Shown here: piece after piece, positions 1 through 64,000 of the stretch
Layout of the letters: each line of letters opens with the position of its first letter
How positions within the stretch are numbered: position 1 is the stretch's first letter
Source of the DNA: Candidatus Latescibacterota bacterium
Lineage (GTDB): Bacteria; Latescibacterota; UBA2968; UBA8231
Direction of reading: 5' to 3'
NCBI GenBank assembly: GCA_965204725.1
Contig: OZ242005.1
Span: 4,704,001-4,768,000 of the forward strand
Length of the DNA: 64,000 nt
Notes under the pieces: generated by a model
What the model saw: only the letters and a program-made list of their open reading frames with translations
Told to the model about the DNA's origin: nothing
Database searches by the model: none
Position numbers and translations under genes: made by a program

Positions 1-1
1 C

Positions 2-541
2 GGCATTCGCTGTGGCAGCGGGTATTTTGCCGACTTGGAGGCCGGGTCTTTTCTCGCCGATATGGAGCACCTCGTGGTGCGGGACTTGCAGCTCGACGCG
101 CTGGTGGGGCCGGCGGACTTGGCCCAAGTGGCCGAACTGGCCCGGCGGCTGCCCGAATTGCGCATCGTCATCAACCACTGCGGCGGGGTCGGGACCGACG
201 GCGGCGATCCCGACCCGGTGTGGTTGGACGCCATGGCCGAAGCAGCCGAGCAACCGAAGATCTTTATGAAGGTCTCGGCGATCATGGAGCAAAGCAGGGT
301 AGAGCCGGTCCCGGAAGATTTGGACTTTTATCGCCCGATTCTCGACGCAATGTGGGACGCCTTTGGCGAAGACCGCGTGATCTACGGCAGCAATTGGCCG
401 GTCAGCGATCGAGCGGGGCGTTTCAAGGCCGCCATCTCCATTGTCAAAGCGTACTTTGGCGAAAAGGACGCGACCGAGAAGTACTTCTGGCAAAACAGCA
501 AGATCGCGTACAAGTGGCCAGAGCCGGCCGAGCTGCCCTGA
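2..541 (+). CDS. Amidohydrolase_2 family protein (L-fuconolactonase-like), 5'-partial
   Basis: The frame is open from the window edge. Motifs RIVINHCG, IFMKVSA and FGEDRVIYGSNWPV are typical of amidohydrolase_2. Confidence 0.8.
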   Translation, partial: GIRCGSGYFADLEAGSFLADMEHLVVRDLQLDALVGPADLAQVAELARRLPELRIVINHCGGVGTDGGDPDPVWLDAMAEAAEQPKIFMKVSAIMEQSRVEPVPEDLDFYRPILDAMWDAFGEDRVIYGSNWPVSDRAGRFKAAISIVKAYFGEKDATEKYFWQNSKIAYKWPEPAELP

Positions 542-568
542 TCGTATGCGACTACAGGGAGATTAAGA

Positions 569-1207
569 ATGTACGACGAATGGAAGCCCATCTACTCGGC
601 TTTGGTTACCGACATCATGGACCAACTCGGCTACCGCGATCAGGCCATGACCTCTGATATCCGGCCCAGCCGGGCCGACGCCTTCATCGCGGGTCCGGCC
701 CTCACCATTGACGCGTACGCCGATACCGACCCGCATCCCGATCCCTACGGCCAGATTTTTGCCGCCTACGATCAAGCTCGCCCCGGCGACGTGTTCGTCA
801 TTGCCACCAATGGCGAAGAACGCTCCGGCCTCTGGGGCGAGCTCCTCTCCACGGCCGCCCAAGCTCGCGGCGTCGAATCCGTGCTCACCGACGGCTTGGT
901 CCGCGATGTGCGCCAGATGAACGCCATGGGCTACAACTGCTTCTGCAAGGGGTACTCGCCGCTCGATTCGGCGGGCCGCATCCTCGCCAAAACGATCAAT
1001 CAACCGGTCACCTGCGGCGGGGTGCAGGTTCACCCCGGCGACTTTATCCTAGCCGACTACGATGGCGTGGCCGTGATTCCGGCGGCGATTAAAGGCGAAG
1101 TCAAAGAAAAGGCCATGGAGAAGCTGGCCGGGGAAAACGTCGTGCGCGATGAACTGGCCGCCGGGCAGTCGCCGAGGGCGGTTTTTGATCGGTATGGGAT
1201 ATTGTAA
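569..1207 (+). CDS. RraA family / HMG-CHA aldolase-like protein
   Basis: Motifs WGELLSTAAQARG, DGLVRD and HPGDFILADYDGVAVIP; AGGGAG RBS upstream. Confidence 0.85.
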   Translation: MYDEWKPIYSALVTDIMDQLGYRDQAMTSDIRPSRADAFIAGPALTIDAYADTDPHPDPYGQIFAAYDQARPGDVFVIATNGEERSGLWGELLSTAAQARGVESVLTDGLVRDVRQMNAMGYNCFCKGYSPLDSAGRILAKTINQPVTCGGVQVHPGDFILADYDGVAVIPAAIKGEVKEKAMEKLAGENVVRDELAAGQSPRAVFDRYGIL

Positions 1208-1307
1208 TTGTTGGACGCTCATAGACGACCTCGTGTTTTCATACAACACTGCTTGATAAACTTGGGTCTGTTCAGTATCATAACTATACCTTCCAAAGGA
1301 GAGACTT

Positions 1308-1499
1308 GTGCCGACGCTTTTTACAGCCGTAATAACCAAGAGCGAAGATTTGCCTTTATTCGTCGCTCGCTGTCCCCAAGTGGGCACGGTTAGTCAAGGA
1401 GAGACCGAGGAGGAAGCGTTGAAAAACCTCAAAGAGGCTACCGAGCTATACTTGGAAGAAGTCACAGACTCTTCACATCAGACTCTTCGCCTTGCCTAG
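1308..1499 (+). CDS. hicB: HicB family antitoxin (short form)
   Basis: VARCPQVGTVSQGETEEEALKNLKEATELYLE is the HicB signature; AAGGAG RBS precedes the GTG start. Confidence 0.85.
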   Translation: MPTLFTAVITKSEDLPLFVARCPQVGTVSQGETEEEALKNLKEATELYLEEVTDSSHQTLRLA

Positions 1500-1575
1500 C
1501 CTGCCCTCTGGTATCTCGGCTAGAAAAGCCCAACGTGCTCTCGAGCGCTTGGGCTTTCATTTTGTCCGGCAGACT
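1492..1575 (+). pseudogene. hicA: Truncated HicA toxin remnant
   Basis: MPSLPSGISARKAQRALERLGFHFVRQT matches a HicA N-terminus and overlaps the hicB stop. Similarity ends just before the expected GSH motif. Confidence 0.65.
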
Positions 1576-1630
1576 TGTTTTAGCGTTAGCAGCGCACGAC
1601 CTAAATTTTTCAAAGCAAAAGGAGATTCTC

Positions 1631-2943
1631 GTGAACCAACCCAAATCCATCGCCCCGGCCACGGGCAAACTCGGCGTCCTAATTCCCGGCATGGGTGCTG
1701 TGGCCACCACGGTTATCGCCGGCGTCGAAGCCATCAGAGCCGGTATCGGCCAGCCCATTGGCTCACTGACCCAGATGGCTACCATCCGCCTAGGCAAGCG
1801 CACTGCGGGCCGCTCGCCACTCATCAAGGACTTTGTGCCTCTGGCCGATCTCGACAGTCTAGTTTTTGGCGGCTGGGATGTCTTTCCAGAGGACGCCTAT
1901 GACTCGGCTGTCCACGCCGGCGTCTTGGACGAGAGGCTGCTCGACCAGATCAAGGATCCGCTCAAGGGCGTCAAGCCAATGCCCGCAATTTTCGACCGCA
2001 GTTACGTGCGCCGCCTCGAAGGCTCTAACGTCAAAAGCACCAAGAGCAAGTGGGACGCCGTGTTGGAAGTGCGCGAAGACATCCAGCGCTTCAAGGCGGA
2101 CAACCGCGTCGAGCGGCTGGTGATGATCTGGTGTGGCAGCACTGAGGTTTTCATGCAGCACCACGAAGTACACAACGAGATCGAGAGCCTCGAAAAAGCC
2201 ATTGAGGAAAACCACCCGGCCATTCCCCGAGCATGATCTACGCCTACGCCGCGCTACAGGAAGGCGTGCCCTTTCTTAACGGCGCGCCGAACTTGACCGT
2301 GGACGTCCCGGCCATGGTCGAATTGGCGCGGCAAAAGGGCGTGCCCATCGGCGGCAAGGACTTCAAGACCGGCCAAACCCTGATGAAGACCCTGCTCGCT
2401 CCCGGTCTCAAAGCGCGGATGCTCGGTGTGCAGGGCTGGTTTTCGACCAACATTTTGGGCAATCGCGACGGCGAGGTGCTCGACGACCCCGACTCATTTA
2501 AGACCAAGGAAGTCAGCAAGCTCGACGTGCTAGAGTTTATCTTGCAGCCCAACCTCTACCCCCAACTCTACGGCGATATTTACCACAAAGTGCGTATCAA
2601 CTACTACCCGCCGCGCGGCGACGAGAAAGAGGGTTGGGACAACATCGACATCTTCGGCTGGCTGGGTATGCCCATGCAGATCAAGGTCGATTTCCTCTGC
2701 CGCGATTCGATTCTCGCCGCGCCGCTGGTCTTGGATTTGGTGCTGTTTGCCGACTTGGCGCAGCGAGCGCAGATGGCGGGGATCCAAGAGTGGCTCTCGT
2801 TTTACTTCAAAAGCCCGATGACCGCGCCCGACCTCTACCCCGAACACGATCTCTTCATTCAGCTAATGAAGCTCAAGAATACGCTGCGCTTCTTGCGGGG
2901 TGAAGAGCTAATTACCCACTTGGGGCAAGAGTACTACGACTAA
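1631..2943 (+). pseudogene. ino1: Myo-inositol-1-phosphate synthase, split by a 1-nt frameshift near 2226-2229 (or a sequencing error)
   Basis: The N-half has GMGAVATT, LVFGGWD and MIWCGSTE. The C-half has GKDFKTGQT, STNILGNRDG and CRDSILAAPL. The junction ATTCCCCGAGCATG needs one more C to read IPPSM. Confidence 0.85.
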
Positions 2944-3025
2944 GGGTAAAGCCTGGGCGTGGTTATACCCGCCCTTCGCGCGTACCGCCGGCCACCAAAT
3001 GGCTGATATACGCCTGCCAGCACCC

Positions 3026-3841
3026 CTACTCCTTCACAGCACCCGCCGTCAGCCCCTGCGTGAAAAATCGCTGGGTGAAGAGAAAGAACAGCACCGTCGG
3101 CACCAAGGCGATGATTGAGGCCGCTGAAATGTAGCGCCAATTGACCCCAAAGACGCCTTGGAGACTGGCCAATCCCAATTGCAGGGTGTACAGCTCGCGG
3201 CTTTTGAGCACCACGAGCGGCCACAGAAAATCGTTCCACTGGGCCACGAAGGTAAAAGCCGCTTGAGCGGCGAGAGCCGGTTTGACTAGGGGCATCATAA
3301 TGCGCGCATAGATGGTCCACGGGCCGCAGCCGTCGATGCGGGCGGCGTCCTCTAGATCGGTGGGAATGGTGGTGAAGGCTTGGCGCAGGAGAAAGATGCC
3401 AAAGGCATTGACCGCCACCGGCAGGATGACGCCCGCATACGAATCCACGAGGCCCAGCTTCAAGGTGACGATAAAGAGCGGGATTAAGAGGACTTGGAAC
3501 GGCACCATGGTCGTCGCCAATATGCAGTAGAAAATGGCTTGGCGGCCGCGAAAGCGCATGCGGGCGAGGGCGTAACCAGCCAGCGAGCAGCACGCCAAAT
3601 TGAGCAAGACGGTGGCGATGGCAATGTAGAACGTATTGAAGAGGTAGCGCACAAACGGGAGGATGTTCCAAGCCTTGGCGAAGTTGCTCCAGACGATGGG
3701 GTCGGGAATCCACTGCGGAGGATGGGCGAACAGATCGGCCGCCTCGGATTTGAGCGCGGTAGATAGCAGCCAAGCGAAAGGGGCCAGCAAGATCGCGCCG
3801 ACCACACACAGGACCGCGTAGAGCAGAATGCGCTGGACCAT
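3026..3841 (-). CDS. Carbohydrate ABC transporter permease (MalG-like)
   Basis: Six TM segments and EAA-type motif LEDAARIDG. Confidence 0.9.
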   Translation of the reverse strand: MVQRILLYAVLCVVGAILLAPFAWLLSTALKSEAADLFAHPPQWIPDPIVWSNFAKAWNILPFVRYLFNTFYIAIATVLLNLACCSLAGYALARMRFRGRQAIFYCILATTMVPFQVLLIPLFIVTLKLGLVDSYAGVILPVAVNAFGIFLLRQAFTTIPTDLEDAARIDGCGPWTIYARIMMPLVKPALAAQAAFTFVAQWNDFLWPLVVLKSRELYTLQLGLASLQGVFGVNWRYISAASIIALVPTVLFFLFTQRFFTQGLTAGAVKE

Positions 3842-3842
3842 C

Positions 3843-4763
3843 TCAAGCTCCTCGCCCGGCGAGGCGAAAGTTGAGCAGGGCAAAGACCAATATGACGACC
3901 AGCAAGCAGAGCGAAACGGCCGCGGCGTACCCTACTTCGAGGTATTTGAATCCGAGCGTGTAGATGTAATAGGCCAACAAGTTGGTGCGGTGAAAGGGGC
4001 CGCCGCCGGTCATCACGTACACTTCGCCGAAGGTGCGCAAGGCCGCAATGGTGGCGATGATGGAGACCACGAGGGTGTAGGGCTTTATCGTCGGGATGAT
4101 GACGTGGTACACGACCTGCCACCAACCGGCTCCATCGACGCGGGCCGCTTCTTTGAGCGGGGCCGGGATGCCCTGCAAGCCAGCCAAATAGATGATCATG
4201 TAGTACGGCGCAGCCTTCCACACGGTGACCATGCCCACGGCAAACAGGGCAAGCGCCGGCTCGGTCAACCACGCAGTTTCGATCTCCACGCCCAGCAGGC
4301 CCAAGAACACCTCGGGGACGCCGCGCACATCGGCCAGCCACGACGGGCCGCTGACGCCCAGCCCCTTGAGGAAGGCGTTGAGCAGGCCGTCGGCGTTGTA
4401 GAGCCACTTCCAGACGATGCCAGCGACGACGATGGAGGTGACGACCGGAATGTAGTACAGGGTGCGAAACACTTTGATCAGCCGCAACGAGTTGTCGAGC
4501 AGGAGCGCCATGAAAAACGAGAGCACGACGAGCGCGGGCACGACGATGATCGCGTAGAGCAGGGTATTGGCCAAGACCCGCCAAAACAACTCATCGCCCC
4601 AAGCGCGGCGAAAATTGTCGAGGCCGACAAAGGTTGGCGGCGAGAAGATGTTATAGCGGTGCAGGCTGAGATAGAGCGTGTCGAGCAAGGGATAGGCGAA
4701 AAACAGGACCAGGAGCAACAGCCCGGGGGCGACAAAGCAATAAGGTGCGTAGCGTCCGTACAT
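3843..4763 (-). CDS. Carbohydrate ABC transporter permease (MalF-like)
   Basis: FVGLDNF and YLAGLQGIP..LKEAARVDGA motifs. Confidence 0.9.
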   Translation of the reverse strand: MYGRYAPYCFVAPGLLLLVLFFAYPLLDTLYLSLHRYNIFSPPTFVGLDNFRRAWGDELFWRVLANTLLYAIIVVPALVVLSFFMALLLDNSLRLIKVFRTLYYIPVVTSIVVAGIVWKWLYNADGLLNAFLKGLGVSGPSWLADVRGVPEVFLGLLGVEIETAWLTEPALALFAVGMVTVWKAAPYYMIIYLAGLQGIPAPLKEAARVDGAGWWQVVYHVIIPTIKPYTLVVSIIATIAALRTFGEVYVMTGGGPFHRTNLLAYYIYTLGFKYLEVGYAAAVSLCLLVVILVFALLNFRLAGRGA

Positions 4764-4773
4764 GGTTAAGGCT

Positions 4774-6042
4774 CTATTCGGGTTGGTCAGCGGCAAAGCG
4801 CAACAGGTGGTTCCACTTGGACTCAATGCGGCTCAGGGCCGCGGCCGCGCTCTGCTGACCAGCCAATGCTTTGGCGAACTCCTCGTGGAGGATGTCCTCC
4901 ATCCGGCTCCAGCCCTCGACGTCGGGTGGGGCCATGACAAAGGAGTGGGCGAGGTTGGCCGCGGAAAGCTGGTTGGCCGCGTCGGCCAGCGTGGTGGGTG
5001 GGCGGCGAAAATAGGGATCGGCGGCCGCAGCCACGGTTGAGGGCAAAATCGCGACTCGGCGGCAGAATTCGAGTTGGTTGGCGTCGTTGGTGACAAACAG
5101 CCCTAAGTCAACGGCTTCCTCTACGTGCGGCGAGGCTTTGGGCACGACCAAGACTTGGTTGGTGGCCGGCACTTGGCCGAGGCGGCCCCGCGGCATGGGT
5201 GCTGGGACCGCCTTTTTGGCAAAGGAGTCGTCGAAGTAGCGGGTGATCCACCCGCCGGAAAAGGGCAGCATGGCGGCCCGCCCCTCGATGAACCAATTGA
5301 CCTCGTCGCGGTGGGCCGCAGCGAGTGCTTCGGGCGGCACGATCCCTTGCTGATAGGCGTCGATCCACTTTTGCAAGATGGCCTCGGCCTCGGGGTGGTT
5401 GATGCGGGTGCGGCGGGCGTTGGGAACGAAGAGCGGCCAAAATCCATCTAGGCGCAACAGGGTCCAAGGCGGGGCTATGAGCGAGGGATGCAGCCGCCAA
5501 GAGACGCCGTATTTGCCGGTGCGCTCGCGGATTTGGCGGCCCATGGCGAGCATCTCGTCGATGGTCGCTGGCGGGTGCTCGGGGTCGAGGCCGGCTTGGG
5601 CGAAGAGGTCTTTGTTGTACCAGAGCATGGTGACGCCGGCGTACCACGGGATGGCGTAGTTGCGGCCTTGGAAGTAGCCGATGCCGCGCCAGAAGGTGGC
5701 GAGCCGTTTGGCCTTTTCGGCCGGCGCGACCGCCTCGTCCATATCGACGAGGATGTCGTATTGCAGGAAGCGGGGCAGGTCGTAGATGTTGGCCAAGTCA
5801 GGGGGCGCGTCGCCGACCAAGGCGGCGAGGAATTTTTCGGCCACTTCGCCGCCGCTGACATCCACCCACTTGACTTTTACGCCGGGACGCGCCTGCTCGT
5901 ACTCGGCGATCATGCCCAAGATGTAGTCGGCGAACGCATCGCCGAGGGCAATGGTCCAGAACTCGAGGGTGACCGGGGCGTCTTGGCGCGGCTCAGGGCC
6001 GCAGGACGAAAGGCCGAGGAGGAGGCAGAGGGCTAAGGGCAT
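4774..6042 (-). CDS. Sugar ABC transporter extracellular solute-binding lipoprotein
   Basis: Lipobox LSSC; family 1 SBP motifs YAIPWY and LWYNKDLF. Confidence 0.85.
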   Translation of the reverse strand: MPLALCLLLGLSSCGPEPRQDAPVTLEFWTIALGDAFADYILGMIAEYEQARPGVKVKWVDVSGGEVAEKFLAALVGDAPPDLANIYDLPRFLQYDILVDMDEAVAPAEKAKRLATFWRGIGYFQGRNYAIPWYAGVTMLWYNKDLFAQAGLDPEHPPATIDEMLAMGRQIRERTGKYGVSWRLHPSLIAPPWTLLRLDGFWPLFVPNARRTRINHPEAEAILQKWIDAYQQGIVPPEALAAAHRDEVNWFIEGRAAMLPFSGGWITRYFDDSFAKKAVPAPMPRGRLGQVPATNQVLVVPKASPHVEEAVDLGLFVTNDANQLEFCRRVAILPSTVAAAADPYFRRPPTTLADAANQLSAANLAHSFVMAPPDVEGWSRMEDILHEEFAKALAGQQSAAAALSRIESKWNHLLRFAADQPE

Positions 6043-6686
6043 TAGCGGCTCTTAAACAGGCTCTTGCGGCCTATCCTGCTGCACAAAGAACACTCGGTCG
6101 GTTGGTGGCCGCGCGCCGGGCAATGCTCGCGGCCGAAGTAGATGATTTGCAGATGCAGGTCGTTCCAGCGCGCTTGGGGGAAGAGACGCTTGCAGTCTCG
6201 TTCCGTCTGCTCAACGCTCTTGCCGCTGGACAGCCCCCAGCGGTAGATCAGCCGATGGATGTGGGTATCCACCGGAAAGGTCGGCACCCCGAAATTCTGG
6301 GCCAAAACGACTTGCGCGGTCTTGTGTCCCACCCCGGGCAGGCGTTCGAGCGCGGCTAGATCGGGTGGGACTTGGCCGCCGTGTTCGGCGAGCAGGATGT
6401 GCGAGAGTTGCCAGATGGACTTGGACTTGCGCGGGGCCAGCCCGCAGGGGCGAATGATTTGTTCGATCTCCTCCACGACCAGCTCGACCATGCGCTCGGG
6501 CCGGTCGGCGCGCGCAAAGAGCGCCGGCGTTACTTGGTTGACGCGCACATCGGTGCATTGCGCCGAAAGCAACACGGCAATGAGATGCGTGTAGGGATCC
6601 CGGCGTTTGAGCGGGACGGCGGGATTGGGATAGAGCCGCTGGAGTACGTCGAGGACGATCTGAACTTTGGCCGCGGTTGTTGGCAT
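6042..6686 (-). CDS. nth: Endonuclease III
   Basis: LLSAQCTD, HhH motif LPGVGHKTA, VDTH and a C-terminal Cys cluster. Confidence 0.93.
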   Translation of the reverse strand: MPTTAAKVQIVLDVLQRLYPNPAVPLKRRDPYTHLIAVLLSAQCTDVRVNQVTPALFARADRPERMVELVVEEIEQIIRPCGLAPRKSKSIWQLSHILLAEHGGQVPPDLAALERLPGVGHKTAQVVLAQNFGVPTFPVDTHIHRLIYRWGLSSGKSVEQTERDCKRLFPQARWNDLHLQIIYFGREHCPARGHQPTECSLCSRIGRKSLFKSR

Positions 6687-6720
6687 CCTATAGCAATCCT
6701 AAATGACTTGCAAGCATGTA

Positions 6721-6858
6721 GAGATGCTTCGCTACGCTCAGCATGACACACAGACAGCAGCTTCGTGCCCCAGCCCTTGTCATACTGAGCGTAGCGAAGT
6801 ATCTCATACCCAACACGCCATGCAGAACATCCCGTATGAAGGATGTAGGACGGCTATA
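6721..6858. repeat. REP-like palindromic element; 6768-6858 recurs inverted at about 61990-62082
   Basis: GAGATGCTTCGCTACGCTCAGCATGACA (6721-6748) pairs with TGTCATACTGAGCGTAGCGAAGTATCTC (6778-6805). A near-identical ~90-bp copy lies at 62 kb. Confidence 0.85.
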
Positions 6859-6874
6859 TCGCGTCCGCTGCTGC

Positions 6875-8008
6875 TCAAGATGATTTGCTGCTTGCCGCCC
6901 ACTGCTTTTTCATCTCCACCATCTCTTCATTCGGCGCGATTTTCCTGCGGGTGATCTGGCCGTTGGGATCGTGGAGCCAGCGGCCCTGATTGTCGCGGAG
7001 GACGGGCATTCGCTGGGCGACGGTGGGGGGTTCGGCCACGCGGGTGGGTTTGGCCGCGTACCAGTAGGCGACGCTGCTCATCTCGTTACAGAGGTGATTG
7101 CCGTGGCCGTGTTCGATGGTCGCCTTGATTTCCCGCTCAAAGCGAACCGGATTTTCGAGGTGGTGGACGTATGAGGTTTGGTAGCCGTCGGTGTTGTCTT
7201 CGTGAATGGAGGAGCCGTTGCGCAAAAAGGCGTTGTCCTGCATACCCCAAGCCTGATTGAGGTAGTCCTCGCTGCCGGTGCCGTGCAATTCGGGGGGCCA
7301 CTTGTAGCCATCGACCCAGATCATGTCGTCGCCCTCGCCCCACCAAGTGCCTTGGAAGTTGGTGACGCTGATGTTGCAGCCGATGTAGTGCCCGCGGCCT
7401 TGGGTCTCCAAGATGACGTAGTTGTGGTCCCAAGCAGTGTGTTCCTTGTTGGCGATGTTGGCCTCCGGCGCGTTGACGCGGATCTCGGGACCCCAGCCGC
7501 CAAAGGGATTTTCGCGGCGGAACTCCGCGTGGAAGTACCCGGCCTCGTTCGGCACCGCGCCGGTCTCGTAATCAACGTAGAAGTACTGGCGGTGCCGGTC
7601 GCTGCTCTCGTTGACCAGCTCGACGACGGCTCGCTGGCGGAAGGGCATTTGCACGTAGGAGTTGAGGGCGCAGCCGGCATTAAAAACATGGTTGCTGCGC
7701 GTCGAAGCAGAAAAAAGCAGGGACTGGTAGGAGTTGACGAGACCGTGCCCGAGGCCGAAGAAATCGCCCAACGGGCACACCACGCTGGGAAAATCTGCAT
7801 CGTCCCAAGTGATCTTGAGCAAGCACTCTCGGTAGTGATTGGCTTGGGTCAGCCAAAGGTGCGTGATGCGGCCGGGGCCTTTGATGTCGGCGAGGACGGT
7901 GCTCTCGCCGGGTTCGATCCACCAAGCGTCGCTGTTGCGGCCCGTTTCGTCCCAAGACGAGGCGCGCCCGGTCTGGGCGGCGCGGATGTAGGCGAGTTGG
8001 TCGAGCAT
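6875..8008 (-). CDS. DUF2961 domain protein (GH172-like glycoside hydrolase)
   Basis: Motifs GPGRITHLW, PLGDFFG, WWGEGDDM, GTGSEDY and IEHGHGN. Confidence 0.85.
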   Translation of the reverse strand: MLDQLAYIRAAQTGRASSWDETGRNSDAWWIEPGESTVLADIKGPGRITHLWLTQANHYRECLLKITWDDADFPSVVCPLGDFFGLGHGLVNSYQSLLFSASTRSNHVFNAGCALNSYVQMPFRQRAVVELVNESSDRHRQYFYVDYETGAVPNEAGYFHAEFRRENPFGGWGPEIRVNAPEANIANKEHTAWDHNYVILETQGRGHYIGCNISVTNFQGTWWGEGDDMIWVDGYKWPPELHGTGSEDYLNQAWGMQDNAFLRNGSSIHEDNTDGYQTSYVHHLENPVRFEREIKATIEHGHGNHLCNEMSSVAYWYAAKPTRVAEPPTVAQRMPVLRDNQGRWLHDPNGQITRRKIAPNEEMVEMKKQWAASSKSS

Positions 8009-8021
8009 GGAGGGCTCCTTT

Positions 8022-9236
8022 CTAAGCCTTGACGGCACCCGTCTTTTGCACCTGTTCGTAAATTCGAGCGAATTCCGCGGACCCGTCGTCGTTCCAGACC
8101 TCGCTCCGCACACCGCGCACATTGCCCTCGACAAACCCGGTCAGCCGCTCGACCGCCGGGATGCTCGGGGTGTAGTACCGAGTGCCGCCGGGCAGGTGCA
8201 AGACGCCGACGTGGCGCGGCAGTTCGCTCTGGGGCCGCGCAGCTAGTTCTTCTAATACGCGCTCATCGACCTCCACGCCCAGCCCCGGCCCCTCGGGCAC
8301 CGGAGTGCTGCCCTCGCTGACTTCGAGGCGGCCCCCGGTCACATCCTCGGCGTACTGGTCGTCGAGGTTGGTCGAATGCGAGACATTGGGAATGACCGCG
8401 CCCAAGTGCATGGCCATGGCCTTGCACAAGGTGCCGCCGGTGAGCTGGACCACAGTCGAAAGGCCGGCCGCGGCCGCAGCCAAGCCCCGGCGGATGGAGT
8501 GGCCAATGCCCATTTCGCCGATCATGTAGAGGTCGGCCACATCCCGCTGAATCTCCGGGCCACCCCCAAGCTGCGGCACGTGCATCAAAAGCGGCAGGAA
8601 GGTCTTGGAGCGCAGCAAGCGCCAGCCCTCGATGTCATAGGGATAGAGCGGGTCTTCCAAGAAGCCGACGACTGGAAACTTTTCCAGCTCATCGACGATC
8701 CGCAGCACGGCCGTAGCGGGCCGATTGTGGTTGAAGTCCCAGTGGACCTTAAAGCCGGGCGGCGCGACTTCTTGGGCGGCGCGCGTCTGTTCGATCACGT
8801 CGTGGTGTTCGGCCGAGTGCATCTTGAAAATGGTGTAGCCCTCTTGGGCGGCGCGTTGGATCTCGCGGGCAAAGTCCTCGGGGGCCGCCGGTCGGGTCCA
8901 CGCCGCCACGGGCACGCGGTCGCGGACCTTCTGGCCCAACAGCTTGTACGCCGGCTCTTCGATGGCCTTGCCCATGGCGTCGTACAGTGCGCCCATCAGG
9001 CCGGTGTTGAGTGCTCCGGCAACGTAATTGAACGGCGATTGGTCGATCAGGCCCGCGATTTGCCCTTCGGAGAGCGCGGTGTGACCGCGCGCATCGCCGT
9101 AGCCGACAACGCCGTTGTCGAGCGTCACGCGAAAGACGGTCTGGGTGTCGATTCCAGCGAAGCGGACCTCGTGGCCTTGGTAGCGGTCGCAGAGCCGCGG
9201 ATTGAGGTGAAAGCATTCGACGTTGGTGATTTTCAT
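8022..9236 (-). CDS. Mandelate racemase/muconate lactonizing enzyme (enolase superfamily) protein
   Basis: N-terminal capping domain, ALYDAMGKA..PAYKLLG, DFN, FLEDP and VPEGPGLGVEVD. Confidence 0.85.
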   Translation of the reverse strand: MKITNVECFHLNPRLCDRYQGHEVRFAGIDTQTVFRVTLDNGVVGYGDARGHTALSEGQIAGLIDQSPFNYVAGALNTGLMGALYDAMGKAIEEPAYKLLGQKVRDRVPVAAWTRPAAPEDFAREIQRAAQEGYTIFKMHSAEHHDVIEQTRAAQEVAPPGFKVHWDFNHNRPATAVLRIVDELEKFPVVGFLEDPLYPYDIEGWRLLRSKTFLPLLMHVPQLGGGPEIQRDVADLYMIGEMGIGHSIRRGLAAAAAGLSTVVQLTGGTLCKAMAMHLGAVIPNVSHSTNLDDQYAEDVTGGRLEVSEGSTPVPEGPGLGVEVDERVLEELAARPQSELPRHVGVLHLPGGTRYYTPSIPAVERLTGFVEGNVRGVRSEVWNDDGSAEFARIYEQVQKTGAVKA

Positions 9237-9255
9237 GGGTGTGCTCCTAAAAGGT

Positions 9256-9474
9256 TCAGTGAGAGGGACGCTCTTCTCGGGCCGTTTCAATTGCCGCCTC
9301 AATATCCTCGATAGTCAAATCCTTAAAAAGCTCCTTGCGCTCTTTAGTGTAGTCGCCGTAGCCCGTTGTGAATTGGCCGCAGAAGCGCACGGCATCTGCT
9401 GGCCCCATTTCCCGCACCAAGAGCTGGATAGCCTGCTCGTTAATGTCGCTTAATGGCCTAGCTGGGACTGCCAT
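9256..9474 (-). CDS. Small hypothetical protein, probable antitoxin partner of the PIN toxin
   Basis: 72 aa with LVREMGPADAVRF..GYGDYTKER; overlaps the PIN gene. Confidence 0.65.
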   Translation of the reverse strand: MAVPARPLSDINEQAIQLLVREMGPADAVRFCGQFTTGYGDYTKERKELFKDLTIEDIEAAIETAREERPSH

Positions 9475-9911
9475 TTTTCTATCTCCTCCGCAAGTTCTAA
9501 CGGTGAAACTGCTTTGGTTTTACCTTTGACCGCTCGCTTTGCTTTCCGCAGAAACGAATCGTCGCAAGTGCAGAAAAGGTCTGCCTCGCCAGCTTCAGCC
9601 GATGCAAGATGCAGACTGTCTAACGCCTCAATCCCTGTTTGGTGTAGCTCTTTGGTTCGCCTTGCTACAGTTTCCGAGTGTTGAATACATATCGGTGCCG
9701 CCAAAATAGTTTCCAAGGCAAATGCCCGGCGTACTGGGTGCGGATTACGCACAATTTCAAAAGTAAGCACATCGGACGACATAAGTTCAATGCGACCGGC
9801 TTTAACAAGATCGAGAATGCTCAAAACTGCTTCGGCCTCAAGGCGATTGCGAAGTTGCCACTTGTCGTCGAGAGGACGCTGAAGGCTGCAAGTGTCGAGA
9901 TAGACTCTCAT
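9450..9911 (-). CDS. PIN domain protein (VapC-like toxin)
   Basis: RVYLDTC, DSLHLASA and FCTCDD motifs. Confidence 0.85.
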   Translation of the reverse strand: MRVYLDTCSLQRPLDDKWQLRNRLEAEAVLSILDLVKAGRIELMSSDVLTFEIVRNPHPVRRAFALETILAAPICIQHSETVARRTKELHQTGIEALDSLHLASAEAGEADLFCTCDDSFLRKAKRAVKGKTKAVSPLELAEEIEKWQSQLGH

Positions 9912-9920
9912 GCTTGGCGG

Positions 9921-11306
9921 CTACAAGCTATTCAGGACTTTGCCGGGATTCATAAGGTGGTCGGGGTCGAGGGCTCTTTTGATGCGGCGCATGATCTCGA
10001 CGCCCGGGCCGCACTCGGCTTCCAGCGCGTCAATTTTGCCCAAGCCGATGCCGTGCTCGCCGGTGCAAGTTCCCCCGGCTTGCAGTGCCCACTCGACGAT
10101 CTGCTCGCCCAGCCGCTGCACTTGCGCCAGTTCCGCGGCATTGCCCGGCTCAATGAGGCAGACGACGTGGAAGTTGCCGTCGCCGACGTGGCCAAAAAGC
10201 GGCGCGGGAAAGTCGAGATCGGCAAGCGCGGCTCGCGTCTGGTGGATGCAGCGAGCAAGGGCCGTGATCGGTACGCAGACATCGGTTACATAGCCGACCG
10301 AGCCGGGGCGGAGTGCTCGTGAGGCGTAATAGGCATCGTAGCGCGCCTGCCACAAGCGGTCGCGCTCCCCCTCGGCCGTGGCCCAGTGGAAGGGACCGCC
10401 GCCCCGCCGGGCCACGTGCGTGCCGGCGGTTTCAGCTTGTTCGACAACCCCCTTTTCCGAGCCGTGAAATTCAAAAAAGAGCGTTGGTGTCGCCTCGTAA
10501 TCAAGGCCCGCGTATTGGTTGCAAGCCCGCATTTGCACTTCGTCGAGCAATTCGAGCCGTGCGACGGGGATCCCCGCGCTCAAGACATCAATGGCCGCGG
10601 CGACGGCTGTGTCGAGATCGGCAAAGGGGCAGACGGCCGCGGCGACGGCCGCTGGCAGCTTGGCTAGGCGTAGGGTTACTTCGGTGATAAGGGCTAGCGT
10701 GCCTTCGGTGCCGACCAGCAGGGCGGTCAGGTCGTAGCCAGCCGAGGATTTGCGCGCCCGCCCACCCACTTCGACGACAGTGCCGTCGGCGAAGACGGCC
10801 TTGAGGCCCAAGACATTGTCGCGCATGGTGCCATAGCCAACCGCAGCACTGCCAGAGGCGCGGGTGGCGGCCATGCCGCCCAAGGAGGCGTCGGCTCCGG
10901 GATCAACCGGAAAGTGCAGGCCGGTTCCTTGCGCTCGGAGATGTTCGTTGAGTTGCTGGCGGGTGACGCCGGCTTCGACTGTGGCGTCCATATCGGCAGC
11001 ACTGACGCGGAGGATGCGGTTCATGCGCGAGAGATCAACGCACAGGCCACCGCGCACGGCGACGATACCGCCTTCGACGGCCGTGCCCGTGCCAAAGGGC
11101 ACAATCGGCACTTGGTGTGCGCTGCATATCCGGGCGATCTGGGCTACTTCCTCAACGCTTGTGGGAAAGGCCACGGCCTGCGGCGGTTGCGGCGCGTGGT
11201 AGGAGGCGTCAGCCGCGTGGGCGCGGCGCACCTGAGCGGTCACATTCAGGCGCGGGCCGAGGAGAGCGGCCAACTCCGAAAGGGCTTGGGGGGCTATGGG
11301 GTTCAT
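9921..11306 (-). CDS. FAD-linked oxidase, D-lactate dehydrogenase (cytochrome)/GlcD family
   Basis: PVDPGADASLGGM, KSSAGYDL, GHVGDGNFH, GEHGIG and MNPGK motifs. Confidence 0.9.
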   Translation of the reverse strand: MNPIAPQALSELAALLGPRLNVTAQVRRAHAADASYHAPQPPQAVAFPTSVEEVAQIARICSAHQVPIVPFGTGTAVEGGIVAVRGGLCVDLSRMNRILRVSAADMDATVEAGVTRQQLNEHLRAQGTGLHFPVDPGADASLGGMAATRASGSAAVGYGTMRDNVLGLKAVFADGTVVEVGGRARKSSAGYDLTALLVGTEGTLALITEVTLRLAKLPAAVAAAVCPFADLDTAVAAAIDVLSAGIPVARLELLDEVQMRACNQYAGLDYEATPTLFFEFHGSEKGVVEQAETAGTHVARRGGGPFHWATAEGERDRLWQARYDAYYASRALRPGSVGYVTDVCVPITALARCIHQTRAALADLDFPAPLFGHVGDGNFHVVCLIEPGNAAELAQVQRLGEQIVEWALQAGGTCTGEHGIGLGKIDALEAECGPGVEIMRRIKRALDPDHLMNPGKVLNSL

Positions 11307-11440
11307 GGGCGGGTAATATGTCCAATGGCTAGAGGGCCGTCAAAGAAGCCGATCATCCAACTCAGGTGAGGACAGACGAATAGCCCTTGACAAGTTGTTC
11401 GCTATATGCGAACATAATTAGCATGAATGCGCGGAAAGGT

Positions 11441-11698
11441 ATGGTGATTGAGTGGGGGGACAAGGCGGTTAGGGACATGCGCCGCCTCGCTGCCCAGGAC
11501 CGCGAGAGAATCATTGCCAAGGTCGAACAGTATGCCAGAGACCCGGTCTCTTTGGCCAACCAAGTGATTATACTGACCGGCAGTGTGTATCGGCGCATGA
11601 GAGTTGGAGACTATCGAGTTATCTTCGGTATTGAATACAACAAGACCACTATCATAGTGGTACTGAGAGTTCGACATAGGAGGGAAGTCTATGGCTGA
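11441..11698 (+). CDS. RelE/ParE family toxin
   Basis: YRRMRVGDYRVIF and RVRHRREVY motifs. Confidence 0.88.
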   Translation: MVIEWGDKAVRDMRRLAAQDRERIIAKVEQYARDPVSLANQVIILTGSVYRRMRVGDYRVIFGIEYNKTTIIVVLRVRHRREVYG

Positions 11699-12029
11699 CG
11701 CTGGAACCATTACTTTGCCCCGGGCGGAATACAATGCCTTGATCGCCCGCAATGAAGAGCTTGAAGACAGGCTCGCTGCTCTCGAGGCGGACGACGGCAG
11801 CCGCGTCCCCCACGATGTGGCTCTTGCCATCATGCGCGGCGAGAACCCCGTGGCTGCATTGCGCAATCACCTTGGTGTCACGCTGCGCGACTTAGCCCAA
11901 AAAACGGGGATCGCCGCGAGCTATCTGTCCGAGATCGAGCGCGGGATCAAGCCCGGCTCCGCAGCAACGCTGTCTCGGATCGCCCATGCGCTTGGCACGA
12001 CGATTGATACTTTAGTAATTGAGCCATGA
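11691..12029 (+). CDS. XRE-family HTH antitoxin (HigA-like)
   Basis: HTH LRDLAQKTGIAASYLSEIERG; overlaps the toxin stop. Confidence 0.85.
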   Translation: MADAGTITLPRAEYNALIARNEELEDRLAALEADDGSRVPHDVALAIMRGENPVAALRNHLGVTLRDLAQKTGIAASYLSEIERGIKPGSAATLSRIAHALGTTIDTLVIEP

Positions 12030-12079
12030 TCTACTGCGATTCACAGCACTTTCCACCTCTAACCGGAGCCTAGACAGAT

Positions 12080-12454
12080 ATGTCACGTCCCCTTCTCAGC
12101 GCGGCCGAGAGCCGCCAGAACCGCATAGACGAATCGTGGGGCCATCTGACTTGGTTGGCGGGCCATCCACAGGGCAATGTCGAGGGCCTCACCTTGGGCC
12201 GCGTCGTCCTCAAAGCCGGCCAAGCCAATCCGCGCCACGCCCACCCCAACTGCGAAGAAGTACTCTACGTGCTCGCTGGCCGCGTAGAGCACAGCTTGGG
12301 CGACCAGTCTTTTACGCTAGCGGTCGGCGATTGCCTCGCCATCCCGGCCGGCGTTTTCCACAACGGAATTAGCCTCGGCCCCGAGGACGCGGATATGATC
12401 GTGGCCTATTCGGCCGGCGACCGCCAATTCGTCTTGGAAGAAGACCGCTCGTGA
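12080..12454 (+). CDS. Cupin domain protein
   Basis: HAHPNCEEVLYVLAG and IPAGVFH cupin motifs. Confidence 0.85.
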   Translation: MSRPLLSAAESRQNRIDESWGHLTWLAGHPQGNVEGLTLGRVVLKAGQANPRHAHPNCEEVLYVLAGRVEHSLGDQSFTLAVGDCLAIPAGVFHNGISLGPEDADMIVAYSAGDRQFVLEEDRS

Positions 12455-12509
12455 CCCTGAGCGACAACGGACCAAAATACGTCTCGACAGAGTCTAACCG
12501 CGTACTGCG

Positions 12510-13235
12510 ATGGACGCCTACACCCGAGCCGACCTCCAGAGCCATTTAGCAGCCTTGGGCATTGAAGCGGGGGATATCCTCTTTATCCATTCTTCGTTCA
12601 AGAGTCTAGGGCCTGTCGCCGGCCGAGCGCAGACTGTGGTCGATGCTCTCCAAGCCGTGGTCGGTCCCAACGGACTCATCCTGATGCCCTCTTTCCACCT
12701 GATAGAGCGAAGCGAACGAGCGCGCCGCTGGGACTGGGCCACTACTCCCTCGACCGTGGGCTGGCTGAGCGAGTTCTTTCGCCGCCTACCCGATACCTAC
12801 CGTTCCGATCACTATTCTCACTCGGTGGCGGCCCGAGGGCGCGGGGCCGAGGATTTTGTCGCGGACCATCGACGCCAAGAAGGCTATACTTCGTCTTGGG
12901 ATCTGGCTCCATGGGGACGGACCTACGGCACTCACTCGCCCATGTTCCGCGCCTATCGACGCGGCGGAAAAATTCTCATGTTGGGCGTCGATTATCAAAC
13001 TTCTACCTATATCCATCTGGTCGAAGTGCTCTACTGGCATCACCTGCGCCGAACCGATCCCCAAGCGTCCTATCCCGCCTTGGACCGCCCGCGGCTGGGC
13101 GCCTTTTGGGATGCCACCGGCCCGCTGACACAGGGCCTCGTTGGCGCATCCCGGTGCCGGCTTTTCGCCATAGACATATATGTCGATACCCTGCTGGCCG
13201 AGGTCGTGGCAAGCCCCGAACGCTATTTGGCCTGA
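12510..13235 (+). CDS. AAC(3)-family (Antibiotic_NAT) N-acetyltransferase
   Basis: LFIHSSFKSLG, RSDHYSHSVAARG and ILMLGV..STYIHLVE. Confidence 0.85.
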   Translation: MDAYTRADLQSHLAALGIEAGDILFIHSSFKSLGPVAGRAQTVVDALQAVVGPNGLILMPSFHLIERSERARRWDWATTPSTVGWLSEFFRRLPDTYRSDHYSHSVAARGRGAEDFVADHRRQEGYTSSWDLAPWGRTYGTHSPMFRAYRRGGKILMLGVDYQTSTYIHLVEVLYWHHLRRTDPQASYPALDRPRLGAFWDATGPLTQGLVGASRCRLFAIDIYVDTLLAEVVASPERYLA

Positions 13236-13307
13236 TTCTCACTATTCTACGACCGGGTGCTGACCTTGTAGCTCAGAGGGGCCGCAGGTCGTGCAGCGAG
13301 AAGGGGC

Positions 13308-14078
13308 CTACTCGGGGGTGAAGTCGCCGGGTTCGAGAGCGTACCAGTACACAGTGTCGTTGTCGATTAGCGGCTGGATTTCGCGGACATTGCGGACGCT
13401 GGCAATGGCGGCGTGGGCTGGATGCCCGGTGAGTTGGGTGAGTATGGCGGCGTTGCGCTGGGCACGGCTCGTATCGCGTTGGTCGGCGGTGTAGGAAGCC
13501 TCGACCGCGATATAGTGGATAGCACCCGCTGAGTCCGTGCCTTTTACGACCAAATCGGCGCGAACGAAGCTGCGCCGGTCGCTTTGAGGAATGTCGGAGA
13601 TCTCGCGTTGGAAAATCATTTGGCCGAGGTCGTCCCTTGTCAGGAGCCCCTTGAACCGGAAGCCCATACCACTGGCGATCTCTAGGAAGCGTGAGTTGAC
13701 CACCTGACGAGCCACGTTGCCGCGCAGTTCACCTATAGCAGTCTCCATTCGCTGGTTGAACTGCCGCTGCTCGTCATTAAACTTGCGCTGCTCCTCAAAT
13801 TTCTTGTCGATGCTGTCGAAACGTCGCTCCACTCGCTCATTGAACTGCCGCTGCTCCTTGTTGAACTGCCGCTGGTTTTCATTGAATTGCCGCTGCTCGT
13901 CATTGAACTGCTGCTGCTGCTCAATAAAGCTCTCGACGCGAGTTTCGAACTTGGCAAGCCGCTCGGGTAGCTGAATCAGCTCGTCGCTGAGAACGTGGCG
14001 GCGGACCGCTTGGCGGAATTCGTCGTTTTCGTTCAGCAGGCGAATCAAATCGTCGGTTGTGTGGATGACGGTCATCAT
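13308..14078 (-). CDS. Coiled-coil repeat protein with a PD-(D/E)XK-like C-terminal domain
   Basis: EQRQFN(D/E/K) heptads followed by ADLVV...IAVEAS. Confidence 0.65.
   Translation of the reverse strand: MMTVIHTTDDLIRLLNENDEFRQAVRRHVLSDELIQLPERLAKFETRVESFIEQQQQFNDEQRQFNENQRQFNKEQRQFNERVERRFDSIDKKFEEQRKFNDEQRQFNQRMETAIGELRGNVARQVVNSRFLEIASGMGFRFKGLLTRDDLGQMIFQREISDIPQSDRRSFVRADLVVKGTDSAGAIHYIAVEASYTADQRDTSRAQRNAAILTQLTGHPAHAAIASVRNVREIQPLIDNDTVYWYALEPGDFTPE
13755..13925 (-). repeat. Degenerate 21-bp coding tandem repeat (EQRQFNx)
   Basis: Repeated TTGAACTGCCGCTG units on the + strand, in two blocks. Confidence 0.8.
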
Positions 14079-14164
14079 GGTCTCCAAGGCGTGGGCTGCT
14101 CATGTCCTCGTTGCCTACATCTTAAAATCTCAAAATCGTCTGTGTCTTTGTCAACGAAACCGGC

Positions 14165-14956
14165 TCAGACGCGCATCCGCAGCATGGGGCGGCTAAAAGA
14201 CACGTCGAGAAATTGCCCGGTGTGGGCCGAGCGCGTACCAGGAGGCATGAAGTGGATGACAAAGGCGCGGCGCTGGCGATCGGTTTGGTTGGGCGGGGTG
14301 TAGTGTAAGGTTTGGCAGTGGTGGAAGAGCGCGCCGCCGGCGGGTAGATTTATGATGGCGGCTTGGGCTGTATCGACTTGGTCGCCGTAGTCGAGCAAGG
14401 CACTGGTCTGCTCTGACCGCTCGTGCCCGACGGGCGTCAGGTGCGATTCGGGCAGCAGGTGCATGGCGCCGTTTGTCGCATCGACATCGTCGAGCGTCAT
14501 CCAGCAGCTAACCAAATTGGCCGGCATACATTTCCAGTAGGCGTTGTCTTGGTGCCAAAAGACCGGGCCGCCGTGGTGGGCGGGTTTGTACAGGGCTTGG
14601 TCGTGGAAGAGCTGGATATTAGGGCCGATGAGGTCTTCGGTCATGTCGAGGATGCCGGGGTCGTAGAGCAGTTGCCGGAAGAGGATGCTCCGCTCGCACA
14701 TTTGCGTGATCTGCAACATCTGCTCGTCGGCGTTGTTCTTTTCGTCGAGGTCGTCGGTGTCACTGATGGACAGGTTGCGGAAGCACCCGTTTTGGCGCGC
14801 CTCGGCAAAGAGCCGGTCGTATTCATCGCGCAGCAAGGCGATGGGGTCGTCGTCTAGCAGCTTGCCGACGGAGATGAAGCCGCGCCGGCGGAATTGGTCG
14901 ATCTGCTCTTGGTCGAGTGCTTTGTGGAGTTGGGGAGCGGACGGGGCTGTGGTCAT
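14165..14956 (-). CDS. Phytanoyl-CoA dioxygenase (PhyH) family protein
   Basis: WHQD, NGAMHLLPESH and HCQTLHYTPPNQTDRQRR. Confidence 0.9.
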   Translation of the reverse strand: MTTAPSAPQLHKALDQEQIDQFRRRGFISVGKLLDDDPIALLRDEYDRLFAEARQNGCFRNLSISDTDDLDEKNNADEQMLQITQMCERSILFRQLLYDPGILDMTEDLIGPNIQLFHDQALYKPAHHGGPVFWHQDNAYWKCMPANLVSCWMTLDDVDATNGAMHLLPESHLTPVGHERSEQTSALLDYGDQVDTAQAAIINLPAGGALFHHCQTLHYTPPNQTDRQRRAFVIHFMPPGTRSAHTGQFLDVSFSRPMLRMRV

Positions 14957-15041
14957 CTGTATTCCTCCTAGTGAAGCGTGCAAATTAACAAGGGCCGCGA
15001 CCGATTACAACCGTCGTCACGCGGCGTATAGACGAGCGGTT

Positions 15042-16163
15042 TCATGTGGCCGCGGCGCGGCTCAGGGTGAGTAGCGCGATTTCGGAAGGGGCACCGAGCC
15101 GCAACGGCGGCCCCCAGTAGCCGGTACCGCGGTGGACGTAAATCCAAGTGTCGCGAAATTTGTGCAGGCCGGCGACATAGGGCTGTTGCAGGGGGATTGC
15201 GTACTTCCACGGCACAAACTGACCGCCGTGCGTGTGGCCGGATAGCTGTAAGTGGCAATCGGCTTGGCTGGCGGCTCCTATGCTGCGCGGCTGGTGCGCG
15301 AGTAGGATGCGCACATCGGCCCCGTCGCTGGCGGCAAGGGCTTTGGCCGGGTCTGAGGCGTGGTCGGAGACCATCTCGCCGGCACTGAAGTCGGTCGTGC
15401 CGGCGAGGGCAATCCGTCCGCCGCGGCAGTCGATCGGGCGTCCCTCGTTGATCAAGACATCGAAGCCGAGGCGGCGCGCCTGCTCGGTCCAGCTATCCAC
15501 GCCCGAGTAGTACTCGTGGTTGCCCGTGCAGAAATAGACCCCGAGCGGCGCGGTGAGTTCGGCGAGAGCAGCGGTATGCGGGGCGAGTCGTTTGACCGGT
15601 CCGTCGGCGAGGTCGCCGGTGAAGGCGATGAGATCGGGTTGCAGTTCGTTGACCCGAGCGACAACGCGCTCCACAAAAGGGGCCTTGATGGTCGGGCCGA
15701 CGTGGAGATCGCTGATCTGGACGATGCGCAGCCCCACTAGCGCCGGCGGGAGATTCTCGATGGGGACATCGACCCGGCGGACCGCGGGCGTACGGCGGGC
15801 TTGATAGTAGCCATAGCCCGCCGTGACCCAGATCAGCGCAAAAGTCGCCAAGTCGAGGCTGGCATTGAGTGCCGCGTCGATAGGATAGACGAGGCCTAGG
15901 AGCAGCCCCCCTATATCGCGCAGGAATAGCAACGTCGAGCAGACGGTAAAAAAGCCCATGCCTAAATAGGCCACCCAAGCGAGGAGATCGGTCAGCGAGG
16001 TTGGACGGGACCGCAGGCGAAACAGCAACAAGGGCGTCAATAGCAAGAACACCAGCGCCAATGCGGCACCGATATGTGCGGGCGGCGGCAGATAGGGGAT
16101 GAGCCGCCAGCCCGAATAGCCGTAGATCGAGCCGAGCAGCGAGAGGAAAATCAGCGCAAACAT
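15042..16163 (-). CDS. Membrane-anchored metallophosphoesterase (YkuE-like)
   Basis: N-terminal TM segments; SDLH, TGD, GNHE and SGHTHGGQ motifs. Confidence 0.92.
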   Translation of the reverse strand: MFALIFLSLLGSIYGYSGWRLIPYLPPPAHIGAALALVFLLLTPLLLFRLRSRPTSLTDLLAWVAYLGMGFFTVCSTLLFLRDIGGLLLGLVYPIDAALNASLDLATFALIWVTAGYGYYQARRTPAVRRVDVPIENLPPALVGLRIVQISDLHVGPTIKAPFVERVVARVNELQPDLIAFTGDLADGPVKRLAPHTAALAELTAPLGVYFCTGNHEYYSGVDSWTEQARRLGFDVLINEGRPIDCRGGRIALAGTTDFSAGEMVSDHASDPAKALAASDGADVRILLAHQPRSIGAASQADCHLQLSGHTHGGQFVPWKYAIPLQQPYVAGLHKFRDTWIYVHRGTGYWGPPLRLGAPSEIALLTLSRAAAT

Positions 16164-16318
16164 GCCATGGTCTTTGGTGGCTTTTACTGTGGAGGCGACC
16201 CCAGCCTCTTACAAGCCGCGGTACAGTTGGCCGCTGGGTCTTGTTTCTCGGCGGCCGAGTTGTTATAAAGGACTTAGAGGCAAAAAGAGTGGCTTATTTG
16301 AATAAAAGGAGACCAATC

Positions 16319-17182
16319 GTGAAAGGCCAACAACTCGACTTTTTCGAGGAAGAAGGGTACGTCATCATCAAAGGCGGGCTTACGGACGACGATCTCGCGC
16401 CGCTCATCGAGGATCACAACATCGTCGTCGATGAAATGGCCCGCGATCTGCACAGGCAGGGCAAGATCGCCAACCGCTACGAAAACGAGCCTTTTGAGCG
16501 GCGCTTGGCTTGCCTCTCAGAGGAGTGCGACGAGGTCGATGGCTGTCCCGACATAGGGGAAACCCGCCGACGCGGCACCTTTGACTTTTTGTGCAACCCG
16601 AACCTCGTCGATCTGATTGAGCCGTTCATCGGCCCAGAAATTACCTGCAATGCCGTGTCGCACGTCCGGCCAAAGATGCCGGCAACCGACGTCGCCTTTC
16701 ATCAGGACGCCGTGTTCACCACCCCACAAGCCCAAGGCATCCTACAGGTCACCGTGTGGATCCCCCTCGTCGAGGCGACCGAAGAAAACGGCTGCTTGCA
16801 GGTCCAACCCCGGGTCCATCAACGGCGCATGGTCTATTGGTCGTACGGGCGGGATTTACCCCAAACCGAGCGGATTAGTCTGCCCATGCAAAAGGGAGAC
16901 GTCCTATTCGTGCATAAACTGACCCCCCACGGCTCAGGCCCCAACCACACCAACGCCGTGCGCTGGAGCGTGGACTTGCGCTACCAGAAGACGGGCGCAC
17001 CCTCCCCGCGCCCAGAGTGGCCCAGTCTCGTCGCCCGCAGCCGGCGCGATCCCTCCTCGGAGACGGCTTATGAAGACTGGCACGATCAGTGGGCCGCCGC
17101 GCTCGCAAAAACGCCCCAACAGCTTCGCTACGAACGTCCAACCGAGCCTCGGCCCTTCACCGGCGAGATGTTTCCCGAGTAG
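16319..17182 (+). CDS. Phytanoyl-CoA dioxygenase (PhyH) family protein
   Basis: FHQD, ENGCL and PHGSGPNHTNAVRWS; AAGGAG RBS before GTG 16319. Confidence 0.88.
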   Translation: MKGQQLDFFEEEGYVIIKGGLTDDDLAPLIEDHNIVVDEMARDLHRQGKIANRYENEPFERRLACLSEECDEVDGCPDIGETRRRGTFDFLCNPNLVDLIEPFIGPEITCNAVSHVRPKMPATDVAFHQDAVFTTPQAQGILQVTVWIPLVEATEENGCLQVQPRVHQRRMVYWSYGRDLPQTERISLPMQKGDVLFVHKLTPHGSGPNHTNAVRWSVDLRYQKTGAPSPRPEWPSLVARSRRDPSSETAYEDWHDQWAAALAKTPQQLRYERPTEPRPFTGEMFPE

Positions 17183-17222
17183 CGCAGAGTAGCAGATGCC
17201 GATCGCGCAGCGGCTGGTTAGA

Positions 17223-18275
17223 CTAGGCGATGACGCCGCCGCCGAGGCAAACGTCACCGTCGTAGAACACCGCGTGCTGGCCCGGCGCGATGCCGGGGTC
17301 GGGCGTGGCCAACGTGACGTGGGCGCGATCCGGCGTGCGCGTCTGCACCTGACAGGGAATTAGAGTTGGCCCGTGCCGCAGCTTGACGTGGAGCGCGCCC
17401 TGCGCTGGCGCACCGGCGATCCAATGGATGTGTTCGGCGATTAGTTCGCGGCGTCCGGCTCGGGTCGGCGCACTGCCGTGGGCGATGTACACGATGTTGT
17501 TGGCGACGTCTTTGTCCGTTACATACCAAGGGCCGCCGCCGAGTTGCAAGCCGTGCCGCTGACCAATGGTGTAGAACCAATAGCCGGGGTGCTCGCCCTT
17601 CTTTTGCCCGCTTGCCCGCTCGACGATGTCGCCCTGGGCCTCTCCCAAGTGGAAGCGGACAAAATCCCGATAGTTGATCTTACCCAAGAAGCAGATGCCT
17701 TGGCTGTCGGGGCGGTCTTTGGCCGGCAAGTCGAGTTCGGCGGCGAGGGCGCGCACTTGGCGCTTGTGCAGGTGCCCGATGGGCAAGCAGAGCCGAGCGA
17801 GTTGCGCCGCGCTCAGGTTGGAGAGGAAATAGGTCTGGTCCTTGACCCGATCGGCCGCGCACCTAAGCCGATAACCGCCTGCGGCCTCCTCGACGCGGGC
17901 GTAGTGCCCAGAGGCAATTTGCTCGCACTCGCCCGCTACCCGCTGATAAAAGGCACCGAACTTGACGCGCTGGTTGCACCAGATGTCCGGGCTAGGGGTG
18001 CGCCCCAAGCGCAGCTCGGCCAGCGCATACTCGACGATGTGGGTGCGGTACTCGCTTTGCAGCGGCACGACTTCGAGTGGAACCCCGAGCTGTTCGCAGG
18101 TGGCGCGGGCGTAGGACAAATCCGTTTCCCACGGGCAGTCGCCGAGCGAAACCAGCTCATCCTCTAGCCAGATCTTGAGGTAGTAGGCTTTGGGGACGAG
18201 CCGCTTTTCGCGCTGGATCAACGCGAGGGCCAGCGAGCTATCGACCCCACCGGAAAGCAGGACGGCGACATTCAT
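17223..18275 (-). CDS. mnmA: tRNA 2-thiouridine(34) synthase
   Basis: SGGVDS, PSPDIWCNQRVKF, SGHYA, KDQTYFL, SQGICF and TIGQR. Confidence 0.95.
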   Translation of the reverse strand: MNVAVLLSGGVDSSLALALIQREKRLVPKAYYLKIWLEDELVSLGDCPWETDLSYARATCEQLGVPLEVVPLQSEYRTHIVEYALAELRLGRTPSPDIWCNQRVKFGAFYQRVAGECEQIASGHYARVEEAAGGYRLRCAADRVKDQTYFLSNLSAAQLARLCLPIGHLHKRQVRALAAELDLPAKDRPDSQGICFLGKINYRDFVRFHLGEAQGDIVERASGQKKGEHPGYWFYTIGQRHGLQLGGGPWYVTDKDVANNIVYIAHGSAPTRAGRRELIAEHIHWIAGAPAQGALHVKLRHGPTLIPCQVQTRTPDRAHVTLATPDPGIAPGQHAVFYDGDVCLGGGVIA

Positions 18276-18291
18276 GGGATGCCAGTGCCGG

Positions 18292-19614
<1,323 letters not shown>

Positions 19615-19779
19615 TGGTTTCTCCTTCTCCTTATGGGTGATTTAGCTGTTTAGGCAATTAAGACACGCGCCCGCGAATCGGCAAGCGTCCCGCCAAGTTG
19701 ACTGTCTGGTGCCTACACCCTACCTTGCCCCCATCCTCACAATCCTGCCTCCTGCCCGTCATGTCATACCCAGCCGATC

Positions 19780-20346
19780 ATGCAATCCCTCGTTTCCCCC
19801 TCCGTCCTGTACCGGGATAGCTTCCTCGAGGGCGCGGCCGAGTTCTCAAGCGAAGGCCGTTTCGACTCCACGTACGCCCTATCCCTCGGCTACGACCGCG
19901 ACGCCCTCGCCGACCACTTCCCACAGTTCGTGCGCGACCTCCGCGCCCTCGCCGACGCGACGAGTTTGCCGACGCGGTATCCAGACCGCGTGCTCTGGCT
20001 CGTCCACGACGGCGAGTACATCGGCCAAACCTCCATAAGGCCCGAGCTTTGCACCCCGTATTTGCTCACCTACGGCGGGCACATTGGCTACAGCATCCGC
20101 CCCTCGCGGCGAGGTCGCGGCTACGGCAAGGCCATCCTCGCCCTGACGCTGGTGGCGTCGCGGGAGCTTGGACTGCGCCGCGTGCTGGTCACCTGCGATT
20201 CGGACAACATTGGCTCTCGCAAGATCATCGAGCACAACGGCGGCCTATTTGAAAGCGCGATGGCCATGCCCAGTCAAGCATTTCGCGTTGAGGGACGCCA
20301 ATTCGTGCAGCACGTCGAGAAGTTGCGCTACTGGATAGACCTGTGA
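19780..20346 (+). CDS. GNAT family N-acetyltransferase
   Basis: GGHIGYSIRPSRRGRGYG and VTCDSDNIGSRKIIEHNGG. Confidence 0.9.
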   Translation: MQSLVSPSVLYRDSFLEGAAEFSSEGRFDSTYALSLGYDRDALADHFPQFVRDLRALADATSLPTRYPDRVLWLVHDGEYIGQTSIRPELCTPYLLTYGGHIGYSIRPSRRGRGYGKAILALTLVASRELGLRRVLVTCDSDNIGSRKIIEHNGGLFESAMAMPSQAFRVEGRQFVQHVEKLRYWIDL

Positions 20347-20392
20347 GGGGCCGTAATTGGCAGGGCGGCGGCCAAACCCTATATTCGCCGCC

Positions 20393-21391
20393 ATGTCGAA
20401 CTCAACCCAAGCAGCGCTGCCCGACCGGAGCACCTGTCTGGCACTCTATCGCCTCATGCTGGTCATTCGCCGCTGCGAAGAACAGCTCGCCCGGTCCTAC
20501 CAAGCCGGCCTGATCCCGGGTGCTTGTCACACGTACGTCGGCGAGGAAGCCATTGCCGCTGGCGTTTGCGCCCACCTCAACGACTGCGACGCGGTTTTTA
20601 GTACGCATCGCGGCCACGGCCACGCCCTCGCCAAAGGCGTACCGCCCAAGGAACTGATCGCCGAGCTTTTTGGCAAAGCCACGGGCTGCTCGCAGGGGCG
20701 CGGTGGCTCCATGCACCTTTTCTCGCCGCAAGTGGGCATGATGGGCACCAGCGGCATCGTCGGGCCCTGCATTCTCCAAGCCGCCGGCGCCGGCTATTCC
20801 TTTAAGCTCTTGGGCGTCCCCAAGGTCGGCGTGGCCTTCTTTGGCGACGGGGCGGTAGCCAACGGCGCCTTTCACGAGGGCATCAATCTGGCGACCAACT
20901 GGCAGTTGCCAGTGATCTTCGTGTGCGAAAACAACCTCTATGCTACGGAAGTGGCCTTTGCCGATACCACCCGCAACCCGCAGGTAGCCAACCGCGCGGC
21001 GGCCTATGGACTGCCCGGCATCGCCCTCGACGGCAACGATATAGCTGCGGTGTACGCGGCCGCCGGCGAAGCGATAACCCGCGCCCGCCAAGGCGATGGT
21101 CCGACCCTTATCGAGTGCAAGACCTACCGCACCCGGCCCCATGCCGAGGGAATGCGCGACGGGGGCTATCGCTCCAGCGAGGAAATCGACGAGTGGAAAA
21201 AGCGCGACCCCATCCCGGCTTTTGCCGACAAGCTGCTAGCGGCCGGCCACGCCCGCCAAGAAGAACTCGACGCGGTCGCGGCGGACGTCACCGCGCTGAT
21301 CGCCGAGGCCCTGCAATTTGCCCACGACAGCCCATGGCCCGACCCGACCACCGTGGCCGACCACGTCTTTAGCCAAGGGGACGGCGCGTAA
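20393..21391 (+). CDS. ThDP-dependent 2-oxoacid/acetoin dehydrogenase E1 alpha subunit
   Basis: STHRGHGH, GRGGSMH, FGDGA...ENN and TYRTRPH. Confidence 0.92.
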   Translation: MSNSTQAALPDRSTCLALYRLMLVIRRCEEQLARSYQAGLIPGACHTYVGEEAIAAGVCAHLNDCDAVFSTHRGHGHALAKGVPPKELIAELFGKATGCSQGRGGSMHLFSPQVGMMGTSGIVGPCILQAAGAGYSFKLLGVPKVGVAFFGDGAVANGAFHEGINLATNWQLPVIFVCENNLYATEVAFADTTRNPQVANRAAAYGLPGIALDGNDIAAVYAAAGEAITRARQGDGPTLIECKTYRTRPHAEGMRDGGYRSSEEIDEWKKRDPIPAFADKLLAAGHARQEELDAVAADVTALIAEALQFAHDSPWPDPTTVADHVFSQGDGA

Positions 21392-22368
21392 TGCCCGAAC
21401 TCACGTACGTGGAAGCGGCGCGCCAAGCCCTAGCCGAAGAGATGGCGCGCGACGAGACCATTTTCGTCGTCGGCGAGGGCATTGGTCCGCGCGGCGGCAA
21501 CTTCAACACCACCACCGGCCTCTTCGACCAGTACGGCCCGGAGCGCTTGCGCGACACCCCGATATGCGAGCGCGGCTTCGTCGGCTTGTGCGCTGGCGCG
21601 GCCATGACCGGGACGCGGCCCGTGGTGGATTTCATGTTCTTGGACTTCATTCTCGATGCGTTCGGCGAATTGGTCAACCAAATCGCCAAGATGCAGTACA
21701 TGAGCAGCGGCCGGCTGAAAATGCCCATCGTCCTGCGCGGCTGCATTGGCGTCGGCGGCGCGGCCGCCACTCATCATTCGGGCAATTACTATCCGATCTT
21801 TACGCATCTGCCCGGCTTCAAGGTCGCGGTGCCGTCCAATCCGTACGACGCTAAGGGCCTGCTCAAGACAGCCCTGCGCGGCGACGACCCAGTGCTCTTC
21901 CTCGAACACAAGTCCTTACTCAACACCCGCGGCGAGGTTCCAGCCGAGGAGTACTGCATCCCCTTTGGCCAAGCGGCCGTGCGCCGCCGCGGCGAGCACC
22001 TGACCGTTGCGGCTCTGACGACCATGGTCGCCGAGGCCCTCCAAGTCGCCGAGGCCCTCTCCGGCGAGGGCCTCTCGGTCGAAGTCATCGACCTCCGCAC
22101 TACGTCCCCCCTCGACGTGGACGCCGTGCTCAAATCCGTTCACCGGACGGGCCGCCTGCTGATCGCCGATGAGACCTTTGCCCCCTGCGGCATAGGCGCG
22201 GAAATCGCCGCCGAAGTGATCGACCGGGCCTTCGACGACCTCGACGCGCCCGTGCGCCGGCTCAACGGCGCGCACGTGCCCACCCCGTACAGCGCACCCT
22301 TAGAGGCCGCAGTCGCGCCCAACAGGAAGGACCTAGAACGGGCCATCCGCGATCTGATGGCTGAGTAG
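21391..22368 (+). CDS. 2-oxoacid/acetoin dehydrogenase E1 beta subunit
   Basis: DTPICE, NQIAK, HHS, DPVLFLEHK and EVIDLRT. Confidence 0.92.
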   Translation: MPELTYVEAARQALAEEMARDETIFVVGEGIGPRGGNFNTTTGLFDQYGPERLRDTPICERGFVGLCAGAAMTGTRPVVDFMFLDFILDAFGELVNQIAKMQYMSSGRLKMPIVLRGCIGVGGAAATHHSGNYYPIFTHLPGFKVAVPSNPYDAKGLLKTALRGDDPVLFLEHKSLLNTRGEVPAEEYCIPFGQAAVRRRGEHLTVAALTTMVAEALQVAEALSGEGLSVEVIDLRTTSPLDVDAVLKSVHRTGRLLIADETFAPCGIGAEIAAEVIDRAFDDLDAPVRRLNGAHVPTPYSAPLEAAVAPNRKDLERAIRDLMAE

Positions 22369-22378
22369 GAGCGAGCGC

Positions 22379-23467
22379 ATGGCCGAGGCAATCGCGATGC
22401 CCCGCTTGGGGTGGACCATGAAGGAGGGGACCCTCGTCGAGTGGCTCAAAGCCGATGGCGACGCGGTCGAGGCGGGCGAAATCCTCTTTACGGTGGAAAG
22501 CGACAAGGCCCTCAACGAAATCGAGACCTTCTCCAGCGGCATCCTGCGCATCCCCCCAGACGCACCCCCACCCGGTGCTATCGTGCCGGTGGGGACCCTG
22601 TTGGGCTACCTGTTGCAGCCCGGCGAGGCCATGCCGACCGCTCCGGTCTCGACTCCCGCAGCAGAACCCGATCCAACGCCGGCGGAACCCGCGCCCGCAC
22701 CAAAGCCGAAACCGACCCCAACCCGCTCCGCAGGGCCGACGATCAGCCCCCGCGCCCGGCGCGTGGCCTCGGCACTCGGGGTGGAATGGCGCGCACTCAC
22801 CGGCAGCGGGCGCACGGGCCGGATCGTCGAGCGCGATGTTCGCGCGGCGGCCGCACGGCCCCAGCCCCTAGCCCATGCGGTCCTTACTACCCAAGCAGAC
22901 GCCACCGATCTAGTCGCTCTACGCGCTCGGTTCAAGGCCGCCCAGGGCCTAGCCGCGCCTACGTACCATCACCTGCTCGCCAAAATGACGGCCGTCGCTC
23001 TGGGCCGCTATCCCCTCGGGCCAAGCCGGGCCGTGCATCTCGGCCTAGTCGTGGATACCGCCGATGGCTTGGTCGTGCCGGTCCTCCGCGACGCGGATTC
23101 CAAGAGCTTGGCGCAGCTCGCAGCCGAAGCCCGCGACCTAACCCTCCAAGCTCGCCGCCGCACCTTGCCGCCGACCGCGACCCAAGGAGCGACCTTTGTT
23201 ATCGCCAACTTGGGGTTGTATGGAATCGACGACTTTGTGCCGACGACCTATCAGACGCAAGCGTTTTTGGGCGTGGGTCGAATTGCGGCCAAGCCGGCCG
23301 TCTATCAAGGGCAGGTCGTGCCGCGAGCACTTGTAGCCTTGAGCCTGACTTTCGACGATCAAGCGATAGACAGCGGTCTAGCGGCCCGCTTTTTTGGGCA
23401 GGTGCGGGCCTTTGTCGAGCAGCCGGAGCTGTGGTTGGGACCCCTTTGGAGCAACAATGTTAGATAA
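22379..23467 (+). CDS. E2-like protein (lipoyl domain, E3-binding domain, degenerate acyltransferase domain)
   Basis: Lipoyl ESDKA, Pro/Ala linker and ISPRARR..GSGRTGRI. The catalytic DHRxxDG motif reads DDQAIDS. Confidence 0.85.
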   Translation: MAEAIAMPRLGWTMKEGTLVEWLKADGDAVEAGEILFTVESDKALNEIETFSSGILRIPPDAPPPGAIVPVGTLLGYLLQPGEAMPTAPVSTPAAEPDPTPAEPAPAPKPKPTPTRSAGPTISPRARRVASALGVEWRALTGSGRTGRIVERDVRAAAARPQPLAHAVLTTQADATDLVALRARFKAAQGLAAPTYHHLLAKMTAVALGRYPLGPSRAVHLGLVVDTADGLVVPVLRDADSKSLAQLAAEARDLTLQARRRTLPPTATQGATFVIANLGLYGIDDFVPTTYQTQAFLGVGRIAAKPAVYQGQVVPRALVALSLTFDDQAIDSGLAARFFGQVRAFVEQPELWLGPLWSNNVR

Positions 23468-23490
23468 TTTACGTAACTCGTTGAAAAAAA

Positions 23491-24952
23491 ATGATTTACC
23501 CCCCACCCCGAAAATTCGGTCCTGAGTTTCGGCATCGCCTGCCCCAACTTCTGTTTGTGTCGGCCCTTATGCTGGCGGCCTTCGCCTACGGCGGCCTCGG
23601 CGTCCACTACCAGCTATTCCCCTTCCCGTTTATCGCCGACGGCATAAAGACCTTGCGGACTCTGCACGAGCTACATACCAGAAAGGACGATGATGGCCAA
23701 TTCCTGCGCTTCGCCGATGTGCCGCCGGAACGCGTGGCCTCCAACCGCTTCGAGTTCGTGGCCGGCGATGCCCTCAGCGGTCCGGTGCTGTGGCAAGGCG
23801 GACGCTACCAGTTTCTCGAGTATTGCCCCGGGGGGATGCCTTGCAGTAGAGTTCACCACCACCGGCCAAGTCGCCCATGCCTACCCGTTCCGCAACGATG
23901 AACTCGAACAAGCGGCAGCCGATGCCCAATCCGACGAATTCCCCTACGAGCTATCCCCTGCCGCCTCTTTTAGGGATGTTGATGTGATAGGCATATCGCG
24001 CTACGCGAATGGCGACCTGCTGGTGGTTTTTCACCAAAACTCTGCTTTCCCGTTTGGTGCGGGCGTTGCGCGGATAGACCGCGATGGGCATCCGGTGTGG
24101 TTCCGGCGCGACTACAGCCACCACTGGCCACATCTCGAAGAAGACGGCGTCGCGCTGGTGCCCGGCCTGTTGGTTGGCAGCGGGTTCATATCCTTAAAAT
24201 TACTAAGTCCCCTCAGGCTCAAGTGCCGCACGGGTCGACCGTATCTCGACGCGATCGGCATTATCGACGGAAATGGACAGCTCCTAAAGCGCATCAATCT
24301 GCTCAATGCCTTGCGCGATTCTCCATTCGAGCACATCATGCAATCCACCTCGAAACCCAGACACCGTCCTTCCGCTCTGTGTGACCCCCTTCACCTCAAC
24401 TTCGTCCACCGGCTTCGCGACGACGCCGGCGGGACATGGGGCCTCGCGCCGGGCGACCTCGTCGCGTCCCTACGCAACCTAAGCGCATTCGCCATTGTCG
24501 ATGGCGAATCCGGCCGCGTCAAGCGGCTGGTCCGCGGGAGCTTCTTCTATCAACACAGTGTCCAGCACCTGACGGGATCGACCTTCCTGATGTTCGACAA
24601 TTACGGCAACGATGGGGTTTACGGCCCCTCGCGGCTGCTCAAGATCGACCTCGCCGATGGCCGGGAGACGACCCTCTTTCCCAACGACCAGACGCCCGAA
24701 CCCCTGCGAAACCTGTTCTCCGCCTACCAAGGTGCAATCGACATCTCGCCCGACCGCCAACGGGCGATGATCTCATTCACCCTGGAGGGCATAGCCATCG
24801 AGGTGCGCCTCGCCGATGGCGCGGTGCTGAATGTCTTCCATTCCCTGCACGATGTGTCGAACTTGGAGCAGTTCCCCGAAGAGTACCCCGAAGAACGGCA
24901 GCAAAGAGCCGCCGTATTCGAGATAAATGGACTTTACTACATCCGTAATTGA
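23491..24952 (+). pseudogene. Arylsulfotransferase-like (ASST) beta-propeller protein, split by a 1-nt frameshift in the G6 run at 23830-23835 (or a sequencing error)
   Basis: N-terminal TM in ORF 23491; SHH, DPLHLN, SLRNLS, QH and FDNYG in the second frame. Removing one G joins the frames as YCPGGCLAVEF. Confidence 0.7.
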
Positions 24953-24957
24953 GGAGA

Positions 24958-25329
24958 TTACGGATCGTTTTTGATTCGTTCGACTATATCCGCGACGGAT
25001 ATCGGATTCCTCCATGCCCGCCAAGCCTTATGGCCTGAAGCGAGGAACCAGATGAATGCCGCTACTGCTGCTCCTCCATAGACTTGATGCCAAAACTCCT
25101 TCGGCAGCAGAAAATCATTCGGGGTGCTCGTGGTGAGAGTACTTACAAGCGTAAGAAAAATGCCCAAAGGAGCTATCCAAGATTTACTGTCATGCTGAGT
25201 GTAGTTGTATTCGTTGAGAATGTTTTTCAGCTTGTCTTCTGTGGTATGAATCACTACTTGAGCGACATTACTGTGAATGCTCTTAATTGGCACACTATGT
25301 GTTTCAATGTCCCCATCTCTTTCCGACAT
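24958..25329 (-). CDS. Hypothetical two-TM membrane protein (low GC)
   Basis: ORF with two hydrophobic segments; visibly AT-richer than the flanks. Confidence 0.6.
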   Translation of the reverse strand: MSERDGDIETHSVPIKSIHSNVAQVVIHTTEDKLKNILNEYNYTQHDSKSWIAPLGIFLTLVSTLTTSTPNDFLLPKEFWHQVYGGAAVAAFIWFLASGHKAWRAWRNPISVADIVERIKNDP

Positions 25330-25333
25330 TCCA

Positions 25334-25672
25334 TCACACCCCTTGCAAGAGAAGTTGCAGATCGAGTTTGTTGGTGCCTCCAATCGCATAATTACTGGCC
25401 ATGAAGGCGAGTTTTTGCCCGTCGTGCAGAGTTGCCAATAGTGCTGGTTCGATCAAAGCCGTACCCAGCGAATTATCCCACTTGCGGAATACAATCGTCG
25501 CCCCGTCGTTAGTCGGAGTAATATCCACACCTCGCTCTGCCGATGTATTATCGAACTTGATGTTTAAATCGAACTTCCATCCCTTGACATTCACTGGGAT
25601 ACGAGCAGTTGAATGCTCTGGAATGAGAAGCGCGTAGTGCCCTAACAGATCTCCATCGCCAATTTTTACCAT
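25334..25672 (-). CDS. Hypothetical beta-rich protein (DUF6864-like, low GC)
   Basis: AGGAG RBS before MVKIGD; FRKWDNSLGT segment. The family call is tentative. Confidence 0.55.
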   Translation of the reverse strand: MVKIGDGDLLGHYALLIPEHSTARIPVNVKGWKFDLNIKFDNTSAERGVDITPTNDGATIVFRKWDNSLGTALIEPALLATLHDGQKLAFMASNYAIGGTNKLDLQLLLQGV

Positions 25673-25826
25673 TGGTCTTCTCCTTTGTTGCGTACCCACG
25701 AAAGCACCTTCTACCAAAATTACCAACTTTGTGCGTCCTAAGCGCATCCTATCGGTCCGAGAAGTAACAGAAAGCAGCACATTATATCCAATTTATCAAC
25801 TCGGTTAAAAGCCCACCCAATACCCC

Positions 25827-28223
25827 TCACTCCAACATCGTCTGCACGACCATGCGCGTGCCATCAATCCGCACTCGTATCGCGCCGGTGTGGTCGGTGC
25901 GCAAAACCTGCGCCCCGTGCGCTGCGTAGCGTGCGACGACCTCGGGGGCCGGGTGTTTGAACTTGTTGCCCTCCCCCAGCGACATCACCGCCACGGCGGG
26001 CGCGACCGCCTCGACAAAAAGCGGCTGCGACGAAGTGCGCGAGCCGTGGTGAGCCACCTTGAGCAAGCGCGCCGGCAGCCGCGTTCCCCACGCGAGGATC
26101 GCCGGATCGGTCTCCTGCTCTACGTCGCCGGTAAAGAGGACCCGCACGGCTCCGTGCTGCAAGCTAAAGACCACCGAGCCGTTGTTGGGGCCAAAAGGGG
26201 CGTTGCCATCTGCATCGACAAAGTCCGCGGTCGGATGCAGGACCAGCCCGGCGACCCCGTCCAAGCCGGCCAAGCTGTCGCCGGCCGCGACCCGGTGGTA
26301 GCGTACGCCCCGCTCGGCGATGAGTTCCTGCAAACGCCGCGCTGTCCACGAGTCATAGACTTGTCCGCTGTCGAGAAAGTGATCGACCTCTATATGCTCC
26401 AACAGGGCTACTAGCCCGCCGATGTGGTCGTTGTGCGGATGCGAGGCCACGACGACATTGACTCGCCGGACGCCCATAGAGCGCAAGAAAGGCACCAGCA
26501 CCTGTTCTCCGTGGTCGAAGTATTCGCTGCGCTCGCCGCCATCGACGACCATGGTTTTGCCGCCGGGAAAGCGCACAAACGCCGCGTCGCCTTGGCCCAC
26601 GTCCAAAAAGACGATCTCCAAGTCGCGGGCGCGAAGCGCGTACGTCCACACTGCGACATTGAGCCAGACCAGCGCGGTGAAAATGGCCGCCTTGCACGCC
26701 CACGCCTTGTGGGGCAGGAGGGGGCCGAGTAGGCAGAGCGCGGCGGCCACAGAGACAAAAAGCACCCCCGGGCGCGGCACGGCCACCGACGCAAAGGGCA
26801 GCGTGGCCCACCACGAGACCAGCTCTAGCAGCCCCACGAGGACTAGGTAATTGGCGGCGTTGAACGCGGTGGCGACCCAAGGCAAAATCCAACCCGTCAA
26901 CGCGGCCAGCAACCCCAAGCCCACAGCGAGTGCTAGGAGCGGCACTACCACTATATTGGCTACCACGCCCGTCAGCGCGAGTTGTTGAAAGGAATAGGCG
27001 ATCAAAGGGCCGGTGCCGAGCTGGGCCGCCAGCGAGGCGCACAGTGGGCTGACGATCCAGCGACCAACTCGGCTATCGGCTCGTTGAAAGGCGGCGGGAA
27101 AAAGCGAGGCGATCGGGCCGTGCAAGGCGACTATGGCCCACGTCGCGCCGAAGGAGAGCTGGAAGCTCAGGCTCCACGGACTGTCCGGCCATAAGACCAA
27201 GATCGCTAGTGCCGCGAGTCCAAGGGTGTTGTAGATGTCGCCCGGCCGCCGCAGCACCCGCCCCAACAGCACCACCGACCCCATCAGAACCGCCCGCACC
27301 ACGGGCACCTGCGCCCCGGTTGCGAGGGCATAGAGCACGAGCGCGGCGATGGTAGCCGCCGAACTCGGCCGGTCGGCGAGCCGCAGGAGCCGAAACCCAA
27401 AAAAGAAGAACCCGCCCACCAGCCCGACGTGGAGTCCGCTGACCACCAGCGCGTGCGCCAGCCCGACGCGGCGAAACGCAACGCGCACTTCCTCGGAAAT
27501 TCGTCGTTTCTCTCCCAAGAGTACGCCCAACAGCAGGCCGGCTGGTGCTCCGGTGAGGTTGCGCTCAATGCTCTGGCGCACGGCGCGTCTGAGGGGCAGC
27601 ACCACGCCCTCGTACAGCCAGTGCCCGGGCAAGCGCTCCACGGCAACGACCTGCTCGGATTTGCCGATGAAGAGCGTGCCATAGACATCCTGCTGGGCCA
27701 AAAAGGTTTGGTAGTCGAAGCCGCTTGGATTGCGGGCGGCTCGGGGCCTTTGCAACTTCCCGCGCAGGGACACGCGGTCGCCGTAATCGGCCGGCAAATA
27801 CATGTCTTTTACCGTAACGAACACCTGCCCTGCCAAGTGGTAGATGGTGCTGTCGGTGACCACGTGTTCCAACTCGATGGCAAAGTGCATTCGCTCGTCG
27901 CTGCGTTCAGGTTCTTGGATGATGCGCCCGGTGACCACGCCGCGCTTGCCAAAAACTTCGAGCGCGACCAAGTGCGGCAAAGGGGACAGGGCTGTGTCGA
28001 TATGGTAACGCAGCGCACCCAACAGGATGACCACCACCCACAGCATCCAACCGGCCCAACGCGCCTTGCGGTAGAACCCGGCGACCGCGCAGAGAAAGGC
28101 CAACCCGCTTAGGGAGGCCGTTGCGACCCAGCCCATTTCCACAGCCCGCCCGAGGAAAATACCGATTCCGAATCCGACGGCCGTCCACAGCGCGGGCCGC
28201 CGCATCTTTTTGCTCGTGGACAT
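25827..28223 (-). CDS. comEC: DNA internalization competence protein ComEC/Rec2
   Basis: OB domain, HALVVSGLHV, SFQLSF, and an MBL domain (DVGQGDA, SHPHNDH, HHGSRTSS). Confidence 0.95.
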   Translation of the reverse strand: MSTSKKMRRPALWTAVGFGIGIFLGRAVEMGWVATASLSGLAFLCAVAGFYRKARWAGWMLWVVVILLGALRYHIDTALSPLPHLVALEVFGKRGVVTGRIIQEPERSDERMHFAIELEHVVTDSTIYHLAGQVFVTVKDMYLPADYGDRVSLRGKLQRPRAARNPSGFDYQTFLAQQDVYGTLFIGKSEQVVAVERLPGHWLYEGVVLPLRRAVRQSIERNLTGAPAGLLLGVLLGEKRRISEEVRVAFRRVGLAHALVVSGLHVGLVGGFFFFGFRLLRLADRPSSAATIAALVLYALATGAQVPVVRAVLMGSVVLLGRVLRRPGDIYNTLGLAALAILVLWPDSPWSLSFQLSFGATWAIVALHGPIASLFPAAFQRADSRVGRWIVSPLCASLAAQLGTGPLIAYSFQQLALTGVVANIVVVPLLALAVGLGLLAALTGWILPWVATAFNAANYLVLVGLLELVSWWATLPFASVAVPRPGVLFVSVAAALCLLGPLLPHKAWACKAAIFTALVWLNVAVWTYALRARDLEIVFLDVGQGDAAFVRFPGGKTMVVDGGERSEYFDHGEQVLVPFLRSMGVRRVNVVVASHPHNDHIGGLVALLEHIEVDHFLDSGQVYDSWTARRLQELIAERGVRYHRVAAGDSLAGLDGVAGLVLHPTADFVDADGNAPFGPNNGSVVFSLQHGAVRVLFTGDVEQETDPAILAWGTRLPARLLKVAHHGSRTSSQPLFVEAVAPAVAVMSLGEGNKFKHPAPEVVARYAAHGAQVLRTDHTGAIRVRIDGTRMVVQTMLE

Positions 28224-28330
28224 GACCCATATCCAACGGCAAAAATCGTTCCAACTCGACAGGCGTTGGCGAGTCTATATACTAATGTGAGGACAAGAGG
28301 AAGTTTTGATTTTTAATGAAGGAAGGTTCG

Positions 28331-28642
28331 ATGACTGCTCCCACACCTATACTTCGCGGCAAGGACCGCCGCTACTTACGCGGCTTAGGCAACGCGCTGC
28401 GCCCGACCGTGTATTTGGGCAAAGAGGGCCTTTCCGCGGCCGTCACTCGCTCGCTTGAGCAAGCCTACGCCAACAGCGAGTTGGTCAAGGTGCGCTGCGA
28501 GCGCAACATCCCTCTCGACCGCCGCCAAGCCGGCGCGCAGCTTGCCGCTGCGACCCAGTCGCACCTAGTGCAGGTCTTGGGCAACACCCTGCTCCTCTAC
28601 CGCCCCGACCCCGACGACCCCCAAATAGTACTGCCCGAATAG
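28331..28642 (+). CDS. yhbY: YhbY/CRM RNA-binding protein
   Basis: RRYLRGLG..LRPTVYLGKEGL, ELVKV and QVLGNTLLLYR. Confidence 0.9.
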   Translation: MTAPTPILRGKDRRYLRGLGNALRPTVYLGKEGLSAAVTRSLEQAYANSELVKVRCERNIPLDRRQAGAQLAAATQSHLVQVLGNTLLLYRPDPDDPQIVLPE

Positions 28643-28650
28643 AGGATTTC

Positions 28651-29586
28651 TCATCGCTTCCACGCCTCGGCAAAAAGGCCGAGTGAGCCGGGCGCATACC
28701 CGGCGTAGTGGTTGTTGAAAAACACGTACACAGGCCGCTCCGGCGCGGCTTCTGCCAACTCGCGCACTTGCCGCACCCAGTGCTCGGTCTCGGCGGCGCG
28801 GTCCCAGACGAGGCGGTCCCAATGCCGCTCCTGCTCGCCGCGGCGAATCCGCTCCTCGACATAGGCATCCATCTTTTTGCGATCGCCCAAAAAGCGCACG
28901 TAGAGAAAGTGGGCCGTTTGTGGATCGATCCGCTCGACGGTGGCCGCTAAGCTCGGCATGGTGTAGTAGTTGTTCAGCACGAGGGCCACGCCGTGTTCGC
29001 GCAGTACATCCAACAATTCCGCTCGTAGCCAGCTCCCGTTGCGCACCTCCACCGCAAAGTCGAACTCGCCCGTGGGTAGCTGTGGCAAAAAGGCCGCTAG
29101 CCGCTCGGTAAACGCGCTGCCGTACTCGTTTTCGTGCGCGTCTTGGCCCCGTGCAATGTATGGAAACTGCATCAGCAGAGGCCCCAGCCGCTCGCCCAAC
29201 GGGGCCATCGCCTCGAGAAAGACTTCCATATCTCCCATGCAGTCCACGAGCATTTTCTCGTGGCTGATCACGCGGGGAATTTTGGCGGTAAAGCGAAAGT
29301 GCGGAGGCGTCCGCCGCAGCCAGCCCTCAATCGCTCTTGGCGTCGGCACTCGGTACCATGTCGAGTCGATCTCCACGCTCCTGAAGACCTTTGCATAGTG
29401 CTCGATATAATCGGCAGCGGCGCAACCCGCTGGGTAAATCAGCCCTTCCCAATCCGCATTCGACCAACTCGTCGTCCCCAAAAAAAGCTGCGCTGGCAGC
29501 CCCTCCTGCACCTGCTGCATCCGCTCGGCGTGTCGCGGCTTGGCCGGCGGCATGATTTGAGAAAAAAGATCGGGTTGCTCTCCCAT
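28651..29586 (-). CDS. DUF72 domain protein
   Basis: GTTSWS, VEIDSTWY, LLMQFP, AVEVRN, YVRFLG and FFNNHYAG. Confidence 0.92.
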   Translation of the reverse strand: MGEQPDLFSQIMPPAKPRHAERMQQVQEGLPAQLFLGTTSWSNADWEGLIYPAGCAAADYIEHYAKVFRSVEIDSTWYRVPTPRAIEGWLRRTPPHFRFTAKIPRVISHEKMLVDCMGDMEVFLEAMAPLGERLGPLLMQFPYIARGQDAHENEYGSAFTERLAAFLPQLPTGEFDFAVEVRNGSWLRAELLDVLREHGVALVLNNYYTMPSLAATVERIDPQTAHFLYVRFLGDRKKMDAYVEERIRRGEQERHWDRLVWDRAAETEHWVRQVRELAEAAPERPVYVFFNNHYAGYAPGSLGLFAEAWKR

Positions 29587-29598
29587 TGCTCACTCCAC

Positions 29599-29630
29599 AA
29601 AAAAGAGGGCACGGCTTCCACCGCCCCCCC
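29599..29630 (-). terminator. Possible intrinsic terminator after lysS
   Basis: Imperfect GC hairpin followed by a T-tract on the minus strand. Confidence 0.35.
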
Positions 29631-29658
29631 GCAATTCCGGCGAATGTCCCTGTATGCG

Positions 29659-31233
29659 CTACACTTTCTCCCGCACCATCTTCACCACCTGCTCCCGCCC
29701 CACCAGCTGCACCAGCGACCCAAATCGCGGCCCTCGCTCCTGCCCCAGCACCACCTCGTAAAACATCTGAAACAGCAACTTGGGAGGCACCCCGGCCTCG
29801 CGGGCCAAGTCGAACGGAATGGCCTGCAACTCCTCCTCGGTGGCCCCGTTGGCCGCAACCAGCCGCTCGGCCAACTGCCCCAAGAGCACCCGCTCCGCGG
29901 CCGTGGATGGACGAAAGTTCTTGTTCGGCAGCACCACATCTCGGTAGTAGTTAAGCCCCTTCGCGACCAGTGCCTGCGTCACCTGCGGATAAGCCGCCGC
30001 CTGCGCGTCGTAGCGCACCAGATAGCCGCCCAACGCCGCGACCGAATCCACGCCCAAGGCCGCGATTAGATTGTTGACCGTTGAGAAGTTGACCCGGGAC
30101 GCGTACTCGGGCACGACGGCACCGCGGTCGCCGATGTGCCACAGGGCTTGCTCGGGGCGCTCGGCCTCGGCCACGTCGGGATAGTGCCGCAGCGCGTCGA
30201 GATAGTCATCCACGCACTTGGGGACAATATCCCAGTGCAGCCGCCTCGCCCGCTTGGGATTTTGAAATAGAAAAAAAAGCAGGGATTCTATGGGCGCGTA
30301 CCGCTTCCACGCATCCACTGTCACCCCCATGCGGCCGGCACTACTCGCCAACCCGCGTCCTTCCTCGTCGAGAAAAAACTCGTAGCACAAGCCGACCGGC
30401 GGCTGCTTGCCCATCAGGCGCACGATGCGAGAGGACTGGCGCACCGAGTCAATGAGGTCTTTGCCGTACATTTCGTAATCGACCTCGTAGGCGTACCAGC
30501 GCAGGGCCCAGTCAACTTTCCAGCCCACCTTGGCGTTGCCACCGAGCACCGACTGCTCGCCGCTATAGCCACACCCGGGGTAGTGGCCAGCATTGCGATC
30601 GCAGGTGAAGCTCACAGTGCCCCGGCTGGGATGGTAGGCCGTGACCCGCGTGGCCATGATCGAGCCACAGTTGGGACAAATCGGGAAGAAGGGCGACCAG
30701 TGCGGGCGGTTTTGCTCCCGCAGGGTGGGCACGATGATCTGACGGACCTCCTCGGCTTTGTCGAGGAGCACTGAAAGCCCTTCGTCAAAGTCGCCGCGCA
30801 CGTAGGCTGCACGCGAGCTTTGGAACTCGTAGTCGAAGCCGGAGGCGTCGAAAAACTCGCACAGCTTGGCGTTCATGTGGTCGCTGAAACTCGCACAGCG
30901 ACCAAAGGGATCGGGAACGGCGTGTAGGGGTTTGCCGAGGTGGGCGGCGAGCATATCGGGCTGCGGCAAGTTGCTAGGCACCTTGCGCAGGCCATCCATG
31001 TCGTCGCTGAAGCAGAGTAAGCGGGTCTTTGCTCCGTAGAGGTATTCGTACGCGTTGCGCACCCAAGAGGTGCGGACGCCTTCTGAAAAATGCCCTAGGT
31101 GGGGGAAGCCGCTGGGGCCAAAGCCGGTCTCAAACAGCACCGGACGGTCCGCGCTCGGCTGGCGTCGCTTGGCGATTTGTGCCGCTTCTTGGAAGGGCCA
31201 AGCCCGTTGCGTACTGGTCTGGTTCCTCGCCAT
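29659..31233 (-). CDS. lysS: Class I lysine--tRNA ligase (KMSKS-equivalent motif degenerate)
   Basis: FETGFGPSGFPHLG, SDDMDGLRKVP, WKVDWALRW, YGKDL and QERGPRFG. Confidence 0.9.
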   Translation of the reverse strand: MARNQTSTQRAWPFQEAAQIAKRRQPSADRPVLFETGFGPSGFPHLGHFSEGVRTSWVRNAYEYLYGAKTRLLCFSDDMDGLRKVPSNLPQPDMLAAHLGKPLHAVPDPFGRCASFSDHMNAKLCEFFDASGFDYEFQSSRAAYVRGDFDEGLSVLLDKAEEVRQIIVPTLREQNRPHWSPFFPICPNCGSIMATRVTAYHPSRGTVSFTCDRNAGHYPGCGYSGEQSVLGGNAKVGWKVDWALRWYAYEVDYEMYGKDLIDSVRQSSRIVRLMGKQPPVGLCYEFFLDEEGRGLASSAGRMGVTVDAWKRYAPIESLLFFLFQNPKRARRLHWDIVPKCVDDYLDALRHYPDVAEAERPEQALWHIGDRGAVVPEYASRVNFSTVNNLIAALGVDSVAALGGYLVRYDAQAAAYPQVTQALVAKGLNYYRDVVLPNKNFRPSTAAERVLLGQLAERLVAANGATEEELQAIPFDLAREAGVPPKLLFQMFYEVVLGQERGPRFGSLVQLVGREQVVKMVREKV

Positions 31234-31258
31234 GCGACTGGGGTGGGTTTGCGGCGTC

Positions 31259-31477
31259 TCAGCGGTTGCGGAAAGTAATGCGTCCGCGGCTCAAATCATA
31301 GGGCGAAAGAGCCACGGTGACTTGGTCGCCGGGCAACACGCGAATGTAGTATTTGCGCATTTTGCCGGAGATGTGGGCCATAATCTCGTGACTATTTTCC
31401 ATCTCGCACTTGAAGTAGCCGTTGGGCAGAGCCTCTTTAACCACTGCTTGGACTTCGATTGCTTCTTCTTTGGCCAT
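31259..31477 (-). CDS. infA: Translation initiation factor IF-1
   Basis: [31 protein letters not shown]. Confidence 0.97.
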
Positions 31478-31596
31478 TGTTCTCGCCTAAAGGAGGGATA
31501 ATGGCAGCGTTTGCACGCGCCAAAAAAAATTAGCCGCTCGCTGGAGCGACTTGCAAAAGGGATAGATTGTACGCGCTAGCCCAGCAAAAGTCAAAC

Positions 31597-32532
31597 TCAT
31601 TCGATCAAGTAACTCACGTCGTACGAGGCGTGTTTGACCGCTTCAATTGTCGTTAGGTGCGGAGCGAGCTGCTGGACCTTGCCGTAGTATTGGACGGCTT
31701 CGGCCAAGCGCTCGGTCTTTTCGCAGATCACGCCGAGGTTGTGCAGGGCCGGAATGTGATCGCCGGCCAGCGCGATGACCTGTTTGAAGGCCGCTTCGGC
31801 CCCGGCGAGGTCGCCGCTGTCGAGGTGGGCGAGGCCCTTGGCGAAGAACATGCTCTCGTTGTCTTGCTCGTGCTCAACGGCCTTGGCCAGCACGGCGAGT
31901 GCCAACTCGGGCTGTTGGGCTTGCAGCCGCACGAGGCCGAGGCTGTAGTAAGCGCGAGCCAGTGCGCGGCGCGCCCCGCGATACTTGAAATCAACCTGCA
32001 ACAAGGTCTCTAGGTGTTCGATGGACTTTTTGAAGTCGCCGACCTTGTGATACGCCACGGCCATGTTGAAGCGGGCACCGACGTGATCGGGCTGGATCGC
32101 AATGACTTTTTCGAGGTATTCGAGGCCCTCGGCCTGACGCTCGGTGCGGCAGAGCAAGGTCCCTAACCCGGCCATCGCTTCGACCATCAGGGAATCCAGC
32201 CGCAGGGCTTCCTCGTAGTGGTGCTTGGCCTCGCGGTCGTATCCTTGGCCGTGGAGCATGACCGCGAGGTTGCAATGGGCCTCGGCGTAGTTGGGGTCGA
32301 GTTGCAATGCCTCGTTCAGCAGCCTTTTGGCCTCGTACTTTTGCCCGTCGTCAAAGTACGCGTTGGCGAGGAGGACGCGCAGTTGGGGGTTGTAGGGTTC
32401 GATGGTGACCTTGGCGTTGAGGTAGCGGATCTTCTCTTTGGCCCAGAGGTTGTACCCCCGCTTATCTTGGCGCTGGGCCGGCCCCTCGCTACCGAGCAAG
32501 GCCAGCAATAGCAACGCGAGTGCGGCTCTCAT
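31597..32532 (-). CDS. Secreted tetratricopeptide repeat protein
   Basis: Signal peptide and multiple TPR motifs (AEAHCNLA, ARFNMA, ALHNLG). Confidence 0.85.
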   Translation of the reverse strand: MRAALALLLLALLGSEGPAQRQDKRGYNLWAKEKIRYLNAKVTIEPYNPQLRVLLANAYFDDGQKYEAKRLLNEALQLDPNYAEAHCNLAVMLHGQGYDREAKHHYEEALRLDSLMVEAMAGLGTLLCRTERQAEGLEYLEKVIAIQPDHVGARFNMAVAYHKVGDFKKSIEHLETLLQVDFKYRGARRALARAYYSLGLVRLQAQQPELALAVLAKAVEHEQDNESMFFAKGLAHLDSGDLAGAEAAFKQVIALAGDHIPALHNLGVICEKTERLAEAVQYYGKVQQLAPHLTTIEAVKHASYDVSYLIE

Positions 32533-33818
32533 GGTTGGAACTTCTGAATCCGATCATTGAACGTATCGGCCACATAAATGAACCCCTCGGCGTCGCGGGC
32601 GATGCCACCGGCCACCACCTCGCGCTCGCCTTCTTCGCCCGTGGCCATATCGACGACGACTTGGATGCGGCCGGTGAAGCGGAACTGATCATCCCCTGCG
32701 CCCTCCTCGCCCCAGCGCGTCAGGTAGTGCCCCCGGTGGAACACCTCAATGCGACTGTGGCCGGCATTGACCACGAAAGCCCGATCGGCCGCTTCATCGA
32801 CGGCAAAGTCGGTGGGCCGCAGCAAAAGCCCGTTGCCGCGGTCTTGGTGCGATTTGGGATCGCGGCCGATGGCGCGGCTCGCCGAGGTGCGCTTGGGGTC
32901 GTCGTACACGACGAGCCGAGGGGCCTGCCAGTCCCCGGTGCGTAGGGCCAGCGGCTCGATCAGCGCGGCAAAGTGCCCTTGCCAAAGCCGCAGACTGGCT
33001 ACCAGCAGGGCCGGTATCGCATACTGGACTTGCTGCTCGCCGGCTGGGTCGAATAGCTGCAACTGGCTAATGCTCTCGATGTAGATGTCCTCGCCGTTGA
33101 TGACGATGTGGCGGGCGAACAGCCCGGCTAGTGGGCGCGTCCACAACAGCTTTCCATCCGGGGCAAATTTCGCCCAAAAGGCTTCTGGCTTCTGGTTCGG
33201 GCGGTGCAGGTTGTACACCACGTAGAGGTGACCGGCGGCGTCGAGGGCCAGCGCCGGCCCATCCAACGCACTCGTTTCCATACAGGCCAGCGGCTCATCG
33301 GTATAGACCCATGGGTCTAAGGCGCGGCCCGAGCGGTCGACGCGGTCGACGCGCCCCGCGCCCGCGCCGACGACAAAGACCGTGCCCTTGCGGCTGAGGG
33401 CCAGCCGCGTGGGGGCCGTGCCCTCGGCCAGTGCCCAGTTTGCGACGCGGCGGTGGAATCCACCCGTGGCCGTCGTGCTGACCAGCTCGTGTACGGTCTC
33501 ATCCTCGCCGAAGAAGCTGACGACCCGGTAGGTGTACTGGGTGTTGGCCAACAGGCCGGCGTCTGTAAAGGTGGTGTCGGCGGCGGATTCCACGCGGGCG
33601 ATGGCCGCGAACTCACCCCCGGCAGCGCGCTGGATTTCACCGTAGAGAAAGCCCGCTGAAAACCCTCGACGCCAAGTTAGCTGCGCGGTGGCCGTCTCGC
33701 TGGAAAAGGTGGCTTTGAGCACGGGGGGGGCCGCAAGCCAAGGCGGAACCTTCTTGCTGGCGAAGGGGCCGACGCAGGCGACGAGTGCGGTGGCGAGGCA
33801 AAAGACGAGTCGATTCAT
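32529..33818 (-). CDS. Lipoprotein with FN3 and NHL-repeat domains
   Basis: Lipobox LVAC; FTDAGLLANTQYTYRV (FN3); IYVADTFNDRIQKF (NHL). Confidence 0.75.
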   Translation of the reverse strand: MNRLVFCLATALVACVGPFASKKVPPWLAAPPVLKATFSSETATAQLTWRRGFSAGFLYGEIQRAAGGEFAAIARVESAADTTFTDAGLLANTQYTYRVVSFFGEDETVHELVSTTATGGFHRRVANWALAEGTAPTRLALSRKGTVFVVGAGAGRVDRVDRSGRALDPWVYTDEPLACMETSALDGPALALDAAGHLYVVYNLHRPNQKPEAFWAKFAPDGKLLWTRPLAGLFARHIVINGEDIYIESISQLQLFDPAGEQQVQYAIPALLVASLRLWQGHFAALIEPLALRTGDWQAPRLVVYDDPKRTSASRAIGRDPKSHQDRGNGLLLRPTDFAVDEAADRAFVVNAGHSRIEVFHRGHYLTRWGEEGAGDDQFRFTGRIQVVVDMATGEEGEREVVAGGIARDAEGFIYVADTFNDRIQKFQP

Positions 33819-33867
33819 AGCGCAAAAGAGATAGGCCCGCCCTCCCGCAATGTCAAGGAATGTGGAA

Positions 33868-36033
33868 TTACCCCAGAATGAAAACGGTGTTGCCGATCTT
33901 GCCGCTAAAGTAGTCGATGACCAGCCACAGCCCGTTGCACAGGGCCTCGCCCATGATCAGGCCCATAAAGAAATGCTGGCTCGCCCGATAGTGCGCCGCC
34001 CCGCCAAAACGCAAAATGAGCTTCTTGAGCACCCAAGCTAAGAGCACGCAAGACCAGATTTTGTCGAGCATGAAGTTCGCGCCAACTGGGAAGCCGATTG
34101 GATGGAAGGGCCACCACAAAAGGTGCTGCCGTGCCCAAGTCAGCAGGACCATGACCACGGCTCCACCAGCGAAGAATGCCAATCCCAACCCGTCGGCCCC
34201 GGCTGGCTCTAGGGTGCGCTGGGCGGCGTTGTAGATGGTCGCTGGGCCGCCGTGAAAACGCCAGCTATCGAGGTTGATGCCCCCGTACTTGTAGGCGAGG
34301 TAGAAGACCATCCAGCCGGAGCCGGCCGCGCCGATAAAGACGGCCGCGACCACCGCCCAGAACACGACTCGCCGACTGCGGCGGTCCATGTTTTGGATCA
34401 GCTTCAATCCATTGGCGACCATGGCCAGCAGGAAGATGCGGATGTCGGCCGACCAGATATAGGATAGGGAGAGGTTGAAGACGCCAGCCGCCCCGATCGT
34501 CTGCGAGCCGATGCCCTGCACGATGAGGTCTGGAGCGATCATGGGCGAGCGCACGGCCGCTAACCCCGCTTCGCACACGACCCGTGCGATGCCGATAAAC
34601 ACCAACAGGGCCACCGCCGCAAAGAGCGCGCCGACCCAGAGCGGGGTCCCCATCAGCCACAGCCAACCGGCGATGCCCCCGGTGCCGAAGAACACTCCGA
34701 GCACGGCCGTGCGATAGGACGCGATTTCGTCGCCGTCGTCTATATCTACATGGCGGCTGAGCGCCTTGCGCCATACGTCCCGCAAGTGGCCGCGCCCAGC
34801 CCACAGCCCCAAGACCACCATGGCGATGAGGGCGCCGCCGCCCTGATAGGCCAAGAGCGGCTCGTGCGCGACCCCATAGACAAATTTGCTAGTGGATTTG
34901 AGGCCGGATAGGGCGAGGAACTCGGCTTCGACCTTGGACAGCAGATAGAAAATCCATATCCCGGCCGCTATTTGGGTACTAATGAGATAGGAAAAGCCAA
35001 CGAGCGCGAAACTGATCCAGATTTGCAGGCTCTGCTGGCCGATAAACGACGGCACCGACCAAATCAGGCCGAAGCTGGGCAAGGACGGGTAGTATTGGTG
35101 CAGGGCCTTGAGGCTGCCATAGGCGAGCGGCACGGCCGCGCCCCACCACAAGACCCCGCGTTTGAGAAAGCCGTTGACCAGCCCGGTGCCGCGCTCGCCT
35201 TGCACGATGGCCACCCCGAGTTGAGTCAGCGGATAAGCCAGCCGCTCGTGCTCGACCCACTGCCGGCGCAAAATCACGGCCGTCGATACCATGGCCACGT
35301 ACAGCGAGAGGAGCAGCAAGGCCCACCAGCCCAGCGGCTCGACCCAAGCGGCGTAGGGAATGTCGGCGGCCGCACTGCCCTCGTAAAAGCCGTGGTTGCC
35401 CGCCCCATCATCAACGAGGATGCGCTTTGCCGGAAAGAGCGGAAAGAGCTTTTCGGCCCATTGGTTGGCTGGGGAGGCGTAGTAGAAAATGCCGGTGAGG
35501 GCCGGCAAAAGTTGCTGGGTTAGCCCCATGGTGCAAAGGGCGGAGACGACCAGCAACATCACGTACACCAGCACGAGCTCGGCGCGGTTGAGCGCGAGGG
35601 TCCCGCCGCGCTGTACCACCGGCACGTTCCACACCGCCGACAGGACGAGGAAAGCCCCAAACCAAAAACCGGGCGAGTACCAATCGACCGCACCCCGGCT
35701 GATCCAATAGCTGCAAAAGCCGCTGGTGGTCAGCAGGGCTAGCCCCACCGCTAGGCGGAAGTCGCGGGCCGTGAGCTTAAAGAGCGTATTGAGCAAGCCG
35801 ACCAGCACCAAAAACAGAAAGATGGCCCCCGGAGTATTGAAGTCGAAGGCCATGTTGGTCGCTCGCATCGCCATGTTGGCATAGGGCGCACCAATGGACA
35901 GGAAGAAGCTGAGGAACGAACCGACCCAAAAGCCGCGCAGCGTCAGATGAGAGCGGCCGGCGGCATCGGTGAGTTCGGCGTCTTGGCCGCCCGCGAGATG
36001 TCGGCCATAAGGGGCGGGGAGCGATCTATTCAC
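33868..36033 (-). CDS. DUF6785/DUF6784 polytopic membrane protein (OPT-like putative transporter)
   Basis: RRQWVEHERLAYPL, WWPFHPIG and many TM segments; GTGA overlap with the upstream stop. Confidence 0.8.
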   Translation of the reverse strand: MNRSLPAPYGRHLAGGQDAELTDAAGRSHLTLRGFWVGSFLSFFLSIGAPYANMAMRATNMAFDFNTPGAIFLFLVLVGLLNTLFKLTARDFRLAVGLALLTTSGFCSYWISRGAVDWYSPGFWFGAFLVLSAVWNVPVVQRGGTLALNRAELVLVYVMLLVVSALCTMGLTQQLLPALTGIFYYASPANQWAEKLFPLFPAKRILVDDGAGNHGFYEGSAAADIPYAAWVEPLGWWALLLLSLYVAMVSTAVILRRQWVEHERLAYPLTQLGVAIVQGERGTGLVNGFLKRGVLWWGAAVPLAYGSLKALHQYYPSLPSFGLIWSVPSFIGQQSLQIWISFALVGFSYLISTQIAAGIWIFYLLSKVEAEFLALSGLKSTSKFVYGVAHEPLLAYQGGGALIAMVVLGLWAGRGHLRDVWRKALSRHVDIDDGDEIASYRTAVLGVFFGTGGIAGWLWLMGTPLWVGALFAAVALLVFIGIARVVCEAGLAAVRSPMIAPDLIVQGIGSQTIGAAGVFNLSLSYIWSADIRIFLLAMVANGLKLIQNMDRRSRRVVFWAVVAAVFIGAAGSGWMVFYLAYKYGGINLDSWRFHGGPATIYNAAQRTLEPAGADGLGLAFFAGGAVVMVLLTWARQHLLWWPFHPIGFPVGANFMLDKIWSCVLLAWVLKKLILRFGGAAHYRASQHFFMGLIMGEALCNGLWLVIDYFSGKIGNTVFILG

Positions 36034-38672
36034 CGCACAGTTTGGGGCTTGACTGCGCAGGTGGGGCAGACGTGCCGCAGGTGTTCGCGCCGCACCTGCC
36101 ACAGGTCGAGGGCCTTCACTAATTCGCATTCGGCCTGCCCGACCTTGCCCCGCCGCTGCAACTTTCTCCGGTCCAGTGTTGAGTCCAGCTTGTGGGTTGG
36201 GACCGGGCAGGGGCCGTTGCGAAAGGCCAGCCCCAAGACCTCGCTGGCGGTCCCGTCCTCGCGCACGATCCGGTCCTTGAGGGCAAAGGACTCAATGCAG
36301 CCGCAGGGCACGGACAATTCGGCTACGTGGTAGGCCGTGCTGGTATCGTGGGTAGTGCCCAGCGCGAGGATGTAGCCACCGCCGTGGACCAATTGGCCGA
36401 TTGGACTGTCTGGGGCCCAGATGCCCGCTTCGAGGTGCCTGTGGCAATAGTCGCTGGCCCGCGGCCCAATCGCCGCCACCGCGTGGGTGGGATGCATGCT
36501 GCGCACGGCCTCGGGCCGCCGCCACAGCGCGTCTGGAATCGCGCCATTGGTGGTAGGCGTAGTCAATGGGTTAAAGACCGTTGCCGCGCGGTGATTGAAC
36601 GAAGGCGCCAGCAGGGTCCCCCGCTTACCGACCGCCTGCAAGAGCGCATCGACGACGGTCTCGGCCCCGCCCTCGACAAAGCCAATGGCCGATAGCGAGC
36701 TGTGTACCATCAAGTCCATGCCCGGGGTGACGCCCAAGCGGCGCAAGTCTCTGACCAGTTCCTGGCGGCCGATCATATTGGCCGGATCAATCAGCTCGGC
36801 ATAGCCCAATTCGGCGTGTGCGGCAAAGTACTCGTACACCCGATCGACGGCGACCGGACCATCCGTCCGCGGCCCGGCCTGATAGTCGGCTTCTTCGCAG
36901 GCGATGCACTCGGCGATTTCACCCACATTCCGGCGTCCATCCGCCCAAAACAAGGCCCACGGCGCAAGCTGGGTGGCCGCAATGCGCGCGTTGATCGCGG
37001 CGGGCGCGTTTTCGGCTGTCGGCGAGAGCACGGCCGTGCGCCGTGGCACCAGCCGGGCTTGGGCCGTGCGCCGCGCTCGCTTGCCCGGTCTCGCGGCCGC
37101 GGCGGCCGCGGCTGACACGTGCCGCTCGCCAGCGTCCATGGCCGCCAAGACTTCGCGCCGATGGCCTCCCCAGAGCCAGCGCGTGAGCCGCCGTACACTG
37201 CGGCTGTGCGCCTCGCGCACGTATTCGGCCTCGGCTCGGGGCCGTTCTTTCTTTTTTAATACGGAAAGAAAGTGCTGCGTTTCGGTGCGGACCAGTTCCT
37301 CTACCTCGCGGCTGCCCATGTCGGCCAAGTAGTACAGATAGGCCGCCATTGAGGCCGCGCAGGTCTCCAGTCCCCGCGGGCTGAGCAGTGCTTCCACGTC
37401 GGCCGAGGAGTGGTAAGCGTCGAAGCCGCGCCCGCTCTGGCGGTGATGCGTGGTGATCCAAGGGCAGGGAAATCCATACTGAGGGTCGCCGATCAAGGTG
37501 TCAGACGTCGACATGAATCGCTCTAGATGCACTCGATAGCCCGGCTTGTGTTGCCGCACCCCGGCCCGCAAGATCGCTGCGCCCACCCGGTCGACGAAAC
37601 CAGCCGACATGGGGATCGTCGCGTGCCACTCCAAGCGGCCATTGCAGACAGCGGGCTGGGAGCCAACTGTGTCGATACACGCGCCGGCCAAGGGAGTCTG
37701 CAAGCGCCGCACCCGCTCTAGATAGGCAAAGAACCCGTAGCACTCATAGGCGTTGACTAGGCGAATGGTGCGCTTGGGGCGCGCGAGTTTTCCCGCCGCA
37801 ATAAGCCCTTCGATCACGCGGGCGATCTCCAAGGTGATGGCCACGCCCGAAGCGTTGTCTATGGCCCCCGGCTCGGCACTGTGCGCGATGGCCCACACTT
37901 CGTCCTGTGGGTCGTCTGCTCCCTCGATGAGTCCGCAGACCACGTCGTGGCTGCCGACGTATTTGCGGATGTCGGCTCTTACGTGCAGGGTGAGGGGACC
38001 GTGCTGCTGCGCTAGCTGCCGCAGCCGCGCCCCCTGCTGCTCCGAGATCGCAAAGCCCACCAACCGCGCCGCCGCATGTTCTAGGGGAATCGCGCCCCAC
38101 CCGAATTTGGTCCACGCCACTGCGCTGGGCAGGTTGGGCACTGGCCGGTCGGTGATGACTGCGGCGGCCCCTTTTGCGGCCAAAAGCCCTAAGTGGGCGC
38201 GTGGATCGAGCTTGGTGAGCACAATCGCACCCGTGAGTCCGTCGATTGGCTGGCGTTGGATGTCTTCTACTTGGTCGAGAATCACCAGCCGCAGCCGCAA
38301 GCCGCAGGCCGGGGTCGCCGCGCTCCACTGGATGACGTGCCAAGGATTCTCCTGCCAATCCAGCACTCGCTCGGCGAGCGGATGCACTACATCCACGGTC
38401 GCGCCCGCGACATCGGCGGCCTCGCGGATGATCCACCGGCCCGACCCAAGACGCCCGCCGGTCTGGATGGACTCGACCTCCACGCGGACGCCAGCGGCCT
38501 CGTAGCGGTTCGTTAGCGTGGCCGTTGTTTCGCCGAAGCGATCAAACGAATTCCACCGATCGGTCTGCACCACGTCTCGCACGGCCGCCATGATCTTCTG
38601 CCCACTCGCCTGTTGCAACATCAGCGGCAGGGTTTGGCGACAGAGCTGCTGCAATGATTTTGGGCTAGGCAT
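36030..38672 (-). CDS. Fusion of an M28/DUF4910-like peptidase with an AAC(3)-family N-acetyltransferase
   Basis: N-part: AHSAEPGAIDNASG, STSD, YHSSAD. C-part: LMVHSSLSAIG, RSMHPTHAVAAIG, STAYHVAE. Confidence 0.8.
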   Translation of the reverse strand: MPSPKSLQQLCRQTLPLMLQQASGQKIMAAVRDVVQTDRWNSFDRFGETTATLTNRYEAAGVRVEVESIQTGGRLGSGRWIIREAADVAGATVDVVHPLAERVLDWQENPWHVIQWSAATPACGLRLRLVILDQVEDIQRQPIDGLTGAIVLTKLDPRAHLGLLAAKGAAAVITDRPVPNLPSAVAWTKFGWGAIPLEHAAARLVGFAISEQQGARLRQLAQQHGPLTLHVRADIRKYVGSHDVVCGLIEGADDPQDEVWAIAHSAEPGAIDNASGVAITLEIARVIEGLIAAGKLARPKRTIRLVNAYECYGFFAYLERVRRLQTPLAGACIDTVGSQPAVCNGRLEWHATIPMSAGFVDRVGAAILRAGVRQHKPGYRVHLERFMSTSDTLIGDPQYGFPCPWITTHHRQSGRGFDAYHSSADVEALLSPRGLETCAASMAAYLYYLADMGSREVEELVRTETQHFLSVLKKKERPRAEAEYVREAHSRSVRRLTRWLWGGHRREVLAAMDAGERHVSAAAAAAARPGKRARRTAQARLVPRRTAVLSPTAENAPAAINARIAATQLAPWALFWADGRRNVGEIAECIACEEADYQAGPRTDGPVAVDRVYEYFAAHAELGYAELIDPANMIGRQELVRDLRRLGVTPGMDLMVHSSLSAIGFVEGGAETVVDALLQAVGKRGTLLAPSFNHRAATVFNPLTTPTTNGAIPDALWRRPEAVRSMHPTHAVAAIGPRASDYCHRHLEAGIWAPDSPIGQLVHGGGYILALGTTHDTSTAYHVAELSVPCGCIESFALKDRIVREDGTASEVLGLAFRNGPCPVPTHKLDSTLDRRKLQRRGKVGQAECELVKALDLWQVRREHLRHVCPTCAVKPQTVR

Positions 38673-38922
38673 GATTTCCTCCGGTTCGGTTGGGTATGTC
38701 CCCTATTCATGGCGGCTAGGCGGCTATATTGTAACAAGAATTTCGCGGTTGGGAAAATTTTACTTGATTACACCGCTTTGAACTTGACTGAGGGCGAACC
38801 GTCAGATACTTTGCTCGTCACAGGCTCTTTGGAAAGAGAGGTGCGTGTTTCTTGCCGGAAATCGCGAGCCAACCTAACTGGAGGGCCTGACTCATTTCAA
38901 GGCCCATTCGGCTTGTCCTTTT

Positions 38923-38949
38923 CTGGATTCCCGCTTTCGCGGGAATGAC
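38923..38949. repeat. REP-like palindrome (GTCATTCCCGCGAAAGCGGGAATCCAG family)
   Basis: Reverse complement of the cores at 40865-40891 and 62250-62276. Confidence 0.85.
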
Positions 38950-39061
38950 GCCTCGCGTCGTCAGGCAAGACGAGCCAAAAGCAACATGAGTGTTAGAACG
39001 CTTCTAACGGCTCTTCCACGCAGCAACGCCGTTGTCATCCACATTAAGGAATAGTTCCCAA

Positions 39062-39916
39062 ATGACGTACGACCCCGATTCGGTGCGACAGTACTTTGAT
39101 GAGTTTTCCGAGCGCGAATGGGATCGGCTCTCTAATTCTATACAAGGAAGAATCAAGTACAGAATTCATCGCCAATTCCTCGAGAAATTCGTCCGCCCTG
39201 AGATGCATGTACTGGATGCTGGATGTGGTCCGGGTCGGTTCGCGATCGATCTAATTAAACTGGGTGCTAATGTTACTCTTGTTGACTTGTCCAATGTACA
39301 ACTTGAGCTTGCTCGAAGCCACTTGAGCAAAGCCAACTTGCTACAGAGGGCCACAGCGATTCAGCAAGGAGATATCACACGCCTTGATACCATCGACGAT
39401 TCGACATTTGATGTTACCGTTTGCTACGGTTCCACAATATCATATACCTGCCAAGAATTTCCTCGGGCACTTGAGGAACTGATGCGCGTAACGCGGCCCG
39501 ACGGACACATAATTGCGAGCGTAACTTCACTGTTTGGCACTCTGCGGCTTGTGGGGCCTCTTGACGCTCGCGACTTCATCCGCTCGGCTGACTGTCACCT
39601 AGACTGGAAAGCCGTATTGTCGGGAGAACAAATCGCGTACACCAAGTCGGGATCTCCTGAGTTTCACCAACCGATGGTCCTATTCACGTCCGCCGGTTTT
39701 CTCTCAGTACTTGAGGACGCTGGCCTGACGGTTATAGAAATGGCCAGTTCTAATCCAATCGTACCATCTTTTACTTCTGTTTCATCAATTGCAGAAAGCG
39801 CGAGCGCCTCAGCAGAACTTGAGCGTTTGGAACTTGCCACCTGCAAGGCCCCAGGGCTGTTGGATGCTGGTGAACATTTGATCGCTGTTGCCAAGAAGAC
39901 CAGCGTTGGAAGCTAG
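39062..39916 (+). CDS. Class I SAM-dependent methyltransferase (lower GC)
   Basis: VLDAGCGPGRF, LVDLS, QGDI and FDVTVCYG. Confidence 0.88.
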   Translation: MTYDPDSVRQYFDEFSEREWDRLSNSIQGRIKYRIHRQFLEKFVRPEMHVLDAGCGPGRFAIDLIKLGANVTLVDLSNVQLELARSHLSKANLLQRATAIQQGDITRLDTIDDSTFDVTVCYGSTISYTCQEFPRALEELMRVTRPDGHIIASVTSLFGTLRLVGPLDARDFIRSADCHLDWKAVLSGEQIAYTKSGSPEFHQPMVLFTSAGFLSVLEDAGLTVIEMASSNPIVPSFTSVSSIAESASASAELERLELATCKAPGLLDAGEHLIAVAKKTSVGS

Positions 39917-40056
39917 TAGCAGCCGCTGGCGTCTAGGGGGCGGGAATCCAGTCTTGAAGGATGTAGGATTGCTATAACAAGGCGTGGTAACAGCCGCATC
40001 TGCTTGCAGCAGGTGGGGACCGAGCGGCCCCCGGCTTAGGGTGCTTTTGTAGGCGG

Positions 40057-40617
40057 TCAACGCGCCCCAAAAATCTCGTTCAGATCAACGGCGAAGCCTT
40101 CAAGCGTCGGCGAGGTCAGCGTCTGTCCTTCGCCGTACAGGCCCACCACCTCGAAAGCACCCCCATCCAGCCGCAGCACCGTCACTGTCCGGGCATCTGG
40201 ATCGACCAGCCAGTATTCCCGCACCCCGTGTTTCGCATACAGGGCGCGTTTGAGCGTCCGGTCTCGCCCAGCCGTGGAAGGCGAGAGGATTTCTACGACC
40301 AAGTCCGGTGCGCCGAGGACATTCGTGCCGCCGAGCAACAGGTGCGCTCGCTCGTGGGAGACGAACAGTAGGTCTGGCTGAACTACGTCTGTATTCGACA
40401 ATACTACGTCGCAGGGGGCGAAAAAGACCTCGCCTAGCCCCCTCTCCGTCACGAATTGAGCGAGTCTCCATCCCAATTGGGTGCCAATTCGCTGATGTCC
40501 TACGTTGGGCGCGGGGGCCATGATCAATTCTCCGTCCAATAACTCGTAGCGTTGGTCATCCGGGGTGTGCTGATAGTCCTCATAGGTGAACTTGACAGCC
40601 GGCGTGGGACTGAGCAT
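40057..40617 (-). CDS. Uma2 family endonuclease (DUF820)
   Basis: RYELLDG, VQPD, PDLVVEILSPST and GVREYWLVDP. Confidence 0.92.
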   Translation of the reverse strand: MLSPTPAVKFTYEDYQHTPDDQRYELLDGELIMAPAPNVGHQRIGTQLGWRLAQFVTERGLGEVFFAPCDVVLSNTDVVQPDLLFVSHERAHLLLGGTNVLGAPDLVVEILSPSTAGRDRTLKRALYAKHGVREYWLVDPDARTVTVLRLDGGAFEVVGLYGEGQTLTSPTLEGFAVDLNEIFGAR

Positions 40618-40807
40618 GGCAACCCTCCTCTCTTGTTGTTTGATTGCGCGACATGCGAATTTCCTTTCAGCGAAAAATATACAAAAATAAAATCCCTCGA
40701 CCTAAATACGCGACACCTATTTTGCGTATGCCTTTTCTGCTGTTTCCGCTACGTCCGGGATCGAGGGCGTCCCGCCCTCGACGAGGGCAAGATGCCCTCG
40801 ATCCTTA

Positions 40808-40942
40808 GAGGCTGTCTGAAAACCCACCTTGGGTCCTGTTGAACACGCCGTAGAGACAGGATCCGTCATTCCCGCGAAAGCGGGAATCCAGCCGGGATCG
40901 TTGAGACGCAAAGGACGACCACCAGAGTTTTCAGACAGCTTC
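40808..40942. mobile_element. 135-bp MITE (copy 1) with 16-bp TIRs and TTA target duplication
   Basis: TTA|GAGGCTGTCTGAAAAC ... GTTTTCAGACAGCTTC|TTA (15/16 TIR match); carries an internal REP palindrome. Confidence 0.8.
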
Positions 40943-41056
40943 TTAGAAAGTTGGAGGCTAGTGTCGTGTAGTGAGCCCTCAACACAGATTCGCCCCGCTC
41001 TCCCCTTCAACGGCCCTCTATTGCCCGCACAAGACTCGTCGCGCACCGCTTGCAAC

Positions 41057-41100
41057 AAAAAACGGGGAGCTAGCGGACGAAACCGTCCACCAACTCCCCG
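41057..41100 (-). terminator. Intrinsic terminator downstream of the small HTH-like gene
   Basis: CGGGGAG...CTCCCCG stem followed by T6 on the minus strand. Confidence 0.65.
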
Positions 41101-41127
41101 CTGGCCGAGCGCGGTATGCGATGCCTA

Positions 41128-41382
41128 TTAGTTGAGGTTGAGGACCTCCTCTAGCGCATCGATCTCTTGCAGGTCTAGGTCGACGTCTAAGAGATCGGCT
41201 TCGCGGTGGCGGTAGAACTCCTCGCGCCGCCGGCGCTTGCGCGCATAGGGGGTCTCGATGTTGTAGAGCCGGCAGAGCCGGCTGAAACTGCCCGGGGCAA
41301 TGCCCAGCGCACGGCTAGCTTCTTGGTTGCTCGCGTAGATGCGGGCCGCGCGCTTGATGCGTTCTGGCTCGATTTTGCGCAT
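41128..41382 (-). CDS. Small basic HTH-like hypothetical protein
   Basis: SNQEASRALGIAPGSFSRLCRLYNI resembles an HTH; GGAGA RBS; Arg-rich segment then an acidic tail. Confidence 0.65.
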   Translation of the reverse strand: MRKIEPERIKRAARIYASNQEASRALGIAPGSFSRLCRLYNIETPYARKRRRREEFYRHREADLLDVDLDLQEIDALEEVLNLN

Positions 41383-41435
41383 GAGTTGCTTCTCTCCAGA
41401 TCTTCAATTGGTGCGAAGTTCGACGAAATTCAACG

Positions 41436-41493
41436 AAAAAAAGCCGCAGCATTTTCGCGCCACGGCCATCAAAAAAGCCGCTGGAAAGCGGCT
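41436..41493 (-). terminator. Two tandem intrinsic terminators upstream of the small HTH-like gene
   Basis: Minus strand AGCCGC-TTTCCA-GCGGCT-TTTTT, then GCCGTGGC-GCGAAAAT-GCTGCGGC-T7. Confidence 0.65.
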
Positions 41494-42059
41494 GTATCGA
41501 GTTCGATGTATCGCCGGTTTCCGGGACGCAAAAGTGCCCTCCTTGTCGAAAGCGCTGTCCCGAAAACCCCGTGGGAAAGCCCTTGCATACGCGGTCAATC
41601 GCCTGAGACGATTACATTGCGAATGCGAGGTGAGTTCCCGATTCGGCTGGACGTTTTAGCCAGCCGATGCACACAACCTGAAGAGTCGTGCGTATATTCT
41701 AAGGGTTGGGACGAACGCGCGACGCGCGGATGCTGTTCGTAGCCCTCATGTTTGGGACCTTATGGCCGCCCCCATCGGGGAGCTGGCTCCTGAGCGTACT
41801 ACACGAAGATTGACGTGCGAAGAGAATCATTCTTTGCGGCCCTCCTCTCCATGGTGATGTGCAATTTGCTTTGCACGATTTTTAACTGTCTCTTAGTTTC
41901 ACTTTTAAGGTGATATAGTGTCAAGGAAAAAATGCCTAAAATCATAAAAAAAAGAACTTTACGTCATTTTTTGAATATCTCTTAGTTAATCCGAATACTT
42001 ATAACAAAAACGCACCAAACGGTGCGCGATCCCCAACGATAACGATTAAGGAGACCATT

Positions 42060-42380
42060 ATGTATTCGATTGGCTTGGCCATGCGGCTGCGCCCCAATGC
42101 GTACGCCGAGTACAAACAGGCTCACGACGACCTGTGGCCCGAAATCGCCGAGAGCATGACCGACAACGAGGTCAGCATGGCCATCTACCGCTTGGGCGAA
42201 CATCTCGTCATCCACGCGGTCGCCCCCACGGAGGCAGACTGGCTCAAGAGCCGCCAAGTTCCCATCCTAGAAAAATGGTACGATTACATGGCTCAGTTGC
42301 TGGAGACCGACGACGAGGGGCAGATCCTCTTTGAGGAGTTACCCGAAGCCTTTGCCTTCGGGATGTTCGAGCAAGCGTAA
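42060..42380 (+). CDS. L-rhamnose mutarotase family protein
   Basis: EYKQAHDDLWPEI and KWYDYMA motifs; AAGGAG RBS. Confidence 0.8.
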   Translation: MYSIGLAMRLRPNAYAEYKQAHDDLWPEIAESMTDNEVSMAIYRLGEHLVIHAVAPTEADWLKSRQVPILEKWYDYMAQLLETDDEGQILFEELPEAFAFGMFEQA

Positions 42381-42383
42381 ACG

Positions 42384-43187
42384 CTAGTTGGCTTCCACCG
42401 GGTTTTGCAGTCGGCCGATCGAGTCTATTTCTACGATTACCTCATCGCCGGCTGCGAGCCACACGGGCGGTTTGCGCGCAAAACCCACGCCCTGCGGGGT
42501 GCCGGTGAGGATGACCGTGCCCGGCAGCAGGGTCGTATCTTGGCTGAGGAATTCGATCAGTTCGGCAACCGTGAAGATCATGTCGCCGGTGGTGTGGTCC
42601 TGCATGGTCGCACCATTGAGGATCGTGCGGATTCCGAGGGCCTGCGGGTCGGAGATTTCGTCGGCGGTGACCAGCACCGGCCCCAAAGGGCAGAAGGTGT
42701 CAAAGCCCTTGCCGCGGATCCATTGGCCGCCGCCGGCATGGAGCTGCCACTTGCGGGCCGAGACATCGTTGGCGCACGTATATCCGAGCACGTAGCTGAG
42801 GGCGTCGGCCCGCGCCACGTTGCGAGCGGCTTGGCCGATCACCACCGCGAGTTCGCACTCGTAGTCAACTTCCGGGCCGCGGCGGCAGCAGGCGGGCAGC
42901 CGGATTGCGTCGCCCGGGCCGCAGACCGCGCTCGTGGGCTTGGCAAAGACGACCGGCTGCTCGGGCGGCGCGAGGCCGGATTCGGCCGCGTGTTCTCGGT
43001 AGTTTAGCCCAATGCAGAAAATGTTGGTCGGGGCGAGCGGGGCGAGCCGCCTTTTGACGGCGACCTGTTCGCCAGTCGGCACGAGTTCCGCAAAGAGATC
43101 GCCAGCGAGCACAGAGGCTTGGCCCTCCTCGGCTTCAAGGCCCCAACGGACGGCGTCGTCAACGTCTATAAAGCGAATGATGCGCAT
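42384..43187 (-). CDS. Fumarylacetoacetate hydrolase family protein
   Basis: CIGLNYREH, DYECEL, NDVSAR, KGFDTFCPLGP and TGTPQGVG. Confidence 0.92.
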   Translation of the reverse strand: MRIIRFIDVDDAVRWGLEAEEGQASVLAGDLFAELVPTGEQVAVKRRLAPLAPTNIFCIGLNYREHAAESGLAPPEQPVVFAKPTSAVCGPGDAIRLPACCRRGPEVDYECELAVVIGQAARNVARADALSYVLGYTCANDVSARKWQLHAGGGQWIRGKGFDTFCPLGPVLVTADEISDPQALGIRTILNGATMQDHTTGDMIFTVAELIEFLSQDTTLLPGTVILTGTPQGVGFARKPPVWLAAGDEVIVEIDSIGRLQNPVEAN

Positions 43188-43322
43188 GTCTTTCTCCTTT
43201 GTTTTCCAGCACTTGGACAAACTTTAAGGCAAGGCTGATAGCCCGTCAAATAGCCTTGACGCTTGGAATGGGGCCGCCTATTTTCCCCATGCTAATAGCA
43301 AACCCAACCCGAGGAAAAGAGC

Positions 43323-44735
43323 GTGCCCCCAAACGTCAGCGAAGAACACGTCCGCAAAATAGTCGAAGAAGTGGTGCAGCGAGTCGTCAGCGGCCAGGAC
43401 GGCCGCGAGGGTGGGGACACCGGCGTCTTCGCGACGATCGACTCGGCAGTCCAAGGCGCGACCCGCGCCCAGCAGCAGTTGGTTGCCTTGTCGCTAGAGC
43501 AACGCAAAAAGATCGTCGAGGCCCTCCGGCATACAGCCCACGCCCACGCCGAGGAGTTTTCGCGACGCGCCCTAGCCGAGACGGGAATGGGGCGGCTCGA
43601 AGACAAAATCGTCAAGCACCAAGTCGCGGCCGACACAACGCCCGGCGTCGAGGACCTAGAGGCGGCTTCGTGGACCGGCGACCACGGGCTGACCGTAGTC
43701 GAAATGGCACCCTACGGGGTCATCGGCGCCGTCACCCCATCGACGCATCCCGTGCCGACGATGGTCAACAATGCCATTTGCATTGTCGCCGCGGGCAATT
43801 CGGTCGTCTTCAACGTCCATCCGGCGGGCAAAGAGGTCTCCATGTTTGCGGTGGGCTTGATCAATCAAGCCATCGTCGCGGCTGGAGGCCCGGCCAACTT
43901 GGTGACCGCGGTCCAAACGCCCACCCTTGAGACAGCCAACGAATTGTTCAACCACCCGGGGGTCCGCCTCCTGCTGGTCACCGGCGGCCCGGGGGTGGCC
44001 AAGGCCGCGCTGGGCAGCCCAAAAAAGGCCATCATCGCCGGCCCGGGCAACCCGCCCGTGGTCGTCGATGAAACGGCCGATTTGGCCAAGGCCGCACGCG
44101 ACATCATCGACGGGGGAGGCTTCGACAACAACATTCTCTGCATCGGCGAGAAGCAGGTCTTTGCCGTCGCTGCAATTGCCGACGAGCTCAAGCGGCTGAT
44201 GGTCCAGTACAATGCCTACGAGCTCGATGCGCGGCAGGTCGAGGCCCTCGCGCAGGCGGCCTTTGTCCAAGGGCCAGACGGGCAGCTCGCCGCCAACCGC
44301 GAGTTGGTGGGGCGCGACGCGGCCGTGCTGGCCGACCGCATCGGCCTCCGGCTCGATTCGTCGCTGCGCCTACTCATTGGCGAGACCGACGCCAATCACG
44401 TTTTCGTGCGCGAGGAGCAGATGATGCCCTTTCTGCCGATCGTGCGGGTCCCCAACATCGATCAAGCCATCCGCGAGGCCGTCATCTCCGAGCACGGCTA
44501 CGGGCACACGGCCGTGATCCATTCGCGCAACATCGAAAACATGCACAACATGGCCCGCGCCGTAGATACCACTATTTTCGTCAAGAATGGGCCTTCCTAC
44601 GCCGGGGTTGGCTTGGGCGGCGAGGGCTTTGGGACGTACTCCATCGCCGGGCCGACGGGCGAGGGCCTGACTTCGCCGCGCACCTTTACCCGCCAGCGCC
44701 GCTGCGCCCTCGTAGATTACTTCCGCATTACCTGA
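43323..44735 (+). CDS. CoA-acylating aldehyde dehydrogenase (EutE/PduP type) with an N-terminal encapsulation peptide
   Basis: ETGMG, PSTHP, TGGPGV, GPGNPP and catalytic FDNNILCIGEK; amphipathic VSEEHVRKIVEEVVQRV. Confidence 0.93.
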   Translation: MPPNVSEEHVRKIVEEVVQRVVSGQDGREGGDTGVFATIDSAVQGATRAQQQLVALSLEQRKKIVEALRHTAHAHAEEFSRRALAETGMGRLEDKIVKHQVAADTTPGVEDLEAASWTGDHGLTVVEMAPYGVIGAVTPSTHPVPTMVNNAICIVAAGNSVVFNVHPAGKEVSMFAVGLINQAIVAAGGPANLVTAVQTPTLETANELFNHPGVRLLLVTGGPGVAKAALGSPKKAIIAGPGNPPVVVDETADLAKAARDIIDGGGFDNNILCIGEKQVFAVAAIADELKRLMVQYNAYELDARQVEALAQAAFVQGPDGQLAANRELVGRDAAVLADRIGLRLDSSLRLLIGETDANHVFVREEQMMPFLPIVRVPNIDQAIREAVISEHGYGHTAVIHSRNIENMHNMARAVDTTIFVKNGPSYAGVGLGGEGFGTYSIAGPTGEGLTSPRTFTRQRRCALVDYFRIT

Positions 44736-45049
44736 TGCTCTTGGGCCAAGTCAAAGGGCACTTGGTTTCCACGGCCAAGGTCCCCAGCCTCAACGGCAAG
44801 AAGCTCTTAGTCGTCGAAATTGCGTCGGTGCGCGAGCACGGTCTGGTGCTGACGGGGCGGGATATGGTCTGCATCGACGCGGTACAAGCGGGCGAGGGCG
44901 AGTTGGTAATTTTAGTGCAGGGCAGCTCGTCGCGGGTCGCCCCGGACTTGGGTGATGTGCCAACCGACGCGGTCATCGTCGGCATCGTCGATTCGCTACA
45001 GGCCATGGGCCAGGACTTCGACTGTCGGGACCTGAGTCGCGAAGGGTAA
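44735..45049 (+). CDS. EutN/CcmL family BMC pentamer (BMC-P)
   Basis: VSTAK..LNGKKLLVV, DAVQAGEGE..GSSSR and DAVIVGIVD. Confidence 0.93.
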   Translation: MLLGQVKGHLVSTAKVPSLNGKKLLVVEIASVREHGLVLTGRDMVCIDAVQAGEGELVILVQGSSSRVAPDLGDVPTDAVIVGIVDSLQAMGQDFDCRDLSREG

Positions 45050-45052
45050 GCG

Positions 45053-45733
45053 ATGGACATTGCACCAGCGGCCGGATTGGACCGCAAGCAGATTGAGGCG
45101 TTGGTGCGCCGGGCGGTGTACGATCGCCTGCCCGACGCTCAGCTAGCGCAGGCACCTCCAGCCCCGAGGCTGGTCGTCAACATGTCCGCCCGCCACGTCC
45201 ACCTCAATCAAAAAGCCCTAAACGCGCTCTTCGGCGCGGGTGCCGAGTTGACCGTCCAGAAGGCCCTGTACCAAGAGGGTGCTTTTGCCGCCGAGCAGAC
45301 GGTATCGGTTTTCGGCCCGCGCAAGCAGGTGATTCCCAACGTCCGCATCCTCGGCCCCTTGCGCGATTACAACCAAGTGGAACTGGCTTTTACGGATGCT
45401 CGCTTTTTGGGCATTGACGCGCCAGTGCGGCTCAGCGGCCACATCGACGGGACGCCCGGCTGCTACTTGGTCGGGCCGGCCGGGGGGCTGACGCTCGAAC
45501 GCGGCGTGATTCGGGCCGCCCGCCACGTCCATCTAAACCCGGCCGAGGCCGCGTACTACGAGGTCGGCCCGGGGGACTTGCTGCGGCTGGTCGTAGAAAG
45601 CGAGCAGGGCGGAGTGCTCGAAGGGTTGATCTGCCGAGTCAGCGACCACGAGCACTTGGAGGTCCACATCGACACGGACGAGGGCAATGCGATTGATTTG
45701 ATGCACGCCCGCAAGGTATATTTGGAGCGTTGA
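45053..45733 (+). CDS. pduL: Phosphate propanoyltransferase PduL with an encapsulation peptide
   Basis: SARHVHL, VRILGP, ARHVHL and HIDTDEGNA; N-terminal LDRKQIEALVRRAVYDRL. Confidence 0.92.
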   Translation: MDIAPAAGLDRKQIEALVRRAVYDRLPDAQLAQAPPAPRLVVNMSARHVHLNQKALNALFGAGAELTVQKALYQEGAFAAEQTVSVFGPRKQVIPNVRILGPLRDYNQVELAFTDARFLGIDAPVRLSGHIDGTPGCYLVGPAGGLTLERGVIRAARHVHLNPAEAAYYEVGPGDLLRLVVESEQGGVLEGLICRVSDHEHLEVHIDTDEGNAIDLMHARKVYLER

Positions 45734-45770
45734 ACGCAAAAATCCGCACAATTACTTCAGGAGGTAAGGG

Positions 45771-46334
45771 ATGTCGGATGCAATAGGCATGGTAGAAACC
45801 GTGGGGCTGGTCGGGGTCGTCGAGGCCGGCGACGCCATGGCCAAGGCCGCCAGCGTCCAGCTTTTGGGCTGGGATAGAGTCGGCTCTGGTTTGGTGACAG
45901 TGTTTTGCGCAGGCGATGTGGCCGCCGTCAAGTCGGCCGTAGATGCCGGTTCAACCGCTGCGGCCAAGGTCGGGGAGGTGCATTCAGTACACGTGATTCC
46001 CCGTCCCCACAGCGAGTTGACGGCCGTCGTGCCCGAGCGCGGCGACAGCAGCGACGGCGATGGCCCTATCCGCGCCTTGGGCCTCATTGAGACGAAGGGC
46101 ACCATCGGCGTGGTCGAAGCAGCCGACGCCATGAGCAAGGCCGCCGATGTGGAGATCGTCAAGCTCCAAGACATCGGCGGCGGGTACATCACCGTCATCG
46201 TCAGCGGCGACGTCGGCTCGGTGCAGGCGTCGGTCAGCGCCGGTGCTGAATCGGCCGAGCGCGTGGGCGAGCTCGTATCGCAGCACGTGATTCCTCGCCC
46301 CCACGACGATCTCGTCGCGCTATACTTGGAATAG
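45771..46334 (+). CDS. Two-domain BMC shell protein
   Basis: Two canonical AIGMVET/ALGLIET...GDV..V...HVIPRPH domains. Confidence 0.92.
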
Positions 46335-46345
46335 AGGAGAGAACA

Positions 46346-46609
46346 ATGAAAGCATTGGGTATGGTCGAGACCCGCGGTTTGGTTTGCGTCGTCGAAGCCC
46401 TCGACGCCATGTTGAAGACCGCCGACGTCAGCTATGCGGGCCAGAAGCGCGTGGGCAGCGGCCTAATCACCGTACTGGTCGAAGGCGACGTGGCGGCCGT
46501 CAAAGCGGCCGTGGATGCGGGAGCGCAAGCCGCCCAGCGCATCGGCGAGTTGCGCAGCGTCCACGTGATTCCCCGCCCGACTGAAGGACTGACCGATCAC
46601 CTCGGTTAG
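46346..46609 (+). CDS. Single-domain BMC shell protein (BMC-H)
   Basis: [38 protein letters not shown]. Confidence 0.95.
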
Positions 46610-46625
46610 CTAGGGGATCGAGGCT

Positions 46626-47042
46626 TTGCACATCGACGTTCCGGTCGTCACCGGCGACTTACTCGGGCGCGAACACAAGGGCGAGCGGGTACTCAGCGTA
46701 TCCCCCAGCGCCATCCTGACGCCAACGGCTTGGGATTACATCCGCCAGCACCGGTTGCAGGTGCAGCGCGGCGAGCCGGTCGCGGACGCGGGTCGGTGCG
46801 AGCAGCCCGACCGCCCCTGCGGCTGCGAGCACGAGGAGTTTGGTTCGGGGTTCGTCGAGCCGGAACGTTGCGGTGATTGCGCGGTCCACCAGCGCAAGAA
46901 GGCGGGCGATCCCGAGGCGAGTTGCGCTGGCTGCAATCGCTACAAGACGCTTTTGCAACAAATCGACAAGGGCCAAGCCACCGCCCCAGAAGCCTTAGTC
47001 GAGCAGATCACCGAGCTAGTCATTCACCGGCTGGCAGACTAA
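46626..47042 (+). CDS. BMC-associated Cys-rich hypothetical protein with a C-terminal encapsulation-like peptide
   Basis: N-terminal AILTPTAWDYIR domain, seven Cys (C, CxC, CxxC, CxxC) and PEALVEQITELVIHRL. Confidence 0.7.
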   Translation: MHIDVPVVTGDLLGREHKGERVLSVSPSAILTPTAWDYIRQHRLQVQRGEPVADAGRCEQPDRPCGCEHEEFGSGFVEPERCGDCAVHQRKKAGDPEASCAGCNRYKTLLQQIDKGQATAPEALVEQITELVIHRLAD

Positions 47043-47045
47043 GCT

Positions 47046-47630
47046 ATGGCGGACGCCCCGGCAGTCGGCATGATCGAGGTGGAGGGCGTGGCCGCGGCCA
47101 TTATGGGCGCAGATGCGGCCTGCAAGGCGGCGGACGTGAAGCTCGCCGGTTGGGCGTCAATCGGCGGTTACACCACGGCCTTTTTCACCGGATCAATTAG
47201 CGATGTGGCCGCCGCGCTGCACAGCGGTGAAGAAGCCGCCCGAGCAATAATAGAACACGTGGTAGCCGTGCCCCTCCACCAACCCGCCGCTCCCTGCCAC
47301 CATTTTGTCGATTTTCCGGCCGAAGCCCAAGGCGACTTCCCGGCTGGGGCCTTGGGGTTGGTCGAAACGCGCGGCTACGGGGTCCACATCCACATCAACG
47401 ATCAGATGGTCAAGACAGCGGCCGTCGAGGTAATCAACGTGCTGACGGTCCACGACCGCGTGGTGTGTTCGCTGATATTGGGAGACATCGGGGCTGTCAC
47501 CGAAGCCATCGCCGTCGCGCAAAAGCTGCTCGCCGGCTGCGAGCACTTGCTGGGCACGGCCCTGATCCCGCAGCCGCGGCCAGAGGTCTTAGCCGTTTAT
47601 GCCGCGCCGATGGGAGCGGGCGGTGGCTAG
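47046..47630 (+). CDS. Divergent two-domain BMC shell protein
   Basis: Domains AVGMIEVEG..DAACKAADV and ALGLVETRG..DQMVKTAAV. Confidence 0.88.
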   Translation: MADAPAVGMIEVEGVAAAIMGADAACKAADVKLAGWASIGGYTTAFFTGSISDVAAALHSGEEAARAIIEHVVAVPLHQPAAPCHHFVDFPAEAQGDFPAGALGLVETRGYGVHIHINDQMVKTAAVEVINVLTVHDRVVCSLILGDIGAVTEAIAVAQKLLAGCEHLLGTALIPQPRPEVLAVYAAPMGAGGG

Positions 47631-48771
47631 CGGGGCAATCGGCGTGCTGGAGACGCGCGGCATGGCGTCGCTCATGGCTTCCACCGACGCCATGCTCAAG
47701 GCCGCGGACGTCCAACTCTGCGGTCGGCACGGCATTGGTTCGGGTTGGCTCACCGCCGTAATCGCCGGTCGAGTGGCGGATGTAGAGGCGGCCCTTGGCG
47801 TCGGCGAGGTCGAGGCAAACCGCACGGGCGAGCTGATCGGTGCCCAAGTGGTGCCGCGGCCGGAGGCAGGCGTCATGGACGCCATGCCCCACGCAACGGG
47901 CCTCGGCGCCGAACAGGTCCAGCCGCGGGCGATTGGCTTATTGGAAACGCAGGGCCTGACGCCGCTAGTGGCTGGTGCCGACGCCATGCTCAAGGCCGCC
48001 CAAGTGGAGCTGGGAGGTTGGGCCTTCATCGGCGGTGCTCTGTGCCACGCGCCGGTCTTTGGCGATGTGGCGGCCGTGCAAGCGGCACTAGCAGCCGGCC
48101 GCCAAGCAGCCGAGCGGATTGGCTCGGTGTACGCGACCCTCGTTTTACCCCAGCCCAGCGCGGGGCTAGGTCCTCTGGTGCCGACCGCGCCAGTGACCGA
48201 GCCGTGCTCCACCGGTGCCTTGGGCCTCATAGAGACCATTGGGTACGCCGTGGTCGTGGGCAGTGCCGACGCCATGCTCAAAGCCGCGGATGTCCAAATC
48301 GAGTGCTTGAGCATCGGCAGCGGTGGGCGGATTGCCGCGCTGGCCACCGGCCAGCTCGATGACGTGCAGGCCGCCGTGCGCGCCGGTGCCGAGGCCGCCA
48401 CAGCCTTGGGGCAGCTCGATGCCTCGGCCGTAGTCTCTGGGCCTGATCCCATGCTAGTCGCCCGCTTTGCCGCCGCGGCCGAAGGGCTTGAGCCGGGAGC
48501 GCGGCAGGCCATGGGGCTGATTGAGACGCGCAGCACCGTGGCCTTGGTGCGGGCTGTAGATCGGATGCTCAAGGCCGCGGCCATCGAATACGAGGGGGCC
48601 TATAAAGTGGGATACTACTTGACGGCCGCCGTCGTCCGCGGCGATGTCGGTGCCGTGCAAGTCGCCATAGAGGCCGGCCGGCAGGAGGCCGTCGCCCACG
48701 GAGAATTGGTCTCGGCCTACGCCATTCCGCAGCTCTACAGCGGTCTCGAAGGCCGCCTGCCGCACGTTTAG
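47623..48771 (+). CDS. Four-domain BMC shell protein
   Basis: Four tandem BMC repeats (AIGVLETRG, AIGLLETQG, ALGLIETIG, AMGLIETRS), each followed by D(A/R)MLKAA. Confidence 0.88.
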   Translation: MASGAIGVLETRGMASLMASTDAMLKAADVQLCGRHGIGSGWLTAVIAGRVADVEAALGVGEVEANRTGELIGAQVVPRPEAGVMDAMPHATGLGAEQVQPRAIGLLETQGLTPLVAGADAMLKAAQVELGGWAFIGGALCHAPVFGDVAAVQAALAAGRQAAERIGSVYATLVLPQPSAGLGPLVPTAPVTEPCSTGALGLIETIGYAVVVGSADAMLKAADVQIECLSIGSGGRIAALATGQLDDVQAAVRAGAEAATALGQLDASAVVSGPDPMLVARFAAAAEGLEPGARQAMGLIETRSTVALVRAVDRMLKAAAIEYEGAYKVGYYLTAAVVRGDVGAVQVAIEAGRQEAVAHGELVSAYAIPQLYSGLEGRLPHV

Positions 48772-48784
48772 CGAGGACGCGAAA

Positions 48785-49948
48785 ATGATTCGGATTGACG
48801 ACGCAGTGATTACCGCTCAGACCTTGGAGACCCGCCTAGCGGGCGAACGGCAGGTCGAGATCGGCCCCGGGGCTAAGCTGACGCCCTCGGCGCAGGATTT
48901 TTTGCGCGTCCAAGGCGTTGAGCTCGTCCGCCGCGAAGCCGGCCACCAAGCCCCGCCAACGCCAGCACCAGCGGTTCCTCGCGCGGCCGGCCGCAAGGCA
49001 TTTGCTGGCATCTTCTGTCCCAATGTCGTCCTTTTCGACAGCCAGAACGCGATCAACCACGCCGAGATGGAGCGCTACATCAACTGGTTGATTGAGGTTG
49101 GGATCCACGGGCTGTATCCCAACGGCAGCACGGGCGAATTCGCACGCCTGTCGCGCGAGGAACGCCAAGACGTGGTGCGCTTGGTCTGCGAGGTCAACAA
49201 GGGGCGTGTCCCGGTGCTGGCCGGCGCCAGCGAGGCCAACGTGCGCGACGTGCTCGAGATGGCCGAATACTACGCCGCGCTCGGCGTGGATGCCATTGCG
49301 GTGATGCCCCCCTATTACTACGAAATTTCCACCGAAAGCCTCTTCGAGTACTTCGCCGAAATTGCCGAAGAATCGCCGCTGGACATCCTGCTGTACAACA
49401 TCCCGCAATTTACCCAAGAGCTGTCGCTAAACTTGATGGAGCGGCTCTTGCCCTACGAGCGGATCTTCGGCACCAAGGACTCCAGCCGCGACCTGCCGCG
49501 GCTGCTCAACACCATGCACCGCCTGCGCCAACAACGATCCGACTACGTGGTAATGACCGGTTGCGAGGAGATCGTATTTCCCTCGGTGATGATGGGGGCC
49601 AGCGGGGGCACCATCGCCACTTCGGGCATCGTCCCGGAAGTCATCGTCGAGCTTTATGAAAAGGCTGTAAGCGGCGACATTGAGCGGGCCCGCGAGCTGC
49701 AATACCGCATCCTCGACCTAATTAACCTCATGCTCTTAGGCGTCAACTTCCCAGAGGGCTTCAAGACCGGGGTGGCGGCCCGCGGCTTCGACGTAGGCCC
49801 CGCACGCACATCGAGCAGCGCGGCCGAGCAGGAGTACCTGCTCAAACTGGAGGCCCAAATCAACTGTGTCCTCGCGGATATGGGCTATCCCGTCCACGGC
49901 CCCCGCGCCTGCCCGACCACCAACCTGCCGTCGATCGTCGGGCGCTAG
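48785..49948 (+). CDS. DapA/NAL-family class I aldolase with a BMC-type N-terminal extension
   Basis: GSTGE, LYNIP and Schiff-base GTKDSS; ~70-aa N-terminal extension (AKLTPSAQDFLR plus a Pro/Ala linker). Confidence 0.88.
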   Translation: MIRIDDAVITAQTLETRLAGERQVEIGPGAKLTPSAQDFLRVQGVELVRREAGHQAPPTPAPAVPRAAGRKAFAGIFCPNVVLFDSQNAINHAEMERYINWLIEVGIHGLYPNGSTGEFARLSREERQDVVRLVCEVNKGRVPVLAGASEANVRDVLEMAEYYAALGVDAIAVMPPYYYEISTESLFEYFAEIAEESPLDILLYNIPQFTQELSLNLMERLLPYERIFGTKDSSRDLPRLLNTMHRLRQQRSDYVVMTGCEEIVFPSVMMGASGGTIATSGIVPEVIVELYEKAVSGDIERARELQYRILDLINLMLLGVNFPEGFKTGVAARGFDVGPARTSSSAAEQEYLLKLEAQINCVLADMGYPVHGPRACPTTNLPSIVGR

Positions 49949-51022
49949 ATGGCCCTCACCGGCGCGTGTGTGTTGGTCGTCGGGGCCGGTATCATCGGCC
50001 GCTCAACAGCCTATTTCCTCGCGCAACAAAACGCGCAGGTCACCCTGCTCGACGAGGGAATCGCCGCTGGCTCGCCCACGAGCCGGGCCTCTTTGGGCGT
50101 CCTTACCCACTGCAACGGCGGCGACAATCCCTACGCCCAGCTTTTGCGCGACGGCCATGCCCTACACGCCCGGCTGGCCCGCGACCTCAACGAAGACCTA
50201 GGAGCAGACGTGGGCTGGCGTCCCCTCGGCGGCATCGAGCTTTTTGCCGACCCATCCCAGCTAGAAGCGGTGTGGCACTTCAACCGCGCCCGCGGCTGTC
50301 GGGTCGAGCGGCTCGACGCCCGGGCCTTGTGCGCTGCGGAGCCGGCGTTGGATGGCGACGAGGGCCTGTATTTTGCCGACGATCACCGGGTGGACCCCCT
50401 CAAACTGGGCGCAGTGCTTTGGGCGGCTGCCGCCCAGCGGGATGCGTCCGCCGCTTGGGGCGAGCGCGTCTGGCGCGTGGCCCAAGCGGGCGAAACCGTT
50501 GAGGTCGCGACCACTCGCGGAACGCATCGCGCCGATTTTGCGGTCTTGGCCGCTGGGGCGTGGACCAGCGGCTTGGCCGCCCAACTCGGAGCCCGAGTCG
50601 CGCTGCGCCCAGTGCGGGGCCAACAAGCGCGTTTTACTGGCGCCCCGCTGCGCCACCTCGTGCGGGTCAACGGACGCCACCTCATTCCAGACGGCGGCGA
50701 AACGGTCGTGGGCTCGACGGTGGAGGAGGTCGGCTTTCGGTTGGAAACGACCCGCGCGGCCGCAGGGCAGTTCGCCGCAGAGGTACGCTCTGCGCTGGGG
50801 CGGCCCTTGCCCTTGTCGCGCCAGCAAGCCGGCCTGCGGCCCAAGCCCCGGGGCGGGCGGCCGCTCATCGGCCCGCTGACGGATGCGCCGCGGGTTTTTG
50901 TCGCGGCTGGGCACTACAAAAACGGCGTCTTGCTAGGCCCGATTACGGGCCAAATCGTCGCTCGCTGGATCGCCGCGGGAACCCCGGGGCGCGACATGCG
51001 CCGCTTCGCACCCGAGCGTTGA
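49949..51022 (+). CDS. FAD-dependent oxidoreductase (glycine oxidase/D-amino acid oxidase family)
   Basis: VGAGIIG, LAAGAW, PVRGQ, AGLRP and GHYKNGVLLGP. Confidence 0.88.
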   Translation: MALTGACVLVVGAGIIGRSTAYFLAQQNAQVTLLDEGIAAGSPTSRASLGVLTHCNGGDNPYAQLLRDGHALHARLARDLNEDLGADVGWRPLGGIELFADPSQLEAVWHFNRARGCRVERLDARALCAAEPALDGDEGLYFADDHRVDPLKLGAVLWAAAAQRDASAAWGERVWRVAQAGETVEVATTRGTHRADFAVLAAGAWTSGLAAQLGARVALRPVRGQQARFTGAPLRHLVRVNGRHLIPDGGETVVGSTVEEVGFRLETTRAAAGQFAAEVRSALGRPLPLSRQQAGLRPKPRGGRPLIGPLTDAPRVFVAAGHYKNGVLLGPITGQIVARWIAAGTPGRDMRRFAPER

Positions 51023-51055
51023 ATTTATCACCACCTAACACCATTGAGGTTAAAC

Positions 51056-51997
51056 ATGCCATTGCAAAAAGAAGACCTACTCGCCGCGCTAAACTCGGTC
51101 ACCTCCATCCCGGTGGTCCCTTTTCGCGGCGGGCGCATCGACTACGACGCCCATGCCAAGAACATCAACTACCTAATGGAGAACAACCACTTAGACGGCG
51201 GCCGGCCCCGGGTGATTGGCATCGCCGGCACCAGCTTGGTCCACCACATTAGCGCGGCCGAGCAAGTGCGGCTATTGGGATTTACCGGGGAACTGATGGG
51301 CGGGCGCGGGGTGCTCATGGCCGGGATTGCCCCCAATCCGGTTGGGGATGCCGAGCGGTTGATCGAGCGGGAGGCCGCGCTCGAATATCCCCCGGATGTC
51401 TATCTCGTCATGCCGCTTACTGGCGTGGCCAATCCAGCGGGCATTTTTGCGTACTACGCGGATTTTGCCGAGCGGTTGGGACGTTCGTGCGGGGCCAAGT
51501 TGCTCTACTACCTGCGCAACCCAGCCGAGTGCGAGATCGCCGTGCGGCTGATGAACGAGTCCGAGCACTTCGTAGGGCTGAAGATCGGCACCACGGTCGA
51601 GGACGTCGAGCCGATTGTCGCGGGGGTGGAAGAGGGAGCAGCGCTGGTGATATGGGGCGTGGGGGACCGCTCAACCGGGCCGGCCGAGCGCGGCACCAAA
51701 GGCCACACATCGGGAATTAACGTAGCTTTCGCCCGCGCCTCCGACGAGATCAACAACGCCCAGCGCCGCGGCGATTTTGCGACCTCCCAGCAGATCGAAA
51801 ACCAACTCGCGGCCCTAGAGGAGATTCGCTTCCGCAACGGCCGCATGTACAACTATTCAGCCGTAGTTGAGGCCATGCACTTGGGCGGATTCAGCGATGT
51901 AGATGGCGGCGAGGGCGGCCCGTTCAACCCGCGAGTGCCGGCGGAAGTAGCCGAGGAAGTGGCCGCGGCCATAGCCGACATTATACCCTACCACTAA
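51056..51997 (+). CDS. Divergent DapA-family protein (5-dehydro-4-deoxyglucarate dehydratase-like)
   Basis: SIPVVPF..IDYDAH, YYLR, FVGLKIG and GHTSG. Confidence 0.7.
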   Translation: MPLQKEDLLAALNSVTSIPVVPFRGGRIDYDAHAKNINYLMENNHLDGGRPRVIGIAGTSLVHHISAAEQVRLLGFTGELMGGRGVLMAGIAPNPVGDAERLIEREAALEYPPDVYLVMPLTGVANPAGIFAYYADFAERLGRSCGAKLLYYLRNPAECEIAVRLMNESEHFVGLKIGTTVEDVEPIVAGVEEGAALVIWGVGDRSTGPAERGTKGHTSGINVAFARASDEINNAQRRGDFATSQQIENQLAALEEIRFRNGRMYNYSAVVEAMHLGGFSDVDGGEGGPFNPRVPAEVAEEVAAAIADIIPYH

Positions 51998-52293
51998 ACC
52001 CGGCGCAGCCGCTCTAGATAGGCCGCCCATTCAACCGGGAGCCGGTGCTGCTTTTGGCTATTGCAGTGCTTGCAGCAAGGGACCACGTTGGACTTGGTGG
52101 TTTGGCCGCCGCGGATGAGCGGCACCACGTGGTCCATGGTCAGCTCCTCGGGCGCAAACGACCGCTCGCAGTAGTGGCACTGGCCGGCGGCCCGTTCGCG
52201 CTTCCACCACTGAGAGCGGCGCAGCATCTTGGCCTTGGTTTTCTCTCGGGCGACGTGCTCGGCGTCGGCTGGGACGAAGTAGCTATTTTCCAT
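51994..52293 (-). CDS. HNH endonuclease (small, Zn-binding)
   Basis: CHYC, LTMDHVVPLIRGG and NVVPCCKHCNSQK. Confidence 0.9.
   Translation of the reverse strand: MENSYFVPADAEHVAREKTKAKMLRRSQWWKRERAAGQCHYCERSFAPEELTMDHVVPLIRGGQTTKSNVVPCCKHCNSQKQHRLPVEWAAYLERLRRV
52233..52293. repeat. Direct repeat copy 1 (5' end of the HNH gene)
   Basis: 60/61 identical to 54472-54532. CTTAGCCAGCCGCT is also repeated (52308-52321 and 54533-54546). Confidence 0.9.
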
Positions 52294-52320
52294 GGGAGAG
52301 CAAGATGCTTAGCCAGCCGC

Positions 52321-52734
52321 TTACTCTGCTTGGTATCCCAAGTCCCACACGCGCAGAAGATCGCGACACCCCTGTTCAAAAGTTTGCGTAAAATCGATTA
52401 ACTGAATGGAAAACAGCGTCCAAGAAAGTTGCCCATAATTACAGGGTTGGTGCAAAAGGGGAATCATTTTGTTTTCAAAGTGATTCAGATAAAAAGAAAA
52501 CATCAGCTCTTTCTTTACCCAAGCGGATCCCACTGCATTTGGCGACAAGACAAGCACAAACCAATCGCAGCGGAGAATCGCTTCACCAATTTCATCATGC
52601 CATTGCTGTCCCCCAAGGACATTGGATCGACTGTACCAGACGCGAAGCCCATGCCGCCGCATCATGTCGACCAACTCTTCTACAAACGGCCGATCTCGGT
52701 CAGAATGCGAAAGAAAAATTTCCGTTGGCAACAT
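52321..52734 (-). CDS. TIR domain protein (TIR_2)
   Basis: IFLSHSDRD, FVLVLSPNAVGSAWVKKEL (catalytic-position Glu) and MIPLL. Confidence 0.9.
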   Translation of the reverse strand: MLPTEIFLSHSDRDRPFVEELVDMMRRHGLRVWYSRSNVLGGQQWHDEIGEAILRCDWFVLVLSPNAVGSAWVKKELMFSFYLNHFENKMIPLLHQPCNYGQLSWTLFSIQLIDFTQTFEQGCRDLLRVWDLGYQAE

Positions 52735-52737
52735 AAT

Positions 52738-53184
52738 TCAAGAGATTGATGCAGATGTAGGCGGGGAGCTTGCTATATCGTTTTCCAGAATTGCCTGTGC
52801 GATTTGTTTAATCCCTTCTTCTTCCTCGTCGTATTCACCCATATCGATTATATGTAAGAGCCGAAGAATCCATGGAATATCTTCTTTGGGTATCTCTTCT
52901 GAATCGCCAACAAGGACGGGGATCAGGCGTTTGCGATAGTTTTGTTCGCCAAGAGCATACTCAATTTCCCGGCGTACCCAACTTGAACGCAGAGCGTCGG
53001 CGGTCAGGAGGACCACCATGGCTTCTGACTCTTTCAATGCTTGCGCTACCTTCTCCGTCAAAGTATCCTCAGACAGGATTTCACGGGTGGCATCCCACAC
53101 ATCAAGGCCAGCTTTTTCTAAGCCTACCGCGACCTTCTTGACAAAAGGCTCATCCTTATACGCATGGCTAATAAAGACTTTCAT
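52738..53184 (-). CDS. TIR domain protein (TIR_2)
   Basis: VFISHAYKD, SSWVRREIEYA and RLIPVLV. Confidence 0.9.
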   Translation of the reverse strand: MKVFISHAYKDEPFVKKVAVGLEKAGLDVWDATREILSEDTLTEKVAQALKESEAMVVLLTADALRSSWVRREIEYALGEQNYRKRLIPVLVGDSEEIPKEDIPWILRLLHIIDMGEYDEEEEGIKQIAQAILENDIASSPPTSASIS

Positions 53185-53207
53185 AATCCAAACTATCCTT
53201 TCGTCCG

Positions 53208-53705
53208 CTAAAGATCCAGTAAAGTAAAAATACTAGCCAATAAGAAATACAACAAACCAAAGCATACCGGCACCCATTTCTCTACACCCGTAAGCGGAGA
53301 GTATAGCTTTCTATCTTTCCCTTTGCCGAGGGCTATCCATTCAGTATCGTAAGGAGCAACAGGTAGCATTTGCTCAAGTGCGAGAATGACCTTGTACTTA
53401 CCGCTGTTTAGCTGCCGATACGAACACACGACGCGCCACCACACGTAACAGAGGAGCATCAAGGCAACAAAAGGTACAAAGATGAGCAACGCTGGTTTCA
53501 GTATGTCCTCTTTGAGCAGCACGATAAAGGCGATAGTCAGCGTCGTATGCACACCGACGAAAAACGAGTTTGCTAGCATCCTTCGCGCACTGATCCTATC
53601 AGCCATTTCGACGTATAGCTTGTACTGGTCGAAAAGGTGATTCTCAAATTCGGCACCATAAGTATCTTTACTTTGGCGTAGCAAGTTTAGGCTGTTTTTG
53701 CTCAC
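53208..53705 (-). CDS. Three-TM membrane protein (RipA-like family), candidate effector
   Basis: DQYKLYVEMADRISARRMLANSFF, SYRQLNSGKYKVI..LE and three hydrophobic segments. Confidence 0.75.
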   Translation of the reverse strand: MSKNSLNLLRQSKDTYGAEFENHLFDQYKLYVEMADRISARRMLANSFFVGVHTTLTIAFIVLLKEDILKPALLIFVPFVALMLLCYVWWRVVCSYRQLNSGKYKVILALEQMLPVAPYDTEWIALGKGKDRKLYSPLTGVEKWVPVCFGLLYFLLASIFTLLDL

Positions 53706-53771
53706 TGTTTTTCTTCCTCGTTGATTTATGATGTATCCAATGGGTTATCGTAAAACATTTCTACTTTTTAG

Positions 53772-54188
53772 CTACAAAGACCATCTGCGAACAGCAGCTA
53801 CGATACTACTTGTTTGCCAACCAACCATTTCCTTGGCAACGTTTTGCACTTCAATCGGCATACGTTCTTGACCCCAAGGGGCAACTCCGATAATTGGCTT
53901 TCCATAGGATATGGCGATGTCGATTTCTTCCTGAATCCACCTTCTGTGATTGACATACATGCCAGAAACCACAAGAAAGCAGTTAATAGGGGCGATTTGT
54001 CGGTCAAGTGCTTGACGTAGTTCCCCATCTGTCTTTGTTTCAAGCGGATCGTGCTCTGGAACTGAGTAATTGCGCCAATAGAAGTAAGGTGCTTCGGAGA
54101 GAAACATCTCAAGGCGGTAGTACTCGGAGTTTTCGACTCTATGCCATACATGGCTTAAAAAAAGATCATACGTTTTAAGTTTTGGCAT
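53772..54188 (-). CDS. ThsB-like TIR protein (MTH538/DUF1863)
   Basis: LFLSHVW, WRNYSVP, SGMY..WIQEEI, KPIIGV.PWG and VGW..SSIV. Confidence 0.88.
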   Translation of the reverse strand: MPKLKTYDLFLSHVWHRVENSEYYRLEMFLSEAPYFYWRNYSVPEHDPLETKTDGELRQALDRQIAPINCFLVVSGMYVNHRRWIQEEIDIAISYGKPIIGVAPWGQERMPIEVQNVAKEMVGWQTSSIVAAVRRWSL

Positions 54189-54471
54189 ATCTACACTTCC
54201 TTGATCATAACGACCGAATCTTCCGAACCGGCCATACCCCGTTCACGCTTTTGCGGAACATGCTTTCACGGGGCGGGCTTTGAAAATATATGGAACGTGG
54301 CCTACTACATCCTCCGTGTACACGGGGTGCCTTATGCCTAAGCGGGCTACGGGCACTGTTCATTCAAGGCGGCTTTAAGAAAGATACAAGAGCAGCATGG
54401 CCTGTTCAAGTGCTATGTTGGGCATTCACTCAGGGGCAGTGCCACGCCTTGTGTGTTGTGCAGCCCCTTGT

Positions 54472-54532
54472 CCTTGGTTTTCTCTCGGGCGACATGCTCG
54501 GCGTCGGCTGGGACGAAGTAGCTATTTTCCAT
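54472..54532 (-). pseudogene. Truncated duplicate of the HNH gene 5' end (direct repeat copy 2)
   Basis: Encodes MENSYFVPADAEHVAREKTK and then diverges. Confidence 0.85.
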
Positions 54533-54533
54533 C

Positions 54534-55832
54534 TTAGCCAGCCGCTGAAGCCGCCTCGCGCAGCGCCTGCCGCGTCCCCGCCAAGTCGAAACAGGCCTCT
54601 TGATTGCCGCGCATAAAGCGGGTCGCCAGCTCTATGGCTTCGGCTTCGGTCAGCAGGCCGTCATCTACTTCGCCTTGGAGGGCGCGGGCGAGCCAGCGAC
54701 GCGCCTGAATCGCATAGGCCACCGAGCTGGTCGGCCAGCCCGTGTCGCCGCCAAAGGCAAAGAGCTTGGAAGCGGGAGCGGCGTGGATAAAGCGGCGCAC
54801 AAAGTCGCACGCGCTGGCCGGGTCGATGGACCACGCCCAGCAGAGATCGGCATACACGTTGCGGTAGTGTTTGGCCAGCGCGATCAATTCGCTCGAATAG
54901 GGATAGGCAATGTGCATCAGCACAAAGCGGCAGTCGAGGTAGCGCGCCAGCAAGGGGCAGAGGTGACCGCTTTTAATGCGATCGACGGGCATGCGGTCGT
55001 TGCCAGCGTAGTAGCCGGTGTGGATCTTGAACGGCAGCTCGTACTCGATTGCCAGCTCGGTGCCCCGCGCCCAGCACCAGTCGCCCAAAAGCAACCGGCT
55101 CGGCTCGTCGAGCTCTGCGCCTTGGAGCAGGCGTTGGAGGACGCGCTCGGCGTCGGCGTCCGCACGTTCTTCCCAGCGCAGCGTGCGGTTGTACGCGTGC
55201 TGGGCTTTGACCGCTATGGCATGGGAGCCGTGCTCGGCGAAGATGGCTTCCATGCCCTGCTTGAGGCTGGCCAAGTCGGCCACGACCACTCCGGTTTCTC
55301 GCTCAATGGCCTCGGGGTCGATTTGGCCGTTGCAAAAGGTGGCCCAAGACAAGTCGTAGAGGAAAAAGTCCACGCCCGACTCGTCGGGCGGGCAGGGCCA
55401 AGAGAAGTCGTCGGTTTGCACGTGGTCTAGCCGACCTATTTGGCGGAGTAGCTCGTATCGCCCGCCGGGCCGCCGCCAAGCGCTGAGCTTTTCTTGCGCC
55501 TTGTGCAGCTCGGCTGCGCTAAAATCGGCCATGCCATAGACCTCGTGCGCGAGGATGCACACGGCCTCGCCGTAGCCGGTGAAGCGGATGGCCGCAAAGG
55601 CCGAGCGAATGCGATCAAAGCGCGCACCAACGTCTGGATCGGAGGCATCGTTGAGCTTGTGCAAGTCTTCGCTCGTGGCCCCAGCGGCGATTAGGTCGGC
55701 GGGCACGTAGTTGCCAAAAAGGTCTTGCAAAATGTCCGGGCCATTCTCAATCCAGTCGCGCTCCCGGCGGAGGTGTTCGTGCGTGTCGATTAGCAGCGTG
55801 TCGGCTAGGTGTTGGCACAAGTCTGTGGTCAT
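54534..55832 (-). CDS. Amidohydrolase family protein
   Basis: IDTHEH, KIHTG, VLMH, DLCW and FGGD. Confidence 0.85.
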   Translation of the reverse strand: MTTDLCQHLADTLLIDTHEHLRRERDWIENGPDILQDLFGNYVPADLIAAGATSEDLHKLNDASDPDVGARFDRIRSAFAAIRFTGYGEAVCILAHEVYGMADFSAAELHKAQEKLSAWRRPGGRYELLRQIGRLDHVQTDDFSWPCPPDESGVDFFLYDLSWATFCNGQIDPEAIERETGVVVADLASLKQGMEAIFAEHGSHAIAVKAQHAYNRTLRWEERADADAERVLQRLLQGAELDEPSRLLLGDWCWARGTELAIEYELPFKIHTGYYAGNDRMPVDRIKSGHLCPLLARYLDCRFVLMHIAYPYSSELIALAKHYRNVYADLCWAWSIDPASACDFVRRFIHAAPASKLFAFGGDTGWPTSSVAYAIQARRWLARALQGEVDDGLLTEAEAIELATRFMRGNQEACFDLAGTRQALREAASAAG

Positions 55833-55879
55833 GGCATTGCTCCGAGTTGAGGTGTCGCGTTTCCAAGCTGTTTAACAAT

Positions 55880-56308
55880 ATGGATTGGCATCCCTTCATC
55901 GTCCACTATCCCATCGCGCTCTTGTCCCTGAGTCCCCTGTGTGATCTAGGCGCACTGTGGCTGGGTCGCCGCGCCGGGCATCATCTGGCGTACGGCTTGC
56001 TGGTGTTAGGGGTACTAGCCGCGACGACCGCCGTGCTCAGCGGCAACGCGGCTGCGGCCACGGCTTGGGACGGACCAGCCGCCGCGCCATTAGCCACTCA
56101 CGAAGCCCTCGCCACTTGGACCTTGCTCTTGGGATTGGGGGTCGTTCTCGGGCGCTTGCCCCTGCATCTCAGGGGGCGGCTCGAAGGATGGCCGCTCTAT
56201 GTGTGGATTGCCCTCGGCGTCCTGATCGGCGGCTTGGTCTTGTGGACGGGCTACTGCGGCGGCGAACTCGTGTATATCCACGGCTTGGGCGTACGGGCCG
56301 ATCGCTGA
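55880..56308 (+). CDS. DUF2231 membrane protein
   Basis: HPFIVHYPIAL, a central His (THE) and GGELVY. Confidence 0.85.
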   Translation: MDWHPFIVHYPIALLSLSPLCDLGALWLGRRAGHHLAYGLLVLGVLAATTAVLSGNAAAATAWDGPAAAPLATHEALATWTLLLGLGVVLGRLPLHLRGRLEGWPLYVWIALGVLIGGLVLWTGYCGGELVYIHGLGVRADR

Positions 56309-56385
56309 TCGGCGGCTGGTTGACGCAGTTTGTTTGGCTTATTTTCGAGGGGCTGACCAGCACTCAACGCCCCGAGGAGCACCCT

Positions 56386-57786
56386 GTGAATCGCCCCAAC
56401 ATCCTGCTCATTATGACGGACGAACACGCGCCCATGTACAGCGGCCCCTACGGGCATCCGCTCGTGCAGACGCCCTTTATGGACCAATTGGCAGCCGAGG
56501 GCGCGACCTTTGCCAACGCCTACTGCAACTCTCCGCTCTGCCTGCCGTCGCGGATGTCGTTTATGACCGGCCGCTATATCAGCCCGATCGGAGCCTTTGA
56601 CAATGCCAGCCCCTTGCCGTCGGATGCGGTCACGTGGGCCCATCGGCTGCGCGCGGTTGGCTACGATGTGGTACTCTCGGGCAAACAGCACTTTTGCGGC
56701 CCCGATCAGCTGCACGGCTTCCGCGCCCAGCTAGCGCGCGATTTACACGCCGAGTTGTGGACCAAAAATGGCGTCCTGCGCGGTACGCCCGACTGGAGCA
56801 AGGGCACCCCGCCAGCCGACAAGCCTTGGGGCGGCGTGGCCGAGGCCGGGCCGGGGACGACCTTAGAGATCGAAGTGGATGATCTAGTTGAGGAACGGGC
56901 ACTCGCTTACCTGCGCGATCCGGCTCGCAAAAAGCGGCCTTGGGCACTAAATGTTTCGTTTATTGCGCCGCATTTTCCGCTCGTAGTCCCCGAGCGGTTT
57001 TTCAACCTCTATCCGCTCGAGCAAATCGACATGCCGGAAATTCCCCCCGGCCACCTCGAAAACCAGCACCCCGTCCACCAGCGGATGCGGGCCATGTTTG
57101 GGGCGGGCCATTTTCCCGCCGAACAGGTGCGCCGCGCCCGCGCTGGCTACTATGGGCTGATTACCTATCTCGACGAGAAGATAGGTCGCCTGCTCGCTGT
57201 CCTAGAGGAGACCGGTCAGCGCGACAACACGCTCATCGCGCATTTCAGCGATCACGGGGAAATGAACGGCGAGCACGGGATGTGGCGGAAGTCGAGCCTG
57301 TACGAGGCGTCTGCCAAGGTGCCCCTGCAAATGGTCTATCCCGGGCACATCCCGGCCGGGCGGCGCATCGGCCAAGTGGTGTCGCTGGTGGATCTGGTGG
57401 CGACCATCGTCGAGCTCGCTGGCGCACCTCGCACGGGGGCTCTCGATGGCGATAGTCTGCTCGGATTGTTGCAAGGGCGGGACGCGCACTGGAAAGACCA
57501 AGCATTTTCCGAATATCTAGCGCACGGCGTGGCGCGGCCAACGGCCATGTTGCGACGCGGCCGCTACAAGCTCCACTACAGCTTAGGGGATCCGCCCCAG
57601 CTATACGATGTAGAGGCCGACCCCAACGAGTTCGACGACCTAGCAGGCCATCCCGCTCATGCGGCTCCGCTAGCTGACCTCCAAGAGCAGCTATTATCCG
57701 CATGGGACCCGGTCGCCTTAGATAGGCAGGTGCGGCAAAGCCAGCAGGACCGGCTCTTGATCGAACGCGCCGCACGGCTCGACTGA
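56386..57786 (+). CDS. Sulfatase (choline-sulfatase-like)
   Basis: RPNILLIMTD, CLPSR (CxPxR), GKQH, SDHG and LYDVEADP. Confidence 0.92.
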   Translation: MNRPNILLIMTDEHAPMYSGPYGHPLVQTPFMDQLAAEGATFANAYCNSPLCLPSRMSFMTGRYISPIGAFDNASPLPSDAVTWAHRLRAVGYDVVLSGKQHFCGPDQLHGFRAQLARDLHAELWTKNGVLRGTPDWSKGTPPADKPWGGVAEAGPGTTLEIEVDDLVEERALAYLRDPARKKRPWALNVSFIAPHFPLVVPERFFNLYPLEQIDMPEIPPGHLENQHPVHQRMRAMFGAGHFPAEQVRRARAGYYGLITYLDEKIGRLLAVLEETGQRDNTLIAHFSDHGEMNGEHGMWRKSSLYEASAKVPLQMVYPGHIPAGRRIGQVVSLVDLVATIVELAGAPRTGALDGDSLLGLLQGRDAHWKDQAFSEYLAHGVARPTAMLRRGRYKLHYSLGDPPQLYDVEADPNEFDDLAGHPAHAAPLADLQEQLLSAWDPVALDRQVRQSQQDRLLIERAARLD

Positions 57787-57860
57787 GCATAAATTCGATT
57801 GGGGGCCGCTAGACGCAGACTCGACCATGATACATCTAGCCGATTTCATCGACCGACAGC

Positions 57861-58943
57861 TTAGGCGTCCGGCTCGTACTTTGGCTGCCTCGGCGCACGA
57901 TCCCGCTCCAGCCGATAGGCACTCCCGGCAAGCGGCAGCTCGACGCGGGCGCCGCCGCGCTGGTGCGACTCGACAAATGCGAAAATTAGCTCCGTATTAG
58001 CCCGCGCCAGTGCGGCGCCGCCACGCGGCGGCTCGCCCGTATCGAGGGAGTGGACCAGATCTTCGATCAAGCAGAGCGTTGAAGCCCGGTGCTCGAAAGA
58101 AGGGAACTCCACCACGCCCAGTACATTGCGGCCCCGGTGATCGCGTACTGCCGGTGCCCGCAACTGCCACTCCTTATCATTGCCCAGCGCCGTCACCACG
58201 CCCTTTTCGCAGACGGCCTCCACTTCCATTCCCCGACCCGAATTGAGCGCGTACGCAACGACCCCGTTGGCGAACTGGATGATGCCGTGCCCGACCGGGT
58301 CCTCGCGCAGGATGTTCCCGTCGATTATTTCGTCGCCATTGGGCAAATGCGCCTGCAACCAAGCAGCGGGGGCGTCGGAGTTGAGACGCTGGAGCAGGTC
58401 AAAGCTGTGGCTGGCGCCGTTGAAGAGCGCGCTGGTTTGGTGGATGATAAGGGTTTGCAACGCGCCGATTTCCCCAGAATCAATGACGGCCTTCATTTGG
58501 TCGTAGCCGGGGTAAAAGCGGCGATTGGTGCCCATGTTGAGCACGACGTTGTGGCGCTGGCAGGCTTCGACCATGCGGTCGGCTTCGGCCAGCGAGGCCG
58601 AGAACGCCTTTTCCGCGTAAATCGCCCGGGCACCCGCTTCGGCGGCTGCCATGACGATCTCGGCCCGGTGCTCGGGCTGAGTGGCAACGCTGACGATGTC
58701 CGGGGCTTCGCGGGCGAGCATTTCGCGGTAGTCGGTGTATTGCTTGTCCGCGGGAATGCCGTAGCGCTCGCCGACCTGTTCCATTACATCGACGCGCAGG
58801 TCCGAACAGGCGATGAGGTCCGTGCGCTCACAAGCCTCATACCCGGCGGCGTGAGAGTACGGGCGCATATTGGCTGGGACTTCGTTGTCAATGAAAGCAC
58901 CCATGCGACTGCAACCGATGAGAACGGCTTTGTACTGATCCAT
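57861..58943 (-). CDS. Gfo/Idh/MocA family oxidoreductase
   Basis: Rossmann fold N-terminus, YTDYREML, IYAEK and NRRF. Confidence 0.88.
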   Translation of the reverse strand: MDQYKAVLIGCSRMGAFIDNEVPANMRPYSHAAGYEACERTDLIACSDLRVDVMEQVGERYGIPADKQYTDYREMLAREAPDIVSVATQPEHRAEIVMAAAEAGARAIYAEKAFSASLAEADRMVEACQRHNVVLNMGTNRRFYPGYDQMKAVIDSGEIGALQTLIIHQTSALFNGASHSFDLLQRLNSDAPAAWLQAHLPNGDEIIDGNILREDPVGHGIIQFANGVVAYALNSGRGMEVEAVCEKGVVTALGNDKEWQLRAPAVRDHRGRNVLGVVEFPSFEHRASTLCLIEDLVHSLDTGEPPRGGAALARANTELIFAFVESHQRGGARVELPLAGSAYRLERDRAPRQPKYEPDA

Positions 58944-58954
58944 TTGCGGCTCCT

Positions 58955-60598
58955 TTACCAAAATTTGGCGATGTTTTCTTCCGCCTTGGTCATCACCTCC
59001 ACCAAGGCGGCGCGGCCTTCGCGGTTGGCTGCGAGGGCGCGTTGGATGGCCGGTGCCAACTCTGAGGGCGTTTCGACGCGCTCGGCGTGGGCACCGAGGG
59101 CCTCGGCTACCTGCGCGTAGTGCCCGCCGAGTTGATTGCTCTGATAGTGTTCGCTGGCATAGGGCATGTACTGGTCGTAGTGGGTCATTACGCCGTTGTT
59201 GAGCACCACCGTGAGAATGGGAATCTCTGCGCGCACCGCGGTCTCAATATCAAGGCCCGCCATGCCAAAAGCCGCGTCGCCCATGATGTTGATGACCTGC
59301 TTGTCCGGCGCGGCCAACTTGGCCCCCAGCGCCAAGCCCAAGCCGTAGCCAAGCTGGGTCGACTTGCCCCAGCCGAGGTATCCTCTGGGGACTTGGGGCC
59401 GCCAAAACGGCACGAGCTGATCGCGGGGATAGCCCGAATCGTGGGTGATGATGGTGTTGGGCACCTCCACGGCGCGGGCGAGTTCGGCGAAGACCCGGTA
59501 GGGATTTATCGGCACCTCGTCCGAGCGGAACCTCGGCGCCCACTCGGCGTTGAACTCAGCGCGGATGGCCGCGATCTCGGCCGCGACCCCGCGCTCGTCT
59601 TCTCGCCCGCCCGCCCCGAGCTGCCGGCGGACCTCCTCGGCGATCTGCTCCAGCACGATCCGCGCATCGCCGATGGCCCCTAAGTCGATCCGATAGTCCT
59701 TATTGAGATCCTCAGCGCAGTTGGTCACCTGTGCCATGACGGCGCGGTCGGGCATGGGGGCGTTGAAGTTCGAGATGGTAAAGCTGGTGCCCACTCCTAG
59801 GACGAAGTCGGTCTTTTGCCGGAAGCGCTCGACCATCAGTGTGCCGGTGTACCCGCCAGTGCCCAGCGCGAGCGGATGGTTTTCAGGGAACGCGCTCTTG
59901 CCGGCCAAGGTGGTCATAACGGGCACGTTGAGCAGTTCGGCGAGGGCTACGAGCGAGTCCGTGGCTTCGGCCCACAAGACGCCGTGGCCGGCGTTGATGA
60001 CCGGACATTCGGCCTTAACCAGCGCGGCAACCAAGTCGCGGACAGCGTCTGGGTCGGCCCCGGACTTATAGGCTTTGATCGGTTGGTAGTCAAAATCTCC
60101 GGGGAACTCGGCGTTGCCTAAATCGCTGGGAATTTCTACGAGCACCGGCCCGGGGCGGCCGTGAGCGAGCTGGCTAAAGGCGCGGCGCATCAGCCCGGGA
60201 ATGCGCTCAACTTGGTTGATGGTGGCGGCCCATTTGGTGATGCCGCCATAGTTGGCTACCGAGTCGAAGTTAGGAGGGACTTGGGTGCGGGCCGTGGATA
60301 CGCCTCCGGGCAGGAGCAGCAGGGGGATGGAGTCGGCGTAGGCTTGGGCCGCGCCGCCGAGCGCGTTTTCGGCCCCCGGCCCGGTCTGCATGGTAAAGAC
60401 GCCAAAGGGGCGGCCGTTGGTCGTGCGACTGAAGCCGTCGGCCATGTTGACGCCCGTCCGCTCTTGGCGGCAGATAACGGGCCGGATTCCAGCGCGAGCC
60501 GCCTCGTCAATCAGGGTCTGGGCGGGAAAGGCCGATAGCCACGAAACGCCTTCGGCCTTGAGGATGTGGGCAATGGCTTGGTTGCCGTTCATGGGCAC
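58955..60598 (-). CDS. ThDP-dependent enzyme (acetolactate synthase large subunit-like)
   Basis: RQER..MADG, GPGAEN, RPGPVLVEIP and GDAAFGM...LNN. Confidence 0.88.
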   Translation of the reverse strand: MPMNGNQAIAHILKAEGVSWLSAFPAQTLIDEAARAGIRPVICRQERTGVNMADGFSRTTNGRPFGVFTMQTGPGAENALGGAAQAYADSIPLLLLPGGVSTARTQVPPNFDSVANYGGITKWAATINQVERIPGLMRRAFSQLAHGRPGPVLVEIPSDLGNAEFPGDFDYQPIKAYKSGADPDAVRDLVAALVKAECPVINAGHGVLWAEATDSLVALAELLNVPVMTTLAGKSAFPENHPLALGTGGYTGTLMVERFRQKTDFVLGVGTSFTISNFNAPMPDRAVMAQVTNCAEDLNKDYRIDLGAIGDARIVLEQIAEEVRRQLGAGGREDERGVAAEIAAIRAEFNAEWAPRFRSDEVPINPYRVFAELARAVEVPNTIITHDSGYPRDQLVPFWRPQVPRGYLGWGKSTQLGYGLGLALGAKLAAPDKQVINIMGDAAFGMAGLDIETAVRAEIPILTVVLNNGVMTHYDQYMPYASEHYQSNQLGGHYAQVAEALGAHAERVETPSELAPAIQRALAANREGRAALVEVMTKAEENIAKFW

Positions 60599-60694
60599 GG
60601 CGTCCCTTTCCGAGGTTAAGACCTCTATCTAAGAAACTCTGTAGGGGCAACCCCACAAAACTTGCGTAGAACGTTGGACAGAGACCTAGCTGCG

Positions 60695-61972
60695 TCAAGA
60701 GGCTCGCCGGCCGCGCCCAATGCTCCACCAGACGACGAGGGCCTCCACAGTGTGGCCGCTGAGTAGGGCACCCACGGCTTGGGTCGCGCCGTGGAGCTCG
60801 AAATTGGCGAGCAGGGCCAGCATCAGCAAGACGGTCGCCACCCGCGACGGGGCACTCGGCGCCATGGCTTGGGTGCGGTGCTGGAGCAGACCGATGCCGT
60901 GGAAGTAGCTACGTAGGCTGACGACAAAGGGAAAGCCCGTAAACAGGAGCAAGGGCGTCTTGCAGTCGGCGATCAACTCGGGGCCGATGCCGATCCAAGC
61001 GCCGAGTATGTAATGGACGGCCGGCGTCCAAAACAGCACCCCTATCCAAGCACAGGAAAACAGACAACAGCCCCAGCAGAAGCGGCGAATTTTGCCCAAA
61101 TCCCCTTCTTGGCGAAAGGCTGTCGGCAGGTTGCGTAGTTCGTTGAGCCAGCCGTAGGGGATGTGCCCGAGCGCATAGACGATGGTCAGCACGGCCAGCG
61201 CTTGGGTGCCGTCGGCACTGCGAGCGACAAACATGTTGATCAGCGGCCGGGTGCCGGCCTGCACGGCCATAATCAGCGCCAAGGGCCAAAAGAAGCGCAG
61301 GACGTACAGGTATGTCAGGGCCGGCGCGTTGGCTCGTGCGGGCCAGCGCACCAAGCACCAGCGGCCCCACGCGACCACGCCAAGCTCGGCGAGCGCACCC
61401 GTGTACACGGCGAGGACCGGCAGTGCGATGGGGGTCTGGCGGACGAAGCCGAGCGGCAGCAGCGCAAAGACTGCGAGGATGCTGAGGGCGATCCCGGTGG
61501 TGGTGGCGTAGGCGGGGATGTCGGTGCGGCGGACGCGGATGAGCGCACCGCTGTACAAGCGCGTCATCCCTTGTAGGACGGGGTAGGGGACGAGCCACAG
61601 CAGGGCCAAGCGCACTGCGTCGCCGAGGGCGGGATCCACCCCGTGCAGGTCGTTGATGATCCAAGTCCCCAGCGGCGTCAGCGCCAAGCTGGCTAAAATG
61701 CCAGCCAATAGCAGCCCGGCCGCGAGCACAAAGCGGGCGCAGACTCGGTAGCCTTGGGCGTTCTCGACGAGGACCAAGCCGAGCTGCCGCACTTGGGATA
61801 GGGTGCCGGCGAAGAATAAAGCCAATCCAAAGGCCAGCCCAAAGGCGGCCAGCGTTTCGACCGCCCGCGGCATCCGCGCCATGCCGCCGTTGAGGAACTG
61901 GCCGCTAAGCTCTTGCACCAGTGCCGTCACCACTAGGGGCAACATGAAGCGGGTTAGCTGGGCATAGCTCAT
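60695..61972 (-). CDS. MOP/MATE-fold membrane transporter resembling animal ANKH
   Basis: About 12 TM segments; LGTWIINDLHGVD, FFWPLALIMAVQ..RPLINMFVAR, GHIPYGWLNELR, LFWTP and HGAT. Confidence 0.75.
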   Translation of the reverse strand: MSYAQLTRFMLPLVVTALVQELSGQFLNGGMARMPRAVETLAAFGLAFGLALFFAGTLSQVRQLGLVLVENAQGYRVCARFVLAAGLLLAGILASLALTPLGTWIINDLHGVDPALGDAVRLALLWLVPYPVLQGMTRLYSGALIRVRRTDIPAYATTTGIALSILAVFALLPLGFVRQTPIALPVLAVYTGALAELGVVAWGRWCLVRWPARANAPALTYLYVLRFFWPLALIMAVQAGTRPLINMFVARSADGTQALAVLTIVYALGHIPYGWLNELRNLPTAFRQEGDLGKIRRFCWGCCLFSCAWIGVLFWTPAVHYILGAWIGIGPELIADCKTPLLLFTGFPFVVSLRSYFHGIGLLQHRTQAMAPSAPSRVATVLLMLALLANFELHGATQAVGALLSGHTVEALVVWWSIGRGRRAS

Positions 61973-61989
61973 CTACGCATCCGAGCGGT

Positions 61990-62082
61990 TATAGAGCTGT
62001 CCTACATCGTTCATAAGGGATGTTCTGCATGGCGTTTTGGGTATGAGATACTTCGCTACGCTCAGTATGACAAGGGCTGGGG
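61990..62082. repeat. Inverted copy of the 6768-6858 repeat
   Basis: Its reverse complement matches CCCAGCCCTTGTCATACTGAGCGTAGCGAAGTATCTCATACCCA..CGCCATGCAGAACATCCC. Confidence 0.85.
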
Positions 62083-62192
62083 GGCGTACATTAACTTCAC
62101 CTTCCTTTGCGTCCGCCCTTTCTGCGGTTCCCGCTGCGTCCGGGATCGAGGGCGTCCCGCCCTCGACGAGGGCAAGATGCCCTCGATCCTTA

Positions 62193-62327
62193 GAGGCTGT
62201 CTGAAAACCCACCTTGGGGCATGTTGAACAAGCCGTAGAGACAGGATCCGTCATTCCCGCGAAAGCGGGAATCCAGACGGGATCGTTTAGACGCAAAGGA
62301 CGACCACCAGAGTTTTCAGACAGCTTC
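62193..62327. mobile_element. 135-bp MITE (copy 2) with TIRs and TTA duplication
   Basis: Near-identical to 40808-40942, with a few substitutions. Confidence 0.8.
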
Positions 62328-62386
62328 TTAGAAGAGTAGCGGCTGGTGGCGTGTAGTAAGGTGCAACCGTTCGCCGGGATGATCCT

Positions 62387-64000
62387 TCAAACTCTGATTT
62401 TTTCTGCTAATTGCTGCCGCACGTCCTTCCCAGCGACCATTTTCTCCGCGACCGCGAACAGGCCCTTGCCGTTGCTTTCTCGCTCCCACAAGGCGCCAAT
62501 GGTTCGCTTTTCGTTGGTGTCCGACCCTTCGGCGATGTGTGCGCCCTTGTATTCGACGACGAGGAGACGATCGTCGTTTAGCAAGGCGATAAAGTCCGGG
62601 TAGAATTTGTCTGTTGCGGTGGGTAGCCAAAACGAGTTGGGATGACGTGCGACATTGCGAATCCAGTACTTCACGGCCGCCAGACTGTCGATGACCTGAG
62701 CGCATTGCATTTCCTCGCCGTCGTCCGCGCCGTCAAAGGCGGGAACGCGCTCTGGCCCTAAAAAATGCTTGTGCGGTTTCCAACGCCCGCGATAGAACCG
62801 CTGATCCCAGTACATGTCGTCCGCAAATGTGAAGGTCGCGTCAAACGAGACCGTTGCGTTAGCCTCGGATTCAAAGAGGTACTGCTGATAGACACTGCTG
62901 CGTTCCTTCTGCCGAATGGCCGCGATTTTGCTTTCGATTTTCTTGGCGAGCAAGAACTTGCAACGCATCAGCGCGGCGATGGTCATGCCGCGTGTATTGA
63001 GCAGGTGATCGACGAGTTGGCGCAGCCATTTGAGCAGTTCGCTTTGGTGAATATCCATCTGGCGCACCTGCCGGTCGAGCCACAGGACGAGGGCCTCAAC
63101 GGTCCAGCCTTCGACGACCATGTCCAGTGCCAATTGCGCGTCTTCGCTGGCGAACTGGTAGGTGATGCGCTTGCCGTCGAGGTCAATTTCAAAGCTGCGC
63201 GCCGTCTCGCGGATAGTGAATTCCTGTTCGTCCATTTTCGGCGAATAATCGAGTAGCGACCAGTCGTGGTATTCCATGAACACATCCGTATCGGCGTATT
63301 CTAGGGTGCCTTGGATTTCCGCCATGAGACGCGGGACGGTGAATGGCTGCTCCTGTTCGGCCGGGGATAGGTGTTCTTTGACTGCGGCGCGGTGTTGGGC
63401 AACGGCGGTGGCAAACCCTTTTCGCTCCTGTTCGGGCAACGTCTCCGCAATCGCCTGCTCGCGGTCCCGATTGATCCAGCCGGTAAGCGCGATTTCGACC
63501 TGTCCTTCAGCGGTTTCGCGCGCTAGCAATCCGTCGTGCTTGGCCTCTTTGAGTTCGGATAGAATTTCCGGGGTGGCTGGGGTTGTATATCTGAATACCG
63601 GGTCTGGCTTTTCCGGCGGACCAAACAAGTCGCTCTGAAGGTCGAGCGTCCGCTGCACCGGCTCGATGTTGTCGCAGGCTTCCTCTTCCTCAAAGCCCAT
63701 ATCTACCAATTTGTCGGCCAAGGCACGGGCCGCTTCGCCAAAAGATGGCTCGGAGAGGAAGGCGTAGGCTTTGTTGAGGTCGGGTGCTTGGCGTCGCTTG
63801 GCGTAAGGCATCCGCAGGACGCGGCCGAGCAGCTGCTCGACGTCGGTCGCGCTTTGGATGCGCGATACCGAGCAGAAAATGTAGGCGAAAGAGCAGTCCC
63901 ATCCTTCTTTGAGTGCCTCAATCGTAATGACGTATTCGATGGGACAGGTGCGGTCGAACAAGTCAATGCCGTCGAGTCCGCGCTGGTCGCCGGTGGCAAT
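62387..64000 (-). CDS. Type III restriction endonuclease Res subunit-like helicase/nuclease, C-terminal part
   Basis: ALKEGWDC, EQLLGRVLR, and FYPDFIA..VVEYKG (PD-ExK); the frame is open to the window edge. Confidence 0.88.
   Translation of the reverse strand: MATGDQRGLDGIDLFDRTCPIEYVITIEALKEGWDCSFAYIFCSVSRIQSATDVEQLLGRVLRMPYAKRRQAPDLNKAYAFLSEPSFGEAARALADKLVDMGFEEEEACDNIEPVQRTLDLQSDLFGPPEKPDPVFRYTTPATPEILSELKEAKHDGLLARETAEGQVEIALTGWINRDREQAIAETLPEQERKGFATAVAQHRAAVKEHLSPAEQEQPFTVPRLMAEIQGTLEYADTDVFMEYHDWSLLDYSPKMDEQEFTIRETARSFEIDLDGKRITYQFASEDAQLALDMVVEGWTVEALVLWLDRQVRQMDIHQSELLKWLRQLVDHLLNTRGMTIAALMRCKFLLAKKIESKIAAIRQKERSSVYQQYLFESEANATVSFDATFTFADDMYWDQRFYRGRWKPHKHFLGPERVPAFDGADDGEEMQCAQVIDSLAAVKYWIRNVARHPNSFWLPTATDKFYPDFIALLNDDRLLVVEYKGAHIAEGSDTNEKRTIGALWERESNGKGLFAVAEKMVAGKDVRQQLAEKIRV

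Follow-up and report, generated by a model that had tools for sequence, protein, structure and literature searches.

Gene content of the locus

Positions 43323-51997 of the window, the whole 64,000-nucleotide stretch of Candidatus Latescibacterota DNA analysed here (contig OZ242005.1, positions 4,704,001 to 4,768,000), carry a run of + strand genes for microcompartment (BMC) shell proteins and enzymes, which raises the question of whether a DapA-family class I aldolase serves as signature enzyme of a separate BMC type, as the initial annotation had proposed, and which substrate it would cleave. All 11 open reading frames of the run were confirmed at their coordinates (Table 1) and, being tightly spaced (from an overlap of 32 nt up to 37 nt between genes), constitute one operon. 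Gene families were assigned with Pfam and NCBIfam. The earlier count of four shell genes was right, and together these genes encode nine BMC domains (2+1+2+4); the Cys-rich reading frame is likewise present, with its position corrected to between the BMC-H gene and the second two-domain gene. Promoter and terminator scans gave results no better than those obtained with shuffles.

Table 1. Genes of the operon, in order, and the divergent neighbouring gene.
Feature	Position	Strand	Assignment
FAH-family protein, 278 aa	42384..43220	-	divergent to operon; Pfam FAA_hydrolase 2.4e-76
CoA-acylating aldehyde dehydrogenase (ALDH), 470 aa	43323..44735	+	Pfam Aldedh; PRK15398 652.9 bits
BMC-P pentamer protein, 104 aa	44735..45049	+	Pfam EutN_CcmL 2.3e-24
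PduL phosphotransacylase, 226 aa	45053..45733	+	Pfam PTAC 8.8e-65; PRK15070 221.2 bits vs cut-off 209
Two-domain BMC protein, 187 aa	45771..46334	+	Pfam BMC, 2 stretches, 3.7e-52
BMC-H hexamer protein, 87 aa	46346..46609	+	Pfam BMC 4.8e-27
Cys-rich protein, 138 aa	46626..47042	+	no Pfam family
Second two-domain BMC protein, 194 aa	47046..47630	+	Pfam BMC, 2 stretches
Four-domain BMC protein, 390 aa from ATG at 47599	47599..48771	+	Pfam BMC, 4 stretches, 2.3e-73
DapA/KDG-aldolase-family class I aldolase, 387 aa	48785..49948	+	Pfam DHDPS 1.3e-57, residues 73-359
ThiO-like FAD oxidoreductase, DAO family, 357 aa	49949..51022	+	Pfam DAO 8.2e-53
Divergent DapA-family protein (second DapA), 317 aa	51044..51997	+	Pfam DHDPS 2.8e-10

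The operon contains a metabolosome core, combining a PduP-like ALDH and PduL with BMC-P and the nine BMC domains. The nearest solved structures of the ALDH are PduP-type CoA-acylating enzymes (PDB 5jfl, 1.6e-131), and its N-terminus forms a conserved amphipathic helix resembling an encapsulation peptide, followed by a linker (N-terminal conservation in 51 sequences). PduL similarly begins with a conserved helix and a Pro/Ala linker; encapsulation peptides were called by eye from conserved helices. The BMC-H gene is the only single-domain BMC gene detected in a whole-genome scan, and both domains of the first two-domain protein are of the ordinary non-permuted kind, with 49-64% identity to the adjoining BMC-H. 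The locus contains no alcohol dehydrogenase or other NAD+ recycler, and the four Fe-ADH genes found elsewhere in the genome showed no clear encapsulation peptide.

Association of the class I aldolase with the shell genes

In 74 of 77 related loci, the gene immediately preceding that of the aldolase encodes the four-domain shell protein; the remaining three end without upstream sequence, so that the two genes are neighbours in every locus in which this position is covered. The aldolase consists of an EutT/EutQ-like N-terminal domain of ~50 aa, a Pro-rich linker, the DHDPS domain and a conserved C-terminal extension, and is 65-93% identical among relatives across its full length, N-terminal domain included. 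The N-terminal domain is common to the Cys-rich protein (BLASTP 5e-10); a scan of the genome's 60,746 open frames detected it only in these two proteins (8.2e-25 and 4.2e-24; next best 0.11). A profile of the domain, searched against 251 E. coli frames from the eut region, matched the N-terminus of EutT (2.6e-4, Z=4300) and, weakly, that of EutQ (E 0.11), for which BLASTP gave no match. The N-terminal helices H1/H2 of EutQ are described as shell-binding (bioRxiv 10.1101/2024.05.17.594633). The proposed tie between aldolase and shell is thus borne out by conserved gene order and by a BMC-associated domain on the enzyme; from the genes, we infer that the aldolase is encapsulated.

The Cys-rich protein comprises four parts, namely the aldolase-like N-terminal domain, a disordered linker, CxxC...CxxC knuckles and a C-terminal amphipathic helix. 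C67, C82, C85, C100 and C103 are invariant in 18 sequences, and AlphaFold2 gave pLDDT values of 85-94 for residues 1-50 and <50 for residues 51-76, with a helix at residues 121-137. This protein is probably a linker between shell and cargo.

A predicted six-domain shell tile

The second two-domain gene adjoins the four-domain gene in 69 loci, with a spacing of -35 to +12 nt in 68 of them. The four-domain reading frame, for which NCBIfam's nearest name is CcmO, measures 379-395 aa in 70 of 71 loci (relatives start up to ~8 codons later), retrieved 727 protein clusters at E<=1e-20 and was found in 83 of the 168 genomes of the phylum. Structure prediction for the two proteins as a complex yielded an ipSAE of 0.75 (runs 0.72, 0.79, 0.75), compared with 0.00 for the best of three controls, which were unrelated proteins and not other BMC proteins; in calibration, 58 of 80 solved complexes came up to this mark, as did 2 of 110 mismatched pairs. 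At least 90% of contacts recur between runs, partner pLDDT values are at least 87, and the model forms a ring in which domains 1 and 4 of the four-domain protein touch domains 2 and 1, respectively, of the two-domain protein, a result that may owe its score to solved BMC hexamers memorised by the predictor. The six domain positions form separate clades, each with its best match in the same position in 29/29 other loci, and all six pore loops are different and conserved, those of the two-domain protein being unusual. The two proteins therefore probably form, as modelled, a single asymmetric six-domain tile. Known BMC tiles consist of 6x1 or 3x2 domains, and PMC8217296 lists five hexagonal kinds; we found no description of a two- plus four-domain tile.

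Relation to PVM-like systems

The initial annotation had noted the absence of acetate kinase and class II aldolase genes. This holds for the locus and not for the genome, which elsewhere encodes an acetate kinase, located beside a ManD-like dehydratase gene, and a class II aldolase whose C-terminal helix resembles an encapsulation peptide and the tails of its counterparts in PVM-like main loci. PVM denotes the Planctomycetes-Verrucomicrobia type for fucose and rhamnose, as defined in PMC4207490. The genome also carries a LytB-linked BMC-P triplet (G000:C1:2589366-2590161), which in ~20 more distant loci stands directly upstream of the operon. The ALDH of the locus is 57.6-59% identical to the ALDHs of PVM-like main loci in related genomes. 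In five of five related genomes examined, which are 82-93% identical to each other and thus amount to roughly one observation, the shell pair and the aldolase form a satellite of a PVM-like main locus encoding PduL, BMC-H, three BMC-P proteins, ALDH, class II aldolase and acetate kinase. The locus is real as a microcompartment operon, but it is not clearly a type of its own with no signature enzyme other than the class I aldolase, so that the initial interpretation is only partly supported; the best reading is a metabolosome related to PVM to which a class I aldolase module has been added.

Probable substrate of the aldolase and possible role of the accessory genes

The GSTGE, LYNIP and KDSS motifs of the aldolase are present and align with those of the KD(P)G aldolase 4uxd (1e-36), which, together with YagE (1.9e-35), is its best solved relative and to which it shows moderate identity. 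L-KDF aldolase is described as acting by a Schiff-base route that gives pyruvate and L-lactaldehyde (PMC11199699). In the satellite-type locus L048, the module adjoins two galactonate-dehydratase-family genes and one sugar-dehydrogenase-like gene. The operon in the window contains no sugar-acid dehydratase, sugar dehydrogenase, lactonase, transporter or regulator, so that the substrate assignment is based on family likeness and on the neighbours in one clade. Since the aldolase is closest to keto-deoxy sugar acid aldolases, keto-deoxy-rhamnonate or -fuconate, one of the two suggestions in the initial annotation, is the best-supported substrate class.

The same mechanism might serve another sugar, the aldolase acting on pentonate- or hexonate-derived KDX/KDA or KDG/KDGal and the confined aldehyde being glycolaldehyde or glyceraldehyde instead of lactaldehyde, with the second DapA and the FAH protein as keto-deoxy-pentonate dehydratase-like enzymes. 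This possibility, which we consider tentative, agrees with the nature of the top solved relatives, with the score of the L048 genes as galactonate dehydratase (396.6 bits vs cut-off 311), with the ManD-like dehydratase adjoining the acetate kinase gene, and with the account in PMC6336799, in which KDP aldolase yields pyruvate and glycolaldehyde and KDP dehydratases are placed in the DHDPS/NAL or FAH/MhpD families. However, the co-occurring class II aldolases with encapsulation peptides point to a shared aldehyde, which for the PVM family is given as lactaldehyde (PMC4207490), and family-level matches cannot separate deoxyhexonates from hexonates or pentonates. Very improbable, by comparison, is an ordinary cytosolic role for the aldolase, flavoprotein and second DapA (e.g. 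in lysine or thiamine synthesis), with the class II aldolase elsewhere as the only signature enzyme of the organelle. Relatives of the aldolase are indeed named 'dihydrodipicolinate synthase' in their sources, the best family of the flavoprotein is ThiO, and several conserved downstream neighbours represent housekeeping synteny (HNH, a Lon-domain protein, a DtxR-like repressor and a ZnuA transporter). Yet the aldolase stays behind the shell pair even where the pair is a satellite far from the core, shares its N-terminal domain only with the Cys-rich protein, scores below the cut-offs for dapA (158.3 vs 206.15) and nanA and has a substrate loop that reads like that of KDG aldolase, and the flavoprotein also falls below the ThiO cut-off (159.6 vs 250.8).

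The other initial suggestion was that the flavoprotein makes the substrate of the aldolase. By such a route, it would oxidise a gamma-hydroxy D-amino acid or D-hydroxyproline to a 4-hydroxy-2-oxo acid or cyclic imine, which the two DapA proteins would cleave or deaminate in the shell to pyruvate and an aldehyde such as aminoacetaldehyde, glyoxylate, formaldehyde or alpha-ketoglutarate semialdehyde. The pairing of DAO-family and DapA-family enzymes recalls bacterial hydroxyproline catabolism, the nearest solved relatives of the flavoprotein are glycine/D-amino-acid oxidases (glycine oxidase 4ysh, 2.3e-28), its gene abuts the aldolase stop codon (49948/49949) and follows the aldolase in 57 loci, and the two accessory genes are co-operonic in 50-57 loci. 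The second DapA, in which K180 (the aligned Schiff-base lysine) and Y155/Y156 are invariant and whose nearest profile matches, 3e96 and 3d0c, are both of unknown function, ends in a Gly/Pro linker and an amphipathic helix that could target the shell. Nevertheless, this route is unlikely: the aldolase and shell pair occur without flavoprotein or second DapA in 18 satellite-type loci, searches of all five satellite-type genomes at E<=1e-10 yielded no second DapA, the flavoprotein has no terminal extension, and no Pro_racemase-family epimerase was found in the genome (94% complete). Moreover, FAH protein, flavoprotein and second DapA stand together without shell genes in metagenome contig L148, and in 16 contigs with 3.9 kb or more of sequence upstream, a relative of the second DapA (55-60% identity) is accompanied by neither the flavoprotein nor shell genes; in two of these contigs it lies among sugar-acid genes. 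Since satellite-type loci lack them both, the flavoprotein and second DapA count as accessory and form a unit with the FAH protein, whose gene adjoins the operon in 31-33 related loci and whose score is below the cut-off for 2,4-didehydro-3-deoxy-L-rhamnonate hydrolase (NCBIfam NF053535, 220.9 bits vs 500); the sugar-acid reading gives the flavoprotein and second DapA no role.

Proposed function

With a probability of roughly 60%, the genes of the operon specify the core and one specialised module of a metabolosome that oxidises aldehydes and is related to PVM/PVM-like systems, with a keto-deoxy sugar acid aldolase supplying the aldehyde, most likely lactaldehyde. The N-terminal domain would hold the class I aldolase at the shell, where the enzyme would cleave a 2-keto-3-deoxy sugar acid into pyruvate and an aldehyde. 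The likeliest substrate, 2-keto-3-deoxy-L-fuconate or -rhamnonate, would give L-lactaldehyde, the same product as expected of the encapsulation-peptide-bearing class II aldolase from fuculose or rhamnulose 1-phosphate, and pentonates or hexonates could alternatively yield glycolaldehyde or glyceraldehyde. The ALDH would then convert the aldehyde to acyl-CoA and PduL the acyl-CoA to acyl-phosphate, regenerating CoA, with ATP taken from the acyl-phosphate by the acetate kinase encoded elsewhere. The six-domain tile may be the dedicated gate or docking site of the module, and the Cys-rich protein may link shell and cargo. Because the aldolase family is unusual for such organelles and the shell pair is unusual as well, the organelle probably breaks down sugar acids along a hitherto undescribed route.

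Comparison with known systems

The locus shares the related ALDH and, at the level of the genome, the tailed class II aldolase with PVM/PVM-like systems. It differs in that class II aldolase and acetate kinase lie outside the locus, no DeoR regulator or lactate/malate-dehydrogenase-like gene was seen, and two two-domain and one four-domain BMC proteins, the Cys-rich protein, the class I DapA-family aldolase, the flavoprotein and the second DapA are added. In SPU microcompartments, as described in PMC8217296, a class I (Schiff-base) aldolase likewise makes the aldehyde for an ALDH/PduL core; that enzyme is of the DeoC family (pfam01791) and acts on a sugar phosphate, together with RpiB, whereas the present aldolase is of the DapA family (pfam00701), would release pyruvate from unphosphorylated 2-oxo acids and is not accompanied by RpiB. 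The same source describes satellite EUT modules of HO/SPU loci (EutABC plus an EutL-type shell protein) as portable units that pair a signature enzyme with a shell protein of its own and extend the main organelle to another substrate. The shell pair and aldolase behave in this way in the five satellite-type genomes, albeit with a different enzyme and different shell proteins, and the module in the window is built into the core operon itself.

FucH (likened by description, not by sequence), KD(P)G aldolase and YagE/YjhH are, as described, Schiff-base aldolases of the DapA/NAL family that cleave keto-deoxy sugar acids to pyruvate and lactaldehyde, glyceraldehyde or glycolaldehyde, although none is reported to carry an N-terminal domain associated with shells or to be encoded next to shell genes. 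The Cys-rich protein resembles the EutQ linker, whose layout is given as shell-binding H1/H2, linker and cargo-binding H3/H4 (bioRxiv 10.1101/2024.05.17.594633), in that a short, folded domain at the N-terminus is followed by a flexible linker and then by a helix at the C-terminus; it differs in having cysteine knuckles and no cupin domain, and here the same N-terminal domain is also fused straight to an enzyme. Finally, BMC-T tandem proteins (PduT type) and CcmO also fill a hexagonal tile with fused non-permuted BMC domains, whereas the pairing of a four-domain protein with a constant two-domain neighbour suggests a 4+2 heterodimer in which all six pore loops differ.

Gene content of the operon

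The eleven closely spaced plus-strand open reading frames (ORFs) at window positions 43323-51997 (neighbours overlap by as much as 32 nt or stand at most 37 nt apart) were assigned with Pfam and NCBIfam models and bear out the eleven-gene operon of the initial annotation. Both shell folds (pfam00936 and pfam03319) are present, with nine BMC domains, distributed over the shell genes as 2+1+2+4, and one EutN_CcmL gene at the locus; three further BMC-P genes lie outside the locus in the same genome. The aldehyde dehydrogenase (ALDH) scored 652.9 bits against PRK15398 (cut-off 403) and matched PduP structures at 1.6e-131, as expected of the CoA-acylating ALDH of metabolosomes. PduL matched PTAC at 8.8e-65 and passed the PRK15070 cut-off, in keeping with a CoA-recycling phosphotransacylase. 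The alcohol dehydrogenase or other NAD+ recycler of metabolosomes was not found by Pfam among the eleven ORFs of the operon; four Fe-ADH genes lie elsewhere in the genome, none with a clear targeting peptide, and the NAD+ recycling route is not accounted for by the locus. A promoter and terminator scan of the operon gave nothing above shuffles.

Coordinates and assignments of the features discussed (window positions unless a handle is given; G000:C1, the window's own genome, of which L014 and L093 are stretches; L103 and L184-L187, loci from related genomes)
Feature	Position	Strand	Assignment or remark	Basis
ORF 1		+	PduP-like CoA-acylating ALDH	Pfam/NCBIfam
ORF 2		+	BMC-P	Pfam/NCBIfam
ORF 3		+	PduL	Pfam/NCBIfam
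ORF 4		+	two-domain BMC protein, 187 aa	Pfam/NCBIfam
ORF 5		+	BMC-H, 87 aa	Pfam/NCBIfam
ORF 6		+	Cys-rich protein, 138 aa, without family	Pfam/NCBIfam
ORF 7		+	second two-domain BMC protein, 194 aa	Pfam/NCBIfam
ORF 8		+	four-BMC-domain protein, 390 aa	Pfam/NCBIfam
ORF 9		+	DHDPS-family protein (aldolase), 387 aa	Pfam/NCBIfam
ORF 10		+	DAO-family flavoprotein, 357 aa	Pfam/NCBIfam
ORF 11		+	divergent DHDPS-family protein (second DapA), 317 aa	Pfam/NCBIfam
FAH-family gene	42384-43220	divergent from operon		Pfam/NCBIfam
Shell pair (ORFs 7 and 8)	47046-48771		six different, conserved pore loops containing His, Arg, Cys, Trp, Tyr
880-aa ORF	36030-38672	-	M28-peptidase/DUF4910-like regions, C-terminal aminoglycoside 3-N-acetyltransferase-family domain (8.1e-45)
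Class I SAM methyltransferase	39032-39916	+	in lower-GC stretch (0.557) upstream of FAH gene
Uma2-family putative endonuclease	40057-40617	-	same 0.557-GC stretch
Small HNH endonuclease	51994-52293	-	convergent on operon end
Low-GC stretch	52000-54200		GC 0.485 vs about 0.63
TIR-domain gene	52738-53184	-	within low-GC stretch
8xMP membrane-protein gene	53208-53705	-	within low-GC stretch
Amidohydro_2-family gene	54534-55832	-	downstream of operon; no NCBIfam model matched
Sulfatase	55957-57786	+	downstream of operon
BMC-P triplet	G000:C1:2589366-2590161 (L014 9349-10168)	-	adjoins lytB; no organelle enzymes nearby
Acetate kinase	G000:C1:1011991		single copy, adjoins ManD-like dehydratase
Class II aldolase	G000:C1:1672557 (L093 1402-2196)		single copy, stand-alone
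470-aa protein	L103 15178-16590	-	without Pfam family; also in L184-L187, between PduL and BMC-H in five PVM-like main loci

The HNH gene occupies the same place in 54 related loci, a position that may reflect lineage synteny. Downstream genes for the HNH endonuclease, a Lon-domain protein, a DtxR-like repressor and a ZnuA-type ABC transporter were considered as pathway genes and rejected; they are conserved and were read as lineage synteny. The low-GC stretch with the TIR and 8xMP genes resembles a small defence island that was inserted behind the HNH gene; at its place, the comparison locus L016 carries a different, unique ORF.

Class I aldolase and its N-terminal domain

The catalytic domain of the aldolase (residues 73-359) is closest among solved structures to Picrophilus KD(P)G aldolase 4uxd (1e-36) and E. 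coli YagE (1.9e-35). Its Schiff-base lysine, tyrosine and Ser-Thr-Gly motifs align with those of 4uxd and are kept in 72 sequences, which places the enzyme in DapA/NAL class I. With 158.3 bits against TIGR00674 (dapA; cut-off 206.15) it is not DapA proper by this measure, and its score also lies under the curated nanA cut-off.

Ahead of a Pro-rich linker, residues 1-50 make up a distinct domain of strong conservation, which recurs at the start of the Cys-rich protein (BLASTP 5e-10); a profile of it retrieved only these two proteins among the genome's 60,746 open frames. Against the E. coli eut region (251 frames), this profile matched the N-terminus of EutT at 2.6e-4 (Z=4300) and, weakly, that of EutQ (0.11); the latter likeness was detected by profile search alone, as BLASTP of the N-terminal domains gave no match to the E. 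coli EutQ N-terminus. The matched portion of EutQ comprises helices H1/H2, which are reported to bind the shell in Salmonella (bioRxiv 10.1101/2024.05.17.594633). We infer from these similarities that the shared N-terminal domain is a shell-association module.

In the Cys-rich protein, the N-terminal domain (pLDDT 85-94) is followed by a disordered linker (residues 51-76, pLDDT <50), invariant cysteines (two CxxC knuckles and one more) and a conserved amphipathic C-terminal helix. A Foldseek search of its model against the PDB returned 0 matches at E<=0.001, and a protein cluster search gave only matches below 0.9. The layout of the protein resembles that of the EutQ N-terminus, a shell-cargo linker. 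Judged by the terminal helices and the shared N-terminal domain, the location of the enzymes inside the shell is putative.

The shell pair as a candidate 4+2 tile

Modelling of the 390-aa four-domain protein with the 194-aa two-domain protein (together, the shell pair) gave an ipSAE of 0.75 (runs 0.72, 0.79 and 0.75; best of three controls 0.00), a score that may mirror likeness rather than partner choice, because solved structures of BMC hexamers are numerous and unrelated proteins served as controls. The ipSAE mark was attained by 58 out of 80 solved complexes, compared with 2 out of 110 mismatched pairs. The predicted contacts, in at least 90% of which the runs agree, join the first domain of the long chain to the second of the short one and the fourth of the long chain to the first of the short one, which closes a six-domain ring; the partner's pLDDT is 87 or higher.

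Although the six domain positions share just 18-46% identity with one another in the window, each best matches the same position in 29/29 other loci, and every position groups as a separate clade (support 0.37-1.0). Where BMC-H has its pore loop, the six domains carry six different loops, each of them conserved. Independently of the model, position-specific domains with distinct conserved loops fit a fixed asymmetric tile. The main text of the BMC catalogue (PMC8217296) gives five kinds of hexagonal tile, none of them four-domain, and a phrase search of the literature found no published description of four-domain BMC proteins.

Conservation and locus layouts

A scan with one genome per species recovered 77 aldolase loci. 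The four-domain shell gene lies directly upstream of the aldolase in 74 of them and the remaining 3 are without upstream sequence; the synteny in relatives that had been proposed as a check thus holds in 74/74 loci with upstream sequence. The four-domain ORF measures 379-395 aa in 70/71 loci, and the gap between the two-domain and four-domain genes ranges from -35 to +12 nt in 68/69, with start codons chosen by script. The four-domain protein occurs in 83/168 Latescibacterota genomes searched (E<=1e-40), mostly in two families (64/75 and 16/22 genomes); its family spans at least 727 clusters, whose names are only generic or wrong.

Two layouts were distinguished. Type A, as in the window, is the full operon; the ALDH and the second DapA were each seen in 50 loci and the flavoprotein in 57. 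Type B (18 loci) consists of the shell pair and the aldolase alone, with other genes downstream. The remaining BMC domains of one type B genome (that of locus L048) sit in a second locus, in the order PduL, a 470-aa gene, BMC-H, BMC-P, ALDH, BMC-P, BMC-P, class II aldolase and acetate kinase; its ALDH is 57.6% identical to that of the window, and its class II aldolase bears a C-terminal helix. Four further type B genomes share this main locus, so that the class II aldolase is found there in 5/5, which count as roughly one observation, these genomes being close kin (82-93% identical). In these five genomes, the shell pair and class I aldolase form a satellite module, an arrangement reminiscent of the satellite 'EUT modules' of HO and SPU systems (PMC8217296). 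The L048 module adjoins two galactonate-dehydratase-family genes (one over the curated cut-off) and a sugar-dehydrogenase-like gene. The 314-aa gene after its aldolase was considered as a second-DapA relative and rejected, being a CehA/McbA-family metallohydrolase.

Proposed function and alternatives

The shell pair may be a 1:1 heterodimer that makes up a single asymmetric pseudohexameric tile whose six pore loops all differ; as a sixth type of hexagonal block, this tile would be the dedicated gate of a class I aldolase with an EutT/EutQ-like shell-binding domain and the place where that enzyme docks; tile and enzyme would constitute a portable plug-in module giving PVM-type organelles a non-phosphorylative sugar-acid route (probability roughly 0.4). 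The aldolase, at or in the shell, would split a keto-deoxy sugar acid into pyruvate and an aldehyde, which the ALDH would convert to acyl-CoA; PduL would then form the acyl-phosphate, releasing CoA, and the acetate kinase encoded elsewhere could give ATP. Our tentative first choice for the aldehyde common to both aldolases is L-lactaldehyde, derived from KDF or KDR, since the genome's class II aldolase likewise seems to be targeted and lactaldehyde is processed by the PVM family; the L-KDF aldolase of the DapA/NAL family is reported to yield pyruvate and L-lactaldehyde (PMC11199699). Use of the aldolase in a pentonate or hexonate variant of the route, for which the reported products of KDP aldolase, also of the DapA/NAL family, are pyruvate and glycolaldehyde (PMC6336799) and provide a precedent, appears rather unlikely beside this shared aldehyde, and an amino-acid route is more doubtful still.

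The flavoprotein is nearest to glycine oxidases and has no place in the sugar-acid scheme; it scored 159.6 bits against TIGR02352 (ThiO), below the cut-off of 250.8, and is without a terminal extension. In the second DapA the Schiff-base lysine is retained, and the C-terminus consists of a Gly/Pro linker and a helix; its nearest solved relatives are of unknown function, and a protein cluster search gave only generic DHDPS clusters. Keto-deoxy-pentonate dehydratases are reported to come from the DHDPS/NAL and FAH/MhpD families, FAH also including diketo-acid hydrolases (PMC6336799), and a role of the second DapA and FAH in sugar-acid metabolism is therefore possible. Among 80 second-DapA relatives on metagenome contigs, 34 have the flavoprotein upstream, and contig L148 carries FAH, flavoprotein and second DapA without shell genes. 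Sixteen second-DapA contigs, each reaching at least 3.9 kb upstream of the gene, have no FAH, flavoprotein or shell genes; in two of these, the second-DapA relative has as neighbours an aldo-keto reductase, a gene of the galactonate dehydratase family and a further DHDPS-family gene. The second DapA was not found in 5/5 type B genomes. Flavoprotein, second DapA and FAH are treated here as an accessory unit not needed for the aldolase module.

Relation to known microcompartments

The window's genome (5.43 Mb, 94% complete) has Latescibacterota MAGs as closest named records, with an aldolase identity of at most 93%. In a whole-genome scan, all nine BMC domains were located at the window locus. 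The BMC-P triplet was considered as a separate system and rejected: in some 20 loci of more distant relatives, lytB-linked BMC-P genes directly precede the operon, which argues for one common system. The reported absence of acetate kinase and class II aldolase is correct for the locus but not for the genome, which encodes one copy of each elsewhere. This class II aldolase ends in a linker and an amphipathic helix, similar to an encapsulation peptide, and a comparable tail is found on the class II aldolase of PVM-like loci in related genomes.

Literature searches found no relevant paper joining bacterial microcompartments with dihydrodipicolinate, and the main texts of PMC8217296 and PMC4207490, to which the search of these sources was confined, do not mention pfam00701, DapA or dihydrodipicolinate; the supplementary tables of the catalogue (PMC8217296) may already list the locus under an unknown-function label.

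Microcompartments are classed by the signature enzyme that makes the aldehyde and are built of a small set of shell tiles. If the proposed reading is true, targeting of a DapA-family aldolase as cargo would extend the range of encapsulated chemistries known so far by a non-phosphorylative sugar-acid route that releases pyruvate, and the four- plus two-domain pairing would break the 6x1 / 3x2 rule for hexagonal tiles, providing a fully asymmetric pore of relevance to transport studies and shell engineering. Since the module is common in the phylum, it bears on sugar use by these uncultured bacteria.

PVM-type microcompartments carry a class II aldolase as signature enzyme and acetate kinase as an ancillary gene, whereas the window locus has neither, and no DeoR-family regulator, another PVM-type feature, was found among the ORFs scanned around it. 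The shell genes of the genome nevertheless follow the PVM pattern, with four BMC-P genes against one BMC-H, plus three multi-domain BMC genes. The operon of the initial annotation is real and conserved, but a variant of a PVM-related metabolosome describes it better than an entirely new type does; what is newest about it is the putatively targeted aldolase of the DapA family, together with the shell pair as a candidate 4+2 tile.
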